Source of the DNA: Candidatus Iainarchaeum sp.
Lineage (GTDB): Archaea > Iainarchaeota > Iainarchaeia > Iainarchaeales > Iainarchaeaceae
DNA: 64,000 nucleotides
Direction of reading: 5' to 3'
NCBI GenBank assembly: GCA_043812975.1
Contig: JBDRLP010000027.1
Coordinates: forward strand, 52,111-116,110
In this document: one piece after another, positions 1 to 64,000 of the stretch
Numbering within the stretch: the stretch's first letter is position 1
Layout: each line of letters opens with the position of its first letter
Made by a program: the position numbers and the translations under genes
Notes under the pieces: model-generated
What the model saw: only the letters and a program-made list of their open reading frames with translations
Database searches by the model: none
What the model was told of the DNA's origin: nothing

Positions 1-197
1 AAGTTTTTCTAATAAAGGAAGCATTTCTTCTCTTATTCTATCTACTTCTTCAGTGGTTTTAGCGACTCTAATTCTGGCGTCGTAATTTTTAATCTCGAGT
101 ATAGTTCCTCTTCTAGTAAAAGGAGTTTTACAGCCAAATTTTCTCCATAATCTTGGCATTATAAAATTTAGTCTTTAGTCCTATTTAAAGGAAACCC

Positions 198-1028
198 TTA
201 TTCGCTTTTATCCGCAAAAATCCTTGCACTCCACCCAAGGTGAAGCTCTATTCCGTCTCTTCCTTCTTTAGTGTAACATCCTTCAATCAAAACTTGATCG
301 CCCTCAGAAAACCTTTCAACTTCATCACACATTTCATTCCATGCAGTCCCCCTTATTTCATTTACTCCTTCGCCAATCATAAAATTCATTACTTTTCCTT
401 TTCCTTTCCCGGTTTCGAATTCTTTTGCAGGAAAAACTCTTTTAATTTCAACTTTAACATTAACATCATTCATATTTAAATCAAGATCAGTTATACTCAC
501 AATATTTTTTTCAATTTCAGGAAGTTCAGCAGTTTCATCTTTTGCAAAAGAACTATTATAATTCAGGTTCAGTTGCAAAGTATTATTATAACTGGTTACT
601 GCGCAGTTGCTAAGTTTTAATGCAGTTCCTTTTTGGAGCCCCATTTCTGAAAACTTGTCAACATCTTTGTTCCAGAGGGTGGCTCTTATTTCTCCAGTGT
701 CATCAAGCAGAATAACACTCTGTAATTTTCCCGTTCTGCCATTTTTGTCAAAATTTTTTGGAGCATAAGCCTGTTTTAGCCTTGCGATTACATCAATATT
801 ATTCATTCCTTCTTTCAGAGAATTAATCTTTATAGCTTCAGTAGGCCTGCTATTCAAGTTAACCCCTAGTTCTTTGGCAATCATAAAAGCCGCACCTGAA
901 TCAGTTAATAATCCTGAAAATTTCTCTTTTTTCTGATCTATGAGCTGTTTAACCTCCGCATTCGTTTTTCCGCTTGAAGAAGCTATTGTTTCAACTATTC
1001 CTTGTTCTGCTGTCGCATTCATTTCCAT
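198..1028 (-). CDS. Replication protein A (RPA)-like ssDNA-binding protein with OB folds; the ORF extends to 1097, and the likely start is the internal Met at 1028
   Basis: OB-fold-like segments (EIRATLWNKDVDKF...GTALKLSNCAVTSY; VNEIRGTAWNEMCDEV...QVLIEGCYT) and an archaeal RPA-like N-terminal region; divergent to the + strand gene at 1081. Confidence 0.6.
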   Translation of the reverse strand: MEMNATAEQGIVETIASSSGKTNAEVKQLIDQKKEKFSGLLTDSGAAFMIAKELGVNLNSRPTEAIKINSLKEGMNNIDVIARLKQAYAPKNFDKNGRTGKLQSVILLDDTGEIRATLWNKDVDKFSEMGLQKGTALKLSNCAVTSYNNTLQLNLNYNSSFAKDETAELPEIEKNIVSITDLDLNMNDVNVKVEIKRVFPAKEFETGKGKGKVMNFMIGEGVNEIRGTAWNEMCDEVERFSEGDQVLIEGCYTKEGRDGIELHLGWSARIFADKSE

Positions 1029-1080
1029 CCTAAAAGTCAAGTGCTTAAAGAATAAATAACTTACTCTCAAGAAAGCTATT

Positions 1081-1728
1081 ATGTTCGAAAAAATCACTGA
1101 AAACCTTTACCGGCTCATAGTGCAGGGAAATAGCAGCAATGTTTTTCTCATAAAAGCAGATCAAAATATTCTAATTGATACCGGTCTTGAAGCTGATTCA
1201 AAAAAACTTGAACAGGCTCTTGAAAATGAGAATCTAATCCCAAAAGATATTTCATTGATTTTACATACCCATGGCCATGCTGACCACATCGGAGGCGATA
1301 TTTTGTTTCCTCGTGCTGAAAAATGGATGTCAAAGTTTGACGGTGAATTAGTAAATGAAAAAGACGATTCTTTTGTTCTTGCTTCGTGGTTTAATCAGTA
1401 TCATTACCCGGAAATAAATAATTTTTACAAAAAAAATCAGGTTTTTGAATTCGGAAACTTTTCTTTGAAAGTTATTGAAACCCCTGGTCATACTCGTGGA
1501 AGTGTTTCATTTTATGATGAAAAAAACAAAATTCTTTTTTCAGGAGATACTTTGTTCAAAGGAACAATAGGCCGTTATGATCTTAATTCCTCAAGCAAGG
1601 AAGAACTAACTGAAAGCATCAAGAAAATTTCCCAGTTGGATTATAAGATTCTTTTACCCAGCCACGGAGAAATATTACGGGAAAACCAAAAAGAGAATAT
1701 AGAAGCCGCATTTAAGTTGCTTGAATAA
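1081..1728 (+). CDS. Metallo-beta-lactamase fold hydrolase
   Basis: HTHGHADH (HxHxDH) motif, downstream TPGHTRGS and GDTLF motifs. Confidence 0.75.
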   Translation: MFEKITENLYRLIVQGNSSNVFLIKADQNILIDTGLEADSKKLEQALENENLIPKDISLILHTHGHADHIGGDILFPRAEKWMSKFDGELVNEKDDSFVLASWFNQYHYPEINNFYKKNQVFEFGNFSLKVIETPGHTRGSVSFYDEKNKILFSGDTLFKGTIGRYDLNSSSKEELTESIKKISQLDYKILLPSHGEILRENQKENIEAAFKLLE

Positions 1729-1804
1729 ATTAAACTCCTTAAAAAGCTTTCCAATCCAGATTACATTTTTATATGGTTTAGAAGTTAGTTTATTAGTTGA
1801 TTTT

Positions 1805-2584
1805 ATGGATGATGGCAAAATCTACAAGCAGATATTAAAGAGAATTCAGGAAAAAGGCGGTCTGGCTTTTACAGTAATAGACCCTCCAAACCAGGAACCA
1901 GTAACCTCAGGAAAATTAGCAAAAGTAGCTGAAGAAGCAGGAATAGACGCAATTGCTGTTGGTGGTTCTGTAGGAGCGCAAGGAGAACTTTTAGATAATA
2001 CTATTCTTCAAATAAAGGAAAATTGTTCTTTACCTGTTATTTTATTCCCTGGGAATATTGCTTCAATCAGCAAGCATGCCGATGCAATTTATTTTATGTC
2101 AATGCTTAATTCTTTAGACCCCTATTATATTACTGGAGCTCAGATAGCGTCATCTTATCCTTTAAAAAAAACAGGGTTGGAAATAATTCCAACTTCTTAT
2201 ATTATTGTTGAGCCTGGCAGAGCCGTAGGATGGGTTGGCAGAAGCCAACCAATACCAAGAGAACTTCCTTACTTAGCAGGAATAACCGCACTTGCCGGTG
2301 AATACATGGGTTCAAAGTTAGCAATTTTAGAATCAGGAGGAGGAGCCCAAAGCCCTGCCCCAAAAGAAATGATTGCTTATACAAGAAAACTAATTGATAT
2401 TCCTATTTTAGTTGCCGGCGGAGTAAAAAATGATAAATATGCTTATGATTGCATAAAAGCAGGAGCCGACATTGTTCATATTGGTACAGCAATTGAAAAT
2501 GAATCCACTAATTTTTCAAAAGCAAAAGACTTAATGAAAAAACTAGCAACTGCGGTTACAAAAGCAGGAAAAGAAAAACAATAA
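1805..2584 (+). CDS. Geranylgeranylglyceryl phosphate synthase (GGGPS/PcrB family), archaeal ether lipid biosynthesis; the ORF opens at 1721
   Basis: TIM-barrel GGGPS-like sequence (FTVIDPP, AIAVGGS, ILVAGGVKN, ADIVHIGTAIE); start taken at MDDGKIY. Confidence 0.7.
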   Translation: MDDGKIYKQILKRIQEKGGLAFTVIDPPNQEPVTSGKLAKVAEEAGIDAIAVGGSVGAQGELLDNTILQIKENCSLPVILFPGNIASISKHADAIYFMSMLNSLDPYYITGAQIASSYPLKKTGLEIIPTSYIIVEPGRAVGWVGRSQPIPRELPYLAGITALAGEYMGSKLAILESGGGAQSPAPKEMIAYTRKLIDIPILVAGGVKNDKYAYDCIKAGADIVHIGTAIENESTNFSKAKDLMKKLATAVTKAGKEKQ

Positions 2585-3457
2585 TCAGTTCATTATTTTT
2601 CTCAAAGATTCTTTAGTTGAAAATTTAAAATCGAATCCCAGAGATTTAATTTTTTTGTTAGAATAATACCTGTCTCTTACCATCCTTTTCAGATAATCCA
2701 AGTCTAATAAAGGAACGATTTTCAAGTAACCATTAATGAAAGCAATAATTTTCCCTAAAAACAGAGGAACCTTTTTCAAAGGCTTTTTCATACCGCTTTC
2801 TTTTCTAATGAATTCAGCAAGTTCTTTCAGAGTCATTGCTTCGTCATCGCAAAGCATAAAAGTTTCCTCAAAACAATTTTCATTGTTAATAGAAAACAAT
2901 ATAGCATTCACAACATTTTCCAATGAAACAAGCTGCCAATGATTGGAACCGTCTCCAATAAGCGGAAAATCCTTTCTTATTATTTTGATTATTTTATCCC
3001 AATAATGGCCTTTTCCTATTATTATTGCAGGTCTGAAAATTGTCACGGGAAAAATTTCCTGATAAGAAAGAACTTTCTGTTCTGCCTCCCATTTACTTCT
3101 TTCATACCTAGTTTCAGGGTTTGGTTCTGTTTCCTCATTTTTTAATCCATGGGTTTTCCCAAAAACAGCTACACTACTCAAAAAAATAAATTGTTTTACT
3201 CCATTTTCTGATGCTGCTTCTAAAACATTTTCAGTTCCTTTAACATTAACATCAAACAAATCAGCAGCATGTTCATCAAGCTTTGCTGCACAATGTACAA
3301 CAATATTAGCTCCCTTTAGAGATTTCTTAACCTGTTCAGTTTTAGTAACATCACAGTTCTGGCGGTTGCATTCAATAACATCAAAATGCTTTGCTTTTAG
3401 TTTTTTGACAAGTGCTTTTCCAACTAAACCATTGCTTCCTGTTACTGCAATTTTCAT
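2585..3457 (-). CDS. NAD-dependent epimerase/dehydratase (SDR family)
   Basis: N-terminal Rossmann motif VTGSNGLVGKALV, extended SDR architecture. Confidence 0.7.
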   Translation of the reverse strand: MKIAVTGSNGLVGKALVKKLKAKHFDVIECNRQNCDVTKTEQVKKSLKGANIVVHCAAKLDEHAADLFDVNVKGTENVLEAASENGVKQFIFLSSVAVFGKTHGLKNEETEPNPETRYERSKWEAEQKVLSYQEIFPVTIFRPAIIIGKGHYWDKIIKIIRKDFPLIGDGSNHWQLVSLENVVNAILFSINNENCFEETFMLCDDEAMTLKELAEFIRKESGMKKPLKKVPLFLGKIIAFINGYLKIVPLLDLDYLKRMVRDRYYSNKKIKSLGFDFKFSTKESLRKIMN

Positions 3458-4497
3458 TTTGAATTCCTCATAATCAACAATAAGTCTTTTCCAAGTTTTT
3501 TCTTTTTCACAATTCGTATTTTTAAAGTCTTTTTGAGTTTAAACGCCTTTAAACCCTGTTTAATTTCTCTGTCAGCAATAATAAAAACCAATCTATCAAA
3601 CATTTTTTTTTCTAATAATTCTGAAGCAAGTCTGTTTCCTGGTTCAATCAAAACTGTTTTGATTCCAAAAGAATAAAGCTTTCCAAAAACATCATCCAAA
3701 TCAACCCCCTTCTTTGAATCTTTTACAGTAACAACCTTTGCACCTTTCTCAAGTAACTTTTTGACTTTATTTTTCGGAGCTTTTTTTGTACAGAAAATAA
3801 TTATAGTTCCTTTTTCAGAAAACAATTTAGAATTCAAAGGGATTCTTGCTTTCGAATCAAGCACAATCCGTACAGGATTTCTTCCCTTTCTCACACTCAA
3901 TTTTGGGTTATCTTTCAAAACAGTATTGATTCCAACAAGTATTGCATTATTTTGTGTCCGCAGTTTCTGAACAAATTCTAATGCTTGTTTTCCCGAAATT
4001 TTCTTTTTTTCCCTGTTTCCGAACGAAATAAATCCGTCATTGCTCATAGCAATTTTGATTGTTATTGTTGGGGTTTTAGTCTCACAATAATTTGTTATGT
4101 AGAAGTCATATAGTTTTTTAGCTTCTTTTTCATTTGTAATCTTTACAATAATTCCGTGTTTTCTTAATTCTTTAACTCCGTTTCCTGATTCTTTGTTTGG
4201 GTCTCGCCAAGCAATAAAAACACGCTTAATTCCGGCTTCGATAATAGCTTTTGTACAGGGGGATTGCTTTCCATAATGATTACAAGGTTCAAGTGTCACA
4301 AAAAGGTCTGCTCCTTTGGCCTTTATGCCTGCTTTTTCAAGTGAGGTAGTCTCAGCATGTTTACCCCCAAATTGCTCATGAAACCCTTTTCCAACTACTT
4401 TTCCTTCCTTAACAACAATCGCTCCAACCATTGGATTTGGCCATGCATCTTTTCCTTTTTTGGCTAGTTTAATAGCTTCTGGCATGAAATTTTTCAT
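3454..4497 (-). CDS. ribD: Riboflavin biosynthesis deaminase/reductase RibD (CMP/dCMP-type deaminase plus RibD C-terminal reductase domain)
   Basis: HAE...PCxxC zinc-deaminase motif (HAETTSL...LEPCNHYGKQSPC) followed by a reductase-like C-terminal domain. Confidence 0.7.
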   Translation of the reverse strand: MKNFMPEAIKLAKKGKDAWPNPMVGAIVVKEGKVVGKGFHEQFGGKHAETTSLEKAGIKAKGADLFVTLEPCNHYGKQSPCTKAIIEAGIKRVFIAWRDPNKESGNGVKELRKHGIIVKITNEKEAKKLYDFYITNYCETKTPTITIKIAMSNDGFISFGNREKKKISGKQALEFVQKLRTQNNAILVGINTVLKDNPKLSVRKGRNPVRIVLDSKARIPLNSKLFSEKGTIIIFCTKKAPKNKVKKLLEKGAKVVTVKDSKKGVDLDDVFGKLYSFGIKTVLIEPGNRLASELLEKKMFDRLVFIIADREIKQGLKAFKLKKTLKIRIVKKKKLGKDLLLIMRNSK

Positions 4498-5324
4498 TAA
4501 AATCCTCCGGCTAATAAAAGACCCAGTTCAGGAAAAGCAAATGCCAATAAAACCCCTAAAAAAATAAAAACACCAAATCTAGGAAGATTCCTGTAAACAA
4601 AAATTTCTTTAATTCCTTTTTTTTCAAGTTCTTTTTTTTCTTTTTCCCCATAAACTCCTTTGAAGCCTTTCCCAAATTTTTCCCTTTCTTTTTCACTCAT
4701 AAAATCAAATGCAATTATTTCATCTTCCTCAATGTCTTTCAATTTTATTTTTTTGAGAAAAAATTCTTTTCTGATTCCTTTTTCAAATGCAATAAAAAGA
4801 AGTCCAAAACTAAGAGGCAGTCCGAACATAAGCAAATAATTTATTGAAACAAAACCTGTTTTTGAAAGAACAAACAAATAAACAATCAAAATTACTAGGA
4901 AACCAAGTGCTCTCATTATCCCTTGTTTGTTATACTGAAAGTTAATGCCTTTTCTGAAATATTTTATCATGTAATAAGTTGAAAGAAAAATTATTGAAGT
5001 TAAAGCAGATAAAAGAACCGCTTGAATAATGAAAACGCTATTGTTGAAGAAAGGCAAAGCCAAAGCAATTCCTGTGTAAAGCTTTACATCGCCACCGCCG
5101 ATTTTTCCTGTGTAATAGAGCGCATAACCAATTCCGAAAACTAATAATCCTAAACCTATCCCTAAAAATTCTTGTTCAATAAGGTTCATGAACAAGCCAA
5201 AAACAATTAGCGGGATTGTTATCCAGTCATAAATGTAACCGGTTTTAAAATCAACATAACCCCCGACTCCCGCGGCAAGAAGTATCGCTAGTTGTCTTAG
5301 TAAAATAAGTTCCATGTTTATCAA
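4497..5324 (-). CDS. Archaeal type IV prepilin/preflagellin peptidase (A24 family, PibD/FlaK/EppA-like)
   Basis: Polytopic membrane protein with GGGDVKL motif (second catalytic Asp of the A24 GxGD peptidases) and an early Asp-containing loop; class III signal-peptide substrates are present in the same window. Confidence 0.65.
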   Translation of the reverse strand: MINMELILLRQLAILLAAGVGGYVDFKTGYIYDWITIPLIVFGLFMNLIEQEFLGIGLGLLVFGIGYALYYTGKIGGGDVKLYTGIALALPFFNNSVFIIQAVLLSALTSIIFLSTYYMIKYFRKGINFQYNKQGIMRALGFLVILIVYLFVLSKTGFVSINYLLMFGLPLSFGLLFIAFEKGIRKEFFLKKIKLKDIEEDEIIAFDFMSEKEREKFGKGFKGVYGEKEKKELEKKGIKEIFVYRNLPRFGVFIFLGVLLAFAFPELGLLLAGGF

Positions 5325-6667
5325 CGAATTTTGAATTTTTTCTTTTTAGCAAACATTCCCTGTAACTTTTTCATGTTCATTCCTTTTCCGTCTTCAAACT
5401 TTTTAGCATCAACATTGCTGAATTGCTTGAAAACTTTTTTCATTTTCTTAAAACTTTTTATAAGCTCTCTTACTTCTTCCTGGTTAACTCCTGAGCCTTT
5501 TGCAATCCTCGCAATCCTGCTTTTGTTCATTATATCAGGATTTGTTTTTTCTGGTTTAGTCATCGAATCAATTATAACTCCAAATTTATCCAGTTTTTGT
5601 TCTCCTACTTCTGCCATTTCTTTTGGCAGTTGCTGGCTCATCCCCATCATGTCAAGGACTTTTCCCATTGGCCCCATTTTTCTTGCGGCTTTCATCTGCT
5701 GATAAAAAGTTTCTAAAGTAAATTCTCCTTTCAGGAGTTCTTCAGGATCTAATTGTTCTTCTTCCTGAACTTCTTTTGCTTTCTCAAGCAATGATTGAAG
5801 GTCACCATAACCCATTATTCTGCTTAAATAACGTGTTGCATCAAACTCCTGCAGGTCATCAGGTTTTTCTCCGGTTCCAATAAAATAAACATTTGAATTT
5901 GTTAAATGACAAGCAGCTAATGCACCTCCTCCTTTTGCTGATCCATCCATTTTCGTTATTATAACTCCATTAACGCCGACACTTTTGTGGAATGCTTCAG
6001 CCTGTTTCTTAGCTACTTGTCCGACATCTGAGCCAATCACAAGCCATTTTTCTTTTGCTTTGAAAACATTTTCAATTGCCTTTATTTCTTTTGTGAGTTC
6101 TTCATCCAGAGCACTTCTTCCTGCAGAATCACAAATAACCAAATCATAATCTTTGAATTCTTTTAACCCTTGTTCAATTATTCTCGTTGCACTCTTTTCT
6201 TTTTTATTCCCGTAAAAACCCGCTTTCACTTTTTCTGCAATAGTTTTTAGTTGTTCAAATGCAGCAGGCCTGAAAACATCTGCGGCAATAACCCCTACTT
6301 TTAATCCTCTTTTGATGTACCATTTTGCAAGCTTTCCTGTTGTTGTGGTTTTTCCGCTTCCGAACAATCCAACAAGCAAAATCTTTTCTGGTTTTTCCGG
6401 GGGTTTAACATGCCCTCCAAGAATCTCTGCAAGATTATCGTGTGTGGCTTTAATCACATGCTCTCTTCTGTTAATTCCTTTTGGCAAGTCCTGGAATGCT
6501 TCTTCTTCTATTTTTTTGCTTAATTTTAGAACTAGGTTTATTTCCATGTCAGAACTAATGAGTGCTCTTTGCAGTTCCTTGATTACTTCTTTAACCGCGG
6601 CTTTGTCAATTTCGGAACTGTTTCTCAGTTTTTCCATTGCTTTTCTCAGGTTTTCTCCAAGTCCCAT
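5321..6667 (-). CDS. srp54: Signal recognition particle protein SRP54
   Basis: SRP54 N domain, G domain with GLFGSGKTTTTGKLA and DTAGR-like motifs, M domain with a Met-rich C-terminus. Confidence 0.95.
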   Translation of the reverse strand: MGLGENLRKAMEKLRNSSEIDKAAVKEVIKELQRALISSDMEINLVLKLSKKIEEEAFQDLPKGINRREHVIKATHDNLAEILGGHVKPPEKPEKILLVGLFGSGKTTTTGKLAKWYIKRGLKVGVIAADVFRPAAFEQLKTIAEKVKAGFYGNKKEKSATRIIEQGLKEFKDYDLVICDSAGRSALDEELTKEIKAIENVFKAKEKWLVIGSDVGQVAKKQAEAFHKSVGVNGVIITKMDGSAKGGGALAACHLTNSNVYFIGTGEKPDDLQEFDATRYLSRIMGYGDLQSLLEKAKEVQEEEQLDPEELLKGEFTLETFYQQMKAARKMGPMGKVLDMMGMSQQLPKEMAEVGEQKLDKFGVIIDSMTKPEKTNPDIMNKSRIARIAKGSGVNQEEVRELIKSFKKMKKVFKQFSNVDAKKFEDGKGMNMKKLQGMFAKKKKFKIR

Positions 6668-6741
6668 AGTTATCACTAAAATATAGTAGATTGTATAATA
6701 AAAAAAGAATTAAATAGAGGGGAAAAACCCTCTTTTTGTTA

Positions 6742-6960
6742 TTAAGCCTTTGCTACTTCTTGGATTACTTTCTTTGCTTCAGTTCCTTCTTGTACTTCTT
6801 TCTTTTTGGTTCTGAAATTAGCATATGGCCTGTATTTTGTTTTAGTCCATGCTTCAGGCTGTTTTTTTCTCATTTTGAATTCTTGTGCTAAAAGTTCCAT
6901 TCTGAACTCTTCGTTAGACTCCATTCCTAATAGGTCGTTTAAAGATGTCATGTGAATCAT
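6742..6960 (-). CDS. Small hypothetical protein
   Basis: ORF only; basic C-terminus; no recognisable family. Confidence 0.3.
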   Translation of the reverse strand: MIHMTSLNDLLGMESNEEFRMELLAQEFKMRKKQPEAWTKTKYRPYANFRTKKKEVQEGTEAKKVIQEVAKA

Positions 6961-7364
6961 TCCTCCTTTTTTTCTTCGTTTTCATCAGAATCTTCTTCAG
7001 AATCATCCTCAGTCTCTTCCTCGGTTTCCTCTTCAGTTTCTTCTGCTTCTTTATCTGCTGTGTCTTCGGTCTCTGTTGCTTCTTCATCTGTGCTTGGGTC
7101 TTCGTCTGAATCTTCCTGAGTTTCTGCCTCACCATCAGCAGCTTCCTCAGAATCTCCAATAACTTCCCCAAAGCTTACTTTGCCTCTTACAGCATTAATC
7201 TTTACTTTTACTTTATCTCCTTTCTGCACGTTAGGCACTATAATCACATAGTTGTTAACTCTAGCGATTCCGTCGCCTTTTTCTCCAATTCCTTCAATTT
7301 CGACATCATAAATGTCTCCTTCTTTTACCGGAATTGCACCAAATCTTCCTCTTTTTCCGTCCAT
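6957..7364 (-). CDS. TRAM domain protein with a long acidic (D/E/T-rich) C-terminal tail
   Basis: TRAM-like beta-barrel sequence (GDIYDVEIEGIGEKGDGIARVNNYVIIVPN...GDKVKVKI) followed by about 60 residues of acidic low complexity. Confidence 0.65.
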   Translation of the reverse strand: MDGKRGRFGAIPVKEGDIYDVEIEGIGEKGDGIARVNNYVIIVPNVQKGDKVKVKINAVRGKVSFGEVIGDSEEAADGEAETQEDSDEDPSTDEEATETEDTADKEAEETEEETEEETEDDSEEDSDENEEKKEE

Positions 7365-7536
7365 TTAATTTCCCCCTTTACTTATTTTTCAAACAACGTG
7401 CGGATGCCAATCAAAACCTGTCTAATGAATTATTACTCATAGAATAAGGTTATTTGTTGAAATCCAATCCTATATTAATAGGTGCTTTTAAACTATTTAA
7501 ATGAATCCCTTTTTGCCAGAATCAGCTTATATTGAT

Positions 7537-7824
7537 TTATTTTAGCACTTCTAGGGTTCCTTGTCTGCCTGTACCTAACTGCACTTGGCCTCGGAATTCA
7601 GAGCAGTAACCATTAGAAATCTTGATTTTATCGCCCTCTTCGACCTGATCTGTCTGTTCATTCCATAGGCTAAGGCTTACTTCTCCGGTTTCATCCTTTC
7701 CTGCACAGTTACATACTGTTCCGGATCCTTTTTCATTAGCCCATTTCCTGATTTCGCCTTTTGAGGTTATTTCAAGTTCGATTTCATCAACTGGCGCTCT
7801 TGCTTTTAGTTCTGAAACTTTCAT
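7537..7824 (-). CDS. Small single-OB-fold nucleic-acid-binding protein; the annotated ORF extends to 7902 through structured non-coding sequence
   Basis: MKVSELKARAPVDEIELEI...VSLSLWNEQTD...GDKIKISNGY: OB-fold SSB-like pattern; TATA-like TTTATAG about 30 nt upstream of the ATG at 7824. Confidence 0.55.
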   Translation of the reverse strand: MKVSELKARAPVDEIELEITSKGEIRKWANEKGSGTVCNCAGKDETGEVSLSLWNEQTDQVEEGDKIKISNGYCSEFRGQVQLGTGRQGTLEVLK

Positions 7825-7927
7825 AGTAAACTCACTTAGAATATGAAAACTATAAATGCTTTTAAAACAACCGTTGCGTCGGTTGGGTGCGCGGATGTCC
7901 AACCCATCTGCGATGGGTTATAATGCC

Positions 7928-7976
7928 AAATTAGAAATCAAATAATTCTATCAATAATAAATTCAGGTTTGAATTC
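7928..7976. repeat. 49-bp direct repeat, copy 1 (duplicate of the ftsY 3' coding end plus stop)
   Basis: Identical to 8705..8753 (aaattagaaatcaaataattctatcaataataaattcaggtttgaattc); encodes ...EFKPEFIIDRII* on the minus strand. Confidence 0.9.
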
Positions 7977-8667
7977 AAGCCCTTCTGCGGATTCTTGAAA
8001 GTCTTTTTCGAGAAATTTCAAACCCCCACGAGTTTTTTGCTAGTGTTCTGAGAATATTTGGGGGCCTGCCTAAAAGCGAGTTATGGGTTTTAGCGGGGAG
8101 GTATCTTGCGGCAATTCTGTTTCGGGTTCCATGAGGCAGTAATCTTAAAGCACCCCTACTGATGTGTATTTTTGGCGGGTCTAATCTCCGTGCTGAATAA
8201 TGTTCTCCTGAAAAGTGTATGAATGCATCTATTAGTGCAGCATCAAAGTTTTTTCCTGTTGCTTTTAGAAAATCTCTTGGACCTTTCCCTTTTACCCCGT
8301 GCATTTCTGATATAATAAATGGCAGGCCAATCCTGATTTCAATCGAGCCAACAATATTGTTGGCCTTGTCTACTATTTGCAGTGTTGGTACATTGAAGTG
8401 TTCTTTGTCATTCACTATCATAAAATTACTGTATTGGATTCTGTATCCGTTTCCAAGGTCTTTCTTGAATCTTGTCATTGCACTGCAAAACGAAAATAAG
8501 TCAGCTCTGTCTTTTTCGCTTAAAGATTTCAAATCATGAGATATACTAGATATCGATATATGCGGTTCTATTTTTGTTGAAAGAATTTTTTCAGTAGTAA
8601 GAACCCCAAGTAATTCTCTTAATTGGTCGTCTAATTCTCTTTCAAGATTTTTTTGGTTCTGTCCCAT
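7975..8667 (-). CDS. 230-aa hypothetical basic protein carried by the insertion bounded by the 49-bp direct repeats; the Arg-rich C-terminal third lies in a locally GC-rich segment
   Basis: A long uninterrupted ORF in an AT-rich genome; the stop abuts repeat copy 1; the C-terminus has a weak tyrosine-recombinase box II-like pattern (HGTRNRIAARYL...SLLGRPPNI) but no confident family. Confidence 0.4.
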   Translation of the reverse strand: MGQNQKNLERELDDQLRELLGVLTTEKILSTKIEPHISISSISHDLKSLSEKDRADLFSFCSAMTRFKKDLGNGYRIQYSNFMIVNDKEHFNVPTLQIVDKANNIVGSIEIRIGLPFIISEMHGVKGKGPRDFLKATGKNFDAALIDAFIHFSGEHYSARRLDPPKIHISRGALRLLPHGTRNRIAARYLPAKTHNSLLGRPPNILRTLAKNSWGFEISRKRLSRIRRRA

Positions 8668-8704
8668 AATTTTATAATGTTCCTTGAGAATTTAAATTTT
8701 GTTA

Positions 8705-8753
8705 AAATTAGAAATCAAATAATTCTATCAATAATAAATTCAGGTTTGAATTC
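8705..8753. repeat. 49-bp direct repeat, copy 2 (the authentic 3' end of ftsY)
   Basis: Identical to 7928..7976; overlaps the last 13 codons and stop of ftsY. Confidence 0.9.
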
Positions 8754-10007
8754 TAATAAATCCTCATACCTTTGCCCTGTTCCCACAAACACAATTGGCT
8801 TTTTCAATTTGTATAAAAGCGAAATAGCGGTTCCACCTTTTGTATCAGTATCTATTTTGCTTAGTATAAATCCGTCGATTCCAATTGCATTATCAAATTC
8901 AGTTGCCTGTTGCAGAAGAGCCTGTCCGGTGTAAGCTTCTCCCACATATAATTTCACATCTGGTTTAATCACGCGTTCAATTTTTTTAAGTTCTTCAATC
9001 AGATTTTTGTTGGTGTCCTGTCTTCCTGCAGAATCGATTAAAACAACATCAATATTTTTTGCTTCTGCTGCTTTCACTGCATCAAATGCAACAGCTGCAG
9101 GATCGCTTCCGTAATTATGCTTTACAACTTTAACTCCGAGTTTTTTCCCGTGTTCTTCTAACTGATCAATTGCTGCTGCTCTGAAAGTATCTCCTGCTGC
9201 CAGAATAACGCTTTTCCCATGCTCCATAAAGTACTTAGAAATTTTTGCTATTGAGGTTGTTTTACCTGCTCCGTTTGGACCCAAAAATAAAATTTTTAAT
9301 GGTTTTTCTGTTCTTGTAAGCAAATCTATTTTTTCTGTTTGCATTATTTTTTCAAGAGAACTTTTAACTTCTGCTTTAAGAAATTCTCCAATATCTTCTT
9401 TTGCAGAAATATCTTTTCCAATCAGCCGTTCTTTTAATTCATTTACAATTGCTTCTGCAGTATCCTGTTCAACATCAGATTCCAATAAGCTTAATTCAAA
9501 TTCATCAAAAAATTCTCCTGCTTCTTTTTCGGTTATTTTTATTTTCCCGCCTACAAAACCGAATAGTTTTTTCCCTAAACCAACTTTTGCCTTTAATTCT
9601 CTTTTCTCATCTTCACGAATTTCTTTTACTTTTTCTTCAGGGGTCTTCTCTTCACCGCCGATAGAAAATTCTCCTTCTTTTATTTCAGGTTCTTCAATTT
9701 CTTCAGTTTGTGGTTCAGTTTCAAGTTCAATTGGTTCCTCAGTTTCCTGTTCCGGTTTTTCAATTATTTCTTCTTTAGAAACAGTTTCCTCAACAACAGG
9801 AGTTTCTTCAATTTCTTTAGTTTCAATAACTTTTTCCTTAACTTCCTGTTTTATTTTAGGTTCTTTTTTTTGTTCCAGAATTGGTTCTTTTTTCTCCTGA
9901 ACTTCAGTAATTTGTTCAGGTTCTGGTTTTTTCGGTTCCTGTTTTTGTAGTTTTTCCATTAATTTATCTGTAAAATTAGAGACCTTTTTCTTTAGGAAAT
10001 CAAACAT
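8715..10007 (-). CDS. ftsY: Signal recognition particle receptor FtsY with a Glu/Lys-rich N-terminal extension
   Basis: SRP GTPase NG domain (LFLGPNGAGKTTSIAKIS, DTFRAAA, DSAGRQ); acidic repetitive N-terminus. Confidence 0.95.
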   Translation of the reverse strand: MFDFLKKKVSNFTDKLMEKLQKQEPKKPEPEQITEVQEKKEPILEQKKEPKIKQEVKEKVIETKEIEETPVVEETVSKEEIIEKPEQETEEPIELETEPQTEEIEEPEIKEGEFSIGGEEKTPEEKVKEIREDEKRELKAKVGLGKKLFGFVGGKIKITEKEAGEFFDEFELSLLESDVEQDTAEAIVNELKERLIGKDISAKEDIGEFLKAEVKSSLEKIMQTEKIDLLTRTEKPLKILFLGPNGAGKTTSIAKISKYFMEHGKSVILAAGDTFRAAAIDQLEEHGKKLGVKVVKHNYGSDPAAVAFDAVKAAEAKNIDVVLIDSAGRQDTNKNLIEELKKIERVIKPDVKLYVGEAYTGQALLQQATEFDNAIGIDGFILSKIDTDTKGGTAISLLYKLKKPIVFVGTGQRYEDLLEFKPEFIIDRII

Positions 10008-10041
10008 AAGGTTAATAGGTCTGCAAGAGAATTACTCAGAA

Positions 10042-10488
10042 TTAATTCTGAGAGGCGTTTTGCTTTTGCATGTGCTGTCTTCCTGCGGCCAATACTTGTT
10101 CAAGCTGGTTTACTCTAGTGATAGCCTTTTGCTGGTCTTCAGCAATTTTTCCTATTGTTTTGTTCATGTTTTCGATTTTATTATCAATAATCTTAATCAA
10201 TTCTTTTGAATCTTTTGTTTTGAAAATATTTCCTGAAAGTGAACTTATTGCTTTTGAAGTTTCATCTATTGCAGCACTCATGTAAATGCCTGCCCCGAGA
10301 TTAATTAGAATTTTTTCGCCTTTTTTGGCTTTTCCGATTTCAGTTAAAGCATCTTTAGCCGCTAGTAATTCTGTTTTGAATTCTTGAAACCTTTTTACCT
10401 GATCATTTATTTGCGCAAGCTTTTGTTTTTCCTGATTTGCCATTTGGATTAACTGGTTTCCGGTTAATTTTACTTTTTTTCCATCCAT
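10042..10488 (-). CDS. pfdA: Prefoldin alpha subunit
   Basis: Coiled coil - beta hairpin (ILINLGAGIYMSAAI) - coiled coil; position in the conserved archaeal cluster. Confidence 0.8.
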   Translation of the reverse strand: MDGKKVKLTGNQLIQMANQEKQKLAQINDQVKRFQEFKTELLAAKDALTEIGKAKKGEKILINLGAGIYMSAAIDETSKAISSLSGNIFKTKDSKELIKIIDNKIENMNKTIGKIAEDQQKAITRVNQLEQVLAAGRQHMQKQNASQN

Positions 10489-10494
10489 TTTTAA

Positions 10495-10683
10495 TCACTC
10501 TTTTTTCTCACTTATTTCATTAATTGTAATATGGTGTCTATTAAGCTTGTGTTTTGAGCCTATTAGGGAGAATGCTTTTTCTTTTGCAAAGCTTTCATTT
10601 ACTGCGTTTATTTCTTTTGAAAACTTTTTTTCTTCCTGTTTTTCCTTAAAAATTCCGTTTACAACAAATGTTTTTTCAGTCAT
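10495..10683 (-). CDS. rplX: 50S ribosomal protein LX (L18Ae/L20A family)
   Basis: MTEKTFVVNGIFK... matches the LX N-terminal pattern; conserved position between aIF6 and prefoldin alpha. Confidence 0.65.
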   Translation of the reverse strand: MTEKTFVVNGIFKEKQEEKKFSKEINAVNESFAKEKAFSLIGSKHKLNRHHITINEISEKKE

Positions 10684-10684
10684 C

Positions 10685-11347
10685 TCATTCCCCTCTCAAT
10701 CCTTCATCAATTTTTGATAATTCTATTCCTGATGTAAGCTCTCCAACAATAACTCCTTTTGAGTTGGCCAATACACTGTTTCCGACAAACAAGTCTCCGT
10801 AATTAGCGGTTGTTGCTGCCCCTTTGACTCCAAAAATTTTTTCAAGTTCTTTGAAATCTTTTTCGTTAATATTTGGGTGGGCAATAAACCCTTTATTTGT
10901 TACTGTTACACAAGCCCCTATAACATCGCTGTCCGCAATGTTCATAACTCTGAATTTAACCCCGAAAAAGCCTTCTAATTCATTTACTGCTTTTTCAGTG
11001 AGTAATGTGCTTGCAATTCCGCCATTGTTATTCAATGCCAACAGATTTCCTGTGGCAGTGTAACCGCCAACTTGTAATATTTCAAACCCTTCTTTTTCAA
11101 GAGTTTTAATCTCATTTTTTTCAACGATGCTTGAAACAGCTAATTTATTATCAATGCCTGTTGCAAGAACTCCTAATAGTGAAGTTCCTCCAAGGTTTGC
11201 CTTGACTGATTTTACCTCTAATTTTGTTTCTATTTTTTTGAGTTCTTTCGGTAAAACAGAATTTGGAACTAAAACAAATTCATCAGTTGCTATTCCAAAG
11301 ACTCCCACATAAGGGCTGCTTCTCAGATTGCCCCGTTCAAAATTCAA
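10685..11347 (-). CDS. eif6: Translation initiation factor 6 (aIF6/eIF6)
   Basis: Pentameric repeat protein with SSPYVGVFGIATD and repeated G(V/I)...NS motifs typical of eIF6. Confidence 0.85.
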   Translation of the reverse strand: MNFERGNLRSSPYVGVFGIATDEFVLVPNSVLPKELKKIETKLEVKSVKANLGGTSLLGVLATGIDNKLAVSSIVEKNEIKTLEKEGFEILQVGGYTATGNLLALNNNGGIASTLLTEKAVNELEGFFGVKFRVMNIADSDVIGACVTVTNKGFIAHPNINEKDFKELEKIFGVKGAATTANYGDLFVGNSVLANSKGVIVGELTSGIELSKIDEGLRGE

Positions 11348-11356
11348 ATCAAAAAC

Positions 11357-11797
11357 CTACTTTCTTTTCATTTCAACGGCCTTGGCCGCTGTTTCTTTAG
11401 CCTTTTTTTCCTCAAGCTTTTCTTTCTTTCCCTGATCCTCTTCTTTAGTTTCTTTCTTTTCTTCCTTTTTGGATTCTTTTTTCTTTTTATCTTCATCTTT
11501 TTTCTTCTTATTTTTTGCTTTTTCCTCGAGATAAACTTTCAATTGTTTTCCTTCCTGCAAGAAAACAGTAACCTTATCATTCTCTTTAAGTAAAACAACA
11601 TTAACTCTTCTTGGAATGTTCTTTGAGTTCTTGTGTAGTTCCTCATTAATCTCATTGCTGATGTTTGTTTCTTTAGCTCTTGTGTGCTTTTTTACAAACC
11701 TAGTTATTACGTTCAAAGCTTTCCGTATTCTTTTTTTAGGCGGAAACATGAATGCGTTTCTTAATCCAATTGTGTATTCTGCTTGTTCGCCTTTCAT
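11357..11797 (-). CDS. rpl31e: 50S ribosomal protein L31e with a Lys/Glu-rich C-terminal tail
   Basis: YTIGLRNAF...PPKKRIRKALNVITRFVKKH matches the L31e core; a long K/E-rich extension. Confidence 0.8.
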   Translation of the reverse strand: MKGEQAEYTIGLRNAFMFPPKKRIRKALNVITRFVKKHTRAKETNISNEINEELHKNSKNIPRRVNVVLLKENDKVTVFLQEGKQLKVYLEEKAKNKKKKDEDKKKKESKKEEKKETKEEDQGKKEKLEEKKAKETAAKAVEMKRK

Positions 11798-12084
11798 TAT
11801 CTTCGCCCACCGTCTTTTTTACCAGTTCTTCTTTTCTTTAAAGTAGTAATTGCTTTTTTACCGCTTTTTATTTTTTTAATATTTTTAACTTTCCCTTGTT
11901 CCATTTGTTTCTTTTTGAATAAAGTTCCTAAATCAGTTTGTCTCCAGTGTCTGTTTCCTCTTTTATTGTAAATTCTTTTTCCTGCTTTCTGCAGTATCCA
12001 TACAGGCGCATTGGTTAAACCTGAACCGATTTCTTTTCTTGCCGAAATCAAAAATTCTTTTTCTTCTTCAGTTTTTCTTCCCAT
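11797..12084 (-). CDS. rpl39e: 50S ribosomal protein L39e with a basic C-terminal extension
   Basis: NAPVWILQKAGKRIYNKRGNRHWRQTDL matches the L39e signature (NRPxPxW...RRHWRRT.L). Confidence 0.8.
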   Translation of the reverse strand: MGRKTEEEKEFLISARKEIGSGLTNAPVWILQKAGKRIYNKRGNRHWRQTDLGTLFKKKQMEQGKVKNIKKIKSGKKAITTLKKRRTGKKDGGRR

Positions 12085-12089
12085 AAAAA

Positions 12090-12407
12090 TCACTTTCTTG
12101 TAATGTTAATGTCCCTTCGAGTGTTCAATTGTCTTAAAATTTCCTTCAATTGTTCTTCGTTTAATTTTCCCTGCACCATTCCTTTTTGCATCAAACCCAT
12201 GATTGCTTGAAATGCTCTGGTGTAAAGTTCCTTGTTAACAAGCCTTACATTGCTCAGCCTTTGTTTTGCCTCCTCTGTTAAGAGGCTTTTCAAGACGCTT
12301 TGCATTTTGGCTTCCATTTCCAAGGATTGTTTTTCTTCCTCCTGTTGTTCTAAATATTTTTGTTTTAATTCTTCAAGCTTTTTTTCCTTCAGGTCTTGGC
12401 TCATGCT
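12090..12407 (-). CDS. PDCD5/TFAR19-like dsDNA-binding protein (DUF655 family); the ORF continues upstream to 12515 over the S19e tail
   Basis: EAKQRLSNVRLVNKELYTRAFQAIMGLMQKGMVQGKLNEEQLKEILRQL matches the archaeal PDCD5-like family; conserved cluster position. Confidence 0.7.
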   Translation of the reverse strand, partial: SMSQDLKEKKLEELKQKYLEQQEEEKQSLEMEAKMQSVLKSLLTEEAKQRLSNVRLVNKELYTRAFQAIMGLMQKGMVQGKLNEEQLKEILRQLNTRRDINITRK

Positions 12408-13002
12408 TTTCCCCTTTAGGTTGTTCTTTTTTTTCTTTTGGAGCTTCTTTAGCTTCCTGTTTTTTTTCTTTCTGCAATTCTGCATTTTCTTTCTGCACTT
12501 GAGCTTTCTTTTCATCTAATCTTTTTTTCATATTTGCTTCTATCCGATTCATTCTTTCCTGTTTTGCCATTAATTTTTTCTTATTGATTTCATCAACCAC
12601 TTTCTGAACATCTTTTGATTTTGCGTAAAGCAGTTTTTCTCCTAGGCCTGTTACTATTCTTCCTTTCTTATCTTTCTTAAGCAAACCTTGTTTTTCAAGC
12701 TGCTGTAAACATACTCTGATAACTTTTCCTGATGCTTTTCTTTTTGCTTCAGGTTTAACTCCTCTGTTTTTTCTTCCGCCGTAATAGGTTCTAAGGCTTC
12801 CTGTTCCTGTTGAACCGTGTTTATAAATCTGGTAGAGAATGCTTGCGTTTCTCACATAAAACCAATCAGGATTGTTTGGAGTTCTTTCTTTATGCGCCCC
12901 TGTTTTTATATAAGAGAATAGCTCTGGCTGTTGAATTTTGCCTTTTAGTTCTTTGGCAACTTCTTCTATAAGCATTCCTGCCGGCACGTCAAATATACCC
13001 AT
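12373..13002 (-). CDS. rps19e: 30S ribosomal protein S19e with a long Lys/Glu-rich C-terminal extension
   Basis: MGIFDVPAGMLIEEVAKELK...PELFSYIKTGAHKERTPNNPDWFYVRNASILYQIYKHG: S19e core; about 60 residues of K/E-rich tail. Confidence 0.85.
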   Translation of the reverse strand: MGIFDVPAGMLIEEVAKELKGKIQQPELFSYIKTGAHKERTPNNPDWFYVRNASILYQIYKHGSTGTGSLRTYYGGRKNRGVKPEAKRKASGKVIRVCLQQLEKQGLLKKDKKGRIVTGLGEKLLYAKSKDVQKVVDEINKKKLMAKQERMNRIEANMKKRLDEKKAQVQKENAELQKEKKQEAKEAPKEKKEQPKGEKHEPRPEGKKA

Positions 13003-13003
13003 C

Positions 13004-13063
13004 AGCGGACACCTCCGCTGGAGAGGTGTGCTGCCTTCGGCACCACGTACTCACTTACGTTCG
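13004..13063 (+). repeat. GC-rich two-hairpin structured element, family copy E (most divergent)
   Basis: cagcgg-acacct-ccgctg hairpin, gtgctgccttcggcac hairpin, gtactcacttacgttcg tail shared with the other copies. Confidence 0.4.
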
Positions 13064-13189
13064 TTTTTGTCATAATCTTCACCTTTTTCCCTTTTCAGGG
13101 TTGTTTTGTTTCAATCCGCTTTTGCGGATAAACTTCTAAAATCAGAAGTAACAATAATTCGCCTTGAAAACCTTTAAAAAGCTTGGTTT

Positions 13190-13816
13190 TTATTCCACTA
13201 CTGTCATTTTTACATTATCGAATATTGTCGAATCGGGCCCCCCATAGAATGTTGGAAATAACCAAACTCTTATGCAATTTGCTCCTGCCGGAACAAGGTA
13301 AGTGAACTCTTTATTTTGCCACGTATTATTGGTTGTGACTTCTCCAGCAGTCCCGGAGTTTCCTGCTCCGCAGCTTCTAACCATAACTAATGCTTCTGTT
13401 GGCCCTCCTACAGTTCCTTGTTTATATGAAAAGTTTACTTTTACTGTTTTTCCATATAGTTCATTCAAATCATAATCAGTCAAAATAATCGCCCCGCCTG
13501 ACGATATAGGAATAATTTCAACTGCATAGTTTCCGTATGGAGTATTAGTGCTCTGTACTGCCGTTACACCAGAGAGTAGGTCCCAGTAATCCGGGTAAGT
13601 TGTAAGCGTCCAAGTTTCGAAGCTTGAGTTTTTAAGAAAATTTGTTGAAACTCCTGCGGCTTCTCGTATTTTGTCGAATGCTGTTGTTGCTGATGTTGTG
13701 ACTTGTGTTTCTCCTGTTCCTGCTATGCTTAGTATTAGTGTGATTACGATTACGGCTACGAGTACTGCTCCGCCTATGAGTAGTAGGTATTCTAGTGCTC
13801 CTTGTGCTTTTTGCAT
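13190..13816 (-). CDS. Type IV pilin-like protein (class III signal peptide) with a C-terminal CBM/jelly-roll-like domain, paralog 1
   Basis: N-terminus MQKAQGALEYLLLIGGAVLVAVIVI... (archaeal prepilin K-A-Q-G/ALEYLL motif plus hydrophobic helix); C-terminal beta-rich domain with NSSFETW...W pattern reminiscent of CBM4/9. Confidence 0.7.
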   Translation of the reverse strand: MQKAQGALEYLLLIGGAVLVAVIVITLILSIAGTGETQVTTSATTAFDKIREAAGVSTNFLKNSSFETWTLTTYPDYWDLLSGVTAVQSTNTPYGNYAVEIIPISSGGAIILTDYDLNELYGKTVKVNFSYKQGTVGGPTEALVMVRSCGAGNSGTAGEVTTNNTWQNKEFTYLVPAGANCIRVWLFPTFYGGPDSTIFDNVKMTVVE

Positions 13817-13860
13817 TTGATTTAGAATTGGTTTTTGAATTATTTATTGGTTTGGGTTTT
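13655..13860. repeat. Conserved 5' block (promoter/5'UTR plus first 55 codons) of tandem pilin gene 1
   Basis: Near-identical nucleotide sequence to 14323..14525 and 15078..15280. Confidence 0.85.
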
Positions 13861-13861
13861 G

Positions 13862-14485
13862 TTATGTTTTAACTAATTTTATATCATCAAAATAAACAGT
13901 TCCGTTTGGAATTGTTGAACCTAAATTGTCCCACTTGATTTCCACAGTAATGGTTGCTCCTGCTGCTGTGCAGGTTACAGGCCCAGAACCATCAGTCCAT
14001 ACATTTGGAAAGCTGCTGGTCATCCAGTCCAGAGATCTGTAACCCTCAGTACAGGAATTACTAAAAGCAATGCGTGCACTTCCGCCTATAATATTTGGTT
14101 TGGTCCATCCTGATAAAGCATATGTATCTCCGGCTGTGACATTAAGTGTTTGGGATGCATAACCATAAGAAGAACCCGAACCATCATGAGTCATTTTCAA
14201 AGAACTGTTTCCAGTTCTGCGGTCATCTGTTGAAGAGGAAACACTTATTCCTCCTCCTGTAAGCCAACTACTCAATCCGCTTTCAAAGCTTCCGTTAGCC
14301 AAGAGATTATTGCTACCGCCGCCTGCGGCTTCTCGTATTTTGTCGAATGCTGTTGTTGCTGTTGTTGTTACTTGTGTTTCTCCTGTTCCTGCTATGCTTA
14401 GTATTAGTGTGATTACGATTACGGCTACGAGTACTGCTCCGCCGATTAAGAGTAGGTATTCTAGTGCTCCTTGTGCTTTTTGCAT
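13862..14485 (-). CDS. Type IV pilin-like protein with a C-terminal CBM-like domain, paralog 2
   Basis: Identical N-terminal 55 aa; C-terminal NGSFESG...W...YFDDIKL pattern typical of CBM_4_9-like beta-sandwich domains. Confidence 0.7.
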   Translation of the reverse strand: MQKAQGALEYLLLIGGAVLVAVIVITLILSIAGTGETQVTTTATTAFDKIREAAGGGSNNLLANGSFESGLSSWLTGGGISVSSSTDDRRTGNSSLKMTHDGSGSSYGYASQTLNVTAGDTYALSGWTKPNIIGGSARIAFSNSCTEGYRSLDWMTSSFPNVWTDGSGPVTCTAAGATITVEIKWDNLGSTIPNGTVYFDDIKLVKT

Positions 14486-14525
14486 TTACTTAGAATTGGT
14501 TTTTGGATTATTTATTGGTTTGGAT
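14323..14525. repeat. Conserved 5' block of tandem pilin gene 2
   Basis: Near-identical to the 5' blocks of the neighbouring paralogs. Confidence 0.85.
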
Positions 14526-15239
14526 TTAGGTCTCTGTTACTTTCACATTATCATAATCAATTGTTTGAGCACCGTAACTTAATAGTCCGATTCCGCCTGT
14601 AGCATGTCCTGTAAAATTATCTTCTCCTGCATAAACCCCGTTTACATATAATTTTACGTTTTGTCCTATTACTACCAGTTTTATGCGGTAAGTTGTTCCG
14701 TTAACCCAAGCCGCTCCGGTTATTGGGTCAGTAAGATCCACAATTTGACCAGTACTCCAATCGTAGAGCCTCCAATAATTCCAGGCATAATACCTGTACA
14801 ACAACATCGAGTTTGTGCTTCCTGAAGTATTAGAATTTCTGTAAACTGCGCCCATATAACTTGTTCCTGAAACTGGGGTAAAATCAAATTCAAAAGTATG
14901 ATCGCCATACGATCCTGTGAGATCCTGTGCAAATTTCCAACCGTCTGCTGTTGCAGCATGCCTGAACTTTCCTCCTGTAACACTCCAGATTATATTTGAC
15001 CCAGTAGTGGTCCAAACAGGATTAGATGTGTAATCCCCATCACTGAAATTATCAAAAAAACTTGCCGTTCCTCCCCCTGCGGCTTCTCGTATTTTGTCGA
15101 ATGCTGTTGTTGCTGATGTTGTGACTTGTGTTTCTCCTGTTCCTGCTATGCTTAGGATTAGTGTGATTACGATTACTGCTACGAGTACTGCTCCGCCTAT
15201 GAGTAGTAGGTATTCTAGTGCTCCTTGTGCTTTTTGCAT
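14526..15239 (-). CDS. Type IV pilin-like protein with a C-terminal concanavalin A-like lectin/LamG-like domain, paralog 3
   Basis: Identical N-terminal 55 aa; C-terminal domain resembles LamG/ConA-like lectin folds (YRIKLVVIGQNVKLYVNGVYAGED...IDYDNVKV). Confidence 0.7.
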   Translation of the reverse strand: MQKAQGALEYLLLIGGAVLVAVIVITLILSIAGTGETQVTTSATTAFDKIREAAGGGTASFFDNFSDGDYTSNPVWTTTGSNIIWSVTGGKFRHAATADGWKFAQDLTGSYGDHTFEFDFTPVSGTSYMGAVYRNSNTSGSTNSMLLYRYYAWNYWRLYDWSTGQIVDLTDPITGAAWVNGTTYRIKLVVIGQNVKLYVNGVYAGEDNFTGHATGGIGLLSYGAQTIDYDNVKVTET

Positions 15240-15280
15240 TTACTTAGAATTGGTTTTTGGATTATTTATTCTTTTGGGTT
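15078..15280. repeat. Conserved 5' block of tandem pilin gene 3
   Basis: Near-identical to the 5' blocks of paralogs 1 and 2. Confidence 0.85.
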
Positions 15281-15571
15281 TTATAAGTTTTTAATTTTCC
15301 TTTCAAATCCGCATTCTTTGCATTTTATTATTTTCATTGTTCCTGTTTTTTTTGTTTCAGAATTAGTTTTATTCAAAAAAGAATTGCATTTTTTGCAGTA
15401 TTTTGTTTTTAGTTCGTTTGGAAATCTTACTCGGGTTTTTTTCCCAATTTCGATTGCAAGGCAAATATATCTTTTGCTTCGTTTCGGGTGCTTTTTCAGT
15501 TCTTTTTCAGCTAGTTCAAACAACCTGTAAATTCGTTCCAATCCGATTTGCTGCATTTTTGTGTGTTTCAT
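15281..15571 (-). CDS. rnp4: Ribonuclease P protein component 4 (Rpp21/Rnp4), zinc ribbon
   Basis: ERIYRLFELAEK...KRYICLAIEIGKKTRVRFP...KYCKKCNSFL...IKCKECG: Rpp21 pattern with a CxxC...CxxC ribbon. Confidence 0.75.
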   Translation of the reverse strand: MKHTKMQQIGLERIYRLFELAEKELKKHPKRSKRYICLAIEIGKKTRVRFPNELKTKYCKKCNSFLNKTNSETKKTGTMKIIKCKECGFERKIKNL

Positions 15572-15620
15572 ATTATTCAGCTTTATTTGAGAAATAGAAT
15601 ACTTTGGGTTTCAACAGTTA

Positions 15621-16319
15621 TTATTTTTTTTGGTTTTTGTACAATTCTTCAGAATCTTTGATAAGTTTCTTGAATAAAGTGTAGGTTTTTTCTGCATCTT
15701 TTTCATTGACAAGAAAATGCATATCAGGAGGGCTTGTTAATACTTCTATGCTTATTCCTTTTTTTGCAAGCCTGTTTGACATTTCAGCCAAAATCCCGTA
15801 AACAGAAAAAGATTCAAAAGGCATTCTAAAACTCACGAGTGCATTATCTTCTATTGAATAAGTTACATGTTCTTTTAATTCTGCCAAAATTTCCTGTATT
15901 CTTTTTTTCTTTGTTATAACCATTATCTGGTCTGCTCCCTGAATTAACACTCTCATTTCACCCATTTTCCAGTCTTCGCTTGAAAATAGTTTTTCTATTC
16001 TGTTAATTACTTCAGGGTGCTTTTTGAACTGCACATAACACATATTGTCCTGCAGCATTACTTCAGAATTTGCAAAAGTTTCAAGGTAAGTAGCATCGGC
16101 TTCAACAGGTTTCATTTCATCAGCATATCTTTTGATTGCAACTATTACTGATTCTTCATGAAGCTCTTTTTCTAATTTGGTTTCAAGCTCGGGAATAATT
16201 TTTCTTGCTAAAGCAGAATAATTAATCACTCCTTCGCCTAACGAGTTTTTTATGTGAGGTTGCGATTCAATTTCTCTCCGTACAGCTTCAGATAAAGAAT
16301 GGCTGTTATGATTAGGCAT
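15621..16319 (-). CDS. Putative regulatory protein with an N-terminal HTH-like region and a C-terminal ACT-like domain
   Basis: Weak pattern recognition only. Confidence 0.3.
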   Translation of the reverse strand: MPNHNSHSLSEAVRREIESQPHIKNSLGEGVINYSALARKIIPELETKLEKELHEESVIVAIKRYADEMKPVEADATYLETFANSEVMLQDNMCYVQFKKHPEVINRIEKLFSSEDWKMGEMRVLIQGADQIMVITKKKRIQEILAELKEHVTYSIEDNALVSFRMPFESFSVYGILAEMSNRLAKKGISIEVLTSPPDMHFLVNEKDAEKTYTLFKKLIKDSEELYKNQKK

Positions 16320-16859
16320 AAATAAATATTTTAGAACAAAACATATAAAAATATTACATTATTTTTAAATTTTGTTAAATTCTGGCCATTTTTGGCCAAA
16401 AGTGTTAAATTTCATGGTTTTATGTTTTATTTTTGATTATTTTTAATTTTTGTTCCTGTTTTTTGGAAAAAACGCCTTAAAATGCCTTAAATCTGGTAAT
16501 ACTGCCATTTTCTGGTCGCCAGCTTTATTAATAAAGAAGGGGGCAATGTGATTGGTGTTTTGTTTATGATTGGAAAAATAATAAGACAAAATAGAAGAAG
16601 TTTCAATCGCGAAGAGGGAGAATTAAGAATCCAAATTGATGGCGAACCTTTTCCTGCTAGGGTAAGATTTCCTAAACGGAGGTGACTGAGGATAGGGGGG
16701 ATGGGATTAATTTAGTTTAAAACAAAAAAATTCTAAAAAAGGGGGGTGTTTATGATGAAAACCGGGGCTTCGGCCCCGCTCATAAACCAAAAATCTGATT
16801 CTTATCTGATTCTTAATTCAAGTTTAAAAATTCAGGTTTTAAAGGTCAAGGTTAAGTAT

Positions 16860-16932
16860 GCAGCCACGGGGATTCGAACCCCGGCCAAGAGCTTGGAAGG
16901 CTCTGATGCTAAACCACTACACCATGGCTGCT
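16860..16932 (-). tRNA. tRNA-Gly (anticodon UCC)
   Basis: Manual cloverleaf fold: acceptor GCAGCCA/UGGCUGC, anticodon stem AGAGC/GCUCU, loop CUUCCAA, T arm CGGGG-UUCGAAU-CCCCG; CCA not encoded. Confidence 0.85.
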
Positions 16933-17108
16933 TTGATAAATTCTTTGTGAGTTGGCACTTTTCCAGTTTTTTTAAAAATCTGGTATTTTAAGGTGTGCTT
17001 AATATTGCTTGGTTTAATTATCTTAAAAAAGGTATCCAATTGTCCTTGATCGTAAATATAAACGGTGTGAACCGTTATCGATTAAAATAAACTGCTTCTT
17101 TATTTATC

Positions 17109-17741
17109 ATGGAAAAAGGTTTTTGGATTGTGTGGGACGGCATTGACGGTTCAGGAAAAGGCACGGTAATTCTTGAAATTAAAAAATTCCTTATAAAAAA
17201 AGGAATTCCAGAAAACCAAATTTTGGTTACAGCTGAACCCACTAAGGGTTTTTATGGTAAAAAAGTAAGAGAGCTCCTTAATACTCATGTTAATCCTGAT
17301 GTTAATGCTCAGCAATTTTTGGATCTTTATGTTGCTGACAGAGAAGAACATCTTGGAAAAGAAATAATGCCTGCTCTGAAAGAAGGAAAAATAATTCTCT
17401 GTGACCGTTACAAGTACAGTACTTTTGTTTATCAATTACTCCAAGGCATAGAGTTAGAAAAAATAATCGAATTTCACAAGGAAATGCTGGTTCCTGATTT
17501 AATTTTAATTTTAGACCTTCCGGTTGATGTTGCTTTACAAAGAATCGACTCTGATTCAAAAAGATCAGAAAAAGAAGTTTTTGAAAAAAAAGAATTTCTT
17601 GAAAAAGTCCGTCAGGGGTTCCTTTCATTAAAAGAAATTTTTCCTGAAGAAAACATTCGTATAGTTGATTCATCCAAAAACATCGGGGAAGTAACAAAGG
17701 AAACAGCTGATATTTTATGGAACAAGATAAAGGATTTATAG
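17109..17741 (+). CDS. tmk: Thymidylate kinase
   Basis: P-loop WDGIDGSGKGT, DRY-like CDRYKYSTFVYQ and LID region. Confidence 0.8.
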   Translation: MEKGFWIVWDGIDGSGKGTVILEIKKFLIKKGIPENQILVTAEPTKGFYGKKVRELLNTHVNPDVNAQQFLDLYVADREEHLGKEIMPALKEGKIILCDRYKYSTFVYQLLQGIELEKIIEFHKEMLVPDLILILDLPVDVALQRIDSDSKRSEKEVFEKKEFLEKVRQGFLSLKEIFPEENIRIVDSSKNIGEVTKETADILWNKIKDL

Positions 17742-18271
17742 AAAGACACAAGATTGCTATTTTCGGAAGCGGAGCATTACTCGTAATAGGATTAATTTTT
17801 CTGATAATTGTAATTATTGCAGCACTTGTTTTTTTGATTGGATTTTCAGAGCCCCAGTCTGTGCCTCCCATTATAGGAACTTCAAATCCAAGTGTAGGAA
17901 TTCCAAATTCAAATACGGGGACTCCAGATTCTTTACCTATTGCAAACACGCCTAATGATTCCAATGTTCCAAATTCTGTTATTCCAAGCAATGATTCTTT
18001 ATGGGCCGCGATAGAACTTTCGTTTGTTGAAAAAAGCTGTTTAGTTCAAGCAAAAATCCAGGCCGATGATCTTGACTGGGCAGTTAATAGTTGTTCATGT
18101 TCAGAAACAAAAACAGATTCTGAAAAGAATTATTCTTGTGCTGTTTCAGCTCTTGACAGAAAGCACGATTTGCAAGTGAACTGTATTAAAAAGAATAACA
18201 ACTGCACGATTATTTCCGAGCAGGGAAATTCCGTTTTCACTTTTGAACAATTGTATTCTTTAGTGCAATAG
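17717..18271 (+). CDS. Membrane-anchored Cys-rich secreted protein, hypothetical
   Basis: N-terminal TM helix, Pro/Asn/Ser-rich linker, Cys-rich C-terminal domain. Confidence 0.4.
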   Translation: MEQDKGFIERHKIAIFGSGALLVIGLIFLIIVIIAALVFLIGFSEPQSVPPIIGTSNPSVGIPNSNTGTPDSLPIANTPNDSNVPNSVIPSNDSLWAAIELSFVEKSCLVQAKIQADDLDWAVNSCSCSETKTDSEKNYSCAVSALDRKHDLQVNCIKKNNNCTIISEQGNSVFTFEQLYSLVQ

Positions 18272-18281
18272 AAAAAGTAAA

Positions 18282-18387
18282 TGCGGGCGCCGAGAATCGA
18301 ACTCGGGCCACAACCTTATTGCAAATAATCTTACTTAGTTTCGATTCTTTTTGGCAAGGTTGCGTACTACCGCTATACTACGCCCGC
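18282..18387 (-). tRNA. tRNA-Gly (anticodon GCC) with a roughly 33-nt intron at the canonical 37/38 position
   Basis: Acceptor GCGGGCG/CGCCCGC, anticodon stem CAACC/GGUUG flanking UUGCCA + intron, T arm CCGAG-UUCGAUU-CUCGG; 105 nt in total. Confidence 0.8.
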
Positions 18388-18427
18388 TTTATCTAATAAA
18401 CTTTCATTGGAAAAGGCTTTTAAATTC

Positions 18428-20158
18428 TCATTTTCTGAGCAGCAGTATTGCCAGTATAAGAATAAATATTATTGTTCCACCTGCTACAATAGGAGTTCCC
18501 GGATTATCAAAGTCAAGGTCAAAAGCATCTATTATAGGTTCTACAAGGTTATTTTGTGGTTTTATTTCTTTAACTATTATAGGGTCTTCCTTTTCAGGAA
18601 TTTGTATTTCAAATATCTTTTCATCAGGGGTATTTATTTTCACTATAACCTTTCCCGGCCTGATGTTTCTAACAATGTAAGCAAGGTTTCTTTCTTCAAA
18701 TTCCTGTAAAATAATTTCGTTTTCTTCAACTTGGTTTCCTTCGAATAAAATTTCAACAAAAACCGTGCCTTTTTCATTCCCGAGGTTCTCTAAACTAATT
18801 TTCATTTCCAAATTGTTTTCATTAATAAAAGGACTCACATCTTTTACCCGAATATTTGGACCTTTATTAGTATACTCTTTTGAGGGGATTACCTTTATTG
18901 CATCGCTTATGTTTCCATCAGGCAGCAATAAAATCAAACCATAAGTATAGAAGCCTTCTTCAAAATTTTCATTTGGTGCCCTTGCTTCCCAAGTTATTGT
19001 TTTGGTTTCTTCTTTTTCAAAGAAAATCAGTTTTTTATTATTATCAATACTGAATTTTTCATGAAGCACAAGTTCAATCGGCATTATTACTCTTTCCCCT
19101 GAAACATTTTTTATTTCCGCAGTAATTTCAAAAAGTTCTCCCGGAGGAACCTGCTCAGGTTTGTTCAGATTAACTTCAACTAGATTTTCAAAAAACTCAA
19201 CTGAATTTATTTCAACTCCAGGAAGCTCAAGATTTGTTGTTATGATTATTGGTTCTCTGCTTCTTGTAATAGCAATAAAATCAATTGCTTTGTTTGCGTC
19301 TGTTGTTTTGGCAATTGTAAAATGAGCGGCATCTAAATAACCAGCTTCCCCATAAGTAGAATCAACCCCTATCCACCCTGTTTTTGGAAGGTAAACTTCC
19401 AGCCACCCATGCAGTCCAAATCTTTGACCATCAAAACTTATTCCTGTAATATACTTTGTCGGTATTCCTTTTATTCTTGTAAAAGCCGCGGTTAAATTAG
19501 CAAATTCATCACATACTCCTGCTCTTGAATTATAAGTGTCTTTTGCAGAATAAACAGCATCATAATAATTTTCAAAATCATACTCGATATTGTTGTTTAC
19601 CCATTCTGTTATCTGTCTCACGGTTTCTATCTGAGAATTTGACGTAAATTCCAAAGAAGCTTTGCTTTTCAATTCCTGGTCATCAACCTCTATGAAACCT
19701 GTTGCTTCTTTAAATTCTGCAAATTCTTTAATTTCGTTTTCCAAGTTATAATCTTCTCCAAGACCTAATACAGCTTCTCTTTTTACTCTTGCTTTCCTAA
19801 GAATTTTGAAAGTGTTTGTTTCCGCATAACTGTAAAGGTCACTGATTTTGTATTGCGCATATTTCAATCCTTCCCTTTCAACATACTTGGGTTCTATTCT
19901 TTTTCCCCCAAATTCCAAATATTCTTCTAAACTAATAAGTTCCTGTTTTGTTTCTTCCTGTATTGAAATAAAAAGTAGCTCAAGTTCATCTCCTCTTGTT
20001 ATTGTTCCTGAAAAACTCCCGATTGCTTCAGAGGTTATTGTTACATCCATTGTTTTTACAGTTGAAGGCCTGAACTCTAATGCAAAAACTGATGAAGCAA
20101 ACAGCACAAAAAATGCGATTAAAATAATTTTTTTCATTACAAGAATTAATGTTTTCAA
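18428..20158 (-). CDS. Secreted/membrane-anchored transglutaminase-like cysteine protease domain protein
   Basis: Signal peptide; transglutaminase core motif GVCDEFANLTAAFTRIKGIPTKYITG...HGWLEVYL...GWIGVDST (Cys-His-Asp); C-terminal TM helix. Confidence 0.7.
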   Translation of the reverse strand: MKTLILVMKKIILIAFFVLFASSVFALEFRPSTVKTMDVTITSEAIGSFSGTITRGDELELLFISIQEETKQELISLEEYLEFGGKRIEPKYVEREGLKYAQYKISDLYSYAETNTFKILRKARVKREAVLGLGEDYNLENEIKEFAEFKEATGFIEVDDQELKSKASLEFTSNSQIETVRQITEWVNNNIEYDFENYYDAVYSAKDTYNSRAGVCDEFANLTAAFTRIKGIPTKYITGISFDGQRFGLHGWLEVYLPKTGWIGVDSTYGEAGYLDAAHFTIAKTTDANKAIDFIAITRSREPIIITTNLELPGVEINSVEFFENLVEVNLNKPEQVPPGELFEITAEIKNVSGERVIMPIELVLHEKFSIDNNKKLIFFEKEETKTITWEARAPNENFEEGFYTYGLILLLPDGNISDAIKVIPSKEYTNKGPNIRVKDVSPFINENNLEMKISLENLGNEKGTVFVEILFEGNQVEENEIILQEFEERNLAYIVRNIRPGKVIVKINTPDEKIFEIQIPEKEDPIIVKEIKPQNNLVEPIIDAFDLDFDNPGTPIVAGGTIIFILILAILLLRK

Positions 20159-20198
20159 TGTATAAATGCTTTTTTAGATAAGAAGGATAATGCCTAAT

Positions 20199-21086
20199 TC
20201 ACATTGCTTCTAATCTTTTTATTCTTTCAGCAGCTGGAGGGTGAGTAGAGAACATTCCGTCCATTAATCCGTTTCTGTTTTTCAAAGGATTATCAATGTA
20301 CAAGTGAGCTGTTGCCTTATTCGCTGCTTCAAGAATTTCTTTATCCCCTGAAATTTTTTTCAATGCATTAGCAAGACCATCCGGATTTCTGGTTAGTTGA
20401 GCTGCACTCGCATCAGCCAAATATTCTCTTTGCCTTGAAATCGCAAACTTGATCAGCATAGCAACAATCGGAGTTAATATTGCCAGAATAACTCCTCCAA
20501 CTAAAAGCAGAATCTGCATCTGTCCTCCGCCTTTGTTATCGTGTCTTCCCCAGAGAACACTTCTCAAAAGAATATCGCTAAGCAGTGCACTTAATCCCAC
20601 AAAAACAACTATCAACATCATAAGCCGAATATCATAATTTTTTATGTGACTCATTTCATGGGCTATTACTCCTTCAAGTTCTTCCCTATTTAACTTTTGT
20701 AAAATTCCAGTAGTAACCACAATAACTCCGTGTTCAGGGTCTCTTCCTGTTGCAAATGCATTCAAAGCAGTATCTTGTATTACATATGCTTTTGGTTTTG
20801 GAATTCCTGCAGCCAGAGCAAGTCCTTCAATTAAGTGAAATAAGTAAGGTTGTTCGTTTTTCTGTAATTCGCGTGCGCCCGAAATACTTAGTACAACTTT
20901 ATCTCCGTAAAAATAATTAAACCCCACAAAAATTACTAGAAAAATTACTCCGAGAATTATTCCTATTAATCCGCCTCCGGAGAACCAAACTTCTCCAAGC
21001 ACCCAGGATAAAAGAGTTATAAAAATAGAAAATCCAAGAACAAGCAGGATTGTGTTTCTCTTGTTCTCAGATATTTGTTCGTACAT
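20199..21086 (-). CDS. htpX: Zinc metalloprotease HtpX (M48 family)
   Basis: HEMSHIKNYD (HExxH) within a four-TM M48 architecture. Confidence 0.85.
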   Translation of the reverse strand: MYEQISENKRNTILLVLGFSIFITLLSWVLGEVWFSGGGLIGIILGVIFLVIFVGFNYFYGDKVVLSISGARELQKNEQPYLFHLIEGLALAAGIPKPKAYVIQDTALNAFATGRDPEHGVIVVTTGILQKLNREELEGVIAHEMSHIKNYDIRLMMLIVVFVGLSALLSDILLRSVLWGRHDNKGGGQMQILLLVGGVILAILTPIVAMLIKFAISRQREYLADASAAQLTRNPDGLANALKKISGDKEILEAANKATAHLYIDNPLKNRNGLMDGMFSTHPPAAERIKRLEAM

Positions 21087-21103
21087 TTAATATCAGCTCT
21101 GAA

Positions 21104-21667
21104 CTAATCAAACTTTACTTTAACATTTTCTTTTGCAGCTTCTTCAATTTCGAAGTAATCTCGTTTTCCAAAACCGAAAAGTGAAGCTATAATGTTGCTT
21201 GGTAGTGTTTCTGTTTTAGTGTTGTACTTCAGAACTTCGTCATTGTAAAATTGTCTTGTGTAGGCAATTTTTGATTCGATTCCTGCTAGTTCTTCCTGAA
21301 GCATTAGGAAATTTTTATTTGCTTTCAAATCAGGGTAAGCTTCTGAAACAGCAAACAAAGACTTCAAAGTACTGGACAAAAAGTTTTCTGCTTCTGCCTG
21401 TGCCTTTACTCCTTTTGCTTTTGTTATTGCTGCTCTCGCTTCTGTAACCTGTTTGAATGTCCCTTTTTCGTGCTTAGCATATCCTTTTACTGTTTCAACA
21501 AGGTTAGGCACTAAGTCAAACCTTTTTTTTAGCTGTACATCTATCTGGCTCCAAGCATTATCAATTCTGTTCTTCAGCTGAACAAAACCATTGTATGCAA
21601 AAACAAACCAGATTGCTGCAATTATGCCTACTATTACGATTGCTCCTCCAATTAATTCTAATGTCAT
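21104..21667 (-). CDS. lemA: LemA family protein
   Basis: N-terminal TM helix plus LemA-like sequence ([39 protein letters not shown]); LemA-HtpX pairing is common. Confidence 0.8.
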
Positions 21668-21748
21668 AAGTGAAAACCTCCAACAAAATTGGTTCGAAAG
21701 ATTATAAATAGCTTAGGGTATGAGTTTTTAGAAGTAGCTTTGGAGGGG

Positions 21749-22618
21749 TTATAATTCGCTTCCGCCAGTTGTTCTCAAGTATCTTTGATACGCTTCCCAG
21801 ATTTTTATTGCTTCTTCAACAGAGTATTTTTTCGCATTTTTTGATTTTTGGCTTTTAACTGCGGCTTCAATAGCTTCTTCTATTGATTTTCCTGGCTCAT
21901 TTCTTTTAATTATTCTGCCAATTATATCCGCTTCATTAAACGTAAGCCCTGTCCCTTGTTTAACTTCTTCTCTAATAAAGTTTAATGCAATAAAATTTAT
22001 GTTTGTAATTAACCAACCACGTAGTTGTGCTTTTTTTTCAGGATCAAACCTTGCAAATATTGATGCTAATCTTGCATTAACATAACTACTGAAATCCCTT
22101 GTCCTTTCTCCAAAAAAATTGTGCCTCTTACTTGCTTCAAATATTGCTTTTTTAATTATTCCTGTACTTTGTTGCATCAATTGTTCTTGAGCTTTAGTCA
22201 AACGTATTTCTCTATTAATTTTTGGAAGTGTTCCTTCCTTTCTCATTCGATGTTTGTAAGTGCCAACATTAGCGGTGCTGGTTTCAACTCCATTCTCTCT
22301 TAAAATATTTACTATTTCTTCAGGTGTTTTGTTTTGATTGTAAAAAATTGTTCTTCTTATTATTGCATTTCTCGAATTTAATTCATCAGCTTTAATTATT
22401 TTTGGAAGTATTCCGTCTTTTCTCATTTTTGATTTTCTAGTGCCAACAGTTTTGGGAGAAATTCTAATTCCTTGTTTTGCCAGAATAGCTACAATTTGTT
22501 GACGTGTTTTTACTTGATTTCTAGAAATTGTTCTTTTGATTTTGGCTTGTTTTGAATCCAATCTTACTACAGGTTTGGGTTTTGTTTTTGCCATTAAAAG
22601 ATTAGTTATTTGAATCAA
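21749..22618 (-). CDS. Hypothetical protein with two tandem basic HTH-like repeats of about 45 aa
   Basis: Internal repeats RTISRNQVKTRQQIVAILAKQGIRISPKTVGTRKSKMRKDGILPK / RTIFYNQNKTPEEIVNILRENGVETSTANVGTYKHRMRKEGTLPK. Confidence 0.35.
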   Translation of the reverse strand: MIQITNLLMAKTKPKPVVRLDSKQAKIKRTISRNQVKTRQQIVAILAKQGIRISPKTVGTRKSKMRKDGILPKIIKADELNSRNAIIRRTIFYNQNKTPEEIVNILRENGVETSTANVGTYKHRMRKEGTLPKINREIRLTKAQEQLMQQSTGIIKKAIFEASKRHNFFGERTRDFSSYVNARLASIFARFDPEKKAQLRGWLITNINFIALNFIREEVKQGTGLTFNEADIIGRIIKRNEPGKSIEEAIEAAVKSQKSKNAKKYSVEEAIKIWEAYQRYLRTTGGSEL

Positions 22619-22651
22619 TAAATAAGTTACTTTTTAGTATAAAAATTAGAA

Positions 22652-22671
22652 GTGGGCCAGGGAGGACTCGA
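22652..22671 (-). repeat. Duplicated 3' end (T loop to acceptor end, 20 nt) of the adjacent tRNA-Val
   Basis: tgggccagggaggactcgaa is identical to 22738..22757 within tRNA-Val; two perfect hairpins lie between the copies. Confidence 0.8.
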
Positions 22672-22737
22672 AGAAACTTTTGCCAAAAGTTTCATCAAAA
22701 CGTACGAAGCCTGCATTACCCATCCTTCGGATGGGTA

Positions 22738-22810
22738 TGGGCCAGGGAGGACTCGAACCTCCGATCCTCTCCGTGTAAAGGAGATGTCATAGCCACTAGA
22801 CCACAAGCCC
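22738..22810 (-). tRNA. tRNA-Val (anticodon UAC)
   Basis: Acceptor GGGCUUG/CUGGCCC (one U-U mismatch), D arm GUC-loop-GAC, anticodon stem UCUCC/GGAGA, loop UUUACAC, T arm GGAGG-UUCGAGU-CCUCC. Confidence 0.8.
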
Positions 22811-22933
22811 GACCTTTTCTTTTTCGAGAAAAAGAAAAGCTCGACCAAAAGAAAAAGCTCTTTCCTACTGTAAAGAAAGAATCCTTTTGGTTACTATGGA
22901 AATTCGTTTGAAAACTATTAAAAAGCTTCCAAT

Positions 22934-23191
22934 TCATTTTGTTAGGAATTTTTCTATGTAATCTGATTTGCTTAGCACAGATATTACTCTTTTTGCCCTT
23001 ACAAATACGAATGCTGCGGCAATTAGGGCCAACATTGCACTTACATACCGTAAAAATGCCTCAAAACTGTTTCCCTGGATTATTTGGATTGTAAATCCTT
23101 CTATAAATGCTGTAATGAATAATCCTATTGCCACTATTGTAACTACTGAAAAGAAAAATAGTTCAAAAATGTTCCTTGTTAGTATTTTCAT
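22934..23191 (-). CDS. Small integral membrane protein
   Basis: Two predicted TM helices. Confidence 0.4.
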   Translation of the reverse strand: MKILTRNIFELFFFSVVTIVAIGLFITAFIEGFTIQIIQGNSFEAFLRYVSAMLALIAAAFVFVRAKRVISVLSKSDYIEKFLTK

Positions 23192-23227
23192 AATACTCCC
23201 TATTGCTTTTCAAATATAATAAGTTAA

Positions 23228-23746
23228 TTGTTCTGTTTTTTGCTTGACGGAACGTTTATATATAAATTAATTGTATTAATTTCAGGTGTAATTGTGAGAA
23301 GACTTATTTATCTTAAAATTGCGGGCAAAGATGTGCATTTACCTAAACTTATAGGTTCTTTCATTATTTTTGCAGCATTTTTGTTATTTGTTCAGGCTTC
23401 AGCTTCTATGTTTGATTCTTGGGATTCAGCTAAGGAAGTTGACAGGTGTTTACAATTAGCTGCTGCTAATGAAGCTAGAGTAGAACCTGATGAAAGCATT
23501 TATCCTGAATGCAGGGAAATGGCAAGAGATTTTTTAGGAATTTCAGTAAGATCTGATCAGGATGGTTTAAGTCTGAGACAATTCTGGGGCTCCTTGTTAG
23601 GGCCGATAGCTTCAGTGTTAATCTGGTTAGCTTTGTTATTTGTTGGTTTAATTCTTTACAGAAGCGGAGAACTTGTTCTTCCTATTGATGAAACAATCAG
23701 GGAAGTTCCTGATGTAACAAGAAGTTTCAAAAAAAGAAAGAAATAA
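23228..23746 (+). CDS. Membrane protein, hypothetical
   Basis: Multiple hydrophobic helices; no family assignment. Confidence 0.4.
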   Translation: MFCFLLDGTFIYKLIVLISGVIVRRLIYLKIAGKDVHLPKLIGSFIIFAAFLLFVQASASMFDSWDSAKEVDRCLQLAAANEARVEPDESIYPECREMARDFLGISVRSDQDGLSLRQFWGSLLGPIASVLIWLALLFVGLILYRSGELVLPIDETIREVPDVTRSFKKRKK

Positions 23747-23788
23747 TTTCTATTTTTAAAAAAAAGAAAATTTAGACAACAACTACAA

Positions 23789-23850
23789 TGCGCCGTCTGC
23801 TCACGGCGGTAGAGCGTCCTGTTTTCAACAGGACTGGCTCACTTCGTTCG
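23789..23850 (+). repeat. GC-rich two-hairpin structured element, family copy D (tRNA-Glu-like 5' two-thirds, no T arm)
   Basis: GCGCCGU-CU-GCUC-ACGGCGGUA-GAGC-G-UCCUG-UUUUCAA-CAGGA-CUGGC then CUCACUUCGUUCGC tail; no T arm or 3' acceptor strand. Confidence 0.45.
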
Positions 23851-23853
23851 CAA

Positions 23854-25263
23854 TTATAACGCTGTTGCCCTTACTTTATCATTAATTTCTATCTTTCCTT
23901 TTTTTGCACCAATAACAAATTTGGTTTCTGCTTTTTCTGCAGCAGCCATAAGTCTTTTTGTTATTACTCCGTCAAATACTATTGCGTTTACTTTCTTTTT
24001 GGTTTTTCCAAGTTCTGTTACAAGATCCTTAACCTTGACTTCTTTTACTACTGTATTTTTCTCGTCAAGCATTTTTGCTTTCATTGAACCTTTTAGTTCA
24101 TCCAGAATTGGTTTGAATGTTTCTGTTTCTTCTTTAGTTAAAACAGAAATAAACCTAGGTCTCATTGGTCTTGGAGTAGGGGTTCTTGAAGTTCTTCGAT
24201 CATCAGTTCTATCGTTTCTTTCATTCCTGTCCCAGTTATTTCTTGGAGGTCCTCTTCCCATAGGTGGTCTTTCGTTTCGCATAGGAGGTCCTCTTGAAGG
24301 TCTGTCCCTATAACTGTTTTCCCTTTGAGGTGCATTTTCTCTTGAGTAGTTATTTTCTCGCGGATAACTTTGTTCTCTTGGATAGTTATTTTCTCTTGGA
24401 GAGGTTTCTCGCGAATAATTATTTCTTTGAGGTTTTCTTTCTCCAAATTCTTCACTCGTTTCTAATTTTCTTTTTAGTGATTGGAGTATTTCTTTTCTTG
24501 TTAGTTCCTCAACTTCTTTTCCATCAGGGGCTTTTGCAATGTAAGCTACTTTTGCAATCTGAATAAGTTTTCTTGCGTTTAAGATTCCGCCTCTGTCCCC
24601 ATCAATAAATAATGTTATTTCTTTGGTTTTGCTTAGTTCAGTTATTGTCGGAGAGATATTAGATCCATTCATTCCTATTACATTCTTTATCTGATTTTTA
24701 AGCATATTAATAACATCAGCTCTTCCTTCGACAACTATTATTTCTTTACTTATTTCAATATCAGGTCCTGCTGGTAACTTATCCGGGCCATAGCTTGATA
24801 TGTCGGATGCTCTTACTTTTTCTCTTAATTCATCGCCAAGCATTTGTGTATCAGGTTTTGACTGGTTCATCATTTTTTTCAAAAGTTCCTGAGCTCTGGT
24901 TTTGATTTCATCTCTTTTGTTTGTTCTGGTATCTTCCATACTAATTATTTCAAATTTTGCTTCACTTGGACCTACTTTATCCACGCTTTCAATTCCTGCT
25001 GCCAATAAACTTGTTTCTGCCATGTCCATTGAAGAGGGAACTAGTACTTCTCCTTTGGTTCTTCCCATTGCAGTTTTGTGTTCAATTTCTATTCTTCCGA
25101 GCTTTCCATTTTTCTGAAGCTCTTTAAGATCCATTTCGTCTCCAAGTAAACCTTCACTTTGTCCAAAAATTGCGCCAATTATATCTGGTTTGTCAACTAT
25201 ACCATCAATCTCAAATTTTAGTTTGATAACGTATTTTACTGTATTTACGTATGTTTTTGCCAT
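23854..25263 (-). CDS. dnaG: Archaeal DnaG-type primase (TOPRIM) with a low-complexity Arg/Asn/Glu/Pro-rich insertion
   Basis: Archaeal DnaG N-terminal region and TOPRIM (VVEGRADVINML...LFIDGDRGG); insertion of RENNY/PRENxY-type repeats at about 24183..24471. Confidence 0.85.
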   Translation of the reverse strand: MAKTYVNTVKYVIKLKFEIDGIVDKPDIIGAIFGQSEGLLGDEMDLKELQKNGKLGRIEIEHKTAMGRTKGEVLVPSSMDMAETSLLAAGIESVDKVGPSEAKFEIISMEDTRTNKRDEIKTRAQELLKKMMNQSKPDTQMLGDELREKVRASDISSYGPDKLPAGPDIEISKEIIVVEGRADVINMLKNQIKNVIGMNGSNISPTITELSKTKEITLFIDGDRGGILNARKLIQIAKVAYIAKAPDGKEVEELTRKEILQSLKRKLETSEEFGERKPQRNNYSRETSPRENNYPREQSYPRENNYSRENAPQRENSYRDRPSRGPPMRNERPPMGRGPPRNNWDRNERNDRTDDRRTSRTPTPRPMRPRFISVLTKEETETFKPILDELKGSMKAKMLDEKNTVVKEVKVKDLVTELGKTKKKVNAIVFDGVITKRLMAAAEKAETKFVIGAKKGKIEINDKVRATAL

Positions 25264-25292
25264 TTAATCATCTCCTTTGTTTCACTTGAGAA

Positions 25293-25562
25293 TCAGAGTT
25301 TGAATGTGTTTTGGAGTTGTTCTTGAGTTATTTCTTTCAGGAGAATTTTTTTCTTTTTGCTTTTTTCTCCGCTTTTGATTTCTACTTTGGTTTGAAACAA
25401 TTTTTCAAGCTCTTGGATCAGCTCTTTGTTGGCTTTTCCTTTCAATGCTTTTCCTTTTACCTTGACTCGCAAGGCGTTTGTCCATTGGTTCAGGCTAATG
25501 CTGAACTCCTTCGAATTCGGAATAACTTCCAAATTCATTTCAATATTTTTCAATTGTTTCAA
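25293..25562 (-). CDS. DUF167 (YggU-like) protein
   Basis: LEVIPNSKEF...LRVKVKGKALKGKANKELIQELEKLF pattern of the DUF167 family. Confidence 0.55.
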   Translation of the reverse strand: MKQLKNIEMNLEVIPNSKEFSISLNQWTNALRVKVKGKALKGKANKELIQELEKLFQTKVEIKSGEKSKKKKILLKEITQEQLQNTFKL

Positions 25563-25723
25563 GTTGATTAATCACTAATAACTCAATAATTTTTTCAACT
25601 GTAAAAACACAAACCCTAATTCTTGGTTAAGTGTAATTAGTTCCCTTAGGAACTCTATACATAAACCGCCAAGGAAATCTATATTAATGTTGCCTTTTTC
25701 GTATAAAATACCCTAAAAAGGGT

Positions 25724-25915
25724 TTATTTTGGCAATTTAACAATATTTCCACTGATTACTTGATAGGTGGCTCCTCTAATTGTTGTTTTAGCTGTTTCCC
25801 GCAACTGTCCACTATTCGGATCTCTTAAACGCATTAGTAATGTTCTGTAAAATGGGTCTTTTGGACCCATATTTTTATTACGCGAGATTTTACCTGCATT
25901 TCTTTTTTTTATCAT
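25724..25915 (-). CDS. Small basic hypothetical protein
   Basis: ORF only. Confidence 0.3.
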   Translation of the reverse strand: MIKKRNAGKISRNKNMGPKDPFYRTLLMRLRDPNSGQLRETAKTTIRGATYQVISGNIVKLPK

Positions 25916-25961
25916 TAAATTACCAAGTAAATTAAATACTCGCTAATATATATTCCTTCTT

Positions 25962-26366
25962 ATGCCCCGTTACAATAAAGGTGCAAATGCAGAACGTGAA
26001 TTAATCAGAATGTTCTGGAAAGAAGGTTTTGCTGTTGCACGTACTGCTGGTTCCGGTAAGAATGCTTTGCCAATGCCTGATTTAATAGTGCTTAGTAAAA
26101 ATCGTAAGATTGTAATTGAGGCTAAAGCCTGGCGTTCTAATTATTTAAATATTAATTTTGAACAAATGGAAGAACTTTTGAAGTGGAAAGAACTTGCTAA
26201 TGCAGAGGTTTTTATTGCTTGGAAATACCCTAACAAGGGCTGGTTTTTCATTGACCCTAAGCACTTCAAAAAGAACAAGCATTATTCTCTTTCATTTCCA
26301 AAGGCCCAAAGAGCAGGCCTTCTTTTTGAGGTTTTGGTTGGAAAACAAAGCCAGCTTAAGCCTTAG
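25962..26366 (+). CDS. hjc: Holliday junction resolvase Hjc
   Basis: KGANAERELIRMFWKEGFAVARTAGSG...PDLIVLSKNRKIVIEAK: Hjc PD-(D/E)xK signature. Confidence 0.85.
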   Translation: MPRYNKGANAERELIRMFWKEGFAVARTAGSGKNALPMPDLIVLSKNRKIVIEAKAWRSNYLNINFEQMEELLKWKELANAEVFIAWKYPNKGWFFIDPKHFKKNKHYSLSFPKAQRAGLLFEVLVGKQSQLKP

Positions 26367-26552
26367 CCGAGGTTTTAAAAATACTCCCAAACCTATTTCT
26401 ATTATATGTTAGAACTCGAATTAGTAATCAATCAGCTCGAAAAACAATATGAAAAAGAAAGGAGCATCAGAAAGAAAATAACTCTCGAAAACGCAATCAG
26501 TGCTTTGAAAGAATATGAGCGCTTAAATCAGGAATAGTTTTTTTTGCTAATT

Positions 26553-27206
26553 TTAAATCACAGTCGCAACAAAAAGCATTGTTACTGCTATTAGTGCCAT
26601 AATAGTCATTATGATTACAGTGTCAATTGCTAATGGGTTCCCAAAGTTAATGAAGAATAAAAATGCGTCTCCTATTCCAAATAATATTCCTAATGCAAGT
26701 AATGAATTTCCAATCAGTTTGTTCCTCCCCCCTATTCCTTTTATTCTTACTTCATCCATGTCTACCTGAACCTGCCTTACTGCTTCTCCTAATTCGTTTA
26801 GTTTAGTTTTAACACGATCATTAAGGTCATTTACTTTCTGGATGTTATCTCCTATCTGATCTTGGAATGTTTTACTTTGCCCAGTAATATCTTTTTCATA
26901 TTCTTTCAGGTCACCTATTACTGCTTTTGTTAATTGTTGTCTTGAATCATTAGCAGTATTCATTGCTTCTTCCTGAATAAATTTTTTCAGGGTTGGTTTT
27001 TCCTGTTCAAGTTCCTTTTGCACAATTTTTTTTATTTCTGTTTTCAATAACGCAAAAGTATCTGCCTGCCCTAAAAGTAAAAGTCGTTTTGCTTTTTCAG
27101 GTTCAACGCCTAGGTCTTTTAGCGTGCTGATTATTTTTTCTTCGCTTTCACCTTCTCTTACCATCTTTTCGATGATTTCTATAATGCTTGTTTCTTGTTG
27201 TGCCAT
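26553..27206 (-). CDS. Coiled-coil protein with a C-terminal membrane anchor, hypothetical
   Basis: Charged coiled-coil region plus C-terminal TM helices. Confidence 0.35.
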   Translation of the reverse strand: MAQQETSIIEIIEKMVREGESEEKIISTLKDLGVEPEKAKRLLLLGQADTFALLKTEIKKIVQKELEQEKPTLKKFIQEEAMNTANDSRQQLTKAVIGDLKEYEKDITGQSKTFQDQIGDNIQKVNDLNDRVKTKLNELGEAVRQVQVDMDEVRIKGIGGRNKLIGNSLLALGILFGIGDAFLFFINFGNPLAIDTVIIMTIMALIAVTMLFVATVI

Positions 27207-27865
27207 TATTCCACCAGTATTGGTTGTAATAAACGTTCGTTAGTATTTGAGGAACTCACATTAAAATAGATTGTGGTTTCGCCTTTTTGAGTTGGTAATA
27301 AGGAGTATTGTATTTTTTTGCATTCATCAGGCCCTATAGTAATAACATCTTTTTTAGACTGCTCTGAAAAGAAACCATTTTCATGCTCTTCTTCTATTTT
27401 AAACTGCTCATTCTTTTTTGATTTGTTACAAATATCAAGTGAAAAGCTGAATGTTTTTCCGAATAGTATTTCGCTTGGAAAGTTTGCTTTTATTGTGGTT
27501 GCCCCTTTTGCTCTTATCGCAATTAATTTTTCAAGAGTCATATGGTATGGAGCGCTAACAACCAGGGTAACCTGATTCTGATTAAGTCTATTTAAATTAA
27601 GCAGTATCTTTTGTTTCGGTGCTAAAAACCTGAATTTGTTAAAATCAATTTCCAGGCCTCCTTCTTTATATTTTACTGAAATATTATGGATTACTCGGTC
27701 AGTAGTATTAACCAGGTAAACTTCTTTTTCTCCTTCAGCCTCATTGAATTCTTCCTGAATTTCCAGTCCTCCGACAAACAGAAACAGGTAAACTATTAGT
27801 ATTGCAAATGCAATATAAACAACTAGAAATACCATAAGTGTTTTTTTTCTTTGTTCTGGAAGCAT
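27206..27865 (-). CDS. Membrane-anchored hypothetical protein
   Basis: N-terminal TM helix; start and stop overlap the neighbouring genes. Confidence 0.35.
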   Translation of the reverse strand: MLPEQRKKTLMVFLVVYIAFAILIVYLFLFVGGLEIQEEFNEAEGEKEVYLVNTTDRVIHNISVKYKEGGLEIDFNKFRFLAPKQKILLNLNRLNQNQVTLVVSAPYHMTLEKLIAIRAKGATTIKANFPSEILFGKTFSFSLDICNKSKKNEQFKIEEEHENGFFSEQSKKDVITIGPDECKKIQYSLLPTQKGETTIYFNVSSSNTNERLLQPILVE

Positions 27866-27887
27866 ACTTTAAGTAGGCTGTTTTTTA

Positions 27888-28637
27888 TTATAAAACTATT
27901 TTTCCCCTTTGAAAATCAGTTATAAGTATACTTGCTGCTTCATTCAGGTTAGGAGAACCGCCTTTTGCTAGTTTTTTACGTTTAATTGCCAATTTTTCTA
28001 AAAACTCCTCTCCGTCTTTGGCTTTTATTCCGTAAAAATTTTCCATTTTTTCAGGGTTACTTTTCAATAATTCCTCAGCTACTTCTATTCCTGTTCCTTC
28101 TAAATCTTCAAGGCTTTGAATGTTTTTTGCTGAAAGTAAAACCATAAGAATTTCATCTTTTTCTTCAAGCGGAATAACTCCAGGACTGTCAATAAGCATT
28201 ACTTTTGAACTTATTCTGACATACTGCATTCCTTTTGTAAAACCTGCAATTGCTCCGACTCCTGAACTTTTTTTTCCTTTAAGCATATTTATTACACTGC
28301 TTTTTCCAGTATTAGGATAACCAACAATCCCTACTTTTACTTCTTTTTTTCCAGAAAGCTTTCCGATTGCTTCTCTTAATTTTATTGTCCCCTGTTTATT
28401 TTTTGCAGAAACAAAAACACTTCTTACTCCGATTAATTCTTTTTGTTTTTTCACTTTTTCTTCAGAAACAAGATCAGATTTATTCATAACCAATAATAAT
28501 TTTTTCCCGCTTAATTCAACAATCCTTTCAAGTTCAGAATTTCTGCTTTTAGTCGGAAACCTAGCGTCTATTATTTCAAGCACGATATCTGCTTCATCAA
28601 CAACCTTTTTCACTATCTGCAAAAAACCTTTTTTCAT
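27888..28637 (-). CDS. Circularly permuted ribosome-biogenesis GTPase (YlqF/RbgA/YawG-like)
   Basis: G4 (NKSD) precedes G1 (GYPNTGKSSVIN) and G3 (DSPG), the hallmark order of cpGTPases. Confidence 0.75.
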   Translation of the reverse strand: MKKGFLQIVKKVVDEADIVLEIIDARFPTKSRNSELERIVELSGKKLLLVMNKSDLVSEEKVKKQKELIGVRSVFVSAKNKQGTIKLREAIGKLSGKKEVKVGIVGYPNTGKSSVINMLKGKKSSGVGAIAGFTKGMQYVRISSKVMLIDSPGVIPLEEKDEILMVLLSAKNIQSLEDLEGTGIEVAEELLKSNPEKMENFYGIKAKDGEEFLEKLAIKRKKLAKGGSPNLNEAASILITDFQRGKIVL

Positions 28638-28658
28638 TTTTAATCACTTATACTTCTT

Positions 28659-28880
28659 TCACATCGCTCCTTTAATCACATGGCCAGCTGTATTAAACAA
28701 ATAAATTCCGCCAAATACTATTATTGCAAAAATCGCAAAAATTCCCATGGGGCTAGATTCGGAAAAAACATCATTTATTGTAAAAATCTGTTGCAAGTTC
28801 GTGAAGAAAGATAATAATACAAAGCTTCCGAAAACAACAAGTAATCCAATTGCTAAAAATATTGTTTGTTTGGGTTTCAT
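28659..28880 (-). CDS. Small membrane protein
   Basis: Two TM helices. Confidence 0.35.
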   Translation of the reverse strand: MKPKQTIFLAIGLLVVFGSFVLLSFFTNLQQIFTINDVFSESSPMGIFAIFAIIVFGGIYLFNTAGHVIKGAM

Positions 28881-28966
28881 CAGAGTAACTTTAGCCTTTT
28901 TTCCTATTTATTACAACCTATGCGTTGGAGTTAGAATAATATTGTTGTTCAAACATACTTTTATGT

Positions 28967-29575
28967 ATGGGTACTTCCATTCATGTTAAACCAAGAAGAA
29001 AACCCAGAATAACTGTTGCTGAAAAATCAACTGTTCATCATTTCCGGCAAAAATTACCAACCACAATCCGTGGTTACCAGCCCATTTATTCAATGTTTCT
29101 AAAACATGCAATGCATGAAGGAAGGGTTTGCGGCAAATTGTTTGAAGTAGGGCCCCTTCACGGCAGGTTCATGAATTTTTTATGCAGAGAGCCATGTTTT
29201 GCACGCAACCCGGATTTTAGCGTGAGTGGCATTGAGTCTATTAAACTTGCGATTGACGCGATGCCAGAACCAGCCAAAAGCAGGACTGTCCACGCAAAAG
29301 TTGAATCCTTTGCTGAACAGCCAGGTGTGAAAGGGAGCGCTGATTTTGTTGTTGCAAGAGACCTGTTCAGTTCTCCCAGTGTATTCAAGCATACCAAGCC
29401 AAAGATATTTCATGCGATTTCTCGTCTTGTAAGGAAAGGGGGCAAAGTTTTTTTGGAGGTTGGCGAGCCAGGCACCCTCCCAAACAAAAAGGAAATCTCA
29501 GTAGAGGGTTTCCAAGTGATTGATTCTATTTCGCAACCGGCTCTGTACCTTCTGGTTCTTGAAAAAGTTCGTTAA
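28967..29575 (+). CDS. Putative SAM-dependent methyltransferase-like protein, compositionally atypical (about 45% GC)
   Basis: LFEVGPLHG (motif I-like), FVVARDLF and RLVRKGGKVFL (motif post-II-like); GC content is clearly above the local background. Confidence 0.45.
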   Translation: MGTSIHVKPRRKPRITVAEKSTVHHFRQKLPTTIRGYQPIYSMFLKHAMHEGRVCGKLFEVGPLHGRFMNFLCREPCFARNPDFSVSGIESIKLAIDAMPEPAKSRTVHAKVESFAEQPGVKGSADFVVARDLFSSPSVFKHTKPKIFHAISRLVRKGGKVFLEVGEPGTLPNKKEISVEGFQVIDSISQPALYLLVLEKVR

Positions 29576-29610
29576 ACCACCTCAGAACAGAATTTATGTT
29601 ATGTTTGTCT

Positions 29611-29961
29611 TTATAGAAGTTTCAGCTCTTTTGTAAACTTATTAATTTCGCTTTCAGGAACAGGACCAATTCCGACTGCTGTTGGTTCTCCGCTTGGAAT
29701 TTGTGTTCTTCCAGCATCTTTAATGAGTGCGGTTGGGAATAAGTTTTTGAGTTTTTCAAACCATTCAAGCAGTTCTTGTTTCGAACCAACTTTAAGCACA
29801 ATTTTTGCCTGTCCCTGGTCCTTCCATTCATCAATCGCTTTTGGGTCTTTTATAAGTGTTTTTTCATAAGCCGACAAAGAAGCATGACTAGATTGACTGG
29901 CAATTTTCCCTTTCCCCATTCCTAAATCACTTCTAATGATTATCACTTGTTTGTATTCCAT
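29611..29961 (-). CDS. pth2: Peptidyl-tRNA hydrolase (archaeal Pth2)
   Basis: KQVIIIRSDLGMGKGKIASQSSHAS... conserved Pth2 N-terminal motif. Confidence 0.85.
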   Translation of the reverse strand: MEYKQVIIIRSDLGMGKGKIASQSSHASLSAYEKTLIKDPKAIDEWKDQGQAKIVLKVGSKQELLEWFEKLKNLFPTALIKDAGRTQIPSGEPTAVGIGPVPESEINKFTKELKLL

Positions 29962-30055
29962 GCAAAAAACAACGCGAACAAAGAATATATTTGTTGCTCT
30001 TGAAGGGAGATGGAAATAGAATGGCGTTGAAGGTCTTGGAATCTTTTATGACTTT

Positions 30056-30316
30056 TTATTTGAAGCTTTTGAACCATTTTTCGTATTCTTTGTGATTTTT
30101 AAAACACCTAATAATGTAAAGTGTCTCTTCTTCAAAATTATAAATGAGTCTTGCTTGTTTTGTTACTTCTTCAACAAAGTAGGGCATACCGTGCTTTAAG
30201 TGTCTTTTGAAGGGGCTTTTGAATATTTTTTCAGCGTGTTTTATGAACTGTTGTCTCAGGGAATTATCTATTTTTTCTAAGTCACTGAGCGCATTCTTAG
30301 TGTAATAAATTTTCAT
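30056..30316 (-). CDS. RelE/ParE-family type II toxin
   Basis: About 86 aa basic protein with a RelE/YoeB-like pattern, immediately downstream (5-bp gap) of a small antitoxin-like gene. Confidence 0.6.
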   Translation of the reverse strand: MKIYYTKNALSDLEKIDNSLRQQFIKHAEKIFKSPFKRHLKHGMPYFVEEVTKQARLIYNFEEETLYIIRCFKNHKEYEKWFKSFK

Positions 30317-30320
30317 TTAA

Positions 30321-30566
30321 TCACAGGCCAAACTTTTTTTTCACTTCCTCGTGCGTAAAAGTTTTTGTTTTGCCTGAGTGGATTCCTGCCATTTCAGCAT
30401 CAATTCCCTTGTTTACAAGAATCACTTCTTCCCTTTCTTTTTCATAAGCCTTTGCTTTTCTTTTCAAATCCAAATACTCCTTTTCAGGAATAGTAACGAT
30501 ATTACTCATACTAACCATTTGTGCATCACTACCAATATAAGAATTACTTTTTCGGTTTAAAAACAA
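30321..30566 (-). CDS. Putative antitoxin (the internal start at 30518 is also possible)
   Basis: Small acidic/charged protein (VTIPEKEYLDLKRKAKAYEKEREE) directly upstream of the RelE-like gene. Confidence 0.5.
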   Translation of the reverse strand: MFLNRKSNSYIGSDAQMVSMSNIVTIPEKEYLDLKRKAKAYEKEREEVILVNKGIDAEMAGIHSGKTKTFTHEEVKKKFGL

Positions 30567-30648
30567 ATTCAGGCATCATTGCCGGTGCGGAGCCATTTTC
30601 CCAAAAAACAGCCCTCTTGGAAACAGCCAATATAAGTCAGTGTTGAAG

Positions 30649-31362
30649 TTATTCCAGCTTCCAATAAATCCGTCTGTTTTCAGCACCCTTGTTCTTAAAA
30701 TTCGTAATTCTCATTTTCCCTATTTCAGAAGTGTTTTTCACGTGGGTTCCGCCATCTGCCTGTACATCAAAATTTCCAATAGTAACAATTCTCAGTTCGG
30801 GAATGTTTTTTGGCAATACTCCTTTCAACCGGAATAGTTCAGGTCTTTGCAGTGCTTTTTCTGTTTCCTCATAACTAATAGTTATTTCCAGATTTTTTCC
30901 AATTATTTCATTGCTTTTTTCTTCAAAAGTTTTCAATAGTTCCCTGTCAAATTCCGGTACATTAAAATCCATTCTTGATTCTTCCAACCCAAGCTGGTTT
31001 CCGGTAATAAGTGCGCCAATTTCTTTGTTAATGATTCCTGCAAGAATATGTGCAGAAGTGTGCATTCTCATAAATTTTTCTCTTGGCTCCCAATCCAGAA
31101 TACATTTTACTTTTTCTCCTTCTGCAAGAAAATTTTTAGTTTCTATCTGGTGTGAAATTTCATCGCCAAATTGCTTTGCAAAAACAACATTTACTTTTGC
31201 CCCGTTTTCCTTTACAAGTTTTCCTGTATCTGTGGGCTGTCCTCCGCCTTGCGGATAAAAAATAGTTTTGTCCAGAACAACAAATTTTCCATCGTTAACT
31301 TTTGTAACAATTGCGTCAGTTTCTTTAAGATATGAATTATTAAGAAAAAGTTTTTCTGTCAT
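30649..31362 (-). CDS. alaX: AlaX-type alanyl-tRNA editing protein
   Basis: HTSAHIL (HxxxH) and ...DGGTHV (CxxxH-like zinc site) motifs of the AlaRS editing/second additional domain. Confidence 0.8.
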   Translation of the reverse strand: MTEKLFLNNSYLKETDAIVTKVNDGKFVVLDKTIFYPQGGGQPTDTGKLVKENGAKVNVVFAKQFGDEISHQIETKNFLAEGEKVKCILDWEPREKFMRMHTSAHILAGIINKEIGALITGNQLGLEESRMDFNVPEFDRELLKTFEEKSNEIIGKNLEITISYEETEKALQRPELFRLKGVLPKNIPELRIVTIGNFDVQADGGTHVKNTSEIGKMRITNFKNKGAENRRIYWKLE

Positions 31363-31391
31363 AAAAAACCAGAGTTAAAAAAGTATTTTAA

Positions 31392-31880
31392 TTATGATTG
31401 ATCAAAAAGATTTGACATTGGGGTTTCTGCTTCTACAGTTTCATTTTCTGTTCTTGTTTCGGTTTCAGTAGGCGTTTCCTGTACTGGAGGTTCTTCTTCT
31501 GCTTCAGCCTGTTCTGTTTGTTCAGAAATCCTGTTGCTCATTTCTGTAGGAGCTATTCCTTTGTAAATAACTTTTTTGGTCATTCCTTTTTCGCCCCATA
31601 AGTATGCTACTGTTTCTTCCTGGCCTTTAGTTGCCCAAACTGTTTTGTCATTTGCATGGTTTTCACCAGGATTTTTTAACATGAATAATGGGCTATAACC
31701 CAGTTTTACTCTGTCTCCCTGAACCTGAAGAACCTTAAAAACAGTCTCATCATTACCATTTCCTCTTATTCTGTCAAATCCTTCGTTTTCTGAAGCAGTA
31801 TATTCTTCAGTAGTAATGTCTTTTTTGAACGGCGGAGCCCAGTCTGCCCTAATGGTTTTAACCTCAAAAATTGCCTTCAT
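31392..31880 (-). CDS. Hypothetical protein with an acidic Thr/Glu-rich C-terminus; the ORF opens at 32060 across the structured element
   Basis: ORF; start taken at MKAIFEVK because the upstream part translates the GC-rich repeat element. Confidence 0.4.
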   Translation of the reverse strand: MKAIFEVKTIRADWAPPFKKDITTEEYTASENEGFDRIRGNGNDETVFKVLQVQGDRVKLGYSPLFMLKNPGENHANDKTVWATKGQEETVAYLWGEKGMTKKVIYKGIAPTEMSNRISEQTEQAEAEEEPPVQETPTETETRTENETVEAETPMSNLFDQS

Positions 31881-31921
31881 TGAAGAAATAAGTCTGCCGT
31901 GGTTTATATAGTTTGCTGTCG

Positions 31922-31990
31922 CCGCAGACCCGCGGCGGTAGGGCGTATTATCTTCGTCCCTTAAGGGGGACTCGATAATACTTGCGTTGT
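31922..31990 (+). repeat. GC-rich two-hairpin structured element, family copy A
   Basis: gccgc-agaccc-gcggc hairpin, GGUAGGGCG linker, 8-bp stem GUAUUAUC/GAUAAUAC enclosing UUCG...hairpin...GGACUC, ACUUGCG tail. Confidence 0.5.
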
Positions 31991-32050
31991 GTAGGAAGTC
32001 TGATCTGTGTATAAAGTCTGATTCTTGTGTAAAAAGCAAAACAAGAACAG
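31985..32050. repeat. Intergenic repeat, copy 1 (agtctgat...tgtgtaaaaagcaaaacaagaaca)
   Basis: Shares ctgtgtaaaaagcaaaacaagaaca with 32715..32775 and a partial copy at 33245..33290. Confidence 0.7.
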
Positions 32051-32131
32051 CACAAATCAACGAATGCTTACTGAAAATATTGTGTTATAACATTACTGTT
32101 GTGAATCATGAAATGAACGAATTGTCTATCA

Positions 32132-32689
32132 CTATTTCTTTTTGAATGTTAACCACAAAATTACTGGAGGATATGCAATTGCTGAAAGTCCAAAAAGGAG
32201 ATATAAAATAGGTATTAAAGCGCTTGATAGGGAAGGAGAAAAAGAAGTAAATAGAAAAATTACCGGAATAAATCCAATTACAATTAAGGCGATAAATTTC
32301 AGGAATTTTAAGAAAACTGGCCAAAATTTTTCTTTTTGGCTAAATTTGAGCCAACCAAAAGTTAGGATAGGCAATATTATTGAACCTAATAAAAAAAAGA
32401 CGTACAAAAAGGGGGCTATGTCAAGTAATTGGGTTAATGGTCCAAATGAAATCATAAGGGCAATACTAAAGAATAGTATAGTTACAAGAATAGGGCTTAT
32501 TACTTTTACTAAGAGTTGATGTTCAGTTTTTAGTCCGTCTAAAATCTTATTATATAAAAAATAACCAAAAAGAAACATGGAATATACAAAAAGAGGGATT
32601 ATAAAAATAATCCAAATAACGATTACTACAAGTGAATTAAAGGCGCCCCCAAAAGCAACTTGACCTCTTTGTTCATCTAAAATGTTCAT
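32132..32689 (-). CDS. Integral membrane protein, hypothetical
   Basis: 5-6 TM helices. Confidence 0.4.
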   Translation of the reverse strand: MNILDEQRGQVAFGGAFNSLVVIVIWIIFIIPLFVYSMFLFGYFLYNKILDGLKTEHQLLVKVISPILVTILFFSIALMISFGPLTQLLDIAPFLYVFFLLGSIILPILTFGWLKFSQKEKFWPVFLKFLKFIALIVIGFIPVIFLFTSFSPSLSSALIPILYLLFGLSAIAYPPVILWLTFKKK

Positions 32690-32714
32690 TTAAATCTATT
32701 AATATAAGTTTAAC

Positions 32715-32775
32715 TTATTTATAATTAATTCGCCGTGTAGAAAGTCTTGATTCTGTGTAAAAAGCAAAACAAGAA
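32715..32775. repeat. Intergenic repeat, copy 2
   Basis: gaaagtcttgattctgtgtaaaaagcaaaacaagaacaa. Confidence 0.7.
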
Positions 32776-32817
32776 CAATAAAACAAGAGTTATAAACTAG
32801 AACAGATTTATATTATT

Positions 32818-33246
32818 ATGAAGCCTTTAGTAAAAAAGTTTTTTCAGGGTTTAATGGGTGATTTCTTAATTGCTATTGGTTTAGTGATTGGATACGCTAT
32901 TGCGTTTTTCCTTCTCATTTTTGCAATAATGCTTATGCATCAATATATCGGGCCAGATTTCGTATTTATTTTTTGGCCTGTGCTGTTGCTTTTGCCTATC
33001 CTTGCGGTATTTTTGATTTTTAAATTCATAACTAACTCATGGTTTAGAGGGCTTGCCTTAATCGCTATTTCTTTGGAACTATTTTTGACTAAAATAATGT
33101 TTGGAGTGACTTCAGAAGGACTTGGGGCGACAATTAGCGATGCGGTTTCCTATGTGATGGTAGGAATTTTCTTTTTAGCAGGTCTATTATACTTGTTATC
33201 GGCAATTTTCAAATTTTTAAAATTCTCAGTTGGCAGCAATAAATAA
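32818..33246 (+). CDS. Integral membrane protein, hypothetical
   Basis: 4 TM helices. Confidence 0.4.
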   Translation: MKPLVKKFFQGLMGDFLIAIGLVIGYAIAFFLLIFAIMLMHQYIGPDFVFIFWPVLLLLPILAVFLIFKFITNSWFRGLALIAISLELFLTKIMFGVTSEGLGATISDAVSYVMVGIFFLAGLLYLLSAIFKFLKFSVGSNK

Positions 33247-33290
33247 AGTCTAAGTTGTGTAAAAAGTCCTCGTTCTGTGTAATTAATAAT
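33245..33290. repeat. Intergenic repeat, copy 3 (partial)
   Basis: agtctaagttgtgtaaaaagtcctcgttctgtgtaa. Confidence 0.55.
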
Positions 33291-33605
33291 TCACTTCAAT
33301 TTCACAGCAGTTCCGTATACCATTATTTCTGCTGCCGAAGCCATTATCTGGGAGGTAGTGAATCTCACGTTTATGATTGCGTCTGCTTTGAGAGCTTCTG
33401 CTTCTTCAACCATTCTTTGGGTTGATTCTTGTCTTGCTTCTGTTAGCATTTCAGTATACTCTTTGAGTTCGCCTCCAACAATTTGTCTCAAACCAGCCAT
33501 AATATCTTTACCAAACCATTTTGCTCGAATCGTGTTTCCTTTTACAATTCCAATAGTTTTAGTTATTTTTTTTCCTTCTACAAAATCTGTGTTTACTAAT
33601 ATCAT
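33291..33605 (-). CDS. YbjQ/UPF0145 (DUF74) family protein
   Basis: ILVNTDFVEGKKI...IGIVKGNTIRAK...GGELKEY...ADAIINVRF: typical YbjQ-family pattern. Confidence 0.7.
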   Translation of the reverse strand: MILVNTDFVEGKKITKTIGIVKGNTIRAKWFGKDIMAGLRQIVGGELKEYTEMLTEARQESTQRMVEEAEALKADAIINVRFTTSQIMASAAEIMVYGTAVKLK

Positions 33606-33614
33606 TTTTTCACC

Positions 33615-33848
33615 TCAATATTTGTCAAATTTTTCTTTTTTAATATCATTCATTCTTTCCTGAATCAATGATGCAATTATAATTCCTGCGCCGATTATTG
33701 ATATTGTCCAGCCTCCAAAAAAGGATATTGTGAAAAAGATTTCTCCAAAAACTCCGAATATTGGAAAAACAGTAAGCAAAATTAATCCAATTATTACAAT
33801 TATTATTCCAATTGATTGTGTTGTGTTCATTGAATAAATTAACTGCAA
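33615..33848 (-). CDS. Small membrane protein
   Basis: Two TM helices. Confidence 0.35.
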   Translation of the reverse strand: MQLIYSMNTTQSIGIIIVIIGLILLTVFPIFGVFGEIFFTISFFGGWTISIIGAGIIIASLIQERMNDIKKEKFDKY

Positions 33849-33878
33849 AGGGATTAAATTAGTATTTGAATTCAGAGT

Positions 33879-34082
33879 CTAGGATTTTGATTTCCTAAAT
33901 CCTTTTCCTTCAAGATTCTCTTGTGCTTTTGTAGCAGCTGTTACTTGAGGATGTTTTTCTACGTTCATTTGATGTCTAAACTCCTCTGCATAAGCTTCCC
34001 TGTGAGTTAAACCTCGTGTTCTATACAGCCCAATTCGCAAACTTGTTGGAGTTTTAGTAGGTCTTTTTGGCATATTTCCCAA
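33879..34082 (-). CDS. Small basic hypothetical protein
   Basis: ORF only. Confidence 0.3.
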   Translation of the reverse strand: MGNMPKRPTKTPTSLRIGLYRTRGLTHREAYAEEFRHQMNVEKHPQVTAATKAQENLEGKGFRKSKS

Positions 34083-34111
34083 AATAATTATGTTTTGATT
34101 CTATATTAATA

Positions 34112-34146
34112 TTCGCACCGGCAAGAATTTGAGTTCGCACCGGCAA
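34112..34146 (+). promoter_or_regulatory. Tandem TTCGCACCGGCAA motifs (2 copies, 22-bp spacing) upstream of the TATA-like box of nurA
   Basis: ttcgcaccggcaagaatttgagttcgcaccggcaa, then ttaatttaaaaa about 25 bp upstream of the ATG. Confidence 0.5.
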
Positions 34147-34190
34147 CCAACCCTAAGTTAATTTAAAAACCTCGAACCTTTGCTTTTACT

Positions 34191-35276
34191 ATGAATATGT
34201 CTAAAGTGATTGATTCTGCGGTTGAAACAATCCATTCAGGAGAACAAAGAAAAAAACTGGTTACTGAAAAGCTCACTCCGTTAAAATATAAGAAATTTTC
34301 TTCTCAGGAGCTCCCGGAAAAAGTATTGGTTCTTCCTGTTGAAAAGTGGATTCCCGATTGTATAATTGGAGGGGTGGATTCTGGTTTTGTTGCAAAGCGC
34401 CTTGCGTCAGTTGACCTTGTTCTGATTAGAGCTATGGGTGTCTGCTTTGATTACAAAAAGGGCATTGTGGATAAAGCCAATTATTATCCTGGTTATTTTC
34501 AGTTTCCGGAACCACATTTAAGCAATAATGCATTGGAAGAAGATGAGGCTGAGCAAAGCAAATCATTAATGCGTTTAAAAGAAGAAGTTAAAGCGTCAAA
34601 AAAATTAATTGAAGAGCATTCTCCGAAATATTTGTTTATTGATGGTTCTATTGTTCCGCAGTACCAAGACAAACCAAGAAAGGAATCTAAGTTAACTGAT
34701 AATTATATTAATATTATTCAGGAGTTTGAATCTTTTTATGAATTGGCTGAAAAAAATAATTGCACATTAATTTCTACGGTGGAAGATTCTAGAGGTTCTA
34801 GGTTCAGACAGATTATTCAGGATGAAATTCTTGAGAAGGAAAAAATTCTTGAAAAAGAAAAATTAGATGGTTTGTTTGATTCTTCTTTTTTGGATTATTT
34901 TTTGAACGTAGGAGAACGCTCAAGTTGTTTTACTTACACGAAAAATATTAAACAGCATCCTGTTCTTTCTGATTTCAATGAAAAGTGGAGCAACCATATT
35001 TTTGGTTTGTACATTAAACCTTCTAATTATGACAAACCCTTGAGGGTTGAATTCATCACTAAAGGGGGCATAAAAGAAAAAGCAGATGAAGTCGCAAAAG
35101 TCGCGTTTGCTTTAAGTTCATTACATCGCGAGTATGCTTATCCTTCAATTTTAATAGAGGCGGATATGCATGCTAAATTAAAGCAGGATGAGATTGAAAT
35201 TGTTTATAATAAAATAATGGATAAATTGGGTAATTCAATTAAACTAAAAATGAGGCGTGATAATAGGCCTTTTTAG
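34191..35276 (+). CDS. nurA: NurA 5'-3' nuclease (DSB end resection, HerA partner)
   Basis: NurA-domain motifs IGGVDSGF and YLFIDGSIVPQY; HerA is encoded 1.2 kb downstream. Confidence 0.75.
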   Translation: MNMSKVIDSAVETIHSGEQRKKLVTEKLTPLKYKKFSSQELPEKVLVLPVEKWIPDCIIGGVDSGFVAKRLASVDLVLIRAMGVCFDYKKGIVDKANYYPGYFQFPEPHLSNNALEEDEAEQSKSLMRLKEEVKASKKLIEEHSPKYLFIDGSIVPQYQDKPRKESKLTDNYINIIQEFESFYELAEKNNCTLISTVEDSRGSRFRQIIQDEILEKEKILEKEKLDGLFDSSFLDYFLNVGERSSCFTYTKNIKQHPVLSDFNEKWSNHIFGLYIKPSNYDKPLRVEFITKGGIKEKADEVAKVAFALSSLHREYAYPSILIEADMHAKLKQDEIEIVYNKIMDKLGNSIKLKMRRDNRPF

Positions 35277-35801
35277 GTGATTTTCATGGTATTTGAACGT
35301 TTCTCAGAAGTTGATTCAACTGTTTTCAGAAGTTCGATTCCGCGAACAAATGAAGACGTGGATTTTTTGGTTTCTAAAGGGATTTCAGAAGTGATTTCTT
35401 TTGAACTTGTTAATAAATCATTGAGCGCCTATGCGGAATCAAAAGGAGTTAAGTTTCATGATTTTTCAACTATTGATCAGGATTATTTGCCTGATAAGAG
35501 AGAGGCAACTGCGTTTTTCAAAGTAATAAAAAACGCTGAAGTTTCAGGAAAGAAAGTTTTGCTTCATTGCAGTGCGGGTTTGCAGAGGTCTGGTGTGATG
35601 GTTGCTGTTTATTTGGTTGGAAAAGGAATGCATCCACTTCAAGCATACCAATTCGCAGGCACTGCCGAAGTTACAATTAAAGAACCATTGATGCGTGAGG
35701 CGAATGCGTTAAAAGATCTTTACACTAATATTAGAAAAGAGAGGCCTGGTTCAAGAAAATTGAGACATGTTGTAAAAAAACCAAGGAGAAAATTGAAATG
35801 A
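35277..35801 (+). CDS. Dual-specificity/protein-tyrosine phosphatase (CX5R)
   Basis: HCSAGLQRSG catalytic P-loop. Confidence 0.75.
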   Translation: MIFMVFERFSEVDSTVFRSSIPRTNEDVDFLVSKGISEVISFELVNKSLSAYAESKGVKFHDFSTIDQDYLPDKREATAFFKVIKNAEVSGKKVLLHCSAGLQRSGVMVAVYLVGKGMHPLQAYQFAGTAEVTIKEPLMREANALKDLYTNIRKERPGSRKLRHVVKKPRRKLK

Positions 35802-35914
35802 TTTGTCCAAAATGCGGAAATGATTCTTTTGAAGAGCTTCCTTTAGAAAAAGGAAAACAAAAAAGATGCAGAAAGTGCGGTTTTGTGGGAAATCCGATGA
35901 GTGATTTCACGTGA
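35798..35914 (+). CDS. Small zinc-ribbon protein (38 aa)
   Basis: CPKCG...CRKCG double CxxC; overlaps the neighbouring genes (ATGA/GTGA overlaps). Confidence 0.45.
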   Translation: MICPKCGNDSFEELPLEKGKQKRCRKCGFVGNPMSDFT

Positions 35915-36093
35915 CTCAAAAAGAAAAAAATAAAGTAACTTTTTGTTCAAGCTGCGGTTCTACAAATGTAAAACCAAGTTATGCAATGGGAACTATTGAT
36001 AATCGTGTTGAGTGCTTGGATTGTAAAACTTTAGAGTTTCCTGTTGAGGCTGAGGAAAAGTTCAGGAAAAAGTTTATGGAGAGGAAAAAATGA
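35911..36093 (+). CDS. Small zinc-ribbon protein (60 aa, GTG start)
   Basis: CSSCGS...CLDCK zinc ribbon. Confidence 0.45.
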   Translation: MTQKEKNKVTFCSSCGSTNVKPSYAMGTIDNRVECLDCKTLEFPVEAEEKFRKKFMERKK

Positions 36094-36482
36094 GCAGATC
36101 GCCTTTTTATTATGAGCACTCCCCAAAACTATTTTCAGGAAGGATTTCTTTAATAAAATCCGATTTAGATTATTTGAATAGTAAAGGAATCAAAAAATTA
36201 GTCTTATTACAGGATGTGAATGATAATATATTGAATGCTCTTAGAACTGCCGGTTTTGCCGTTAAAGTTTTTCATTTAGGTACAAATCCCCCTTATGATT
36301 CAGAAAAATTAAGAGTGGTTTCTCGCGCTATGGCTTCTGCTAGAGTTTCTTTGCAAAAAAATGAAGGAGTGGCTGTTTTATGCAATCAAGGATTTCGTTC
36401 ATTTGACATTTGTAAAGAAATTCATAATCCTATTGACAGGAAAAGATTAACCAAAACTCGAATTAGGCGGTTGAGAAAATGA
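36090..36482 (+). CDS. Phosphatase-like domain protein (degenerate Cys-based P-loop)
   Basis: VAVLCNQGFRS resembles a CX4-5R phosphatase/rhodanese-like loop; translationally coupled between the Zn-ribbon gene and herA. Confidence 0.35.
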   Translation: MSRSPFYYEHSPKLFSGRISLIKSDLDYLNSKGIKKLVLLQDVNDNILNALRTAGFAVKVFHLGTNPPYDSEKLRVVSRAMASARVSLQKNEGVAVLCNQGFRSFDICKEIHNPIDRKRLTKTRIRRLRK

Positions 36483-39400
36483 CCAAAAACGAAGAAATAG
36501 GAACAGTAATAAGCACTCCAGATGGTCCTTCTCCGAGTGCTTTGGATTTTGTTGTTTATTCAGGAACACTTCACAGAGGAATGTTTGTTGAATTAGATTA
36601 TGCTGAAGGCACTCTTGTTGCTTTGGTTACTGATGTTGTTAAAACAAATCGTTATTTTGAAAGAGTTGAATCAGTAAAGGAATTCGAATCCTCAGGAACA
36701 AAATTATTTGAACAATTCCCTACTCATGAATGGGAATTCCTTTTAGCAAAAACAAGACCGCTTGGAGTTTACAATAAAGGGATGATTAAGCGTTCTAGTT
36801 TTCCTCCTTCTCCTGGGGCTAAAGTAAGGGTTGCTTCCAAAGAAACTCTTGAAAACTTTTTAGGTTTAGATTTGGAAAAAGGTTTAATGCTTGGAGAAAT
36901 TGAACATCACGATGTTTCAGTAAAATTGAACATGTCAAGATTATTCCAGAAACATTTAGCTATTTTGGCTATGAGTGGAGCAGGTAAGTGTACAAGTTTT
37001 GATGCTGAAATATTGCTTGAAAATAAGGTGCAGGTAAAAATTGGCGAATTAGTTGATTCAATATTAGAGAAAAATAAAAGAGTTGAAGATGGTGTTGAAT
37101 TTTGGGAAGGGGATTTGGATCTAAAAACTTATTCTTTTAATGGAGAAAAAATTGTTCCTGCGGAGGTCAAAGGAGTTTACCGAAGGAAGTCTCCGCATGA
37201 ATTGATTAAGGTCACAACTCGGAGTGGTAGGATTTTGAAGGTTACTCCTGAACACTTAATCCCTATGTTTAGTGGTTCTATTGAGTGGTTGCATGCAAAG
37301 GATTTGGTTAAAAAAAACTACTTGATTTTTCCGAGGATAAATTGGAGTGGTTCTGAGCAAGTAATGGATTTTTCTTCAGTTGTTGGCGAGAAAACCATAG
37401 TTCGCGGTGGTTTTGCGGAGTCAAAGAAGTCCGGTAAAAAGGTTAGGTTATTGCAGAGTGTTGACAAGGATTTTGTCAGATTGTTTGCTTATCTTTTGGC
37501 GGAAGGACATAATACTTGCGGTTCTCAAATTTGGTTTAGTAACGAAGATGAGTTTGTACGAAAGGATTTTTCGAAGCTGGTTTTTGATAAGTTTGGTTCT
37601 CGTGTCAGTGTAGCTAAACATGGGGGCGATTTGATTTTTTATAATAAGTTGTTGGCTCAGGCTCTTTCAAAGAAAGGGTTTACTAATTCTAGTTGGACTA
37701 AATTTGTTCCTCCTGAGATTTTGCGGAGCAGACGTGAAGTTTTGCTTTCTTTTCTTTCTGTTTTTATTGATTGTGACGGGCATATAAACAAAAGCAAGTC
37801 TGAGTTGGAGATAACTTTAGCGAGTAAAAAACTTATTTTTGGTATTGAAGAAATCCTCACAAAGCTGGGTATTGTTTCTTTTAGAGGGATCAAAAAGACT
37901 GATGGCAAGGTATATCAAAGATTGTTTGTTAGAGGGGCGGAATTGAAAAAGCTGAAGGATCTCGATCTTTTGATTGGTTATAAAAAGAAGGCTCTTGAGA
38001 AATGGATTGCCTCTAAAAACAACCCTAATGTTGATGTTGTTCCCAATTTACATTCTCATTTGTTTGAGTTGTTGTCTTTGTTGAGAATGCCTCAGCCACA
38101 GGCTGAGTCGTCAGGCATTAACAATTATCTTTACCGCCGAGATAACCCTTCTAGGGAAAATTTGAGTGTTTTAATTTCTATTTTTGAGCGAAGATGTGTT
38201 GAGGTAGAAAAGGCAACTGAGGACGCTTATACTCTTTATAAAAGCATTCCTAAAGTTAGCGAAGAAGATGCTTTAGTGGTTGTTCAGGAAGCTTATTCCA
38301 GTGGTTTGGATTTTAATAAAATCTCTTCAGGAAGTGGTGTTTCAAAAACTACTGCAAGAAGGGTTGTTAGAGGTATCACTTCTCCAAAAAGTAGTGTTTT
38401 TTCTTTGGCAAAAAACATTTCTCAGTCTAGGTATGCTGAATTTGGATTCGTTGAAAACTTCGACGGGAATTCAGCTTTAACTTCTATTAAGGAAATTTGT
38501 GAGAGGCTTGGTCATGAGACACAGACTTTTTGTGTTTCAAATGGGGTTTACAAGAATTTTCTATATTCTCATTCAAAAGATAGGGGTGTTGCTGACCATT
38601 CTATTGTACTCAAGTTGTCAGAGTCTCTTTGTGAAATTGCGAGAAAATCTGAGAAAAATTTGGGCTTAGCTAAGGGAATTATTTTTGATTTGAAGAAAGC
38701 GATTGATTTGAATGCTTTTTTTGACGAGATTGTGAAAGTTGAAAAAGTTCCTTCTGAAAACGAGTTTGTTTATGATCTTTCTGTTGATAATTCTAGTTTT
38801 GTTGCTAATAATTTGTTGATTCATAATAGCTACTTAACTTCCGTTCTCTTTGAAGAACTTTTAGAAAGAAAAAAAGAAGACGGAAGACTGGCTTTGATTG
38901 TAATGGATACTCATGGAGAATATAGGAATTTTGCTGAACCAGTAAAAGATTCAAAGAGTAAAGATTTTTCATCCAAAACAAGATTTGTTAAAGCAAGCGA
39001 AATTAGCATCGGTGTTCCTAAGCTTTCTATCGGAATGCTTTCCATTATGATTCCTGGATTATCAGGGCCGCAGAAGAGAGACCTTGCGAGAGTTCTTGAA
39101 AAATTAAGAAGAGAAATGAAAGACGGTTTAGGCCCCTATGATTTTGGTGCTGTAAAATCTGAAATATTTAAGGATGAGGAAATGAAAGAGTCAACAAAAT
39201 TGGCTTTGACTGGATGGATAATTTCATTAGAACAGTTGAAACTTTTCGGAAAAACTGATAATCCAAGTATTAATGATCTTGTAAAACCAGGACAACTTAC
39301 AATTGTTGATTTGAGTGATGTCATTGAAATGAAAAAGAAACAGATTATTGTTTCTTATTTTGCTTCGAAACTTTTCTTTGAAAGGCGCCAAAAAAGAATT

Positions 39401-39859
39401 GCTCCTTTTTCTCTTGTTTTGGAAGAAGCACATCAGTATTGCCCTGAAGGCACTTCAAAAGAAGGGGCTATTTCCAGAGGTATTATTGAAACAATTGCAA
39501 GGGAAGGAAGAAAGTTCGGTGCTTCAATTTGTTTAATTTCTCAGAGGCCGATTAATCTTTCAACAACTGCATTAAGTCAATGCGGCACTCATATAATTCT
39601 CAGAGTAACAAATCCTTATGATCTTGATCACATTGGTAAAAGCAGTGAAGGTCTTGACAGGCGTTCGCTGGACATGATTACTTCTCTAAGAACGGGAGAA
39701 GCTCTTCTTGTTGGTGAAGCCGTAAATTACCCTACTTTTTTCAAGGTTCGAAAAAGGACTTCTCAGGATTCTATTCATGAAAAGTCTCTGGAGGAGGCTT
39801 CTGTTGAGTTTGAGGAAATAAAGGAAGCATCACAGAAGGATATTGAAGATTTGATGTAA
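36479..39859 (+). CDS. herA: HerA-type hexameric DNA translocase/helicase, interrupted in its Walker A motif by a 613-aa intein
   Basis: HAS-barrel N-terminus; Walker A AILAMSGAGK|C...intein...HN|S; Walker B LVLEEAH; arginine-finger region; the extein is about 513 aa. Confidence 0.85.
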   Translation: MTKNEEIGTVISTPDGPSPSALDFVVYSGTLHRGMFVELDYAEGTLVALVTDVVKTNRYFERVESVKEFESSGTKLFEQFPTHEWEFLLAKTRPLGVYNKGMIKRSSFPPSPGAKVRVASKETLENFLGLDLEKGLMLGEIEHHDVSVKLNMSRLFQKHLAILAMSGAGKCTSFDAEILLENKVQVKIGELVDSILEKNKRVEDGVEFWEGDLDLKTYSFNGEKIVPAEVKGVYRRKSPHELIKVTTRSGRILKVTPEHLIPMFSGSIEWLHAKDLVKKNYLIFPRINWSGSEQVMDFSSVVGEKTIVRGGFAESKKSGKKVRLLQSVDKDFVRLFAYLLAEGHNTCGSQIWFSNEDEFVRKDFSKLVFDKFGSRVSVAKHGGDLIFYNKLLAQALSKKGFTNSSWTKFVPPEILRSRREVLLSFLSVFIDCDGHINKSKSELEITLASKKLIFGIEEILTKLGIVSFRGIKKTDGKVYQRLFVRGAELKKLKDLDLLIGYKKKALEKWIASKNNPNVDVVPNLHSHLFELLSLLRMPQPQAESSGINNYLYRRDNPSRENLSVLISIFERRCVEVEKATEDAYTLYKSIPKVSEEDALVVVQEAYSSGLDFNKISSGSGVSKTTARRVVRGITSPKSSVFSLAKNISQSRYAEFGFVENFDGNSALTSIKEICERLGHETQTFCVSNGVYKNFLYSHSKDRGVADHSIVLKLSESLCEIARKSEKNLGLAKGIIFDLKKAIDLNAFFDEIVKVEKVPSENEFVYDLSVDNSSFVANNLLIHNSYLTSVLFEELLERKKEDGRLALIVMDTHGEYRNFAEPVKDSKSKDFSSKTRFVKASEISIGVPKLSIGMLSIMIPGLSGPQKRDLARVLEKLRREMKDGLGPYDFGAVKSEIFKDEEMKESTKLALTGWIISLEQLKLFGKTDNPSINDLVKPGQLTIVDLSDVIEMKKKQIIVSYFASKLFFERRQKRIAPFSLVLEEAHQYCPEGTSKEGAISRGIIETIAREGRKFGASICLISQRPINLSTTALSQCGTHIILRVTNPYDLDHIGKSSEGLDRRSLDMITSLRTGEALLVGEAVNYPTFFKVRKRTSQDSIHEKSLEEASVEFEEIKEASQKDIEDLM
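36989..38827 (+). mobile_element. Intein (Hint domain plus LAGLIDADG homing endonuclease) inside herA
   Basis: Starts with Cys right after GAGK, ends ...VANNLLIHN followed by Ser; LAGLIDADG-like blocks LFAYLLAEGHN and LSVFIDCDGHIN. Confidence 0.8.
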
Positions 39860-39896
39860 AAGCAATTATTATTAACTAATTCTTCGTTTTTTTTGC

Positions 39897-41036
39897 ATGG
39901 CTATTGAGTCTTTAGTTTTATTTGCTGTAGGAACTATTCTGCTGATTAAAGCTGCGGATTTTTTTGTAGATGCTGCTGCTAAAATTGCAAAACTTTTAGG
40001 AGTTAGTGATCTTGTAATAGGATTAACAATTGTTTCTATTGGAACTTCTCTTCCGGAAATTGCTTCGGCTATTTTTGCCGCTTTCTCCGGAGAACCAAGT
40101 CTTGCTATTGGAACGGTTGTCGGAAGTAACATTTCTAACATTGCGCTTATTCTTGGTTTGACTGTTTTTGTTGTAGGTACAATTAAAGTTGATAAAAAAG
40201 CTCTTGAAAAAGATCTTTTCATAATGCTAATGGTTACTGTTTTATTTTTTTACTTTTCAGTAGATGGTTTAATTTCTTTTTTGGAAGGCATAGTTTTAGT
40301 TGTTATTTTTGTCCTTTACATGTTTTTCCTGTTTGGTTTTATGAAACGTTTTGAGGAAATATTTTCATATGATCTTTTCCTGAAACAGTTTTTCGGAACT
40401 GAAAAGTTTTCTGTTTTTAATGTTAAAACGTATTTCAAAATAATGCAGGCCGGAGTGGATCCTGTTACTTATCACAGGCTTCTTGGTTTTGATGGGAAGA
40501 AGTTCAGAGAAAAAATCGGAACCAGAATTGATAAAGGGGAAGTAACCGAAGCAAAAAAACTTTTCAGCAAAGAATTCTTTTCATCAATTATCAACCAGTC
40601 AGTTATTTTAGTAATAAGTTCATTGGGTGTTTTGTATGGTGCTAAGATTCTGATTGATGGAGCAATAGGTCTGGCTACCTTTTTTGCAATTCCAAGTTCA
40701 ATAGTAGGTTTGTTTTTGGTTGCTATAGGAACTTCGCTCCCTGAATTAGGAGTTTCAATTTCCTCAGCAAGAAAAGGTTACTTTGATATTTTAATTGGAA
40801 ACATTATCGGTTCTAATATTGCAAATATACTCTTGGTTATTGGTGCTACTTCTGTTATTTCTGCTTTGAGTTTTTCTTTTGCAGAAATTCTTGCTCCTAT
40901 GTTTTTCATGCTTACAATTTCCTTAGTCCTTGGATTTTCAATTCATAGAAATTACGACATCAATAAGGGTGAGGCTCTTTTATTACTGGTTCTATACGCA
41001 GCTTTTGCATATGTAGCTTATATTACCTTGATTTGA
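39897..41036 (+). CDS. Ca2+/cation antiporter (CaCA family, YrbG-like)
   Basis: Two alpha-repeats with GTSLPE(I/L) signature (GTSLPEIASA, GTSLPELGVS) separated by a cytoplasmic loop. Confidence 0.75.
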   Translation: MAIESLVLFAVGTILLIKAADFFVDAAAKIAKLLGVSDLVIGLTIVSIGTSLPEIASAIFAAFSGEPSLAIGTVVGSNISNIALILGLTVFVVGTIKVDKKALEKDLFIMLMVTVLFFYFSVDGLISFLEGIVLVVIFVLYMFFLFGFMKRFEEIFSYDLFLKQFFGTEKFSVFNVKTYFKIMQAGVDPVTYHRLLGFDGKKFREKIGTRIDKGEVTEAKKLFSKEFFSSIINQSVILVISSLGVLYGAKILIDGAIGLATFFAIPSSIVGLFLVAIGTSLPELGVSISSARKGYFDILIGNIIGSNIANILLVIGATSVISALSFSFAEILAPMFFMLTISLVLGFSIHRNYDINKGEALLLLVLYAAFAYVAYITLI

Positions 41037-41040
41037 AATT

Positions 41041-41075
41041 CCGCACCGGCACGAACTTGGAGTTCGCACCGGCAA
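41041..41075 (+). promoter_or_regulatory. TTCGCACCGGCAA-type motif pair upstream of the gene at 41122
   Basis: ccgcaccggcacgaacttggagttcgcaccggcaa followed by cttaaaaacgctttttaaat TATA-like sequence. Confidence 0.5.
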
Positions 41076-41121
41076 TGTACCCCTTAAAAACGCTTTTTAA
41101 ATCAGAATCGAAAGTTGTAGT

Positions 41122-42618
41122 ATGCTCCATAATACGCGATTATTCCTGAGCAAGGTTAACTATAACTCTGAGAAAAGACAGATTACTGTAGAGTTTTCAA
41201 AGAAAAATCAGAAATCTTCAAAGAAGTACTCATTTTTTCCAAAAATGTATCTTTCTCTGAAAAAAATTTCTGAAAAACATTTACTTGATGCTTTAGCTGA
41301 TTATGATGTAAGAAAATTAAAAATAGATTTTAAAGAAAATACAGCAACTATTTTTGCAGCAACATTTTCTGATTTGAAGAAAGTAAATAATCTTCTGAAT
41401 AATTTTTTTAATTTACATTCAAATTTAATAGAACCTGAAAGGCAATTTCTGCTGGAAAAGAACTGGAGTTATTTTGATTTTTTTGATTTTTCTTATTCAG
41501 AACCCCAACAAATCCACACAACTGAATTTCCTGATGTTTCAATGGACTTCCTTTCAGATTCTTTCAAAGAAACTATTGCTTCTTTATTGTTGAACAACAG
41601 GTCTCTTGCTAAAGAAACAATTGAAAAAATCGTTTTTTCCAAGCTGTTAAGAATTCCTTTAATAGGCCGAGAAGAAGATAAGTCTCTTGAGGAAATTTTT
41701 ATTGAAAATATTTTTTTCCTTAGCGAAAAACCAATTTCTATAGGGGGGTATAGAAACAAATCTTATTTTAGGCAAATCCATAAAAAATCAGTTATAGATT
41801 TTTCAAAAATGGTTTCAGTAATGGCTTCAAAGCCGTTCAATAATCTTGGTTTTGAAACCATTAATTGCAGCTGTTGCAAACCATGGGATAAAGAAGCAAA
41901 AAACATTTTGCCTTCTTCTTTAGTCAAGGTTAATTTTTTGAGGGAAGCTTTTTACTTTGACTCTGTTTCAAGTAACTGGGCTGATGCTTATCATTTTTCT
42001 AATAAGGAAATGCAACAGCGTGAAAAAAGAAAAAGGGAATATTTTTTGGATTTTTATCCTTCAGGCCCGTTTTCAAGAAACTCGTCTGAAAATATACTTT
42101 TAGCTGATGCATTAAATCTTGAACAAAAAGGATTGGTTAAAATAGTTTCTCATGAAAATCCTTCCTGGTTTTGCCTGAAAAAGGAAAGTGCTTTTTCTTC
42201 AGAAGTCAATCGTTTGTATGAATCTCTCATTACTCTTAATTCAGTTGTTGAGAAGGAAAGTAATTCGGTTGTTGCTTCTGCTGGTTTGTTTTTCTCTCAG
42301 TCCCTTGAATCTAGTCCTGGGCATCATTATAGAAAAATTTTAGATAAAACAACTTCTAGGCTTTTAGCTTCTTTTCCAGGGTTGCTTACAAATTCTTCCG
42401 GAAGGTTTTTTGATAAGAATTTTGCAATTGCTTTGGAAGCTATTAATAGCCTTATTTTGAAGGATTTTGAAGAAATTGCCAAAAACTCCAAAACAAGGGT
42501 TACTTTCAAGGATTCTATTGCTTTGGTTGATTCTTCTTCTTTCATGTCTGCCTCTAAAGAGTTCAGAGACCTCTATAAGGTTGACAAACGCTTGTTGAGC
42601 GTCTCCAAAAGCTTTTGA
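41122..42618 (+). CDS. Hypothetical 498-aa protein (no recognisable domain)
   Basis: A long ORF in an AT-rich genome; shares the upstream TTCGCACCGGCAA motif with nurA. Confidence 0.4.
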   Translation: MLHNTRLFLSKVNYNSEKRQITVEFSKKNQKSSKKYSFFPKMYLSLKKISEKHLLDALADYDVRKLKIDFKENTATIFAATFSDLKKVNNLLNNFFNLHSNLIEPERQFLLEKNWSYFDFFDFSYSEPQQIHTTEFPDVSMDFLSDSFKETIASLLLNNRSLAKETIEKIVFSKLLRIPLIGREEDKSLEEIFIENIFFLSEKPISIGGYRNKSYFRQIHKKSVIDFSKMVSVMASKPFNNLGFETINCSCCKPWDKEAKNILPSSLVKVNFLREAFYFDSVSSNWADAYHFSNKEMQQREKRKREYFLDFYPSGPFSRNSSENILLADALNLEQKGLVKIVSHENPSWFCLKKESAFSSEVNRLYESLITLNSVVEKESNSVVASAGLFFSQSLESSPGHHYRKILDKTTSRLLASFPGLLTNSSGRFFDKNFAIALEAINSLILKDFEEIAKNSKTRVTFKDSIALVDSSSFMSASKEFRDLYKVDKRLLSVSKSF

Positions 42619-42682
42619 ATCAGGTTTTTAATCATTTGCACGGAGAAAATAGTAATAAATCCTGATTTTTAAGTGATTTTAT

Positions 42683-42889
42683 ATGACTATTTTAACAAGA
42701 TTTGAAATAACTCGTCTTATAAGCGCTAGGGCATTACAGCTTTCGCTTGGCGCTCCAGGAATGATTAAGGCTTCAAAAGAATCTAGCATGATTGATATTG
42801 CTAGAGAAGAGTTTGATAAGAAAGTTATTCCTATTTCAGTTTTAAGGGAATTTCCTGACGGAAGAATTGAAAAAATTGAGGTGGATTAG
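42683..42889 (+). CDS. rpoK: DNA-directed RNA polymerase subunit K (Rpb6/RpoK)
   Basis: LTRFEITRLISARALQLSLGAP: RpoK/omega-family signature. Confidence 0.85.
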   Translation: MTILTRFEITRLISARALQLSLGAPGMIKASKESSMIDIAREEFDKKVIPISVLREFPDGRIEKIEVD

Positions 42890-43082
42890 ATTGGGTAAAG
42901 CAGTCCCTCAGAATATTAAAAGTAAGGCAAATATACTTTTGCAAACTTATCCTAATGATGTGCCAAATGATTTTGATTCTATTAAGAAATTTATTGATAC
43001 TTTTAAAATGCCGATGAGTAAATCACAGAGAAATCTTGTTGCTGGTTTTTTGGCTAGAAAAAAGTCTCAGTTAAAAGCCTAG
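42867..43082 (+). CDS. rps17e: 30S ribosomal protein S17e (may start at TTG 42891)
   Basis: GKAVPQNIKSKANILLQTYPNDVPNDFDSIKKFIDTF...SKSQRNLVAGFLARK matches S17e. Confidence 0.7.
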   Translation: MKKLRWIRLGKAVPQNIKSKANILLQTYPNDVPNDFDSIKKFIDTFKMPMSKSQRNLVAGFLARKKSQLKA

Positions 43083-45089
43083 TACTTTTGTAGGTGCATC
43101 TTTTTCTTTTTCTCTTTCTAATGAATATAATTTTCCTGATGCTGCATTTTCCATTTCTTTATCGTGGGTGATAATAAAAATTTGTTCAATCAATTCAGGT
43201 AAATGATTTCTCATTGTTTCGCTTAATTCCTTAACCGCGTTCACGTCTAAATTGTGGGTTGGTTCATCCAGAATAATCCAGCCTAAGTTTTGGGTTAATA
43301 CGAGGGAGATTGCAATTCTCAGGGTTATTGCTGCTGCACTTCTTTCTCCGCCTGAAAGTATTCCTTCTACTCTTGCCCATTGTTCGTTTCTTTGTTTAAC
43401 CATTACTTCGTAGCTTCCTTCTTCCACGATTATTTTTACACTCAAAAAATCTTTGTAAGGGTAAATCCTTGGCCAGATTTCTCCCATTGCCTGATTAACT
43501 GTTTCCACCATCATGTTTCTTAGTTCTCCTTGCGTGGATTTTAATGCCGAAGTAAAGATTGCTAGTTTTTCTGTTGTTTTTTCGTTTTCCTTAACTTGGG
43601 TTTCAAGTTCTTTAATCTGATGTTCTATTTCTTTTATTCTTTTTACACTTTCATTGAGTTCTTTTAATAGTTCTTTTCCGCTTGAAATTTCAGTTCTGAG
43701 TTCAGCACTCTTTTCTTTTAAACCTAAAAACTCTTTTTCGTGCTTTTCGTGTTCTTTTTCATCAAACCCTGTTTTTTTCATCATTTCTCTTACTTTTTCT
43801 ATTTCTTTCTCAAGGTCATTTTTTTGTTTTTCTTTTTCACTTAATTCTGCAGCAATTTCCTTCAGTCTTTTAAGTTCGTTAAGTTGCTTTTCAATAGTTT
43901 CGCCTTTCTTTTCAATTTTTCCCAGTTCTTCTTTCTTTTCCTTCAATTCTTTGATTTCCTTTTCCAAGTCTGAATTAAGTTCTTTTGTTTTTTTCAGTAT
44001 TTTTTCTTCTTCATCTTTAAGCTCCTGCTCAAGCTTTTCTTTATCGTGCTCATTTAATGGTCTTTTACATATCGGGCAGTCTGATTCCAGTTTTTGTGCA
44101 TTAGAAACGTTTTTTGAATTAGAATTAAGCAGATTGTTCTGTACAGCTATTTCTTCTTTAATTTTAGAAACCTTTCTCTCAAGTTTTTCATTTTCTTTTT
44201 CAAGTTTTTCATTTTCCTTTATTTTTCCTTCAATTTTTTCGTGTTTTGTGTCTTTTAGTTTTTCCCTGCCTGTTTTCAGTTGTTCTGTTAGGGATTCTAT
44301 TTTTGCTTTGCTTTGAATTTCAAGTTCTTTAAGGAATTTATTTTCTTTTTCTTTTTCTTCAAGCTGTTTTAGTGTTTTTTCCTTTTCTTTTATTTGTTTT
44401 TCCAGTTCAGAATTTTCTTTTTCCTTATCATTCAATTCTTTTTCCTTTTTTGAGATCTTTTTTTCATATTCTTCAAGTTCTTTAGGATTGTTTTTCCTTT
44501 TTTGTTCCTGTAAAAACTTTTTCCTGTCCTCAATAATGCGTTTGAGTCTGTTTGCAAGTGTTACAGAATTTGTCCTTACTTTTTCGTATTTATCCAGTCC
44601 TAATAATTCATCAAATTTTTCTTTTCTTTGTGCAGGAGTCAGCTTTAGAAAAAAGTCGATTTGGTTCTGCTCTGAATAAATAGCTCTGCTGAATAGTTCG
44701 TAGGAAACTTCCAGTATTTCCTCAATTTTTTTTGTTGTTTCAGTTGTTTTTGGCCCTGCCAGTATCTTTCCGAATTCCCTTAATGTTCCTTCATTTATTC
44801 CTTTTCTTTTTACAATTCTCTCAACCGAATATTCTTTTCCATTATAATCAAATTCAAGTGTTATTTTTGCGGTTTCCTGTTTGCTTGGTTTTGCCATTAT
44901 GGTTTCTTCAAGAGTAACTTTTCTTGCTGCAAGTGTCGGGAATGTTCCGTATAATGCAAAAGAAATTGCATCCATTATGCTCGACTTCCCACTTCCCATT
45001 TTTCCTACTATTACATTGGTTCCTTTGGAAAAATCAAGTTCTGTATTATAATGGGTTTTCCAGTTCTCGAGTTTAATGGTTTTTATCAT
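43071..45089 (-). CDS. rad50: Rad50 DSB-repair ATPase (SMC-like) with a CxxC zinc hook
   Basis: Walker A GKMGSGKSSIMDA, long coiled coil with hook CPICKRPL, signature LSGGERSAAAITLRIA, Walker B IILDEPT. Confidence 0.85.
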   Translation of the reverse strand: MIKTIKLENWKTHYNTELDFSKGTNVIVGKMGSGKSSIMDAISFALYGTFPTLAARKVTLEETIMAKPSKQETAKITLEFDYNGKEYSVERIVKRKGINEGTLREFGKILAGPKTTETTKKIEEILEVSYELFSRAIYSEQNQIDFFLKLTPAQRKEKFDELLGLDKYEKVRTNSVTLANRLKRIIEDRKKFLQEQKRKNNPKELEEYEKKISKKEKELNDKEKENSELEKQIKEKEKTLKQLEEKEKENKFLKELEIQSKAKIESLTEQLKTGREKLKDTKHEKIEGKIKENEKLEKENEKLERKVSKIKEEIAVQNNLLNSNSKNVSNAQKLESDCPICKRPLNEHDKEKLEQELKDEEEKILKKTKELNSDLEKEIKELKEKKEELGKIEKKGETIEKQLNELKRLKEIAAELSEKEKQKNDLEKEIEKVREMMKKTGFDEKEHEKHEKEFLGLKEKSAELRTEISSGKELLKELNESVKRIKEIEHQIKELETQVKENEKTTEKLAIFTSALKSTQGELRNMMVETVNQAMGEIWPRIYPYKDFLSVKIIVEEGSYEVMVKQRNEQWARVEGILSGGERSAAAITLRIAISLVLTQNLGWIILDEPTHNLDVNAVKELSETMRNHLPELIEQIFIITHDKEMENAASGKLYSLEREKEKDAPTKVLGF

Positions 45090-45125
45090 TAGAATAATTA
45101 GAGGCTGAAAACCGTTTTAAGCCTA

Positions 45126-45452
45126 TTATAGAAGAGTCATACTTTCTTGTTCTACTTCTTCAATTGTAGCCATTTCTGAGAGTTCTTTTGTGGCTTTTTC
45201 CATTTGCCCCTCTTCTTTTTCGTTTACAAGAACACCTACTTTAAGAATAACAATTCCAAACCCTATCGGATCATCTTTAATGTCTTTGACTTCTCCTGCT
45301 TTAAGAGTCTGGATTTCTTTTTTAGTTTCTTCTAGTTTTTCCATGTCCTTAGGAGTAACCTTGTATATGATGAATGATTTATCGGGCATCAGTATCACTT
45401 TATGGTCCTGTGAATTCGCATCCAGGACATTTGTAATCAAGGCTTCTTGCAC
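45126..45452 (-). CDS. Translation elongation factor 1 beta (aEF-1beta)
   Basis: KVILMPD...DPIGFGIVILKVGVLVNEKEEGQ...EVEQESMTLL matches archaeal EF-1beta. Confidence 0.8.
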   Translation of the reverse strand: MQEALITNVLDANSQDHKVILMPDKSFIIYKVTPKDMEKLEETKKEIQTLKAGEVKDIKDDPIGFGIVILKVGVLVNEKEEGQMEKATKELSEMATIEEVEQESMTLL

Positions 45453-45552
45453 GGGCTTCCATGCTTCTGATTATTCTTTCTCCGCATTTTGGGCACTTAA
45501 ATTCTACAAAATCGTCAGTAACGAGCTTGTTTGTTGTTACGCATGTTTTCAT
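45400..45552 (-). CDS. Small zinc-ribbon protein (50 aa) conserved upstream of aEF-1beta
   Basis: KCPKCGERI...YKCPGCEF double CxxC; not in the supplied ORF track (under 60 aa); overlaps the EF-1beta start as in other archaea. Confidence 0.55.
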   Translation of the reverse strand: MKTCVTTNKLVTDDFVEFKCPKCGERIIRSMEARARSLDYKCPGCEFTGP

Positions 45553-45592
45553 CTATGATTCATTCCCCAGTTAGCTTTAAAAAGGTTGATTT

Positions 45593-45660
45593 CCCCGCCT
45601 GCTTGCGGGGGTAAAGCGTTCTATCTTCGTTTGGACTCGATAGAACTTGTTCGCACTGGC
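45593..45660 (+). repeat. GC-rich two-hairpin structured element, family copy B (its tail carries the TTCGCACTGGCAA motif)
   Basis: ccccgc-ctgctt-gcgggg hairpin, GUAAAGCG linker, 8-bp stem GUUCUAUC/GAUAGAAC enclosing UUCGUUUGGACUC, tail cttgttcgcactggcaatg. Confidence 0.5.
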
Positions 45661-45724
45661 AATGAGGTCTCGAAACTATTTAAAGCAAATATATTTATAC
45701 ATTCATAGAGGTATAATTGTGAGT

Positions 45725-45934
45725 ATGGTTGCTAGTGATTCTTTTAAGACTTATGAATTCTATGCAAATGCTGATTTATCTAAGTATGCCGGTCAGTGGG
45801 TTGCAATAGTTAATAATAAAGTTATAGCCCATGGCAAAGATGTAAAGAAATTATTGAAAGAAGCAGAAAAAGAAGCTCCAAAAATCACTCCGTTTATAGC
45901 AAAAGTGCCTCTTAGAGATATTCTTCTCTGGTAA
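45725..45934 (+). CDS. Small hypothetical protein (ORF opens at 45647)
   Basis: Start taken at MVASDSF, downstream of the TATA-like tatttaaagc; adjacent to the retropepsin-like gene. Confidence 0.35.
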   Translation: MVASDSFKTYEFYANADLSKYAGQWVAIVNNKVIAHGKDVKKLLKEAEKEAPKITPFIAKVPLRDILLW

Positions 45935-46351
45935 TTGCACATGTCTTTCACTTTTAAATACAGAAAAGAGAAAATCGAAGGAAAAATTAGATATTTCCCA
46001 AAAGTTGTTATCAGTCTTTACAATAAAGGTATCAAATTTGATTATCCTGCATTAATTGATTCCGGAGCAACTGATATTTTTGTCCCAAAACAGATTGCTG
46101 AAGCACTCGAGCTTGATTTTAAAGAAGAAGATATTGCCAGCAGTTGGAATGGTGATTTTAAGGTTTGGGGTTCTAATATAGGAGTTATTTTGGGCAAAGG
46201 AAGCCAGACCTTCAGAAGAGTTTTGCCATGCCTTATTCCTGATAGTGAAAATCCCAATCAAGAAGTAATTTTAGGCAGAGTATTATTCAAGTTCTTTGAG
46301 GTTACATTTAACGAACAAAAAAGAATTACAAAACTCAAAAAAATACAATAA
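45935..46351 (+). CDS. Retropepsin-like (clan AA) aspartic protease
   Basis: ALIDSGATDIFVP: D-S/T-G-A catalytic motif in a roughly 135-aa protein, consistent with a homodimeric retropepsin-like fold. Confidence 0.6.
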   Translation: MHMSFTFKYRKEKIEGKIRYFPKVVISLYNKGIKFDYPALIDSGATDIFVPKQIAEALELDFKEEDIASSWNGDFKVWGSNIGVILGKGSQTFRRVLPCLIPDSENPNQEVILGRVLFKFFEVTFNEQKRITKLKKIQ

Positions 46352-46435
46352 TCAGATTTTTTCCTTAACTAATTTTATTTTTGAGCAGAAACAAATATTA
46401 AATAACGAACTAGACCCCAATATATTCTATTCAAT

Positions 46436-46510
46436 GGGCCTGTAGCTTAGCCTGGATTGAGCGTTCGCCTTCGGAGCGAAAGATCGGGGGTTCGAATCCC
46501 TCCAGGCCCT
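46436..46510 (+). tRNA. tRNA-Arg (anticodon UCG)
   Basis: Acceptor GGGCCUG/CAGGCCC, D arm GCUU-AGCCUGGAUU-GAGC, anticodon stem UUCGC/GCGAA, loop CUUCGGA, T arm GGGGG-UUCGAAU-CCCUC. Confidence 0.85.
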
Positions 46511-46594
46511 TAACCTTTTTCTTTCTCTTGAGAAGAGAAACAAAAAGCTTAACCAAAAAGAAAGAGAACCTAATACTCTTCAAATTTACGTGGT

Positions 46595-46780
46595 TTAACC
46601 TTTCTTTAGTTTTCTTTTTTCCCTTTCTATATCTTTCCAAGTATAATGGCCTTCATGATATTTTGCACCATGTTCTTTCACGGGTTCTTCTATTAATAAT
46701 TTAATTCCATGGGAAGTTTTACCAAGAACTTTGTCGCCTGTTTTTGTTCTTGTTCCATCTAATCTTCTAACATCAATCAT
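46595..46780 (-). CDS. Small hypothetical protein downstream of cca
   Basis: ORF only (KTGDKVLGKTSHGIKLLIEEPV). Confidence 0.3.
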   Translation of the reverse strand: MIDVRRLDGTRTKTGDKVLGKTSHGIKLLIEEPVKEHGAKYHEGHYTWKDIEREKRKLKKG

Positions 46781-46853
46781 TTCTCTAATTTTGCCTATTT
46801 TTTCCTGATTCCAAATCCGTGTTCAAGAAATTTCATTCTTGGTGGTTTCATTT

Positions 46854-48248
46854 TTAGTACTCCTCAAATTCTTCTATTCCTTTCAAATAAGTTGAGAACC
46901 ATGCTTTGAATTCTTTATTTTTCCTGTATTTTTCAAGCACTTCCTTATCACTCAAAACTTTTGCTTTTTTGTTTAATGCTTTTCTGATTCCTGATTTTTC
47001 AGTTTTCTTCAGTTTTTTAAGGAGCTCTTTGAGATACTCCGTTGCTCGATCGTGTTCTCTTTCAATTTCAACAACCCATCTTCCTTTTTCAATCCGCGGA
47101 CCGCTAAGTGCTTTCTTATGTGCTTTCAAAAACTGTTCAGAATGTTCTTCATTAGTAACATGAGGTCCTATTCTTTTCTGGGCTTTTTCCAATCTATTAG
47201 CTTCCAAATCAAAAACCAGGATAATTTCTTTTTCCTCATCACTCCAAGAAGCATTTCTTAAAATCCTGAAATCCTTTTGTTCTAATGCAGAAATAATTTT
47301 CTTTCCTAATCTCCGTATCTGCCCCCACAAAATATCTGGAAGTTCCTTTGCAGGATAACCAATCTGAATAATAATGAGCCCTTCTTTTTCAACTAGTTTT
47401 TTTGCTTTTCCTGAATCAAGAGTTTTTGTTTTTGCTCCGAAGAAAAATTTAAGAGAAGGTTTTTTCAGAAAAGCTCTTGAGGCAGCAACGATTCGAGCAT
47501 ATTGATTTACACTCAATGCAGCTGCAACATTCCTGTTTGAATCAACTGGATCAATTATAATAAGCGAAGAATCAAATTTCTTCAAAGCTTCTTTTTTACT
47601 CAGTTGTTTTTCAATATCTAGTATTTCATGTTCCTGCCACTTTGCCATTGCAGATATTGTTTTCTTAAAAGAACCATAATTCACAATTAATAATTCTGTC
47701 ACATATCCCGGAACCGAACTAACTTTCAGATCAGCACCATAAGCTTTAATCCCTTTCAAAAATTGTTTCAGTAATCTTACTTCATTACACAATTTTGGAG
47801 TTAATTTTTTTTGTAAGTATTTGTTGTGAAAACTTGTTCTGTCAACAGCACTTCTTAATTTTTGGGTATCATTTATTGAATAAGCAGGAACTATTTCCAC
47901 ATCAAAACCTTTAATGACTCCGCGAATGTAAGGGTGTTCGGAATAAGCTTTTTCCCATTTGTGGCCGCGGAAAACGTTTTTTCCGATTCTCAGGCCTTCT
48001 TTTTCAAACTCTTCGCGTGAAATTTTTTCAGGAAAAAACACAAAAATATCAAGGTCATTATCACCGCGTAAATGCGTATTTCTTGCATTACTCCCTACTA
48101 ATTCTACTCCAAGGTGGTTTCCTTTGATTTTTGTTATTTTTGTTATTATTTCGGTTGCTAATGCTTCCTGTTTAATTCTTTCGGGTTTTGAAGGGGTTAT
48201 TTTTTTGGTTACTTTGTTTAATATATTGTTCATCTTAACCACGGTCAC
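46854..48248 (-). CDS. cca: CCA-adding enzyme (archaeal class I tRNA nucleotidyltransferase)
   Basis: GSNARNTHLRGDNDLDIFVFFP nucleotidyltransferase motif and class I CCA architecture. Confidence 0.85.
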   Translation of the reverse strand: MTVVKMNNILNKVTKKITPSKPERIKQEALATEIITKITKIKGNHLGVELVGSNARNTHLRGDNDLDIFVFFPEKISREEFEKEGLRIGKNVFRGHKWEKAYSEHPYIRGVIKGFDVEIVPAYSINDTQKLRSAVDRTSFHNKYLQKKLTPKLCNEVRLLKQFLKGIKAYGADLKVSSVPGYVTELLIVNYGSFKKTISAMAKWQEHEILDIEKQLSKKEALKKFDSSLIIIDPVDSNRNVAAALSVNQYARIVAASRAFLKKPSLKFFFGAKTKTLDSGKAKKLVEKEGLIIIQIGYPAKELPDILWGQIRRLGKKIISALEQKDFRILRNASWSDEEKEIILVFDLEANRLEKAQKRIGPHVTNEEHSEQFLKAHKKALSGPRIEKGRWVVEIEREHDRATEYLKELLKKLKKTEKSGIRKALNKKAKVLSDKEVLEKYRKNKEFKAWFSTYLKGIEEFEEY

Positions 48249-48290
48249 GTTTTATATAGTATAAATCTGTACTATAAATAGCTATTCTAA

Positions 48291-49868
48291 GTGGTTTTAA
48301 TGGCATTTCAGTTTGCGGAAAAAAAAGGAAACAAGATTGATTCTTATGGTCAAACGGTTATCCATGAAGGATTCCCGTTTTTCTTTTATGATGTAAAAGA
48401 ACCAAAGTTTAATGAAGAAGAAAATATCATGAAGGAATCTTTGATTAATCTTATTATGGGCCGCTGGAGTTTTGATGAGGTTCAGGGGCAGCTGGAAAAA
48501 CTTTTTTCAAAACAGTTTATGGAGCAGTTCAGGGAAAAAATAATCAAGCCGATAACTTATAGCGGTGCGATGGAATATTTGTTGCCAACTGATGATTATA
48601 ATACTTTAAAATTAACTCTCATAACTTTGTTTAAGGAATTTTTACCGGTTGTAAAAAATCATTCTTTATTAGCAGACAAAATCCTTGGGGACTCTATCGG
48701 TTACGGGAAAATAAATCCTTTTGTTATGGATGAAAGTTTAGAAGAAGTCATGGTTAATTCTTATGACAAGAACGTTTTTGTTTTTCACAAAAAGTACGGC
48801 CATTGTAAAACTAATATAGATTTTTCAAACAAAAAAGCCCTTGATAATTTGCTGCAAAAAATTGCTCACACTATAGGAAAAAAGTTTGATGCTGACAATC
48901 CTTTATTGGACGCACGTCTTCCTGACGGTAACAGAGCTAATGCAACTTTTGCTTATGTAACTCCATTTGGCCCAAGCCTTACAATCAGGAAATTTTCCAG
49001 TGTTCCTCTTAGTATTGTTGATTTAATTTCCAATAATACGATTTCAAGTGAATTGGCAGCATTTCTTTGGGTTATGGTTGAGGGTATGGGTGTTGAGCCA
49101 ATGAATCTTATTGTTACCGGCGGTTCTGGTTCAGGAAAAACAACTACTTTGAATGCTTTGACTGCTTTTGTAAGATACCCTGAAAGAATTATTTCCATTG
49201 AAGATACGCTTGAACTGCGTTTGTTGGGGCGGCAAAATTGGGTTCAGATGGAATCCAGGCCAGCAATGAAAGGACAGGAAGGTGTTACCATGGATGACTT
49301 GTTAAAAAATGCTATGAGAATGAGGCCTGATCGCATTATTGTTGGGGAAGTAAGAGGAAAAGAAGCAGAAACTCTCTTTGTTGCAATGGACACCGGCCAT
49401 AAAGGATCAATGGGAACATTGCATAGTAATTCTGCCAAAGAAATGCTTCTAAGATTAAAATCAGAACCTATGGGTGTTCCTGATTCTTTAATTCCTTTAC
49501 TTAATCTTATTATTGTTCAGTACAGGCTTTATGTTAAAGGGAAAGGCATCGAGAGAAGAGTAATATCTGTTACTGAGGTAAGTTCTATGGATAATCATGC
49601 TTTGCTCAGTAATGTGTATGAGTGGGACCGCGGAACTGATTTTGTGAAAAGAACCGATGTTCCGATGAAACTTATGGAGACCTTATCTGAAAAAACATTA
49701 AAAACTAAAAAAGAGGTTGAAATGGAGATTAATGTTAGAAAAAGGATTCTTGAATGGATGATGAAGAACGATATCCATTTCCAGCCTGAAGTAGAAGTGG
49801 TTGTTCAGCAGTATTATTATAATCCTGAAGCTCTTTTAGAAAAAGTTCTTGCTGAAGATTCTCAATAA
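48291..49868 (+). CDS. Type II/IV secretion-system ATPase (FlaI/PilB/TadA-like) - putative pilus assembly ATPase
   Basis: Walker A LIVTGGSGSGKTTTLNAL, Asp box, Walker B, His box (GHKGSMGTLHSNSAKE). Confidence 0.8.
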   Translation: MVLMAFQFAEKKGNKIDSYGQTVIHEGFPFFFYDVKEPKFNEEENIMKESLINLIMGRWSFDEVQGQLEKLFSKQFMEQFREKIIKPITYSGAMEYLLPTDDYNTLKLTLITLFKEFLPVVKNHSLLADKILGDSIGYGKINPFVMDESLEEVMVNSYDKNVFVFHKKYGHCKTNIDFSNKKALDNLLQKIAHTIGKKFDADNPLLDARLPDGNRANATFAYVTPFGPSLTIRKFSSVPLSIVDLISNNTISSELAAFLWVMVEGMGVEPMNLIVTGGSGSGKTTTLNALTAFVRYPERIISIEDTLELRLLGRQNWVQMESRPAMKGQEGVTMDDLLKNAMRMRPDRIIVGEVRGKEAETLFVAMDTGHKGSMGTLHSNSAKEMLLRLKSEPMGVPDSLIPLLNLIIVQYRLYVKGKGIERRVISVTEVSSMDNHALLSNVYEWDRGTDFVKRTDVPMKLMETLSEKTLKTKKEVEMEINVRKRILEWMMKNDIHFQPEVEVVVQQYYYNPEALLEKVLAEDSQ

Positions 49869-50459
49869 TTATTTCAAATATTTTTTGAATGTTTTTTCAA
49901 GTTTTTCAAGTCTCGTATAATTTTTTCTAACTAATTCATTTGCTTCTTTCAACACATTCAGTAATTGTTTTTCGCTTATAAGTTTTTCTTCTCCGTTTTT
50001 TACCGGAAATTCCATTTTTTCAGTGCCCTGTAATTCTATTATGAATTTTCCTTTTTCAGCAAGCATTATCCCGCCTCTTTTGACTCCTGCTTCTTTCATT
50101 GCTTTCAAAATCACATTTGATTTTTCTAAATCTGCACATCCAATATGCAGAATAAATGGATCTACTTTAAACCAGAGTTTTCCTTTTACTTTTTCATTAA
50201 AACCTTCTTTCAGTTCTTTTTTTGTGATTTCTCTATGCCATTTTCTGTGAAAAAAATTGTCAATTTTTTTGTTGCTTCTTTTTTCAAGCAGGATTATTCT
50301 TCCGCTACAGCAACTGGAAGTGTAGTAGTTTTTTGTTGAAACCACGTCATCACAAAGCCCCTGCATCTGTTCATCTACCTTTCCTTGGATTAAAGCCGTT
50401 TTGTAAGTGTTAGTATGTCTTTGTTTTATCATATCAAATCTGGTTGGCTTATCTTTCAT
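49869..50459 (-). CDS. taw3: tRNA wyosine-derivative methyltransferase Taw3 (TYW3 family)
   Basis: YYTSSCCSGRIILLEK matches the TYW3 signature (TTSSCSGRI). Confidence 0.65.
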   Translation of the reverse strand: MKDKPTRFDMIKQRHTNTYKTALIQGKVDEQMQGLCDDVVSTKNYYTSSCCSGRIILLEKRSNKKIDNFFHRKWHREITKKELKEGFNEKVKGKLWFKVDPFILHIGCADLEKSNVILKAMKEAGVKRGGIMLAEKGKFIIELQGTEKMEFPVKNGEEKLISEKQLLNVLKEANELVRKNYTRLEKLEKTFKKYLK

Positions 50460-50502
50460 ATAAAGTCCCTCTTTTTGGTCTCTTATAGGCTTTTTTGACC
50501 AA

Positions 50503-51354
50503 TTGTTTTATTTATTCTTCTGCTGCAATTTTATTTTGGGGGAATTAATTTTGTTTAAACCTATTATTGTATTAAGCATGCTTTTATTGCTAGCCTCATT
50601 GGCTTTTGCCGAGGTTAATGTTCTTTATCCTGTGGAAGCAACCCTTCAAAATGGTAATACTATTCAGGCTGGCTCAGTAGGCCCCAATCAGGTTTTTGAA
50701 TTGATTTTTTCAGATAATTCAGGTCATGGTTTTGAGTGGGACACTGTTACAGTTAATGAAGCTTCACTTCCGGCAGGTTGGACAATTGTTTCCCAAAATA
50801 ATACTGACACTTCTTTAATAGTAAATATCGGCGTTCCTAAAAACGCTCAGCCAAACTTTTATGTTATTGAGCTTTCATTATCAAATAGTAATAATCCTGC
50901 TGTGAAAGATTCAGTTAGTGTTAGTGTTGTTGTAAAACAAAATCTGTTAGATGTTTCTTTTATAAGGCCTTCAATAGAAAATGTTTCTGTTGTCGGTGAA
51001 TCTGTTTTTTACAAAGGGGTTGTTTCTAATTCCTCAATAGCTCCGCAAAAAATTGTTTTTTCTTCCGATGTTCCTTCTAATTGGTTTGAAAGTATTGTTT
51101 TTGAAGCAGATCCGAACAGCATGGAAGAAATCGAACTTGAACTAAATCCTAAGTCTTATGGAAAACATTATTTTTCTTTTCAAGTATTGGATGAGGAAAG
51201 CACAATAATTAAGAGTTATTCTTCAGAATTAAACGTACACCCTACATTGAAGGGAAAGTTCAGTTCTGCATTCTCTGGTTTTCCTTTCTTTACTTTCAGT
51301 TTGGTGCCATTCCAATTATTAGCTTCTTTTATTTCCTTAATTTTGCCTAATTAA
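50503..51354 (+). CDS. Secreted beta-rich surface protein with a C-terminal membrane anchor, hypothetical
   Basis: Signal peptide, Ser/Val/Asn-rich beta-strand domains, C-terminal hydrophobic segment. Confidence 0.4.
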   Translation: MFYLFFCCNFILGELILFKPIIVLSMLLLLASLAFAEVNVLYPVEATLQNGNTIQAGSVGPNQVFELIFSDNSGHGFEWDTVTVNEASLPAGWTIVSQNNTDTSLIVNIGVPKNAQPNFYVIELSLSNSNNPAVKDSVSVSVVVKQNLLDVSFIRPSIENVSVVGESVFYKGVVSNSSIAPQKIVFSSDVPSNWFESIVFEADPNSMEEIELELNPKSYGKHYFSFQVLDEESTIIKSYSSELNVHPTLKGKFSSAFSGFPFFTFSLVPFQLLASFISLILPN

Positions 51355-53056
51355 GAATTTTTCCCATATAAATTCCATCTCTTTTGTAACCTAATTTTTT
51401 CAAATAGTATTCTCTGGCCCCAACACCACTTATAACAAGTAATTTATCTGCATTAAATTGTTCTTTTGCAATTTTTTCAGCTCGTTCCATCAATTTTTTA
51501 CCAAAACCTTTGTGTTGGGTGCTTTCAGAATCTGTTTTTCCTATTCCTACTTCTAATCCAAGAACATGTAATTCTCTAACTACGCAAGTTTTTTCAGTGA
51601 ACTCTTTTCTGAATGGTTTCCAAGGCTTTCTTAATCTGCAAAATCCAACTATTAAGTTATTCTTTGTGTCCTCAAATGAAATAAAAACTTCTTTCCCTTT
51701 ACTTGCTTCATATTCTGTTTCAACCAACTCAACTTTCGAATATTCTGTTTCTATCCCTTTTCTCTGGTTTATACCTGATTCTCGGCATCTTATACATTTG
51801 CACTTAATTCCTTTCTCCCTTGCTTTTTTCTCAATTATCTGCCTTAAATTATTTTTATCAACTCCTCCTTTGGAGTACTTTGTTGGAATATCTCTTTGTA
51901 CACGATGTACTCTTGTGTAAGAAGGAAAATATTTTTTTGCTTCAGAAATAATATCCGCGGCTTTTTCAGTATCTAAAGGAGTAAACTTCCCGTTTTCGTA
52001 AAGTTTTTCTAATGCAGTTCCTGGCATAACCATGCAAGGATAAATCTTCAATCCATCTGGTTTAAAATCAGGATTCTCAAACAAGTCCTTAAACATTTCA
52101 ATATCTTTTTCTTCAGAACTAAGCGGTTGACCAGGCATCATGTGATAAGTAACTTTCAATCCGGAATCTTTCAAAAGCCTTGTTGCTTCTATCGTATCTT
52201 CTATTGTGTGCCCTCTGTTAGTATATTTCAGAATGTTGTTGCTTGTGCTCTGAACTCCAAGTTCAACTCTTGTAGTTCCCAGTTTTAACATCTGGTCAAT
52301 TTCTTTTTCTTTACACCAATCAGGTTTTGTTTCAATACACAGGGTAACTATTCTTACATTAGCTTTCTCATTTCGTAAATGTTCTTTTTCAACATTAGCT
52401 TCATGTTTTTGTTTAAGCAATTTTTCTTTTAGGTTTTTGTTTAATTCCTTGTTTTGTTTTGAAAAAATTTTATTGAACTTTTCTGAATTAAATTTTCCTT
52501 TTGAAAACAGGTTTTTTGAAAAATCGTTCGTAGCTTGGAATGCTCCTGAAATAAATTCCTTCTGATATTCAAAAGTAAAACTTGGGAAAGTTCCGCCCAT
52601 AATTATTAGCTCCAATTTTTGTGGGTTGTGGGCTGTAGAATAATATTGTGACAATCGGTTCATTGTCTGGAGGTAAGAATCATAAGAATTGTTTATTGCC
52701 CGCATTGTTGCAGGTTCATTTCCAGTGTAGCTTTGCGGGACATCCCCGAAAAAACTATTGGGGCCTCCGGGACAGTAAATGCATGTTCCGTGTGGACAGT
52801 TTATTGGTTTTGTCATTATTGCTATTGGTGCAACCCCTGAAAGTGTTCTTAATGGTTTTATTAAAAGTATTTTGCTTAATTTTTTTGACGGGTTTTTTGA
52901 ATGGCTTAAAATATCAGGGTTGGACGGAACTTCGTTTAAACCAATTTCTTTTCCAACCTGTAGCTTTAATTTATTCAGTTCTTCTTTAGTGTTAATTTTG
53001 TTTTTTTCAACCGCATTTATTATTTGGGTGCAGAATTGCTGTAATTTTGTTGCCAT
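51347..53056 (-). CDS. elp3: Elp3-like radical SAM/GNAT tRNA uridine-34 modification enzyme
   Basis: Radical SAM cluster region CPHGTCIYCPGG and C-terminal GNAT motif QHKGFGKKLMERAEKIA. Confidence 0.85.
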   Translation of the reverse strand: MATKLQQFCTQIINAVEKNKINTKEELNKLKLQVGKEIGLNEVPSNPDILSHSKNPSKKLSKILLIKPLRTLSGVAPIAIMTKPINCPHGTCIYCPGGPNSFFGDVPQSYTGNEPATMRAINNSYDSYLQTMNRLSQYYSTAHNPQKLELIIMGGTFPSFTFEYQKEFISGAFQATNDFSKNLFSKGKFNSEKFNKIFSKQNKELNKNLKEKLLKQKHEANVEKEHLRNEKANVRIVTLCIETKPDWCKEKEIDQMLKLGTTRVELGVQSTSNNILKYTNRGHTIEDTIEATRLLKDSGLKVTYHMMPGQPLSSEEKDIEMFKDLFENPDFKPDGLKIYPCMVMPGTALEKLYENGKFTPLDTEKAADIISEAKKYFPSYTRVHRVQRDIPTKYSKGGVDKNNLRQIIEKKAREKGIKCKCIRCRESGINQRKGIETEYSKVELVETEYEASKGKEVFISFEDTKNNLIVGFCRLRKPWKPFRKEFTEKTCVVRELHVLGLEVGIGKTDSESTQHKGFGKKLMERAEKIAKEQFNADKLLVISGVGAREYYLKKLGYKRDGIYMGKILN

Positions 53057-53112
53057 GATTCAATTTTTTGCTTCGAAAAGGTTTTTATTGGGTGTTAGCG
53101 TTCTTTTTTTGA

Positions 53113-53418
53113 ATGACTAAAGCAGCAGAACAAGAATTTGTGAGTTATGTGCAAAACTATCCTGAATGCTATGCTATTGCACAATCTGAGATGTTCATGA
53201 AATTTTTAAATTTCATTTCAGAGGCTCCTAGGTCGGTTTCTGAGCTTTTAACGAATATTCCAAATATTGAGGATTTTGATTTAAGGCTTATTGTTCTTGC
53301 TTTAGAATCAGCAAAACTCATTAAAAGAAGCAGAAATATTCAATCCGAGGTTTATTATCTCACTAATAAGGGAAAAACTCTTATAACTAAATATAAAAAG
53401 GCAAAAAAAGGTCTTTAA
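53113..53418 (+). CDS. Winged-helix-like small protein, hypothetical
   Basis: Weak wHTH pattern. Confidence 0.3.
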   Translation: MTKAAEQEFVSYVQNYPECYAIAQSEMFMKFLNFISEAPRSVSELLTNIPNIEDFDLRLIVLALESAKLIKRSRNIQSEVYYLTNKGKTLITKYKKAKKGL

Positions 53419-53508
53419 GGGGGCATTTAAACACGCTTTGAGCCGTTCTCTTTTATAAATATATTATATACTACACTATATATTAACAGTTAAAGTTGGG
53501 GGATTTTT

Positions 53509-53856
53509 TTGGGGAAAATACTTTTAGCAGTTCTTGGAATAGGAAAAGGTACTTGGGGTCACGTAGCTAGGCTTATTTCAGAAGAAGAATGGGATAAAAT
53601 TCTTCTGATTTCTAATGAGTGGGGTAAAGAAAATTTTGCTCCTGCAAAAGAATGCGAATGGATTATTGTTAATAACAGAGCAGGCTTTGAAATAATCAAA
53701 GACGAAATAAAAAACAATCTTCCTGATAGCGAGTTAGCAGTTTCACTTATCAGCGGTTCAGGAAAAGAACACATGGCTATTCTTGTTGCTTTGAAAGCAA
53801 AAAAATCAAAGTACGAAATAGTAATCCTTACTGGCGAAGGAACAAAATATTATTAA
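53509..53856 (+). CDS. Small Rossmann-like hypothetical protein
   Basis: ILLAVLGIGKGTWG beta-alpha-beta start; no family assignment. Confidence 0.3.
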   Translation: MGKILLAVLGIGKGTWGHVARLISEEEWDKILLISNEWGKENFAPAKECEWIIVNNRAGFEIIKDEIKNNLPDSELAVSLISGSGKEHMAILVALKAKKSKYEIVILTGEGTKYY

Positions 53857-53959
53857 TCGCACTTTTTCTTTTCTCTTTCCAAGAGAAAATAAAACCTGCA
53901 CTAAAAGAAAAGAGAATAGCTTCGCATACTAATTTATTCTTCTCTTTCCTATTCTTTTA

Positions 53960-54328
53960 ATGCTTGATTTAATTTTTTTACTGGTTTTAGTTGTTGCAAT
54001 TATTTTATTTCTTCTAGTTCTGTTTTTACTTTCCAGATTAAGTTCTTTAGGACAACAATTGAGTGAATTAAAGTTTTCCAAATCATCCCAGTCAGTTAAA
54101 TATGGTAAAATGACAGAACAGTTTATTCCTTTTACAAAAGATTTTCCATTTAACCCAGAGGACTTCAGGTTCCTTGGCAATCCTATTGACGGTGTTGTTT
54201 TTGAGGAAGATAAAGTTGTTTTTGCAGAATTCAAAACAGCTTCTTCTCAGCTTTCACAAAAACAAAGAAACATTCGTGATTTAATTAAGTCAAAAAAAGT
54301 TGAATGGTTTGAATATAAATTAAAGTGA
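53960..54328 (+). CDS. Membrane-anchored PD-(D/E)xK nuclease-fold protein (Hjc/NucS-like core)
   Basis: N-terminal TM helix followed by ...GNPIDGVVFEEDKVVFAEFKT (D...E.K motif). Confidence 0.45.
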   Translation: MLDLIFLLVLVVAIILFLLVLFLLSRLSSLGQQLSELKFSKSSQSVKYGKMTEQFIPFTKDFPFNPEDFRFLGNPIDGVVFEEDKVVFAEFKTASSQLSQKQRNIRDLIKSKKVEWFEYKLK

Positions 54329-54329
54329 A

Positions 54330-54713
54330 TTATTTTCTCTTAAACTTTTTGAGTCCTTTGTAAAACTTTTCTTCATCAACCACCTGTTTCAGAGTTTTAC
54401 TTTCAATTGTTTGTTTTACAATAGAATTAACAAATCCAAGAATAAGAATTAATCCCGCGAACACATAAACTATTGTAAAAATCTTTCCAATATCAGTTTT
54501 TGGTGCCAAATCACCATAACCAACAGTAGTCAGAGTTATTACTGTAAAGTACAAAGAATCCAATAAGTTCCAATGTTCTATATAACTGTAAAAAATAGTG
54601 CCAATTCCAAGTGTTACTCCTAATAGAAGGATAAGTGCTTCTGTTTCAGCATCCCTAAAACCGCGCCAGATGGCTCTAATAAAAAACAGTGCTTTTTGGA
54701 TATATGCTTTCAT
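54330..54713 (-). CDS. Two-TM potassium channel (KcsA-like pore)
   Basis: TTVGYGD selectivity filter between two TM helices. Confidence 0.8.
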   Translation of the reverse strand: MKAYIQKALFFIRAIWRGFRDAETEALILLLGVTLGIGTIFYSYIEHWNLLDSLYFTVITLTTVGYGDLAPKTDIGKIFTIVYVFAGLILILGFVNSIVKQTIESKTLKQVVDEEKFYKGLKKFKRK

Positions 54714-54760
54714 TTTGAACGTTTAGAGTAAGCATTTTGTCAGATTTAAAGGTTACTCTA

Positions 54761-55801
54761 TTATTTCCACCCTGATTTATACCTGAGAACTGCGGCGATT
54801 CCGCCAAAACCAAGTATTTTTTCTCCGGATTCATTTTTACCTGAAATAAAAATTATTTTTCCCTGCAATTGTTCTGCTTTATCCAGTATTTGTTCTGTTT
54901 CTTCTCTTTTTTCAGAAAGCATTTTTTCATGAACCACTAGTTCATCAACTGCACCGGAATCCATTGCTTTTTTTACTTCATCAAAACCAATTGCACTTAA
55001 CCCGTCAGAAAGTCCTGCAAGAATTTTTTCCATTGCTTTTGTTTCTTCTGCAGCATGGAATCCTTCAATGAGTTTGTCAATTTTTCCGCTTTTTATGAGT
55101 TCATTTAACCCTGTTAGCCCTACTGAATTTGTTGATTCGAAGATTGGTTTTAACTTAGAATTTTTTTCATTTAAGAATTTTTCAAAATTCTGTTTCTCAA
55201 AACCAGGGCCTGCTATAACAATTTTTTTAGGTTCAAGTTCAGTTAGTTTTTTTAAGAGTTCCTCGAAGTAAGGGTTTCCTTTTTCAGTATTCTCAAATCT
55301 TTTGCCGCTTTTTTTTCCAAGAATTTTTGCTTTCTTATCTAATCCGGAATCTTTCAGAAAAGCAAGTTCGGCTTCCTCATCATCCATAACCACTAATAAC
55401 AAATTTTCTCTTCCAGATGCTTTTTTAGCCCGTTCAAGTCTATCAAGGTGGTATTTTTTCAATGCTTTTTTTGTAACCCTTACCTTTTCTCCAACCTCAG
55501 CTTCAATTGTATGGTGGCTTTTCAATTCTACTAGTTCCTCTGGTTTTGCTGAAACAACAATTCCCTGAATCCTGAGCTGGTTTGTTGCTTCATGGAATTC
55601 TGCTTTTTCAACTTCCAGTTCTACAAAAATTTTCTGTTTGAAAGCCTTTTCTCCTTCATTTTTTGGCTTGATTTTTCTTTCAGACTCGCCGCTAACCAAA
55701 TCACCTTTCTCTATGAGTTTTTCTATATGCCAGAGATCATCAAATGAATCCGGAATGGCTTCAAAATAATTGTTTTTCCGGTCAACTTTGAGTATTTTCA
55801 T
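54761..55801 (-). CDS. pelA: Pelota (Dom34 homolog), ribosome rescue
   Basis: MKILKVDRKNNYFEAIPDSFDDLWHIEKLIEKGD... and eRF1-like domains 2 and 3. Confidence 0.85.
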   Translation of the reverse strand: MKILKVDRKNNYFEAIPDSFDDLWHIEKLIEKGDLVSGESERKIKPKNEGEKAFKQKIFVELEVEKAEFHEATNQLRIQGIVVSAKPEELVELKSHHTIEAEVGEKVRVTKKALKKYHLDRLERAKKASGRENLLLVVMDDEEAELAFLKDSGLDKKAKILGKKSGKRFENTEKGNPYFEELLKKLTELEPKKIVIAGPGFEKQNFEKFLNEKNSKLKPIFESTNSVGLTGLNELIKSGKIDKLIEGFHAAEETKAMEKILAGLSDGLSAIGFDEVKKAMDSGAVDELVVHEKMLSEKREETEQILDKAEQLQGKIIFISGKNESGEKILGFGGIAAVLRYKSGWK

Positions 55802-55886
55802 GATAAATCATGTGGCTGTAAACAGTTAAAAAACCTTAGAACTGAAATCTTAGAATGACCCGAGTAGCAGTATTGGAACCACAGTT

Positions 55887-55955
55887 GCGGCTGTGGACGC
55901 CCTTCGGGCGGCGTACTATCTTTGCCTTTAGAAGGCTCGATAGTACTTACGAGAG
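55887..55955 (+). repeat. GC-rich two-hairpin structured element, family copy C
   Basis: cgcc-cttcg-ggcg hairpin, 8-bp stem GUACUAUC/GAUAGUAC enclosing UUUG-gccuu-uag-aaggc-UC, tail ttacgagag. Confidence 0.5.
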
Positions 55956-55963
55956 ATGAGTGT

Positions 55964-57742
55964 ATGACTAGAGTAGCTGTGCTGGAAAAGGACCGTTGTA
56001 TCAACAAAGAAGGCTGTAATTTCATTTGCGGAAAGGTTTGTCCAGTGAATAGAGCAGGCAAGGAATGCATTTCTTTGGAGAAGGAAACAAATAAACCAGT
56101 AATAAATGAAAACCTCTGCATAGGCTGCAATATTTGCGTTCAGAAATGTCCTGTTGATTGCATTTACATTGAAAACCTTGTACAGGAACTGAATGAAGAA
56201 CCGGTTCAGAGGTTTGGTGAAAACGAGTTTAGGGTTTACAGGTTGCCTCTGATTAGAGAAGGGGAAATAGTAGGTTTGATTGGAAGAAACGGAATCGGAA
56301 AAACCACTATTCTGAAAATTCTTTCAGGCCAGTTAATACCGAATTTAGGGGATTATGAAAATGAATCAAATTATGATAAAGTAATTGCTTTTTTTAGAGG
56401 AAGAGAATTGCAGGATTATTTTTCGTCATTAAAAGAAAAATTAATAAAAGTTTCTTTCAAACCCCAGAACATTAATGATATTCCAAAAAATTTTAAGGGA
56501 AATGTAAATGAGTTGCTGAAAAAAGTTGATGAAAGAAAAAAACTTGGAGAAATCACAAAAATACTCAATTTAGAAAAAATTTTGGATAGAGACTTAAAAA
56601 GTTTAAGCGGAGGAGAACTACAAAGAGTTGCTATTGCAGCAGCTGCTTTGAAAGATGCTGATTTTTATGCGTTTGATGAACCCACCTCTTATTTGGATGT
56701 TAAAGAAAGACTAAACATGGCTTCCTTGTTAAGGTCTCTGGCAAGTGAAAAGAAAACAGTTATTGTAATTGAACACGACTTAGCGGTTTTGGATTACTTG
56801 AGTGATTATGTGCATTTGCTTTATGGAAAAAAATCTGTTTATGGAATTGTTTCAAATTCCAAAAGCGTGAAAAACGGTATTAATGAATTTTTGGATGGTT
56901 TTGTAAAGGATGAAAATGTCAGGTTCAGAAAAGAAGAATTAAAATTTGAAGTTAAACCATCAACTGATTTTAAAATGAAAAATATTGCTGCTAAATACCC
57001 ATCTATGAAAAAATCTTTCAAGGATTTTTCTTTAGAAATCGAGGGCAGTGAATTCAGAGAAGCAGAAGTTCTTGGTATTATGGGTCCTAATGGAATCGGT
57101 AAAACAACTTTTGTAAAAATGCTTGCAGGAGTTGAAAAACCAGATGAAGGTTCTATTGATCTTTCTCTAAAAGTTTCTTACAAGCCTCAATACCTTGCTG
57201 CTGAACATGGAGTTACTGTTGCTGATTTTATTGCTTCTCAAAATATTGACAGGGCTATTTTCAAGCAGGAAGTTGACAGGCGTCTTTTCATCAGTGAGTT
57301 GGAAAACCATAAGTTAGAGGAACTTTCAGGAGGAGAACTTCAGAAGGTTGCTGTTGGAATGGCTTTATGCAGAAATGATGCTGAATTAGTGCTTTTAGAT
57401 GAACCAACGGCGTTTGTTGATATTGAAGACCGTCTCAATATGGCTGATACTATAAGATCTGTTACTGATTCAAAAAAGAAAGTTTGTTTGGTTGTTGACC
57501 ACGATATTTTGTTTCAGGATTATGTCAGCGACCGCTTAATGATTTTTGAAGGAGAATCCTCAGTAAGAGGTTTAGCAAGAAAGCCTTTCACAATGCATGA
57601 TGGGATGAATCATTTCCTCAAAGAAATGGGTCTCAGCCTAAGAAGGGAAATTTCGAATGGTAGGCCTAGAATAAACAAACCAGGTTCTCAATTGGATCAG
57701 GAACAGAGAGCTAAAGGAGAATATTATTACGCAAAAGGATAG
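55964..57742 (+). CDS. abcE1: ABCE1 (RNase L inhibitor/Rli1) ribosome recycling ATPase; the ORF track start at 55922 runs over the structured element
   Basis: N-terminal 4Fe-4S ferredoxin-like domain (CINKEGCNFICGKVCPV...CIGCNICVQKCPVDC), two ABC domains (GLIGRNGIGKTT, GIMGPNGIGKTT, LSGGELQ x2). Confidence 0.9.
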   Translation: MTRVAVLEKDRCINKEGCNFICGKVCPVNRAGKECISLEKETNKPVINENLCIGCNICVQKCPVDCIYIENLVQELNEEPVQRFGENEFRVYRLPLIREGEIVGLIGRNGIGKTTILKILSGQLIPNLGDYENESNYDKVIAFFRGRELQDYFSSLKEKLIKVSFKPQNINDIPKNFKGNVNELLKKVDERKKLGEITKILNLEKILDRDLKSLSGGELQRVAIAAAALKDADFYAFDEPTSYLDVKERLNMASLLRSLASEKKTVIVIEHDLAVLDYLSDYVHLLYGKKSVYGIVSNSKSVKNGINEFLDGFVKDENVRFRKEELKFEVKPSTDFKMKNIAAKYPSMKKSFKDFSLEIEGSEFREAEVLGIMGPNGIGKTTFVKMLAGVEKPDEGSIDLSLKVSYKPQYLAAEHGVTVADFIASQNIDRAIFKQEVDRRLFISELENHKLEELSGGELQKVAVGMALCRNDAELVLLDEPTAFVDIEDRLNMADTIRSVTDSKKKVCLVVDHDILFQDYVSDRLMIFEGESSVRGLARKPFTMHDGMNHFLKEMGLSLRREISNGRPRINKPGSQLDQEQRAKGEYYYAKG

Positions 57743-57751
57743 ATTTTACAA

Positions 57752-59251
57752 TTAGTAAAAATACCTGTACTCAACAGTGTATGTAACCTCTGCTTCTCCT
57801 TTTGCAGGAACATTCACATTGAATTCTATTTCGCTTGAACTCTTTTTATCATAAGGAAGCGAACTCTTTGTAACATTCCAGCTTGAACCAAGATACTCTT
57901 TAACCTTAACAGTTACTGCTTCATCTTTCTGGTTTTCCAGTTTAATTTTGTACTCATATCTGTAATATCCTTTGGTAATGTTTTCTGAATTGGTTTGTGT
58001 TCTTTCTCCTGTAACATCAAATGCATTTCCTAAAAATAATTCTATTTCATCTTCTGTTTTTGTATGGTCTATTTCATCTTCTCCAACAAATTGTAATTGT
58101 CCGTCAGAATCTTTTTTGTAAACCCTTACAATTCCTTTTGGTAAAGGCATTCCAAGTCCTTGTGATTCTGAATTTTTAAATCTAAGTTTTACCTGAACTT
58201 TATTTCCGTTGCTTTGACCATCATAAACAAATTCTTTTTGTGACGGAACATTGTTTGAGGATAATAGTGAAATTTGTTTGGTTTCATTATTGTTAATTGT
58301 GGTTTTTCTATCCAGAGTGTATAAATGGTATTCGAATAATGATTCTTCTCCGAATTGCTGAGGAACCGCAGCTCCAGATTCCATAGCATAATCAAACACT
58401 TCTCTGTATTTAGGGCTTTCCTGTACTCTATGAACATCTCCTGCAACAAGTTTTAGTTTAGTATCAGGATAACCTGTTCCTGATTTATTTGTTATTGTTG
58501 TCCAACCAGTAAAGTCTAATGCAGTATCATTATCATTAACTGTTGCAATATAATCAGCCCTCCAATCTAATCCTGTTGTCAAGTAAACCGTTTGCGTTTC
58601 CCTGTTTCCGGCTTGTTCTGCATAAATTTTCCACACAAGAGTAGGTTTTGTAAGCAAACCACCTGGAAGTTCTGTAAATTCTATTTTGTTGTTGTTTGAA
58701 AGTGCAATTATTTTTCCTCCAGAATCCAGTACAACTCCGTCATTAAAACTCAGAAGTATTCCAGTGTATTCCCTAACTTCATTTCCTTCAATAACCTGAA
58801 CAGTAATTTCTTTATCTAAGTATTTTTCCAGAATTTTATTTTTGCTCACAAGATCATATTCATAATTTTGTTCAACAACAAACGAACTTGGAAAACTCAA
58901 ATCCTGAAAGAAAACACTTGTAGCATCTATGCCTGATGCAATATCCTTAAACTGAACTAAATTAATTCCCTGCTCCAAAAACATTTCCCTGACATCTTTT
59001 ACTAAAGCAAAATTCTGGTTGTAAACAGTTATTTCGCTGGAACCTTTTTCCCCAATATCTCTGGCGGGTCCTTCAAATAATGCTGTTTCTGGTTTTCCAA
59101 CAGCAACTTTGTATGAAACTTCATTAATATTAAAATTTGGTTTTGCTTTTACAGTTATTTGCTCATTTCCGATTATGCTGTTTAATCCAATCAAACCAAT
59201 GATCAATATTACTGTTATTCCTAATACCATTTTTTTATCCATTTTTTTCAC
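57752..59251 (-). CDS. Secreted/membrane-anchored large beta-rich surface protein, hypothetical
   Basis: N-terminal signal/anchor; no family assignment. Confidence 0.4.
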   Translation of the reverse strand: MKKMDKKMVLGITVILIIGLIGLNSIIGNEQITVKAKPNFNINEVSYKVAVGKPETALFEGPARDIGEKGSSEITVYNQNFALVKDVREMFLEQGINLVQFKDIASGIDATSVFFQDLSFPSSFVVEQNYEYDLVSKNKILEKYLDKEITVQVIEGNEVREYTGILLSFNDGVVLDSGGKIIALSNNNKIEFTELPGGLLTKPTLVWKIYAEQAGNRETQTVYLTTGLDWRADYIATVNDNDTALDFTGWTTITNKSGTGYPDTKLKLVAGDVHRVQESPKYREVFDYAMESGAAVPQQFGEESLFEYHLYTLDRKTTINNNETKQISLLSSNNVPSQKEFVYDGQSNGNKVQVKLRFKNSESQGLGMPLPKGIVRVYKKDSDGQLQFVGEDEIDHTKTEDEIELFLGNAFDVTGERTQTNSENITKGYYRYEYKIKLENQKDEAVTVKVKEYLGSSWNVTKSSLPYDKKSSSEIEFNVNVPAKGEAEVTYTVEYRYFY

Positions 59252-59307
59252 CTGATTAACTTACTCATTCCAGATTTAAACCTTTTTCTTTTTACTTAGT
59301 AATTTCC

Positions 59308-59538
59308 CTAATTTTCCTCAGCAAGCTGTGAAAGCCATAAAGTAACAAGCACAGCCACTATTGTAACAATAATCGCGTATACTGCCATTGGAAGTAAAGT
59401 ATTTGGTTTCCCAAAAAATTCTATAAAAAGAGCCTGAATTGCGTCATTCCATGCTAATGCTGCTACAAACCCAAAAGCAGCAGTAACCAGGGTCACAAGC
59501 CTTTGAAATATTCTTTTTTTCTTTGGAACTATTCGCAT
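59308..59538 (-). CDS. Small two-TM membrane protein
   Basis: Hydrophobic helices. Confidence 0.35.
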   Translation of the reverse strand: MRIVPKKKRIFQRLVTLVTAAFGFVAALAWNDAIQALFIEFFGKPNTLLPMAVYAIIVTIVAVLVTLWLSQLAEEN

Positions 59539-59617
59539 TATTTCATTAGGAATTGGTGTATTTATTGTTTTTGGTTTTGCTGTTTCATTCTTAAACTTTT
59601 CAATGTGCTGCTTTATT

Positions 59618-61036
59618 ATGTGTTCAATTATCGGAATGTATTCAAAGCAGAAAAAAGACGTTTCTGGTTATTTGCATACTTTAATGGATTCATTAAAGCA
59701 CAGGGGGCCTGAAGCATTCGGAATTAAAACTCCAAAAGAAGAATCAAAATCCAAATCATTTAAACAATTAAAACTTCCAAAAAGTTCTGTGGGCCTTGGA
59801 CATTGTTTGCTTTCCACTACTGGTTATGGTATACAACCGCTTTCAAAAGGAAATGTTTCAGTTTCTCATAATGGTCAGATTTACAATTACAAAAAACTTG
59901 TAAAGGAAAAAAAATTAGTTTCTGATTCTGAATCTATTGTTCATTTTTTTGCAAACGAACTAAAAAAAAGTTCTTTTGAAAATGCGTTAAAAAAATTCAT
60001 GAAAAAAGCAGAAGGAGAATATTCTGTTGGTTTGCTTCACAGAAATTCATTGTATGCTTTCCGAGACCCAATAGGGCTGAAACCATTGTGGTTTGGTTCT
60101 AATGATTTTGTTTTTGCTTTTGCTTCAGAGCCAAGTGCTTTAATGAAAATCGATATTCAGTTTCCACAGCCAGTACTTCCGGGTTATATGTTAAAAATAA
60201 CAAAAAATGGGTTTGAAACAAAACCAATTTTTACTATTGAAAACTTCAAAAAAATGATTCCAAAAAAACATTCAACAAAAAACCTAAAATTTGCTTTTGA
60301 TGAAACAATTGAATTACAAACACAAGGGTTGCAGAAAGCAGCGGTCCTTTTTAGCGGAGGCGTTGATTCTTCCTTAATTGCAAAGGCTGTTGCTGAAAAA
60401 GTTCCTGATACAAAGCTTTTTGTTTGCGGAACTAAAAACAGCCAGGATATGGTTGCTGCTAAAGAAGTTGCTAAAGAATTAAGATTGGAATTAGAATCAA
60501 TTGAACTTTCCGAGGAGAAAATAAAAAAACTCATGTTTCGTTCAATGAAAATTATTTCTTTTTTTGATGAAATGCAATTAGGGATTGCTGTTCCCGAACT
60601 TGCTTGTGCAAAAGAAATATCAAAACAGGGTTATAAAGTTGTTTTTTCAGGCCAAGGAAGTGATGAGATTTTTTGCGGTTATTCCAATTATGCCAGAATC
60701 CTCAAGGAAAAAGGGTATATTGCGGTTGAGAAAGAAATCTGGTTTTCTCTTTCAAGAATGTGGTCAAGGAATTTTTACAGAGATGATGTAATAATTGCTA
60801 GTGAATCCCTTGAATTAAGGGTTCCGTTAGTTTCAATGCAGTTTTTGAAAGAAGCAATGGCTGTTCCTGCAAAAGAAAAAATCCATTCTGTAAATGACAA
60901 ACTCAGAAAATGGCCTGTTAGGGAAATCGCAAAACTTTATGGTATTTCTGATTTTGTTGCTTTAAAACCCAAGAAAGCTTTACAGTACGGTTCTGGTTCT
61001 CAAAAAATTGTTTCAAAAATATTAAAAGGGAATTAA
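59618..61036 (+). CDS. Asparagine synthase (glutamine-hydrolysing) family amidotransferase
   Basis: N-terminal Ntn Cys (MCSIIG), PP-loop SGGVDSS in the C-terminal synthetase domain. Confidence 0.75.
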   Translation: MCSIIGMYSKQKKDVSGYLHTLMDSLKHRGPEAFGIKTPKEESKSKSFKQLKLPKSSVGLGHCLLSTTGYGIQPLSKGNVSVSHNGQIYNYKKLVKEKKLVSDSESIVHFFANELKKSSFENALKKFMKKAEGEYSVGLLHRNSLYAFRDPIGLKPLWFGSNDFVFAFASEPSALMKIDIQFPQPVLPGYMLKITKNGFETKPIFTIENFKKMIPKKHSTKNLKFAFDETIELQTQGLQKAAVLFSGGVDSSLIAKAVAEKVPDTKLFVCGTKNSQDMVAAKEVAKELRLELESIELSEEKIKKLMFRSMKIISFFDEMQLGIAVPELACAKEISKQGYKVVFSGQGSDEIFCGYSNYARILKEKGYIAVEKEIWFSLSRMWSRNFYRDDVIIASESLELRVPLVSMQFLKEAMAVPAKEKIHSVNDKLRKWPVREIAKLYGISDFVALKPKKALQYGSGSQKIVSKILKGN

Positions 61037-61549
61037 TCAGGATTCTTCAATTATTAATGAAACCCTATCTACTACTTTGCAAGTATCAGGCAGCCCAGGT
61101 ACTACTTCCCCTTGCTTATAAAATGCCACTGTTCTTGTTTCTATAATATCGGTTCCATCCAAAGAAACAGAACATTCAAGAACTCCTGTAACAAGAACTT
61201 GCCTGATAGCAGGCACAGTAATTACCGGGCCTGTCGTAAATATACAGTCAACAGAGGATTTTGAATTAAAATTAGTTATTATTGCTTGTAAATAATTTCT
61301 TATGTTATCTGCATTAAACTGATCACAACTCGGTGCACTTAAATAATCAAAATAATTTTTGGATGTTGCTTTATCAAGAATCCAGATTAAGTTATTTGCT
61401 TTTACATTAACCTCCCTTGCAGCTTCCATTTTTATGAAAGCGTCATTGTTACTTGTAATGTTTAATGATGCGTTTGCAACAAAAATTAGTAATGCGATTG
61501 CTCCAACCGCAACCCATGCTGAAATAAATCCTTTCATGTTGCTCTGCAT
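61037..61549 (-). CDS. Pilin-like protein with class III signal peptide (minor pilin 4)
   Basis: MQSNMKG/FISAWVAVGAIALLIF N-terminus. Confidence 0.55.
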   Translation of the reverse strand: MQSNMKGFISAWVAVGAIALLIFVANASLNITSNNDAFIKMEAAREVNVKANNLIWILDKATSKNYFDYLSAPSCDQFNADNIRNYLQAIITNFNSKSSVDCIFTTGPVITVPAIRQVLVTGVLECSVSLDGTDIIETRTVAFYKQGEVVPGLPDTCKVVDRVSLIIEES

Positions 61550-61830
61550 TCTTTCACCTTGCTTTTAACAGTTGGAGTAGTTCCACTAAACTCAAATAAT
61601 TCTTTGCAGTTTACTGTTGGTCCTGCATTTTCATTATTAGATGTGCTGAGAGTTTCATTAGTATAAAAAACAATTAATGCATTATCTGTTGCTTTTGCAC
61701 TCAACAGAACTTGTGGCGCTTCTCCGTTTGAAGCAAGATTAGAAATCGCCAATCCTGAAAAAAGAGCTATGATTACAACCATTGCCAGAATTGCATCTGT
61801 ACTGAATATTACTCCTTTCATGTCAACCAC
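61534..61830 (-). CDS. Pilin-like protein with class III signal peptide (minor pilin 3)
   Basis: MVDMKG/VIFSTDAILAMVVIIALF N-terminus; overlaps the neighbouring genes. Confidence 0.55.
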   Translation of the reverse strand: MVDMKGVIFSTDAILAMVVIIALFSGLAISNLASNGEAPQVLLSAKATDNALIVFYTNETLSTSNNENAGPTVNCKELFEFSGTTPTVKSKVKECRAT

Positions 61831-62384
61831 ACCTTTATTGTTAATTCATTTACTGTTGGACTGTAAGGGCAACTACCCATTCCACTAATACAATTATCAA
61901 ATCCTGCTTTTTCAATATTATCTCCGCTTAAAAATTTTCTTTTAATAACCAGAACATTTTCAGTATTTTCCAGAGCGTCAGTTTGGCATGCACTTGTCAT
62001 TTTTCGCGGCAATGTAGAAGGATTACTTTCATCAACAAGAGTTACGTAACAACCAATGTTGTCTGGTATCATTAATTCTGCCTTTGTAGTATCTTCAAAA
62101 AGATTTAATGGGTCATTTGGATTAACACAACCCAATAATTCATAACCCTGATCACTAAACTTTACAGTTCCAGCATTACTTGGATCACAACTATTTTCTC
62201 CAATGTAATTGTTTCCTGCATTAATTGCTATTGCAGTTAATTCATTTCTCAATCTTGCTTCTTTGATTTCATAAGAGCTTAATTCATAAACATTCAGAAG
62301 CATTCCTATTGCTAATACTGCTAATGTCATTGCTATTAGGAAATCAAGCGAAAATATTTGTCCTTTTGTTTTTTGTTTTTCCAT
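61818..62384 (-). CDS. Pilin-like protein with class III signal peptide (minor pilin 2); the ORF opens at 62420
   Basis: MEKQKTKGQ/IFSLDFLIAMTLAV: KGQ-type prepilin cleavage motif. Confidence 0.6.
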   Translation of the reverse strand: MEKQKTKGQIFSLDFLIAMTLAVLAIGMLLNVYELSSYEIKEARLRNELTAIAINAGNNYIGENSCDPSNAGTVKFSDQGYELLGCVNPNDPLNLFEDTTKAELMIPDNIGCYVTLVDESNPSTLPRKMTSACQTDALENTENVLVIKRKFLSGDNIEKAGFDNCISGMGSCPYSPTVNELTIKVWLT

Positions 62385-62386
62385 TA

Positions 62387-62770
62387 TCATACCTTCGTAA
62401 TCGTTATTATATCTCCACATTTGATTCCTGGATTTGGAGTAAATGTAACCCCAATTAAATCAAGTCCGGTATAACTGCTTTCTATTCCTGAATCAGGATT
62501 CCGAATAGTAATGCTTCCATTTGCTGAAGTATCAATTACCACTTCACAATCAATCGGACTTGGAATAGTATACTGCACCTTAACACCATAAGCCTTTACT
62601 GCGCCTATTGTGCTGTAAACATCCAGTCGTATCGAATCTAGTGCATTTTGAGTTTCTGATTCCTGGATTGTTGCATTGAATCCTTCCATGTAATTCTGCA
62701 TTAAAATCAGGAACAAAACCATCGCAAATATGGCTAGCAGAAGATCTATACTTAATTGTCCTTTTTTCAT
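62387..62770 (-). CDS. Pilin-like protein with class III signal peptide (minor pilin 1)
   Basis: MKKGQ/LSIDLLLAIFAMVLF: KGQ-type prepilin motif. Confidence 0.6.
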   Translation of the reverse strand: MKKGQLSIDLLLAIFAMVLFLILMQNYMEGFNATIQESETQNALDSIRLDVYSTIGAVKAYGVKVQYTIPSPIDCEVVIDTSANGSITIRNPDSGIESSYTGLDLIGVTFTPNPGIKCGDIITITKV

Positions 62771-62817
62771 TGTTATTGAATATACATTCTTTTTATATAA
62801 AATTAGCGTCAGACTGT

Positions 62818-63516
62818 TTATTCTAAGTAATAATGATTTACTGCGTTTAGATTTTCATCCAGCTCATAAACAAGAGGTTTACCAGTGGGTATTTCAAGAG
62901 ACGGTATTTCAGCATCACTAACATTATCTAAATGCTTCACAAGTGCCCTTAAACTATTCCCATGAGCTGAAATAAGAATTTTCTTTTTTTGTCTTAGTTG
63001 AGGAACAATTTCACTTTCCCAATAAGGAAGAACCCTTTCAATGGTGTCCTTGAGGCTTTCGCCTAAGGGTCTTTGATCATCACTTAATTCAGAATAAATT
63101 TCATCATAACTTGGGTTGTTTTTATCATTTTTTTCAAAAAGAGGAGGTTTTGTGTCAAAGCTTCTTCTCCAGATCTGTACTTGTTTTTCACCATGTTTTT
63201 TTCTCATCTCGTCTTTATTCAATCCAATCAATGCACCGTAGTGTCTTTCATTAAGTCTCCAGCTTTTTTTAATCGGAACATCCAAACCCATTTCTTTCAA
63301 ACATAAATCTGTTGTTTTTGTTGCTCTTTTTAAGTAAGAAGTGTAAACAAGGTCAAAAGAATATCCTTTTTCTTTCAATATTTTTCCTGCATTAATACAT
63401 TCTTGTATTCCTTTTTCAGAAAGATCAACATCTTTCCACCCGGTAAATCTGTTTTCCAGATTCCACTGGCTCTGTCCGTGTCTTAGTAAAACAAGTTTTA
63501 TTGTTTTTGTCATCAA
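62818..63516 (-). CDS. gpmA: 2,3-bisphosphoglycerate-dependent phosphoglycerate mutase
   Basis: LVLLRHGQSQWNLENRFTGW histidine-phosphatase signature. Confidence 0.85.
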   Translation of the reverse strand: MMTKTIKLVLLRHGQSQWNLENRFTGWKDVDLSEKGIQECINAGKILKEKGYSFDLVYTSYLKRATKTTDLCLKEMGLDVPIKKSWRLNERHYGALIGLNKDEMRKKHGEKQVQIWRRSFDTKPPLFEKNDKNNPSYDEIYSELSDDQRPLGESLKDTIERVLPYWESEIVPQLRQKKKILISAHGNSLRALVKHLDNVSDAEIPSLEIPTGKPLVYELDENLNAVNHYYLE

Positions 63517-63872
63517 ATCACATTCAATTGTTCCTGGTTTCCTTTATTATCAAAAGCCTTGATTGTATTTAAATCGTAAGGGTAACTTATGATGATGTGA
63601 ATTTTTCCGAATTTTCTGAATGCATCAACATCTGCTTTTGAAGGCTGATTATAAACTGAAGGATGGCTATGAATAGTTCCGATGATTTTATTATCAAAAG
63701 GAATTAAATCAGCTCTGAAGCTTGAAAAGTTTTTTCCATAAGTAGCCGGAATAATAACCAGTTCTTCAATAAGCAGGTTTGTTCCGCCAAGCATTGAAAA
63801 GAATTCATCAGGATAAACATTCTTTGCCGCGATTATTATTGATTCAATAACTTCTTTTTTTATTTTGAACAT
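63513..63872 (-). CDS. JAB1/MPN (JAMM) metalloprotease domain protein
   Basis: GTIHSHPSVYNQPSKADVD: HxHx7Sx2D JAMM motif. Confidence 0.75.
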   Translation of the reverse strand: MFKIKKEVIESIIIAAKNVYPDEFFSMLGGTNLLIEELVIIPATYGKNFSSFRADLIPFDNKIIGTIHSHPSVYNQPSKADVDAFRKFGKIHIIISYPYDLNTIKAFDNKGNQEQLNVI

Positions 63873-64000
63873 AAGTAGATTTCTTTTTTGTTATTTAAAA
63901 ACTAATTCCAAGATAAAAAAGCATTGTCGGAACCATGAGAAAAGACATTGCCAAGCCTCTTTTTACTTTGCTTGCCAAACCAAACAAAGACACTCCTGCA

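What the first reader, a model, noticed from the sequence alone, without database searches (positions are those of the whole stretch)
31922..31990. Family of GC-rich, two-hairpin intergenic elements (5 copies, same orientation) with compensatory base changes - candidate novel structured RNA or DNA element
Five intergenic loci carry a 60-70-nt GC-rich module. They are 13004..13063, 23789..23850, 31922..31990, 45593..45660 and 55887..55955. The module stands out in an AT-rich genome and is always written on the + strand, whatever the orientation of the neighbouring genes. Its architecture runs as follows: a 5' GC hairpin (for example gccgc-agaccc-gcggc, ccccgc-ctgctt-gcgggg, cgcc-cttcg-ggcg); then a GUARRGCG linker; then an 8-bp helix enclosing a short insert that begins UUCG/UUUG and ends GGACUC/GGCUC; then the tail ACUU-N-CG(UUCGC). 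In three copies the 8-bp helix differs at two positions with perfectly compensatory changes. These are GUAUUAUC/GAUAAUAC at 31946, GUUCUAUC/GAUAGAAC at 45617 and GUACUAUC/GAUAGUAC at 55911. This covariation argues for selection on structure. Copy D folds like the 5' two-thirds of a tRNA-Glu (D arm plus anticodon arm UCCUG-UUUUCAA-CAGGA) but has no T arm or 3' acceptor strand. In copies A, B and C the helix likewise exposes a UCUUCG/UCUUUG loop, so the family may be tRNA-derived. Several copies were read through by artefactual N-terminal extensions in the ORF track (31392..32060, 55922.., 45647..).
Basis: seen in the sequence. Interest (0 to 1): 0.8.

Follow-up and report, generated by a model that had tools for sequence, protein, structure and literature searches.

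The report
Small hairpin insertion elements in archaea
The GC-rich two-hairpin modules are not tRNA relics or ordinary small-RNA genes but copies of a previously undescribed family of tiny structured insertion elements, found in DPANN and Altiarchaeota archaea, that land at the ends of genes and duplicate a stretch of the target so the gene still works.

Summary
All five loci exist, and the 8-bp helix covaries in a 38-sequence alignment. The interpretation changes.

The window is from a Candidatus Diapherotrites (Iainarchaeota) MAG and holds at least seven copies, all in the same orientation. No Rfam family matches, not even tRNA for the "tRNA-like" copy.

Pattern scans recovered about 45 further copies in archaeal MAGs and metagenomes. 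These include Ainarchaeum and Altiarchaeota.

The elements behave as insertions:
- Related genomes have the same sites empty (four of the seven window copies).
- 13 of about 33 copies are flanked by 15-47-nt direct repeats of the local target, against 1% of control positions.
- The repeats cover gene starts, gene ends and 3' ends of tRNA and 5S genes.

At gene starts the old ATG opens a short uORF. It runs through the element and stops at or just before the new ATG.

There are no terminal inverted repeats. No transposase, integrase or reverse transcriptase lies nearby, and I found no match in phage, plasmid or viral collections or in the literature.

Best reading: a non-autonomous mobile element whose conserved hairpin module is the recognition structure. 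The insertion chemistry is unknown.

The parts
7868..7919 (+). It has the 5' hairpin CAACCG-TTGCGT-CGGTTG, the linker GGTGCGCG and a second hairpin AACCCATC-TGC-GATGGGTT. There is no CUAUC module. It sits just upstream of the TATA box of a minus-strand gene.
   Evidence: GC/hairpin scan and coordinates. The site is empty in L129, from GCA_024653905.1.
13003..13073 (+). Copy A, a 71-nt insertion between the original and the present ATG of the S19e gene (minus strand). Parts: hairpin CAGCGG-ACACCT-CCGCTG (13003-13020), hairpin GTGCTG-CCTT-CGGCAC (13028-13043), tail CTCACTTACGTTCG (13050-13063). On the minus strand it gives a uORF, MTKTNVSEYVVPKAAHLSSGGVR*. The uORF's TGA overlaps the S19e ATG. 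The hairpin also supplies a GGAGGTG Shine-Dalgarno sequence 8 nt before that ATG.
   Evidence: The site is empty in L129 (S19e 80% identical) and L130. The same hairpin abuts the start codon of other genes in L119/L072 and L028/L101.
22653..22672 (.). Upstream copy of the 20-nt direct repeat TGGGCCAGGGAGGACTCGAA flanking copy G. It is a duplicate of positions 54-73 of tRNA-Val.
22673..22737 (+). It has the hairpin GAAACTTTT-GCC-AAAAGTTTC, the linker ATCAAAAC and a hairpin ACCCATCC-TTCG-GGATGGGT. It is inserted at the 3' end of tRNA-Val(-), which lies at 22738-22810. The second copy of the repeat is 22738-22757, inside that tRNA.
   Evidence: The same hairpin and linker head the Altiarchaeota-type copies (L047, L075, L104, L121, L126).
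23790..23852 (+). Copy B. It has the hairpin CGCCGT-CTGCTC-ACGGCG (23791-23808), the linker GTAGAGC, the hairpin GTCCTG-TTTTCAA-CAGGAC (23816-23834) and the tail TGGCTCACTTCGTTCGCA. It lies directly after the stop codon of a Toprim/DnaG-like gene (minus strand). This is the 'tRNA-like' copy.
   Evidence: No tRNA model hit. Its hairpin and linker are near-identical in L085/L114, where they precede the CUAUC module and are flanked by a 24-25-nt repeat at the 3' end of 5S rRNA.
31920..31984 (+). Copy C, the locus of this finding. It has the hairpin CGCCGC-AGACCC-GCGGCG (31920-31937), the linker GTAGGGC and the 8-bp helix GTATTATC (31945-31952)/GATAATAC. That helix encloses TTC, the inner hairpin GTCCC..GGGAC (31956-31971) and TC, and is followed by ACTTG. 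It abuts the upstream edge of the promoter (acagcaaactatataaacc on the minus strand) of gene 31392-31880(-).
   Evidence: (42.6 bits). The site is empty in L097 (neighbouring protein 90% identical) and L098. It is filled with a homologous hairpin in the more distant L099.
45592..45655 (+). Copy D. It has the hairpin CCCCGC-CTGCTT-GCGGGG (45593-45610), the linker GTAAAGC, the helix GTTCTATC/GATAGAAC enclosing TTC-GTTTGGAC-TC, then ACTT and the tail GTTCGCA. It lies in the divergent intergenic region between the EF-1beta gene (-) and a + strand gene.
   Evidence: (52.6 bits). I could not obtain the orthologous site in relatives.
55855..55878 (+). Upstream copy of the direct repeat of copy E. It is the original first eight codons of ABCE1 (ATGACCCGAGTAGCAGTATTGGAA, MTRVAVLE), which now start a 34-codon uORF (55855-55959).
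   Evidence: It is 23/24 identical to the single copy in the empty site of L086.
55879..55963 (+). Copy E. It has the hairpin CCACAG-TTGCGG-CTGTGG (55879-55896), the hairpin CGCCC-TTC-GGGCG (55898-55910) and the helix GTACTATC (55913-55920)/GATAGTAC (55939-55946). That helix encloses TTT-GCCTTTAGAAGGC-TC, and the tail is ACTTACGAGAGATGAGTGT. The uORF stop TGA (55957-55959) lies 4 nt before the ABCE1 ATG.
   Evidence: (43.8 bits).
55964..55987 (+). Downstream copy of the direct repeat. It is the present start of ABCE1 (ATGACTAGAGTAGCTGTGCTGGAA, MTRVAVLE). It differs from the upstream copy at five positions, all synonymous.

Best explanation
The loci are copies of a family of very small (about 50-110 nt), non-coding, GC-rich insertion elements. 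Each is built from two or three hairpins.

Architecture.
- A variable 5' hairpin, which comes in a few recurring types.
- A short linker.
- A second helix that begins GUNC and ends GNAC-UU.

In the best-conserved form the second helix is GUNCUAUC/GAUAGNAC. It encloses the unpaired bases UUY and UC and a small hairpin of variable sequence and length.

What is shown:
- The elements are, or recently were, mobile. Related genomes carry the same site without the element.
- A filled site differs from an empty one by the element plus a second copy of 3 to 46 bp of the target.
- The genome is very compact, so the surviving insertions lie at the edges of functional units, and the duplication regenerates the interrupted gene end.
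- At gene starts the old start codon opens a short uORF. The uORF runs through the element and stops on or just before the duplicated start codon.
- One hairpin type also brings a Shine-Dalgarno sequence.
- The hairpins are kept by compensatory changes.

What is inferred:
- The duplicated start is translated by termination-reinitiation, so the gene stays expressed.
- The conserved module is the structure recognised, in single-stranded form (ssDNA or RNA), by a trans-acting enzyme that is not encoded in the element.
- Insertion involves two nicks a variable distance apart, one often at GAA, followed by fill-in. Alternatively, insertion is assisted by a short homologous copy of the target.

The enzyme and the chemistry are unknown.
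For: Family and structure
- The module model finds C, D and E at 42-53 bits.
- Exact-pattern scans give about 15 archaeal copies in GTDB genomes and 32 in JGI metagenomes. They include Ca. Ainarchaeum, Altiarchaeales and Altiarchaeota records.
- Covariation: 0/500 shuffles reach the observed values, and four pair types occur at the unconstrained helix position.

Mobility
- Empty sites exist for E in L086, L131, L132 and L133.
- For A in L129 and L130.
- For F in L129.
- For C in L097 and L098.

Direct repeats
- 13 of about 33 non-redundant copies score >=15, against 3/299 control positions.
- Perfect examples: 20 nt at G, 24-25 nt in L085, 46+ nt in L039, 30 nt in L127, 29 nt in L084.
- The repeats cover the ABCE1 start (window, L087, L084), a trpB-like start (L039, identified from the N-terminal sequence alone), tRNA positions 54-73 (G, L107, L120), a tRNA 5' part (L127), the 5S rRNA 3' end (L085) and a gene 3' end (L029).

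uORFs ending at the new ATG
- Seen in the window at E and A, and in L087, L084 and L039.

No partner gene
- Clustering of ORFs from 43 element-bearing loci gives only what read by eye as housekeeping families (not scanned against Pfam).

Strand
- 7/7 window copies share one orientation.
- A.C mismatches outnumber G.U 10 to 1 in the written orientation.
- The complement folds better in 37/38 modules.
Against: - No terminal inverted repeats and no conserved termini.
- No transposase, integrase or reverse transcriptase was found.
- No longer autonomous relative was found in any locus.
- Nothing turned up in phage, plasmid or IMG/VR collections.
- The duplication length ranges from 3 to 46 bp, wider than any single known transposase gives.
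- The seven copies in the window all have different 5' hairpins, so there has been no recent burst in this genome.
- The unpaired module bases are conserved across archaeal phyla. That could equally mean a host function.
- Where the repeat is coding, the two copies differ only synonymously (13 of 13 differences). Simple duplication followed by neutral decay does not predict this.
- Elements with the same 5' hairpin sit at the ABCE1 start in three lineages, while four lineages between them are empty. This fits site-directed or homology-assisted insertion better than random transposition.
- The better folding of the complement may partly reflect loop energy parameters.
Confidence: 0.6

Rival explanations
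1. Domesticated or host-serving cis-acting RNA modules. On this reading the hairpins work inside host transcripts. They could act as 3'-end or stability elements after tRNA, 5S, SRP RNA and mRNAs. They could also act as leader structures that set translation through uORF termination-reinitiation, for example feedback on the ribosome-recycling factor ABCE1. They would have spread by duplication and be kept because they are useful.
For: - The unpaired bases of the module are conserved between Iainarchaeota and Altiarchaeota.
- If the complement strand is the folded one, six of the seven window copies are sense to an adjacent gene. These are the S19e leader, the DnaG-like 3' UTR, the tRNA-Val trailer and two co-directional intergenic spacers, plus the region upstream of EF-1beta.
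- The uORF/start coupling recurs in five loci.
- An element of the same hairpin type sits at the ABCE1 start in three lineages.
Against: - Close relatives do without the element at the same genes.
- Orientation relative to the host gene is mixed. It is sense at the ABCE1 and trpB-like starts in the written orientation, and antisense at S19e, 5S and several tRNAs.
- Insertions with perfect 20-46-nt repeats look recent rather than maintained.
- Tandem arrays of identical units occur (L126, L121, L005).
- No common gene class is served.
Confidence: 0.15
2. Footprints or miniature derivatives of integrase-driven integrative elements. On this reading the flanking repeats are att cores. The incoming DNA carried its own copy of the gene end, as tRNA-targeting integrative plasmids and viruses do. 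The hairpins would be what is left of, or all that is needed from, the ends of the integrated DNA. Insertion would be by site-specific or short-homology (Campbell-type) recombination of a small circle.
For: - In three independent tRNA insertions the repeat runs exactly from the T loop (position 54) to the 3' end. From my own knowledge, this is the classic att layout of T-loop-targeting integrases.
- Synonymous-only differences between repeat copies fit a foreign copy of the gene end.
- Arrays of the form [repeat-element]n fit integration of multimeric circles.
- The same element type recurs at the same gene (ABCE1) in three lineages.
Against: - The whole insert plus one repeat is only 85-210 bp, with no integrase. 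No full-length relative was seen in about 45 loci or in viral and plasmid collections.
- Targets are many and unrelated. They include tRNA 5' and 3' ends, 5S, gene starts and ends, and promoters.
- The repeat extents at the ABCE1 start differ (24, 29 and 41 nt), and copy A has only 3 nt.
- A double-stranded circle of about 100 bp is physically implausible (my own knowledge).
Confidence: 0.12
3. One reading: a family of independently transcribed, structured small RNAs descended from a tRNA (5' two-thirds of tRNA-Glu), possibly tRNA halves.
For: - Copy B can be drawn with a D arm (GCUC-ACGGCGGUA-GAGC) and an anticodon arm (UCCUG-UUUUCAA-CAGGA).
- B, C and D share GGUARRGCG.
- In L127 a real 5' fragment of a tRNA lies upstream of an element.
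Against: - The tRNA covariance model and ARAGORN find nothing at any copy.
- The 'acceptor' strand pairs with the 'D loop' to form the 5' hairpin in every copy.
- The anticodon-like arm of B is replaced by the CUAUC module in its closest homologue, L085.
- There is no partner 3' half and no consistent promoter.
- The tRNA fragment in L127 is the duplicated target, not part of the element.
- Relatives have empty sites.
Confidence: 0.05

Closest known systems
Prokaryotic MITEs and other small non-autonomous repeats (Sulfolobus SM1-4, Correia/NEMIS, RUP, ERIC)
   Same: Short, non-coding and multi-copy. Presence varies between related genomes, and copies are flanked by a duplication of the target. 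They are often co-transcribed with neighbouring genes and sometimes supply expression signals.
   Different: There are no terminal inverted repeats and no conserved ends. The duplication is long and variable (3-46 bp) instead of short and fixed. No cognate IS was found. The conserved part is an internal asymmetric hairpin module with covarying pairs.
IS200/IS605-derived hairpin elements (PATEs, REP/BIME with RAYT)
   Same: They are defined by subterminal hairpins rather than inverted ends. Insertion is strand-specific, which parallels the 7/7 same orientation in the window. The hairpins act in single-stranded DNA.
   Different: That family makes no target duplication and inserts next to a fixed tetra- or pentanucleotide. 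Its two end hairpins resemble each other. No TnpA or RAYT gene was seen near any copy.
GC clusters and double-hairpin elements of fungal mitochondria, 'byp' elements, and Rickettsia palindromic elements
   Same: GC-rich hairpin units scattered in a very AT-rich, compact genome. They are mobile, have two hairpins, are tolerated at or inside genes, and are not autonomous.
   Different: There is no sequence relationship, and the host is from a different domain of life. Those elements are read in frame or bypassed by the ribosome. They do not duplicate the gene end or create a coupled uORF.
CRISPR spacer acquisition and casposon integration (Cas1-family integrases)
   Same: Each insertion duplicates a target segment of some tens of bp, within the size range of CRISPR repeats. 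Repeated insertion at the regenerated target would give arrays of the form [repeat-insert]n, as in L126 and L005. Casposons prefer the 3' ends of tRNA genes or of the EF-2 gene.
   Different: The duplication length is not fixed. The insert is a conserved structured element rather than a captured fragment or a TIR-bounded casposon. No Cas1 gene was detected near any copy, and this was not tested genome-wide.
SINE-like retroposons (target-primed reverse transcription)
   Same: Variable-length target duplication, no terminal repeats, dependence on a trans-acting enzyme, and a structured RNA-like body. Some repeat boundaries coincide with predicted transcript ends (the leaderless ATG, tRNA position 73).
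   Different: There is no evidence for a tRNA-derived head or an internal promoter. There is no A-rich tail, no reverse transcriptase was identified, and none is known for this role in archaea.

Membership tests
tRNA / tRNA half / tRNA-derived RNA | Scores with the tRNA covariance model or a tRNA finder | tested here: not met
   ARAGORN and Rfam find four true tRNAs in the window and none at the elements. Copy B gives no hit at E<=10 in a 101-nt search.
tRNA / tRNA half / tRNA-derived RNA | T arm and 3' acceptor strand, or a separate 3' half with a complementary leader | tested here: not met
   Neither is present in or next to any copy. The conserved tail CTCACTTNCGTTCG has no complementary partner in the window.
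Any Rfam family, including self-cleaving ribozymes, C/D and H/ACA sRNAs and riboswitches | Covariance-model match | tested here: not met
   Nothing at gathering score in the window. Only noise at E<=5-10.
MITE | Terminal inverted repeats | tested here: not met
   Insert boundaries were defined by perfect flanking repeats (G, L085, L039, L015, L084, L122, L127). The boundaries show unrelated 5' and 3' ends.
MITE | Short target-site duplication of fixed length | tested here: not met
   Repeats are present but measure 3, 18, 19, 20, 22, 24, 29, 30, 41 and 46+ nt.
MITE | Presence/absence polymorphism between related genomes | tested here: met
   Empty sites for E, A, F and C.
MITE | Cognate autonomous IS with the same ends | tested here: inconclusive
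   None was found in 43 element-bearing loci or in phage, plasmid and viral collections. Whole genomes could not be searched.
IS200/IS605-type hairpin element (PATE/REP) | No target duplication; insertion 3' of a fixed short motif | tested here: not met
   Long flanking repeats are present. Only a partial preference for GAA at one junction was seen (5 of 13; read).
IS200/IS605-type hairpin element (PATE/REP) | Strand-biased insertion | tested here: inconclusive
   7/7 copies share a strand in the window. The replication direction is unknown, and L103 has copies on both strands.
Integrase-borne integrative element | att repeat that restores the end of the target gene | tested here: met
   tRNA positions 54-73 are duplicated in G, L107 and L120. 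The ends of 5S rRNA, a trpB-like gene and ABCE1 are duplicated too.
Integrase-borne integrative element | Element encodes, or is a deletion derivative of an element encoding, an integrase, and uses one cognate site | tested here: not met
   Inserts are 50-170 nt with no ORF. There are many unrelated targets, and no long form was seen.
CRISPR array or solitary repeat | Constant repeat alternating with variable spacers | tested here: not met
   In the arrays (L126, L121, L005) whole units repeat, including the part that would be the 'spacer'. The module sequence differs between copies within one genome.
SINE-like retroposon | Reverse transcriptase partner and an RNA intermediate | not testable with these tools
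   No transcript data and no whole-genome gene inventory were available.

The most novel reading that the evidence does not exclude
A new class of archaeal mobile element. It is recognised through a conserved folded single-strand module rather than through terminal repeats. It is inserted strand-specifically by a trans-acting enzyme that nicks the target at two sites 18-46 bp apart, much as Cas1 does when it adds a CRISPR spacer. An alternative is an RNA intermediate, since several repeat boundaries coincide with transcript ends. Elements of this class would have evolved outward-facing translation signals (SD, stop/start overlap) that make insertions into gene starts harmless.
Probability: 0.3. 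Interest if true: 0.85.

Novelty: new variant of a known kind. Interest (0 to 1): 0.72.

Why it matters
DPANN and Altiarchaeota genomes are small and known mostly from metagenomes, and to my knowledge little is known about their mobile DNA.

- **Annotation.** A widespread element family that sits on gene starts, gene ends and RNA-gene ends would explain recurrent annotation errors. These include N-terminal 'extensions', pseudo-tRNA fragments and spurious small ORFs.
- **Population markers.** The elements would provide natural markers of population structure.
- **Tolerating insertions.** They show one way a compact genome tolerates insertions: duplication of the gene end plus uORF-coupled reinitiation.
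- **Integration mechanism.** If the insertion machinery is structure-guided and makes long staggered cuts, it would be a new integration mechanism, with possible links to the origin of CRISPR adaptation.
- **ABCE1.** The recurrent uORF in front of the ribosome-recycling factor ABCE1 is a directly testable case of possible feedback through reinitiation.

Tried and rejected
- **Known RNA families.** Rfam at gathering and permissive thresholds, on the whole window and on single copies, gave nothing.
- **tRNA, split tRNA or permuted tRNA.** No model hit, no T arm and no partner half.
- **Bulge-helix-bulge intron.** Both unpaired segments lie at the same junction (3 x 2 internal loop), not 4 bp apart on opposite strands (read).
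- **Kink-turn on the complement strand (GA/GAA loop).** The K-turn register breaks the covarying Watson-Crick register of the 8-bp helix (reasoned).
- **C/D and H/ACA sRNAs.** No boxes and no pseudouridylation pocket. The ACA after copy C belongs to the flanking promoter, which is also present at empty sites.
- **CRISPR.** The arrays repeat whole units.
- **Viral or plasmid origin.** The IMG/VR pattern scan gave only weak chance hits at 15-25 bits. blastn against phages and plasmids found nothing.
- **Partner enzyme by guilt by association.** All-against-all clustering of ORFs from 43 loci gave only proteins I read by eye as ABCE1, L34e, adenylate kinase, a DUF106-like protein, and ProRS and IleRS fragments. 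I did not run them against Pfam.
- **Literature.** Three full-text searches, including the motif sequences themselves, found no description.
- **More copies in the window.** Relaxed motif searches gave only chance-level hits. The GC/hairpin scan was what found F and G.
- **Extending the window along its contig.** This failed because the ORF starts I chose did not match the deposited proteins.
- **Flanking repeats at B, C and D.** Nothing above background.
Full report
**1. What is in the window**

The window is 34% G+C. It encodes archaeal housekeeping proteins: S19e, EF-1beta, Pelota and ABCE1. Its ABCE1 is identical to a protein of a Candidatus Diapherotrites (Iainarchaeota, DPANN) MAG on a 149,730-nt contig.

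Each folds into a 5' GC hairpin and a second helix.

Three of them share a well-defined module: C at 31920-31984, D at 45592-45655 and E at 55879-55963.
- The module is an 8-bp helix, GUNYUAUC/GAUARNAC.
- The helix encloses the unpaired bases UUY, a small hairpin closed by G-C, and the unpaired bases UC.
- It is followed by ACUU.

A at 13003-13073 and B at 23790-23852 have a plain second hairpin instead, followed by CUCACUUNCGUUCG.

**2. Not a known RNA and not a tRNA**

Rfam finds four true tRNAs in the window, one of them intron-containing. It finds nothing at the elements, either at gathering score or at E<=5-10. The tRNA model does not match copy B even in a 101-nt search at E<=10. The 'acceptor' strand of B pairs with its 'D loop' to make the 5' hairpin.

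**3. The family exists well beyond this genome**

- An exact-pattern scan of one genome per species gave 85 loci. Most are chance hits in bacteria. About 15 are in archaeal MAGs and show the same architecture, including the 5' hairpin. Among them are Ca. Ainarchaeum, Altiarchaeales and Altiarchaeota.
- A more specific pattern run on metagenomes gave 29 loci with 32 copies, nearly all genuine.
- A covariance model of the module scores these copies at 38-54 bits. In the window it scores only C, D and E.
- A and B belong through intermediates. L072/L119 has A's hairpin (CAACGG-ACACCT-CCGTTG, a compensatory variant), then the module, then GCTCACTTCGTTCGC. L085/L114 has B's hairpin and linker almost unchanged, followed by the module.

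The family is modular. A few recurring 5' hairpin types are combined with either the CUAUC module, a simple GUNC...GNAC hairpin, or an ACCCAUC...GAUGGGU hairpin.

**4. The structure is under selection**

The test used 38 distinct sequences.
- The one helix position left free by the search patterns is GC 14, AU 9, UA 7, CG 2 and unpaired 6.
- The second pair of the inner hairpin is CG 24, UA 8, GC 3.
- None of 500 shuffles reaches the observed pairing or covariation.
- Sliding the partners drops pairing from 95.5% to 19-39%.
- The inner hairpin varies from 2 to 6 bp with unrelated sequences.

**5. They are insertions**

Four window copies have empty sites in related genomes.

- **E.** In L086 (ABCE1 92% identical) the Pelota-ABCE1 spacer is 53 nt and the gene starts ATGACTCGAGTAGCAGTATTGGAAAAAGAC. 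The window has an extra 109 nt after codon 8. That is the element plus a second copy of the first 24 nt. L131, L132 and L133 (72-78% identical) are empty too.
- **A.** L129 and L130 read AAGGTGTAAAAAAATGGGTATA. The window has 71 nt between the old ATG and the ATG now used.
- **F.** This newly found copy at 7868-7919 is absent from L129.
- **C.** The promoter and start of gene 31392-31880(-) are conserved in L097, L098 and L099. The element is present only in the window and in the most distant of the three, L099. There it keeps a homologous 5' hairpin but has a simple second hairpin.

**6. Flanking direct repeats**

I searched the 160 nt on each side of every non-redundant module copy. 13 of about 33 copies have a direct repeat scoring 15 or more, against 3 of 299 random positions in the same loci.

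The repeats start within 0-30 nt of the ACTT end and stop at the foot of the 5' hairpin. The clearest cases and what they duplicate:

| Copy | Repeat length | What is duplicated |
|---|---|---|
| G (window) | 20 nt | Positions 54-73 of tRNA-Val |
| L107, L120 | not tabulated | Same part of other tRNAs |
| L015 | not tabulated | tRNA-Arg 3' end plus trailer |
| L127 | 30 nt | Leader, acceptor strand and D arm of a tRNA |
| L085 | 24-25 nt | 3' end and T-run of 5S rRNA |
| L039 | 46+ nt | Start of a trpB-like gene (named from its N-terminal sequence only) |
| L084 | 29 nt | Start of ABCE1 |
| L084 (second element) | 19 nt | Its TATA box |
| L029 | about 17 nt | Last codons of a gene |

Some loci hold arrays of the form [repeat-element]n. 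The period is 82 nt in L126 and L121, and 66 nt in L005. L103 has two successive elements separated by the same 18-21-nt repeat.

G (22673-22737) was found, like F, by a GC/hairpin scan of the window. That makes at least seven copies, all in the same orientation.

**7. How genes survive the insertion**

At every gene-start insertion the original ATG opens a short ORF. It runs through the element and ends on or just before the duplicated ATG.

| Locus | Arrangement of uORF stop and new ATG |
|---|---|
| Window E | TGA 4 nt before the ATG |
| Window A | TGATG overlap |
| L087 | ATGA overlap, 70 codons |
| L084 | TGAATG |
| L039 | TAA 15 nt before the ATG, with AAGGAAG in between |

A's hairpin, read on the gene strand, places GGAGGUG 8 nt before the ATG. 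The same hairpin abuts the start codon of two other genes in other genomes. I infer termination-reinitiation. This was not tested.

**8. What moves them**

This is unknown.
- There are no terminal inverted repeats and no conserved termini.
- No recurring non-housekeeping gene lies near the copies.
- There is no match in phage, plasmid or viral collections or in the literature library.

Some clues:
- Five of 13 clear repeats end in GAA at the hairpin junction. Three of these are tRNA T loops.
- Repeat lengths fall in the range of CRISPR repeats.
- Several repeat boundaries coincide with predicted transcript ends: the leaderless ATG of ABCE1 about 25 nt after a TATA box, and tRNA position 73.
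- All seven window copies share one orientation.
- In the written orientation A.C mismatches outnumber G.U ten to one.
- The complement folds better in 37 of 38 modules and 26 of 37 hairpin regions.

The last two points suggest the folded strand is the complement, whose internal loop reads GA/GAA.

**9. Unresolved points**

- Coding repeats differ only at synonymous sites: 5/5 in E, 6/6 in L087 and 2/2 in L029. The upstream copy of E is 23/24 identical to the empty site of L086, while the downstream copy is 20/24. Two explanations remain open. Either the upstream copy is constrained, as promoter-proximal sequence and uORF start, or the element arrived with a foreign copy of the gene end.
- Elements with the same 5' hairpin (CAACAG-UUUCGG-CUGUUG-GGUGCGAG) occupy the ABCE1 start in three lineages, with different repeat extents of 24, 29 and 41 nt. 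Four intervening lineages are empty. This suggests repeated targeting or homology-assisted transfer.
- I could not examine the orthologous sites of B and D.

**10. Verdict**

The tRNA-derived small-RNA reading is not supported.

The best-supported account is a previously undescribed family of tiny, structured, non-autonomous insertion elements of DPANN and Altiarchaeota archaea. They duplicate the target and are tolerated at gene ends. I rate this a new variant of a known kind. There is a real chance (about 0.3) that the insertion mechanism is itself new.

Noticed in passing
window 18282-18387 (-): A tRNA with an intron of about 34 nt after the anticodon loop. Rfam scores it at 55.8 bits, but ARAGORN misses it.
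   Followed up: partly
window 22813-22840; L015 about 3905-3940; L107; L100/L116: An AT-rich palindrome, CTTTTCTTTTTC-N-GAAAAAGAAAAG, lies directly upstream of the 5' end of tRNA genes in several of these archaea. In the window it produced the spurious mir-427 hit. It may be a conserved tRNA promoter or leader hairpin.
   Followed up: no
window 31988-32040: Three tandem units of about 18 nt (TGTGTAGGAAGTCTGATC and variants) lie immediately 3' of element C. Related genomes keep one or two units (L098 CGTTGTGCAGGAAATG, L099 GTGTTGTGTAAGAAGTC).
   Followed up: partly
window 55855-55987; L087 5792-6041; L084 about 1985-2090: The gene for the ribosome-recycling factor ABCE1 is preceded in three lineages by a uORF whose stop overlaps or abuts the ABCE1 start codon. 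Reinitiation after a uORF depends on recycling, so this could be a feedback loop. This is speculation.
   Followed up: partly
L126 12537-12894; L121 59-177; L124; L108; L005 2032-2260: Tandem arrays of whole elements. The period is 82 nt in Altiarchaeota-like contigs and 66 nt in L005. In the 82-nt unit, GATCAAAAC upstream of the module can pair with GTTCTTGATC downstream, forming an outer helix around the module.
   Followed up: partly
L130 3730-3836: A module-only insertion flanked by a 19-nt repeat (ctcgcacccaacagccgaa). The repeat overlaps the 5' hairpin of an older element. It lies inside the annotated C-terminal extension of S19e, and the ORF runs to the contig end.
   Followed up: partly
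window 41037-41083 and 16741-16779: Two other GC-rich islands. The first is CGCACCGGCA...GTTCGCACCGGCA, a repeat or hairpin after the stop of a + strand gene. The second is the hairpin CGGGGC-TTCG-GCCCCG near tRNA-Gly. Their relation to the family is unknown.
   Followed up: no
L029 6100-6330: Two tandem paralogues beginning MPRGDGTGP / MPRRDRTGP flank an element. The last five codons and the stop of the upstream paralogue (KGKCK*) are duplicated on the far side of the element, with two synonymous differences.
   Followed up: partly

Follow-up and report, generated by a model that had tools for sequence, protein, structure and literature searches.

In the genome of a Candidatus Iainarchaeum species we found a 13-bp word that recurs non-randomly and strictly next to promoters, always with the same orientation toward the gene, that is conserved at orthologous promoters of related genomes, and whose variants change together within a genome. 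We consider it quite probable that this word is a clade-conserved cis-regulatory element of promoters in the Diapherotrites, a DPANN lineage of tiny, uncultivated archaea, most likely a transcription-factor site that defines a small regulon. Archaeal regulatory sites upstream of promoters are known as a class; the one described here is new and comes from a lineage without a described example. To our knowledge, how DPANN archaea regulate their genes has hardly been explored, no regulator of the Diapherotrites is characterized and no DNA-repair regulon of DPANN archaea has been defined by a promoter word; a search of the literature for the 13-mer found no description of it. The motif predicts the co-regulation of NurA, HerA, a miniaturized PolB-like protein that had lacked an annotation and, in one relative, Rad50, and suggests that accessory modules resembling toxin-antitoxin systems are wired into the same response. 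It further provides a bait sequence for the regulator, and its analysis brought to light a structured repeat, hitherto undescribed, with a physical link to some of its copies.

A recurrent word in four promoters

The window, i.e. the entire stretch of 64,000 nucleotides analyzed here, has a GC content of 34% and bears several archaeal marks, namely an intron-bearing tRNA, NurA, an intein-containing HerA, Hjc, DnaG, RpoK and aEF-1beta. The word T[TC]CGCAC[CT]GGCA[AC] is present in six copies, against 0.08 expected by chance. A search with the pattern TTCGCACYGGCAA at up to one mismatch returned five matches (0.08 expected), a number that was reached in none of 100 shuffled sequences; hence, the recurrence noted in the initial annotation of this DNA is real. 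The sixth copy, at 41040, is a two-mismatch match to this pattern, and with up to three mismatches the count falls to background (15 matches versus 18.6 expected). In a weight-matrix scan of the window the six sites scored 20.5-26.6 bits and the range of 10-20 bits was empty; given that nothing else scored above 10 bits, the six copies constitute a discrete set. All six are intergenic, in a window in which non-coding DNA accounts for 11% of the sequence (about 89% being coding), and all are oriented toward their downstream gene, at four promoters in total. As only 4 of the approximately 63 candidate promoters of the window have the motif, it is not a general promoter element. The same weight-matrix scan found no copy at the window genes for Rad50, Hjc, the RPA-like protein and DnaG.

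Copy A (30579-30591, minus strand; TCCGCACCGGCAA, 26.6 bits) lies upstream of genes for a 65-aa antitoxin-like protein (30321-30518, minus), a ParE-like toxin (30056-30316, minus; a Pfam match below the curated cut-off) and, downstream of the latter, pth2 (29611-29961, minus; recognized by Pfam). The nurA promoter has two copies in tandem on the plus strand, the distal B1 (34112-34124) and the proximal B2 (34134-34146, at -57 to -45 from the ATG), both with the sequence TTCGCACCGGCAA. They precede a gene cluster on the plus strand (34191-39859) comprising nurA, a PTP-like phosphatase, two small Zn-ribbon ORFs, a further PTP-like gene and the intein-bearing herA, as identified by Pfam matches to NurA, HerA/DUF87 and the intein; these genes are tightly packed without real gaps and presumably form one operon. 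A second tandem pair, the distal C1 (41040-41052, plus; TCCGCACCGGCAC) and the proximal C2 (41063-41075, plus; TTCGCACCGGCAA), is situated in the promoter of a gene for a 498-aa protein with a PolB-like fold (41122-42618, plus). Copy D (45650-45662, plus; TTCGCACTGGCAA) is upstream of a DUF5678 gene (45725-45934, plus) and a gene for a retropepsin-like aspartyl protease (45935-46351, plus), both recognized by Pfam. The five copies listed in the initial annotation all exist, while copy A and with it the fourth promoter had been missed; two start positions given there, 41041 and 45649, are off by one (41040 and 45650), the others being right, and the copy assigned to 41041 (TCCGCACCGGCAC) departs at two positions from the consensus proposed for it, although the sequence contexts had been quoted correctly.

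The tandem copies have a period of 22 bp at nurA (B1/B2) and of 23 bp at the 498-aa gene (C1/C2). A test for regular arrays of three or more repeats, as in CRISPR, was negative, the maximum being two copies per locus, 22-23 bp apart. The extended consensus of the motif covers about 20 nt and can be written as TYCGCACCGGCAA-yGAr-sCC, and CACCGGCA is a stretch within the motif. By inspection, the 13-mer has no palindrome or dyad symmetry. When a degenerate form of the tandem pattern was run against a collection of genome contigs, the matches listed were only chance ones in high-GC bacteria.

Among the window genes with an upstream gap, the distance between a TATA-like hexamer and the ATG peaks at 27-30 nt. 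This peak, together with the established geometry of archaeal promoters, suggests that the TTTAAA-type boxes are real TATA boxes and that the transcripts are mostly leaderless. Within the 117 bp nurA intergenic region the TATA box (TTTAAAAA, 34162-34169, plus) has the ATG 29 nt downstream, a leaderless architecture, and a CTCGAA box (34171-34176, plus) just on its 3' side. The TATA box of the 498-aa gene is TTTTTAAA (41094-41101, plus); promoter A has the same box, TTTTTAAA (30563-30556, minus), with copy A 15 nt to its 5' side, and promoter D a TTTAAA (45679-45684, plus) with copy D 16 nt to its 5' side. From the start of the TATA box to the ATG there are 27-30 nt at nurA and at the 498-aa gene, compared with 44-46 nt at promoters A and D, in which a GGTGA/GAGGT-like stretch is found before the ATG. 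In the window, the 3' end of the proximal copies lies 15-19 nt 5' of the TTTAAA-type box and the distal tandem copies are 37-42 nt from it. When relatives are included, every promoter-proximal copy is co-oriented with its gene and ends about 12-21 nt before a TATA-like hexamer, and the distance from the 5' end of the proximal copy to the ATG is 57-61 nt in leaderless genes and 71-78 nt in genes with a leader. The gap between motif and TATA box is 15 nt in nurA promoters as against 20-22 nt in those of the 498-aa gene.

Conservation of the motif in related genomes

Relatives were gathered by means of a metagenome scan with NurA and from the gene contexts of homologs of the 498-aa protein, and the resulting loci, L119-L138, stem from roughly a dozen relatives with GC contents of 30-51%. 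Exact-match look-ups with NurA, the 498-aa protein and a third protein of the window returned no record. Their conserved gene order runs alaX/pth2...nurA...herA, a membrane protein, the 498-aa gene, rpoK, S17e, rad50 (on the opposite strand), aEF-1beta, aS21, a variable region and the CCA enzyme. The promoters of nurA have the motif core in the window, L121, L127, L119/120/128, L123, L122/130, L124, L132 and L134; thus, nurA orthologs have the motif upstream in about 10 genomes, with its 5' end 57-58 nt from the ATG. An alignment of ten nurA promoters spanning 30-51% GC showed conservation of only C.ACCGGCA, the TATA box, the CTCGAA box and the ATG, with the sequence 5' of the motif not being conserved. 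Orthologs of the 498-aa gene have the motif upstream in at least six genomes (L127, L128/129, L130, L132 and L134 besides the window). The gene upstream of the 498-aa gene codes for a Na/Ca exchanger in the window and a DedA-like protein in L119/L128, and this difference in the upstream neighbor indicates that the motif travels with the downstream 498-aa gene.

We also scanned approximately 345 kb of DNA from this clade, partly redundant and mostly syntenic, with the weight matrix. All 27 non-redundant matches of at least 17.5 bits were in promoter-type positions and none was in coding sequence; matches below 16 bits were mostly coding or attributable to chance, and came chiefly from the GC-rich loci. 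The idea of a regulon draws support from the conservation at orthologous promoters, the fixed spacing to the TATA box and the diverged upstream flanks.

The distant relative L136 (30% GC), in which the ortholog of the 498-aa protein is 32% identical, has four copies of ACCGGCA within 21 kb, where 0.42 would be expected. Each of these copies is placed 14-16 nt 5' of a TATA box, and they precede nurA, herA, the 498-aa gene and rad50, with herA having here a promoter of its own that carries the motif variant. That the variant core marks these four promoters gives more weight to the connection with double-strand-break repair that had been suggested from the window. In L137 a different variant, GCACTGGACAyCTACCC, is found before both the 498-aa gene and an RHH-ParE-nurA operon. 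Such concerted variants within one genome are predicted by the co-evolution of a regulator with its sites, and are hard to account for by chance or as a passive remnant. The motif is not recognizable in L125 and L138. At rad50 promoters it is found in L136 only, L132 and L134 having at best a GGCAC half-word.

Beyond the repair genes, the motif is associated with two hotspots of variable gene content. At the alaX-pth2 hotspot L119/L128, L127 and L132 have it in the corresponding syntenic position, before differing toxin-antitoxin pairs: the window has the antitoxin-like and ParE-like genes, L127 two copies of the same antitoxin family, L119/L128 a MazE and a PIN protein, and L132 an RHH and a PemK protein behind the motif variant CCGCACCAGCAA. 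The hotspot between aS21 and tRNA-Arg/CCA enzyme has the DUF5678 and retropepsin-like genes in the window and L127, with the site of copy D kept in the latter, and in L132 an unrelated 257-aa ORF behind CTCGCATCGGCAA.

The structured element and alternative readings

Two hairpins lie directly 5' of copy D, where a pseudoknotted structured element (45590-45648, plus strand) abuts the motif and matches a covariance model, built from four elements, with 74.7 bits. The model recovers eight copies, at 13000, 23788, 31917, 45590 and 55892 of the window, at 4606 and 11509 of L132 and at 2749 of L128, and none in L127, L130 and L134. All eight lie on the plus strand irrespective of how the neighboring genes are oriented. 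The pairing of the two hairpins and of the pseudoknot, formed by the loop of hairpin 1 with the following linker, is satisfied in 95% of cells versus 35-45% in slid controls, and compensatory changes are seen in 14 of 20 pairs, including the pseudoknot, which points to selection on structure. With MITE- and REP-type repeats the element shares its nature as a structured intergenic repeat beside some of the motifs, the flanking of one copy by two motifs and the footprint-like appearance of the tandem pairs; unlike in those repeats, there are compensatory changes that extend to a pseudoknot, and most motifs are solo and anciently conserved. No terminal inverted repeats were found in the element and no transposase nearby. 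With Rfam 15, only tRNAs of the window reach the gathering score, and the regions of the motif and the structured element give nothing meaningful at E of 10 or less. A tRNA-derived origin, considered on account of GGUAGAGCG and a stem-loop in the copy at 23788, had no support from the Rfam tRNA model or from ARAGORN.

The element and the motif are nonetheless linked at certain sites. A genuine 13-mer is present at the 3' flank of two of the eight elements (one of the five in the window), the figure for random intergenic stretches being about 0.9%; the remaining six have unrelated tails. The proposed role of the motif as 3' tail of this element family thus holds for these two copies and not for the remainder. 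The element of the L132 nurA promoter has the 13-mer on both sides, and in L127 a decayed remnant of the element lies beside an intact 13-mer at site D. Both tandem pairs have spacers, GAATTTGAG (34125-34133) and GAACTTGGAG (41053-41062), that match the 3' end of the element, GAACTTG, as seen at copy D. Our reading is that the promoter function of the 13-mer would be old and host-selected and that the structured element tends to adjoin it, the tandem 13-mers of this genome being probably derived from structured elements.

These links raise the question of whether the 13-mer is itself an insertion target, an attachment site or a terminal part of the element, with the promoter copies being scars or duplications. 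Such an origin would explain the double flanking in L132, the junction at copy D, the resemblance of both spacers to the end of the element, the excess of elements with a true 13-mer, the absence of the distal tandem copies from the closest relatives L121 and L127, and the distribution of the element, which is patchy among genomes and confined to one strand. We regard it as unlikely, however, as more than 20 of the 27 sites have no element nearby and six of the eight elements have no significant 13-mer at the 3' flank. Moreover, a solo 13-mer occurs at a fixed TATA distance in orthologs across genomes with only 32-50% protein identity, which calls for selection at the level of the host, and the motif variants are concerted at several promoters in L136 and L137. 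The nurA alignment of the window with L121 is too diverged upstream of the motif for a clean insertion to be defined at the distal copy. There is a small chance that the 13-mer and the strand-biased pseudoknotted element are one system, either a small mobile or RNA-encoding module of a new kind that homes to promoters marked by the 13-mer or its bound factor, or a scaffold RNA with a 3' tail that copies the promoter word, the tandem 13-mers being its footprints; were this true, the element would rewire the membership of a DNA-repair regulon in genome-reduced DPANN archaea. A role of the 13-mer in RNA, as the transcribed 3' tail of a small structured transcript, appears very improbable: the 13-mer directly follows the element at 45590-45648 and in L132, and the structure has the backing of plus-strand covariation, but most copies have no element upstream, the other six element tails are unrelated, and the copies lie upstream of the TATA box of their own gene and therefore outside the transcript of that gene.

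Two further readings take the motif as a site for known basal or replication proteins. A core-promoter element, for instance a BRE in extended or alternative form recognized by a TFB or TBP paralog, would be in line with the fixed orientation, the near-fixed TATA distance and the discrete subset of promoters. The BRE abuts the TATA box in archaeal promoters, whereas here 12-21 nt intervene, the gap varies by gene (15 versus 20-22 nt) and 37-42 nt separate the distal tandem copies from the box, making this reading quite improbable. The copies could also be sites for Orc1/Cdc6 akin to the ORB and mini-ORB repeats, marking a replication origin or regulation of the Orc1 type. Like those repeats (PMC1904270), the motif is an asymmetric 13-bp word with a loosely similar TTC...AA outline (a TTC/TCC start and an AA end); in addition, gene orientations diverge and the cumulative GC skew has its minimum near 32-34 kb, and the targets are replication and repair genes. 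However, the TYCGCACCGGCAA motif lacks the TTCC and GAA cores, which are perfectly conserved in the Pyrococcus ORB and mini-ORB (PMC1904270). ORB sites cluster, often as inverted copies, around an AT-rich unwinding element beside orc1/cdc6; the copies of the 13-mer do not form such a cluster, being spread over 15 kb (30.6-45.7 kb) at one promoter each, with no more than 117 bp in the nurA intergenic region, and every one is positioned relative to a TATA box. Among the window ORFs scanned there was neither an orc1/cdc6 gene nor an Orc1 domain. We therefore hold an origin-related role to be highly unlikely, and reject identity with ORB on account of the missing core motifs and the arrangement.

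The predicted regulon and its putative regulator

Returning to the preferred reading of the 13-mer as a transcription-factor site, we infer the binding of a protein and its identity, along with the sign of its effect and the signal that induces it. The putative factor would bind just 5' of the BRE, roughly at -57 to -45 relative to the transcription start, where it would most plausibly aid the recruitment of TBP and TFB and thereby activate transcription, with repression as a less likely alternative; in the tandem promoters, the period of 22-23 bp, about two helical turns, would seat two molecules on one face of the DNA. We favor an activator because the site is asymmetric, oriented and placed immediately upstream of the BRE and TATA box, as in characterized archaeal activators. 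A position just 5' of the BRE/TATA goes with activation for Ptr2, the upstream TrmBL1 sites, EarA and the ARA box; archaeal repressor sites usually overlap the TATA box, the BRE or the start site. The word had been introduced as a candidate operator, but its position fits a site of the activator type better than a classical operator.

The upstream activator sites of archaea include those of Ptr2 (Methanocaldococcus), the upstream sites of TrmBL1 (TGM), that of EarA at the fla operon and the ARA box of Sulfolobus. Like these, the 13-mer is a short word 5' of the BRE/TATA of a subset of promoters, constrained in orientation and distance and defining a regulon, with copies sometimes paired about two helical turns apart. 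It differs from them in its unrelated and non-palindromic sequence and in its targets, which are genes for double-strand-break repair and toxin-antitoxin-like modules, and activation would be predicted here rather than known. DNA-damage regulons with a common promoter word are exemplified by the LexA/SOS box of bacteria and the damage-response motif of Orc1-2 in Sulfolobus. In both of these, as in the present case, a single promoter word joins dispersed repair and polymerase genes, and the presence of toxin-antitoxin modules among the targets is a further likeness to SOS regulons. Unlike in the LexA/SOS system, there is no LexA homolog and no palindromic box, the 13-mer lies upstream of the TATA box and not over the core promoter, and induction by damage is presumed.

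The core of the regulon would consist of nurA (with herA) and the PolB-like 498-aa gene, to which the distant relative would add separate herA and rad50 promoters, and the small two-gene modules resembling toxin-antitoxin systems in the variable hotspots would be its accessory members. The inducing signal would presumably be DNA damage or stress. Pfam scans for a conserved regulator nearby gave only sub-threshold wHTH and Zn-ribbon matches. As candidate factors, on positional or generic grounds, we can point to the two small Zn-ribbon ORFs (about 38 aa and about 60 aa) conserved inside the nurA-herA operon. Other candidates are a 101-aa wHTH protein (53113-53418) and a 281-aa protein with tandem wHTH repeats resembling ArgR-N (21749-22594).

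Certain observations run counter to a regulator site. The targets are functionally mixed, combining repair genes with toxin-antitoxin pairs, pth2 and a retropepsin-like protease. The difference between motif-TATA gaps of 15 and 20-22 nt amounts to half a helical turn, which is odd for recruitment on a strict face of the helix. The lack of a palindrome sets the 13-mer apart from most characterized archaeal factor sites. Some copies adjoin the structured repeat, and part of the distribution could reflect the biology of that element. A further point is that L125 and L138 have no recognizable motif.

The predicted core includes the 498-aa protein, which the initial annotation had called uncharacterized. 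This is correct in that it has no match in Pfam, but modeling assigns it a PolB-like fold. Its family comprises 68 homologs of about 500 aa, and every named source is an archaeon, a member of the Diapherotrites or "ainarchaeum", the names including "Candidatus Diapherotrites", "ainarchaeum" and "archaeon GW2011_AR21"; judging by these names, the family is found only in Diapherotrites, and the same names place the window in a DPANN archaeon of that lineage. Assemblies of Diapherotrites with the 498-aa gene include GCA_024653905.1, GCA_035289625.1, GCA_018664565.1 and GCA_028713935.1. An AlphaFold model based on 39 sequences (pLDDT 88.9, pTM 0.89) was compared with solved structures using Foldseek, and the best matches were family-B DNA polymerases, namely E. 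coli Pol II and the PolB of Thermococcus and Pyrococcus (E about 1e-7, probability 1.0, TM-score 0.43-0.48, about 10% identity). According to the model, then, the protein is a miniaturized version of the family-B DNA polymerase fold. In a profile search its C-terminal part resembled the motif B/C region of Pol II weakly, with an E-value of 0.28 that is not significant alone. The aspartates of YGDTDS are not kept at the aligned Pol II region, and for this reason the polymerase site of the PolB-like protein may be inactive.

The toxin-antitoxin hotspot between alaX and pth2

The gap between alaX and pth2 (29611-30648 in the window) is a toxin-antitoxin hotspot, and its counterparts could be delineated in the related Diapherotrites loci L128 (2865-3884), L132 (1790-2958) and L127 (30-1080). 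Across these four loci the resident pair differs from genome to genome, being variously a ParE-like type, MazE with a PIN protein, RHH with PemK, or duplicated antitoxins. The 13-mer promoter motif, a putative transcription-factor site, is present in the promoter ahead of every one of these pairs.

The nurA-herA region and the 498-aa protein

The nurA promoter, which also carries the 13-mer, has a CTCGAA box directly 3' of its TATA box (34171-34176), and this arrangement is kept in the nurA promoters of ten genomes. The box may constitute a second regulatory site particular to nurA. Between nurA and herA lie two small zinc-ribbon ORFs of the CxxC...CxxC type, one of about 38 aa (about 35802-35918) and one of about 60 aa (35911-36093). 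The latter has homologs at the same position in L127, L119/L128, L132 and L138, and a coding sequence for the former is also discernible in L127 and L119; by their position both are candidates for regulators or repair-accessory proteins. HerA itself (gene at 36479-39859) contains an inserted intein that carries a LAGLIDADG domain; the intein likewise occurs in L130, L132, L134 and L137, and HerA is intein-free in L119/L128, L136 and L138.

The 498-aa protein (gene at 41122-42618), whose family is confined to Diapherotrites, contains no Pfam domain. Its structure model (pLDDT 88.9) is matched by Foldseek to Pol II and archaeal PolB (E about 1e-7), and the protein is accordingly predicted to adopt a miniaturised family-B DNA polymerase fold, in which the motif C aspartates are apparently not kept.

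The pseudoknotted intergenic element

The structured element, an intergenic repeat of about 60 nt, is found in the window at 13000-13048, 23788-23836, 31917-31983, 45590-45648 and 55892-55948, in L132 at 4606-4666 and 11509-11563, and in L128 at 2749-2821, with all 8 copies on the plus strand; its occurrence among related genomes is patchy. The 5' part forms a GC-rich hairpin and, through base pairing between the loop of this hairpin and the GGUAnnGCG linker that follows it, a pseudoknot; the 3' hairpin has the form ACUAUC-UUY-[variable stem]-UC-GAUAGU. This fold shows strong covariation, with 95% paired as against 35-45% in controls. The element has no match in Rfam and is so far undescribed.

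Other genes and repeats in the window

The 281-aa protein encoded at 21749-22594 (minus) combines two tandem ArgR-N-like winged-helix repeats, visible as DNA repeats at 22210-22562, with a weak sigma-70 region-2-like match, an unusual predicted DNA-binding architecture. Three paralogous genes in tandem at 13190-15239 encode archaeal pilin-type signal sequences and share 212-nt repeats (86-94% identical). The 106-nt tRNA gene at 18282-18387 (minus), matched by the Rfam tRNA model and not detected by ARAGORN, presumably contains an intron. A perfect 49-nt direct repeat (7928-7976 and 8705-8753) on either side of a 230-aa gene (7975-8667, minus) may be the trace of a recent duplication or of a cassette insertion. 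Between two intergenic copies of a 43-nt repeat (32007-32049 and 32735-32777; 86% identical) sits a membrane-protein gene (32132-32689, minus).

Follow-up and report, generated by a model that had tools for sequence, protein, structure and literature searches.

The herA gene in a 64,000-nucleotide stretch of a Candidatus Iainarchaeum contig (here referred to as the window) very probably carries a class 1 intein with a LAGLIDADG homing endonuclease, inserted between the invariant lysine and the serine of the Walker A motif. It is a real yet fairly ordinary new example of a well-known type of selfish element. Through it HerA, the archaeal end-resection motor, joins the P-loop ATPases that have an intein at the Walker A position GK/S or GK/T (slashes within motifs mark junctions).

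Anatomy of the putative HerA intein

The herA precursor is encoded at 36479..39859 on the + strand (range including the stop codon; 1,126 aa; NCBI accession MFH1391330.1). This is one uninterrupted open reading frame, which excludes two separate genes split by a frameshift. A preliminary description of this DNA had proposed that HerA is split inside its Walker A P-loop by a 613-aa intein, and the junctions were confirmed to the base: the precursor reads AILAMSGAGK/CTSFDAE…NNLLIHN/SYLTSV, placing the insertion between the Walker A Lys and Ser. The N-extein (36479..36988, +; aa 1 to 170) comprises the HAS-barrel region and the first half of Walker A and ends in …AMSGAGK. The intein itself (36989..38827, +; precursor aa 171 to 783; 613 aa) extends from Cys1 to His-Asn, as supported by Pfam, PDB, Foldseek, and family conservation, and the C-extein (38828..39859, +; aa 784 to 1126) begins with Ser+1. 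The expected boundary residues, Cys1 (Cys171 of the precursor), the terminal HN, and the +1 Ser, are all present, and Ser+1 has two roles, as the serine of Walker A and as the nucleophile in splicing. In silico splicing gives a 513-aa HerA extein with an SGAGKS Walker A motif and an LVLEEAH Walker B motif (within 39407-39442).

Four regions can be distinguished within the intein. The Hint N-lobe (36989..37333, +; intein aa 1 to ~115), delimited by AlphaFold2 (AF2) secondary structure and by block conservation in 21 family members, contains block A (Cys1) and block B (T-P-E-H at 37235-37270). The homing endonuclease core (37466..37954, +; intein aa ~160 to 322) is supported by Pfam LAGLIDADG_3, alignment to the TliVMA intein, family conservation, and Foldseek. 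The two LAGLIDADG blocks noticed earlier lie at 37472-37516 (FVRLFAYLLAEGHNT, with the catalytic Glu in LAEGH) and 37742-37792 (LLSFLSVFIDCDGHINK, with the catalytic Asp in DCDG). In the AF2 model, the core is followed by an all-helical accessory domain (37976..38710, +; intein aa ~330 to 574) and by the Hint C-lobe (38720..38827, +), whose blocks F and G (VYDLSV…NNLLIHN) are also conserved in the family. This model, with its Hint lobes, endonuclease core, and helical accessory domain, is of moderate confidence (pLDDT 75; <50 for the final 12 residues). Helix and strand elements at residues 160 to 322 (pLDDT ~75-90) form the pseudo-dimeric alpha-beta-beta-alpha-beta-beta-alpha core typical of these enzymes. 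The accessory domain contains a conserved helix-turn-helix (HTH) at 38306-38380 (GVSKTTARRVVRGIT) and a second region at 38474-38575 that may be Cro/C1-like. In Pfam searches of this domain, the window sequence alone gives weak HTH matches below significance (E values of 0.09 to 0.3); HTH_3 and HTH_23 matches in relatives are significant.

The precursor gave matches well outside the range of chance. In Pfam these were DUF87 (1.5e-21), Intein_splicing (1.1e-17; aa 178 to 783), and LAGLIDADG_3 (1.1e-8). Its best PDB relatives are the Tli and Pho V-ATPase subunit A inteins (6e-27), with the alignment running from the host GK onward. In Foldseek searches with the predicted fold, the best match was again TliVMA (1e-20), with further matches to PI-TkoII, PI-PfuI, and PI-SceI; the Hint fold also matched the RadA, CDC21, and KlbA inteins, and the endonuclease core matched PI-PfuI, PI-TkoII, PI-SceI, I-DmoI, and I-Tsp061I. 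The Hint matches in Pfam, PDB, and Foldseek exclude a HerA family insertion lacking the Hint fold. The acidic residues of LAEGH and DCDG align with those of LIADG and VCDG in the active TliVMA intein, and from this motif conservation we infer that the endonuclease may be active.

The host is identified as HerA by the DUF87 match, a weak HAS-barrel match, and PDB matches to HerA proteins including Sulfolobus 4d2i; its operon also includes nurA, 1.2 kb upstream. A proposed check for intein-less herA genes in relatives found orthologues of ~513 aa, up to 84% identical, that read GAGK/SY(LTSVLFEE) at the junction; the N-extein is 92% identical to that of L001. Relative to intein-free orthologues, the extein has a dN/dS of 0.09 to 0.12, indicating strong purifying selection. 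These values argue that HerA is functional, so that the intein must be spliced out.

The HerA P-loop intein family and its relatives

Whether the P-loop insertion site is a known allele had been raised as a question, and the herA intein was found to join a HerA P-loop family of ~20 sequence clusters. In an alignment of 21 members, the insertion G-x-G-K/C…HN/S occurs in every member, including an intact HN/S ending. Conserved across the family are Cys1, T-x-E-H, LAEGH, DCDG, the HTH, and VYDL…HN; Cys1 and the block B T-x-E-H are invariant or nearly so among the 19 N-terminally complete members. Two members at the same HerA site (P0115 and P0218) are mini-inteins without the endonuclease, and P0122 has a deletion of the accessory HTH that is conserved elsewhere in the family. 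The family forms a tight cluster of its own (E values down to 1e-187, with the MCM tier at ~1e-47). Its nearest non-HerA relatives interrupt MCM, T2SSE/VirB11-type, AAA+, SMC-like, and V-ATPase hosts, in each case immediately behind the Walker A Lys. The HerA family is thus part of a wider clan of related inteins that share this GK/ position across different P-loop ATPases.

The allele is sporadic: among 80 GTDB species-level loci, 1 has the intein allele of the window. Homologous inteins also occupy this HerA site on independent contigs from other samples. Near-identical copies were found neither in other extein backgrounds nor in metagenome or viral contigs, and there is thus no direct sign of recent mobility. 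Alignment of the reconstructed homing site of an intein-less herA, GCTATGAGTGGAGCAGGTAAG/AGCTACTTAACTTCC, with the empty sites in the closest relatives shows differences at many third-codon positions. HerA has at least three intein sites in DPANN archaea (the P-loop, after Walker B, and LSQ/C), and the other two are unoccupied in the window HerA (Cys codons at 39440-39442 and 39581-39583).

The closest sequence and fold matches to the HerA intein are the VMA-b inteins (TliVMA and PhoVMA; PDB 7qss, 7qsu, and 7qst; PMC8966425), which occupy the P-loop VMA-b site and are built from HINT, homing endonuclease (HEN), and accessory domains (PMC8966425). Both types are inserted right after the Walker A GK and combine HINT, a LAGLIDADG endonuclease, and a helical DNA-binding accessory domain. 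However, identity is ~25%, and the HerA intein is longer (613 aa versus 376 to 429 aa), with an accessory domain of ~245 residues that bears an extra conserved HTH. We rejected assignment to the VMA-b allele because the host is HerA/DUF87 rather than the ATPase A subunit; the element is a homologue at the analogous Walker A position. The HerA family shares homology with the P-loop inteins of MCM, VirB11, and V-ATPase, yet its accessory domain is much larger and HTH bearing. It therefore lends itself naturally to testing the published proposal that homing endonucleases are redirected to new hosts by their accessory domains (PMC8966425).

Archaeal MCM-a, VirB11/KlbA-type, and RadA P-loop inteins, as described in PMC4760082 and PMC4513877, likewise interrupt the Walker A motif of DNA-handling or secretion ATPases. 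Clustering of inteins in P-loops is presented as an established pattern by Novikova et al. (2016; PMC4760082), and HerA is not named as an intein host in the main text of that census. PI-PfuI, PI-TkoII, and PI-SceI share with the HerA intein a Hint domain, a double-LAGLIDADG endonuclease, and an extra DNA recognition region (Foldseek, 1e-8 to 1e-14). They differ in their hosts and sites (RNR, PolB, and yeast VMA-a), show 12 to 18% identity, and have unlike accessory-domain structures.

The nurA–herA gene cluster

The genes between nurA and herA are those named in the preliminary description: a phosphatase gene, two zinc ribbon genes, and a phosphatase-like gene. The reported coupling by overlaps also holds, with an abutting TAG/GTG junction after nurA followed by ATGA, GTGA, ATGA, and ATGA overlaps. 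The first gene, nurA (34191..35276, +; 361 aa; Pfam NurA, 1.1e-13), encodes a protein 94% identical to NurA of Iainarchaeum ARS1427. It is followed at 35277..35801 (+) by a gene for a Cys-based dual-specificity/PTP phosphatase with a basic C-terminal tail (Pfam PTP-SAK, 1.4e-11; DSPc, 1.1e-8), whose HCSAGLQRSG sequence fits the HCX5R(S/T) loop of the PTP fold, in line with its earlier reading as a CX5R enzyme. Orthologues are found at this position in the close relative L087 (75% identical) and in AR10 (42% identical). The NCBI annotation starts this gene at an ATG at 35286.

Zinc ribbon gene 1 (35798..35914, +; 38 aa; CPKC…CRKC), which shares the ATGA overlap with the phosphatase gene, has a weak match to Pfam Zn_ribbon_TFIIB (1.7e-4) and is kept in L001, L059, and L087. 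Zinc ribbon gene 2 (35911..36093, +; 60 aa; CSSC…CLDC; GTGA overlap) is the most widely conserved partner directly upstream of herA, detected with a local HMM at ~13 Iainarchaeia loci. The last gene before herA (36090..36482, +; 130 aa; MFH1391329.1) encodes a truncated PTP-like paralogue with a basic tail. Its description as phosphatase-like is supported by homology to the PTP family (noncircular HMM E value of 6.9e-6; BLASTP to PTP, 1e-4), but its LCNQGFRS sequence is CX4R without the His and not CX5R. In the alignment, the Cys is retained and everything after the catalytic loop, including the helices, is missing; the protein is probably a catalytically dead pseudo-phosphatase. The gene is specific to the window genome, forming a singleton cluster and being absent in L087, L001, and L059.

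As had been reported, rad50 lies ~3 kb from herA on the other strand (43071..45089, −; 672 aa; Pfam AAA_23, SMC_N, and SbcC_Walker_B); it converges on the herA-side genes, and its synteny is conserved. The earlier failure to see mre11 in the window was also reproduced: neither Pfam searches of unannotated ORFs nor a GNH[DE] motif scan revealed an Mre11-type ORF. None of the Iainarchaeia loci examined had an Mre11-like ORF either. The characterization of the operon as unusual did not survive comparison, since this layout is the norm for Iainarchaeia (Diapherotrites): at nearly all loci examined, nurA and herA are adjacent, rad50 lies ~3 kb away on the other strand, and there is no nearby mre11. 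L087 carries a matching nurA-PTP-Zn1-Zn2-herA set; in this comparison the window is set apart only by its intein and its second phosphatase-like gene. Core synteny around the locus (rpoK, S17e, rad50, EF-1beta, and the CCA-adding enzyme) extends across the clade, and the nurA–herA spacer holds variable cargo, with HAD-type hydrolases in sister lineages at the position of the window's phosphatase genes. This phosphatase and zinc ribbon cargo is a lead, and only a lead, to accessory factors of archaeal DNA end processing.

Compared with the classical hyperthermophile herA-mre11-rad50-nurA operon as described in PMC2288612, the window has HerA, NurA, and Rad50 in common, all within 11 kb, and its nurA and herA are likewise co-oriented and translationally linked. 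It differs in lacking a nearby mre11, in having rad50 on the other strand beyond four unrelated genes, and in the small zinc ribbon and phosphatase-like genes between nurA and herA. A classical contiguous, co-oriented four-gene operon including mre11 was accordingly rejected for this locus.

Proposed mechanism and alternative readings

In the mechanism we propose, the 1,126-aa precursor would be translated with its P-loop physically split and would be unable to bind ATP. The conserved residues suggest that the Hint domain would remove itself in four steps: an N-S acyl shift at Cys1, transesterification onto the Ser+1 hydroxyl, cyclization of the terminal Asn with help from the penultimate His, and finally an O-N shift. 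The result would be a rejoined GAGK-S in a normal 513-aa HerA. Together with cotranscribed NurA, spliced HerA would then resect DNA ends. The nested endonuclease would be expected to recognize and cut intein-free herA at the P-loop-coding sequence, aided by the large helical accessory domain with its conserved HTH, and recombinational repair would copy the intein into the cut allele.

That the insert is no intein at all, but a HerA insertion domain confined to this lineage, the product of gene fusion or of a chimeric assembly, or an insertion that turned herA into a pseudogene, is scarcely credible. Misassembly is possible a priori in an uncultured metagenome-assembled genome, but this reading is effectively refuted by the sequence and fold matches to Hint and LAGLIDADG domains, the exact in-frame insertion at a residue boundary with a canonical C…HN/S, the homologous inteins at the same site on independent contigs of other samples, the intact flanking synteny, and purifying selection on the extein. 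A more serious contender, possible though in our view not the likelier state of affairs, is that the intein still splices while its endonuclease is inactive, making it a vertically inherited, decaying passenger on its way to a mini-intein and not currently mobile. The mini-inteins P0115 and P0218 show that the family does decay, the related PhoVMA has a documented degenerate endonuclease, extein and intein identities roughly covary across the family as mainly vertical descent predicts, and the search for near-identical copies elsewhere came up empty. However, members only 28 to 68% identical have kept the accessory HTH along with the two LAGLIDADG helices and the two catalytic acidic residues; the pN of the intein relative to L059 (0.34) is well below its pS (0.82); and the intein-free alleles of the closest relatives make for the patchy distribution that cycles of homing and loss typically leave.

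It is unlikely that the intein has been recruited as a conditional switch, in which an environmental or DNA damage signal would control splicing and, through it, the ATPase activity of HerA and end resection, as reported for the RadA P-loop intein of Pyrococcus horikoshii. Conditional splicing is documented for RadA and DnaB P-loop inteins in PMC4513877, PMC5790916, and PMC6195587, Novikova et al. make the case that P-loop inteins are selectively retained (PMC4760082), and a Cys1 nucleophile is in principle redox sensitive by established chemistry. Yet this allele is rare and missing from close relatives, a pattern more readily explained by a selfish element than by a regulator that has been retained, and the sequence holds no pointer to a sensor. 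Similarly speculative is a broader proposal in which the intein would be a damage-, single-stranded DNA-, or redox-triggered gate on double-strand break resection (compare RadA), in which the small nurA–herA genes would be an unrecognized regulatory or end-cleaning layer of NurA-HerA in a clade without mre11 beside rad50, or in which both would apply. We consider it very improbable that the nurA-PTP-Zn-Zn-pPTP-herA cluster is an antivirus defense module rather than housekeeping DNA repair. Several top PDB and PADLOC HerA matches come from defense systems, and the variable cargo between nurA and herA is defense island-like; against this, the PADLOC matches are to the generic HerA ATPase only, PADLOC assigns no defense family to NurA, both PTP-like proteins, the zinc ribbon, or the 498-aa neighbor, and the locus lies in core genome synteny conserved throughout the clade.

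In the public record, MFH1391330.1 is titled only "DUF87 domain-containing protein", which leaves the intein unflagged.

HerA is interrupted by an intein in its Walker A motif

The herA gene of the window forms an uninterrupted 1126-aa open reading frame at positions 36479 to 39859 (forward strand). Residues 171 to 783 of this precursor, encoded at 36989 to 38827 on the same strand, make up a 613-aa insert, and the HerA protein without it (the extein) is 513 aa; all of these values match the preliminary description exactly. The junctions read ...AILAMSGAGK|CTSFDAE...SFVANNLLIHN|SYLTSVLFEE.... In Pfam, the DUF87/HerA match (1.5e-21) is split around the insert, and Intein_splicing (1.1e-17, aa 178-783) and LAGLIDADG_3 (1.1e-8) are also found. 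The best solved relatives are the V-ATPase subunit A inteins of Thermococcus litoralis (TliVMA) and Pyrococcus horikoshii (PhoVMA) (E 6e-27), for which the alignment starts at the host GK, covers both LAGLIDADG motifs as well as the Hint N-lobe, and resumes at the C-terminal VYD...HN. An AlphaFold2 model (six sequences as input, pLDDT 75) contains a Hint N-lobe (intein residues 1 to ~115), an endonuclease core (~160-322), an all-helical accessory domain (~330-574) and a Hint C-lobe (578-613). When this model was compared with the PDB using Foldseek, the leading matches were TliVMA (1e-20), PhoVMA, PI-TkoII, PI-PfuI and PI-SceI, followed by mini-inteins and free LAGLIDADG enzymes. We also considered an insertion lacking a Hint fold and a frameshift separating two genes; the Hint fold is present and a frameshift is absent. 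Pfam, the solved relatives, the model and Foldseek thus all agree that, as first proposed, the insert in the HerA Walker A motif is an intein.

By its spliced extein, the organism belongs to Candidatus Diapherotrites/Iainarchaeia (DPANN). A search of relatives for intein-less herA recovered the empty site. About 3000 homologues of the spliced extein were found at E <= 1e-20; among the best 120, ~110 are insert-free (roughly 510 aa) and nine carry an insert. The closest orthologues, which are 84% identical and lack the intein, read GAGK|SY at the junction, and in one of them, the HerA of locus L087, the residues around the site are identical to those of the window, HLAILAMSGAGK|SYLTSVLFEE. A single residue, Ser+1, is both splicing nucleophile and Walker A serine; the GSGKS of intein-free HerA structures aligns at this point. 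The reconstructed intein-less site of ~60 bp, the predicted homing target, is GCTATTTTGGCTATGAGTGGAGCAGGTAAG|AGCTACTTAACTTCCGTTCTCTTTGAAGAA. The extein has a dN/dS of 0.09-0.12 (against L087 and the related locus L001), indicating strong purifying selection on HerA, which implies that the intein would be efficiently removed from the precursor.

A HerA P-loop intein family within a wider clan

When 1.84 billion representatives were searched exhaustively with HMMER, 1947 relatives of the intein reached E <= 1e-3. The top tier consists entirely of HerA/DUF87 proteins, in which the intein end directly precedes DUF87 profile position 37. Among 21 extracted members, one of them from the GTDB genome locus L059, the insertion lies at G-x-G-K|C...HN|S in 21/21, and Cys1, the block B T-x-E-H, LAEGH, DCDG and VYDL...HN are conserved. 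These inteins are 600-690 aa long, whereas the P-loop inteins of archaeal V-ATPase subunit A (VMA-b) are 376-429 aa, and their accessory domain is far larger. A helix-turn-helix (HTH) in this helical domain, GVSxTTARRVVRGIT, is kept across the family; Pfam HTH_3, HTH_23 or HTH_26 is significant in relatives, and matches to the window intein are weak only. Two of the 21 members (P0115 and P0218) are mini-inteins of 162-168 aa that have lost the endonuclease. In the intein, pN is lower than pS, with dS saturated. The acidic residues of the endonuclease and the HTH persist in members that share only 28-68% identity, an argument that the endonuclease is functional now or was until recently.

Second-tier relatives are inteins of MCM, T2SSE/VirB11, AAA+ and SMC-like proteins. 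With few exceptions they follow immediately on the lysine of Walker A (GDPGxxK|C, GGTxSGK|C, GPPGCGK|C, GPNGxGK|C/S). The window intein thus belongs to a clan that sits at a single structural position across many P-loop ATPases, a pattern that has been described before (PMC4760082, PMC8966425). The precursor itself is public as NCBI MFH1391330.1, named only "DUF87 domain-containing protein," and JGI labels one relative "intein/homing endonuclease." Our literature search found no paper on a HerA intein, and HerA is absent from the intein hosts listed in the main text of the census of Novikova et al. (PMC4760082). The HerA P-loop intein adds a new host and a new allele to a class of element that is well understood, and its site is of the most typical kind. 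The initial observation and its main interpretation are correct and their novelty is modest; the residual interest of the intein lies in its large HTH-bearing accessory domain and in the three-site intein landscape of HerA.

Distribution and descent of HerA inteins

In GTDB species representatives, the P-loop intein occurs in only one of the 80 best HerA loci, L059 (49% identical), and a different intein, after Walker B, likewise in only one, L072. The HerA proteins of this clade, the Iainarchaeia, are interrupted at three points: GAGK|S (site a), EEAHQF|C (site b, in the alleles of roughly 850 aa) and LSQ|C (site c). In the window herA, only site a is occupied, and sites b and c have the native Cys. 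Site b, after Walker B, holds a ~336-aa LAGLIDADG intein (EEAHQF|CLSEDT...ITGN|CPE) in P0003, P0018, P0061, P0072, P0083, P0095, P0098 and L072:9105-10124. Site c is occupied in L043 (~3280-5100) and by the second intein of P0131 (aa 1042-1536), a HerA with two inteins, with junctions LSQ|CVSPDT...THN|CNTH. The site b and site c elements are two further, unrelated-looking HerA inteins.

Extein and intein identities roughly covary (79/49, 73/51, 61/49, 62/40 ... 46/28%); this points to mostly vertical descent of the P-loop inteins, with losses. A word-indexed search (4 matches in all) found no near-identical copy in another background, a scan of JGI metagenome contigs for close relatives returned two loci alone, at 22-23% identity, and two scans of IMG/VR gave no match; these searches thus gave no direct sign of recent mobility. 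A check for foreign base composition gave the intein a GC3 of 0.308, the top value among the measured genes, within ~2 sd of the window gene mean (0.253, sd 0.030). Identity to L001 is 92% in the N-extein and 80% in the C-extein. This drop is not diagnostic of a co-conversion tract: L001 and L087 are likewise only 67% identical at residues 171-300, which are intrinsically variable. Separately, in a comparison of 36479-36988 with 38828-39250, N-extein residues 61-140 are 88-95% identical to L001 and 78-85% to L087, and the first ~80 C-extein residues past the intein are 88-95% identical to L087 and 82% to L001. This mosaic could weakly point to recombination near the insertion site.

The nurA-herA locus and its variable spacer

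The preliminary description of the gene content and overlaps was borne out. nurA (34191-35276) is followed by a Cys-phosphatase gene (PTP; HCSAGLQRSG; 35277-35801), two Zn-ribbon genes (Zn1, 35798-35914; Zn2, 35911-36093) and, directly before herA, a gene for a 130-aa phosphatase-like protein (36090-36482). The junctions are, in order, an abutting TAG/GTG and then ATGA, GTGA, ATGA and ATGA overlaps. rad50 lies on the reverse strand (43071-45089), and neither Pfam on unannotated ORFs nor motif scans found mre11 in the window, also as described. The operon had been called unusual for lacking the classical order herA-mre11-rad50-nurA (PMC2288612). That order is indeed absent, but the operon is less unusual than first taken: the order nurA, small genes, herA, Na/Ca exchanger, 498-aa protein, rpoK, S17e, rad50 (opposite strand) and EF-1beta is conserved throughout Iainarchaeia, and no locus of the clade has an Mre11-like ORF within ±8 kb. 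The absence is therefore a trait of the clade and not a peculiarity of this genome. Among the loci examined, Mre11-sized ORFs (417 aa) occur only in Undinarchaeota L046 and L050. The 498-aa protein (41122-42618, forward strand) is syntenic in almost every Iainarchaeia locus (23-89% identical) and has no match in Pfam, PDB or PADLOC; it is a candidate for an uncharacterized repair-gene partner, unless it is just a core gene specific to the clade. In Aenigmatarchaeota and other, more distant DPANN archaea (L058, L067, L068, L071, L076-L078, L080, L081), a ~260-aa metallophosphoesterase (D-x-H...GD...GNHD) lies on the opposite strand directly upstream of herA.

The interval between nurA and herA varies among loci and is empty in many. 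A Zn-ribbon gene adjoins herA in ~13 loci, HAD-type hydrolases occupy the spacer in ~12, and a check of phosphatase conservation found PTP-like genes in only 5, with the canonical HCX5R confined to the window, L087-type contigs and AR10. L087 reads nurA-PTP-Zn1-Zn2-herA, with NurA and PTP each 75% identical to those of the window, and L001 and L059 read nurA-Zn1-Zn2-herA; compared with L087, only the intein and the 130-aa gene are extra in the window. The product of the latter, first described as phosphatase-like, is identified as a paralogue of the PTP by a non-circular HMM (E 6.9e-6), but it has CX4R rather than HCX5R, stops shortly past the Cys with the basic tail alone kept, and is probably catalytically dead; it is a singleton among a collection of 15 billion proteins. 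In other Iainarchaeia, the PTP is replaced by a conserved ~225-aa HAD-family hydrolase (FDLWNTLIP...MVGDSLRSD; L014, L017, L024, L040, L042, L044, L047, L048 and L063, also L019, L039 and L054), so that two unrelated phosphatase-type folds recur at one position. All spacer PTP-like proteins, active-looking or degenerate, have a basic C-terminal tail (e.g., KKPRRKLK, RIRRLRK, PKRRRLK; compared in the window genes at 35277-35801 and 36090-36482 and in L018, L021, L025 and L047), a hint that they bind nucleic acid or have a docking motif in common. The locus is unlikely to be a defence system: PADLOC does report matches, but to generic HerA models only, the partner genes of HerA match nothing in PADLOC, and the locus is embedded among core genes. 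The phosphatase and Zn-ribbon cargo of the spacer is a further point of residual interest.

Other features of the window

Rfam identifies a 106-nt tRNA on the reverse strand at 18282-18387 (55.8 bits), without an ARAGORN call, that is probably an intron-containing archaeal tRNA. Adjacent small ORFs of 86 and 81 aa (30056-30316 and 30321-30566, reverse strand) have a toxin-antitoxin-like arrangement. The window also carries a gene for a T2SSE-type ATPase (48291-49868), and three tandem paralogous genes on the reverse strand (13190-13816, 13862-14485 and 14526-15239) encode proteins whose first 40 residues are identical, MQKAQGALEYLLLIGGAVLVAVIVITLILSIAGTGETQVT, and resemble a signal peptide of class III (type IV pilin-like).
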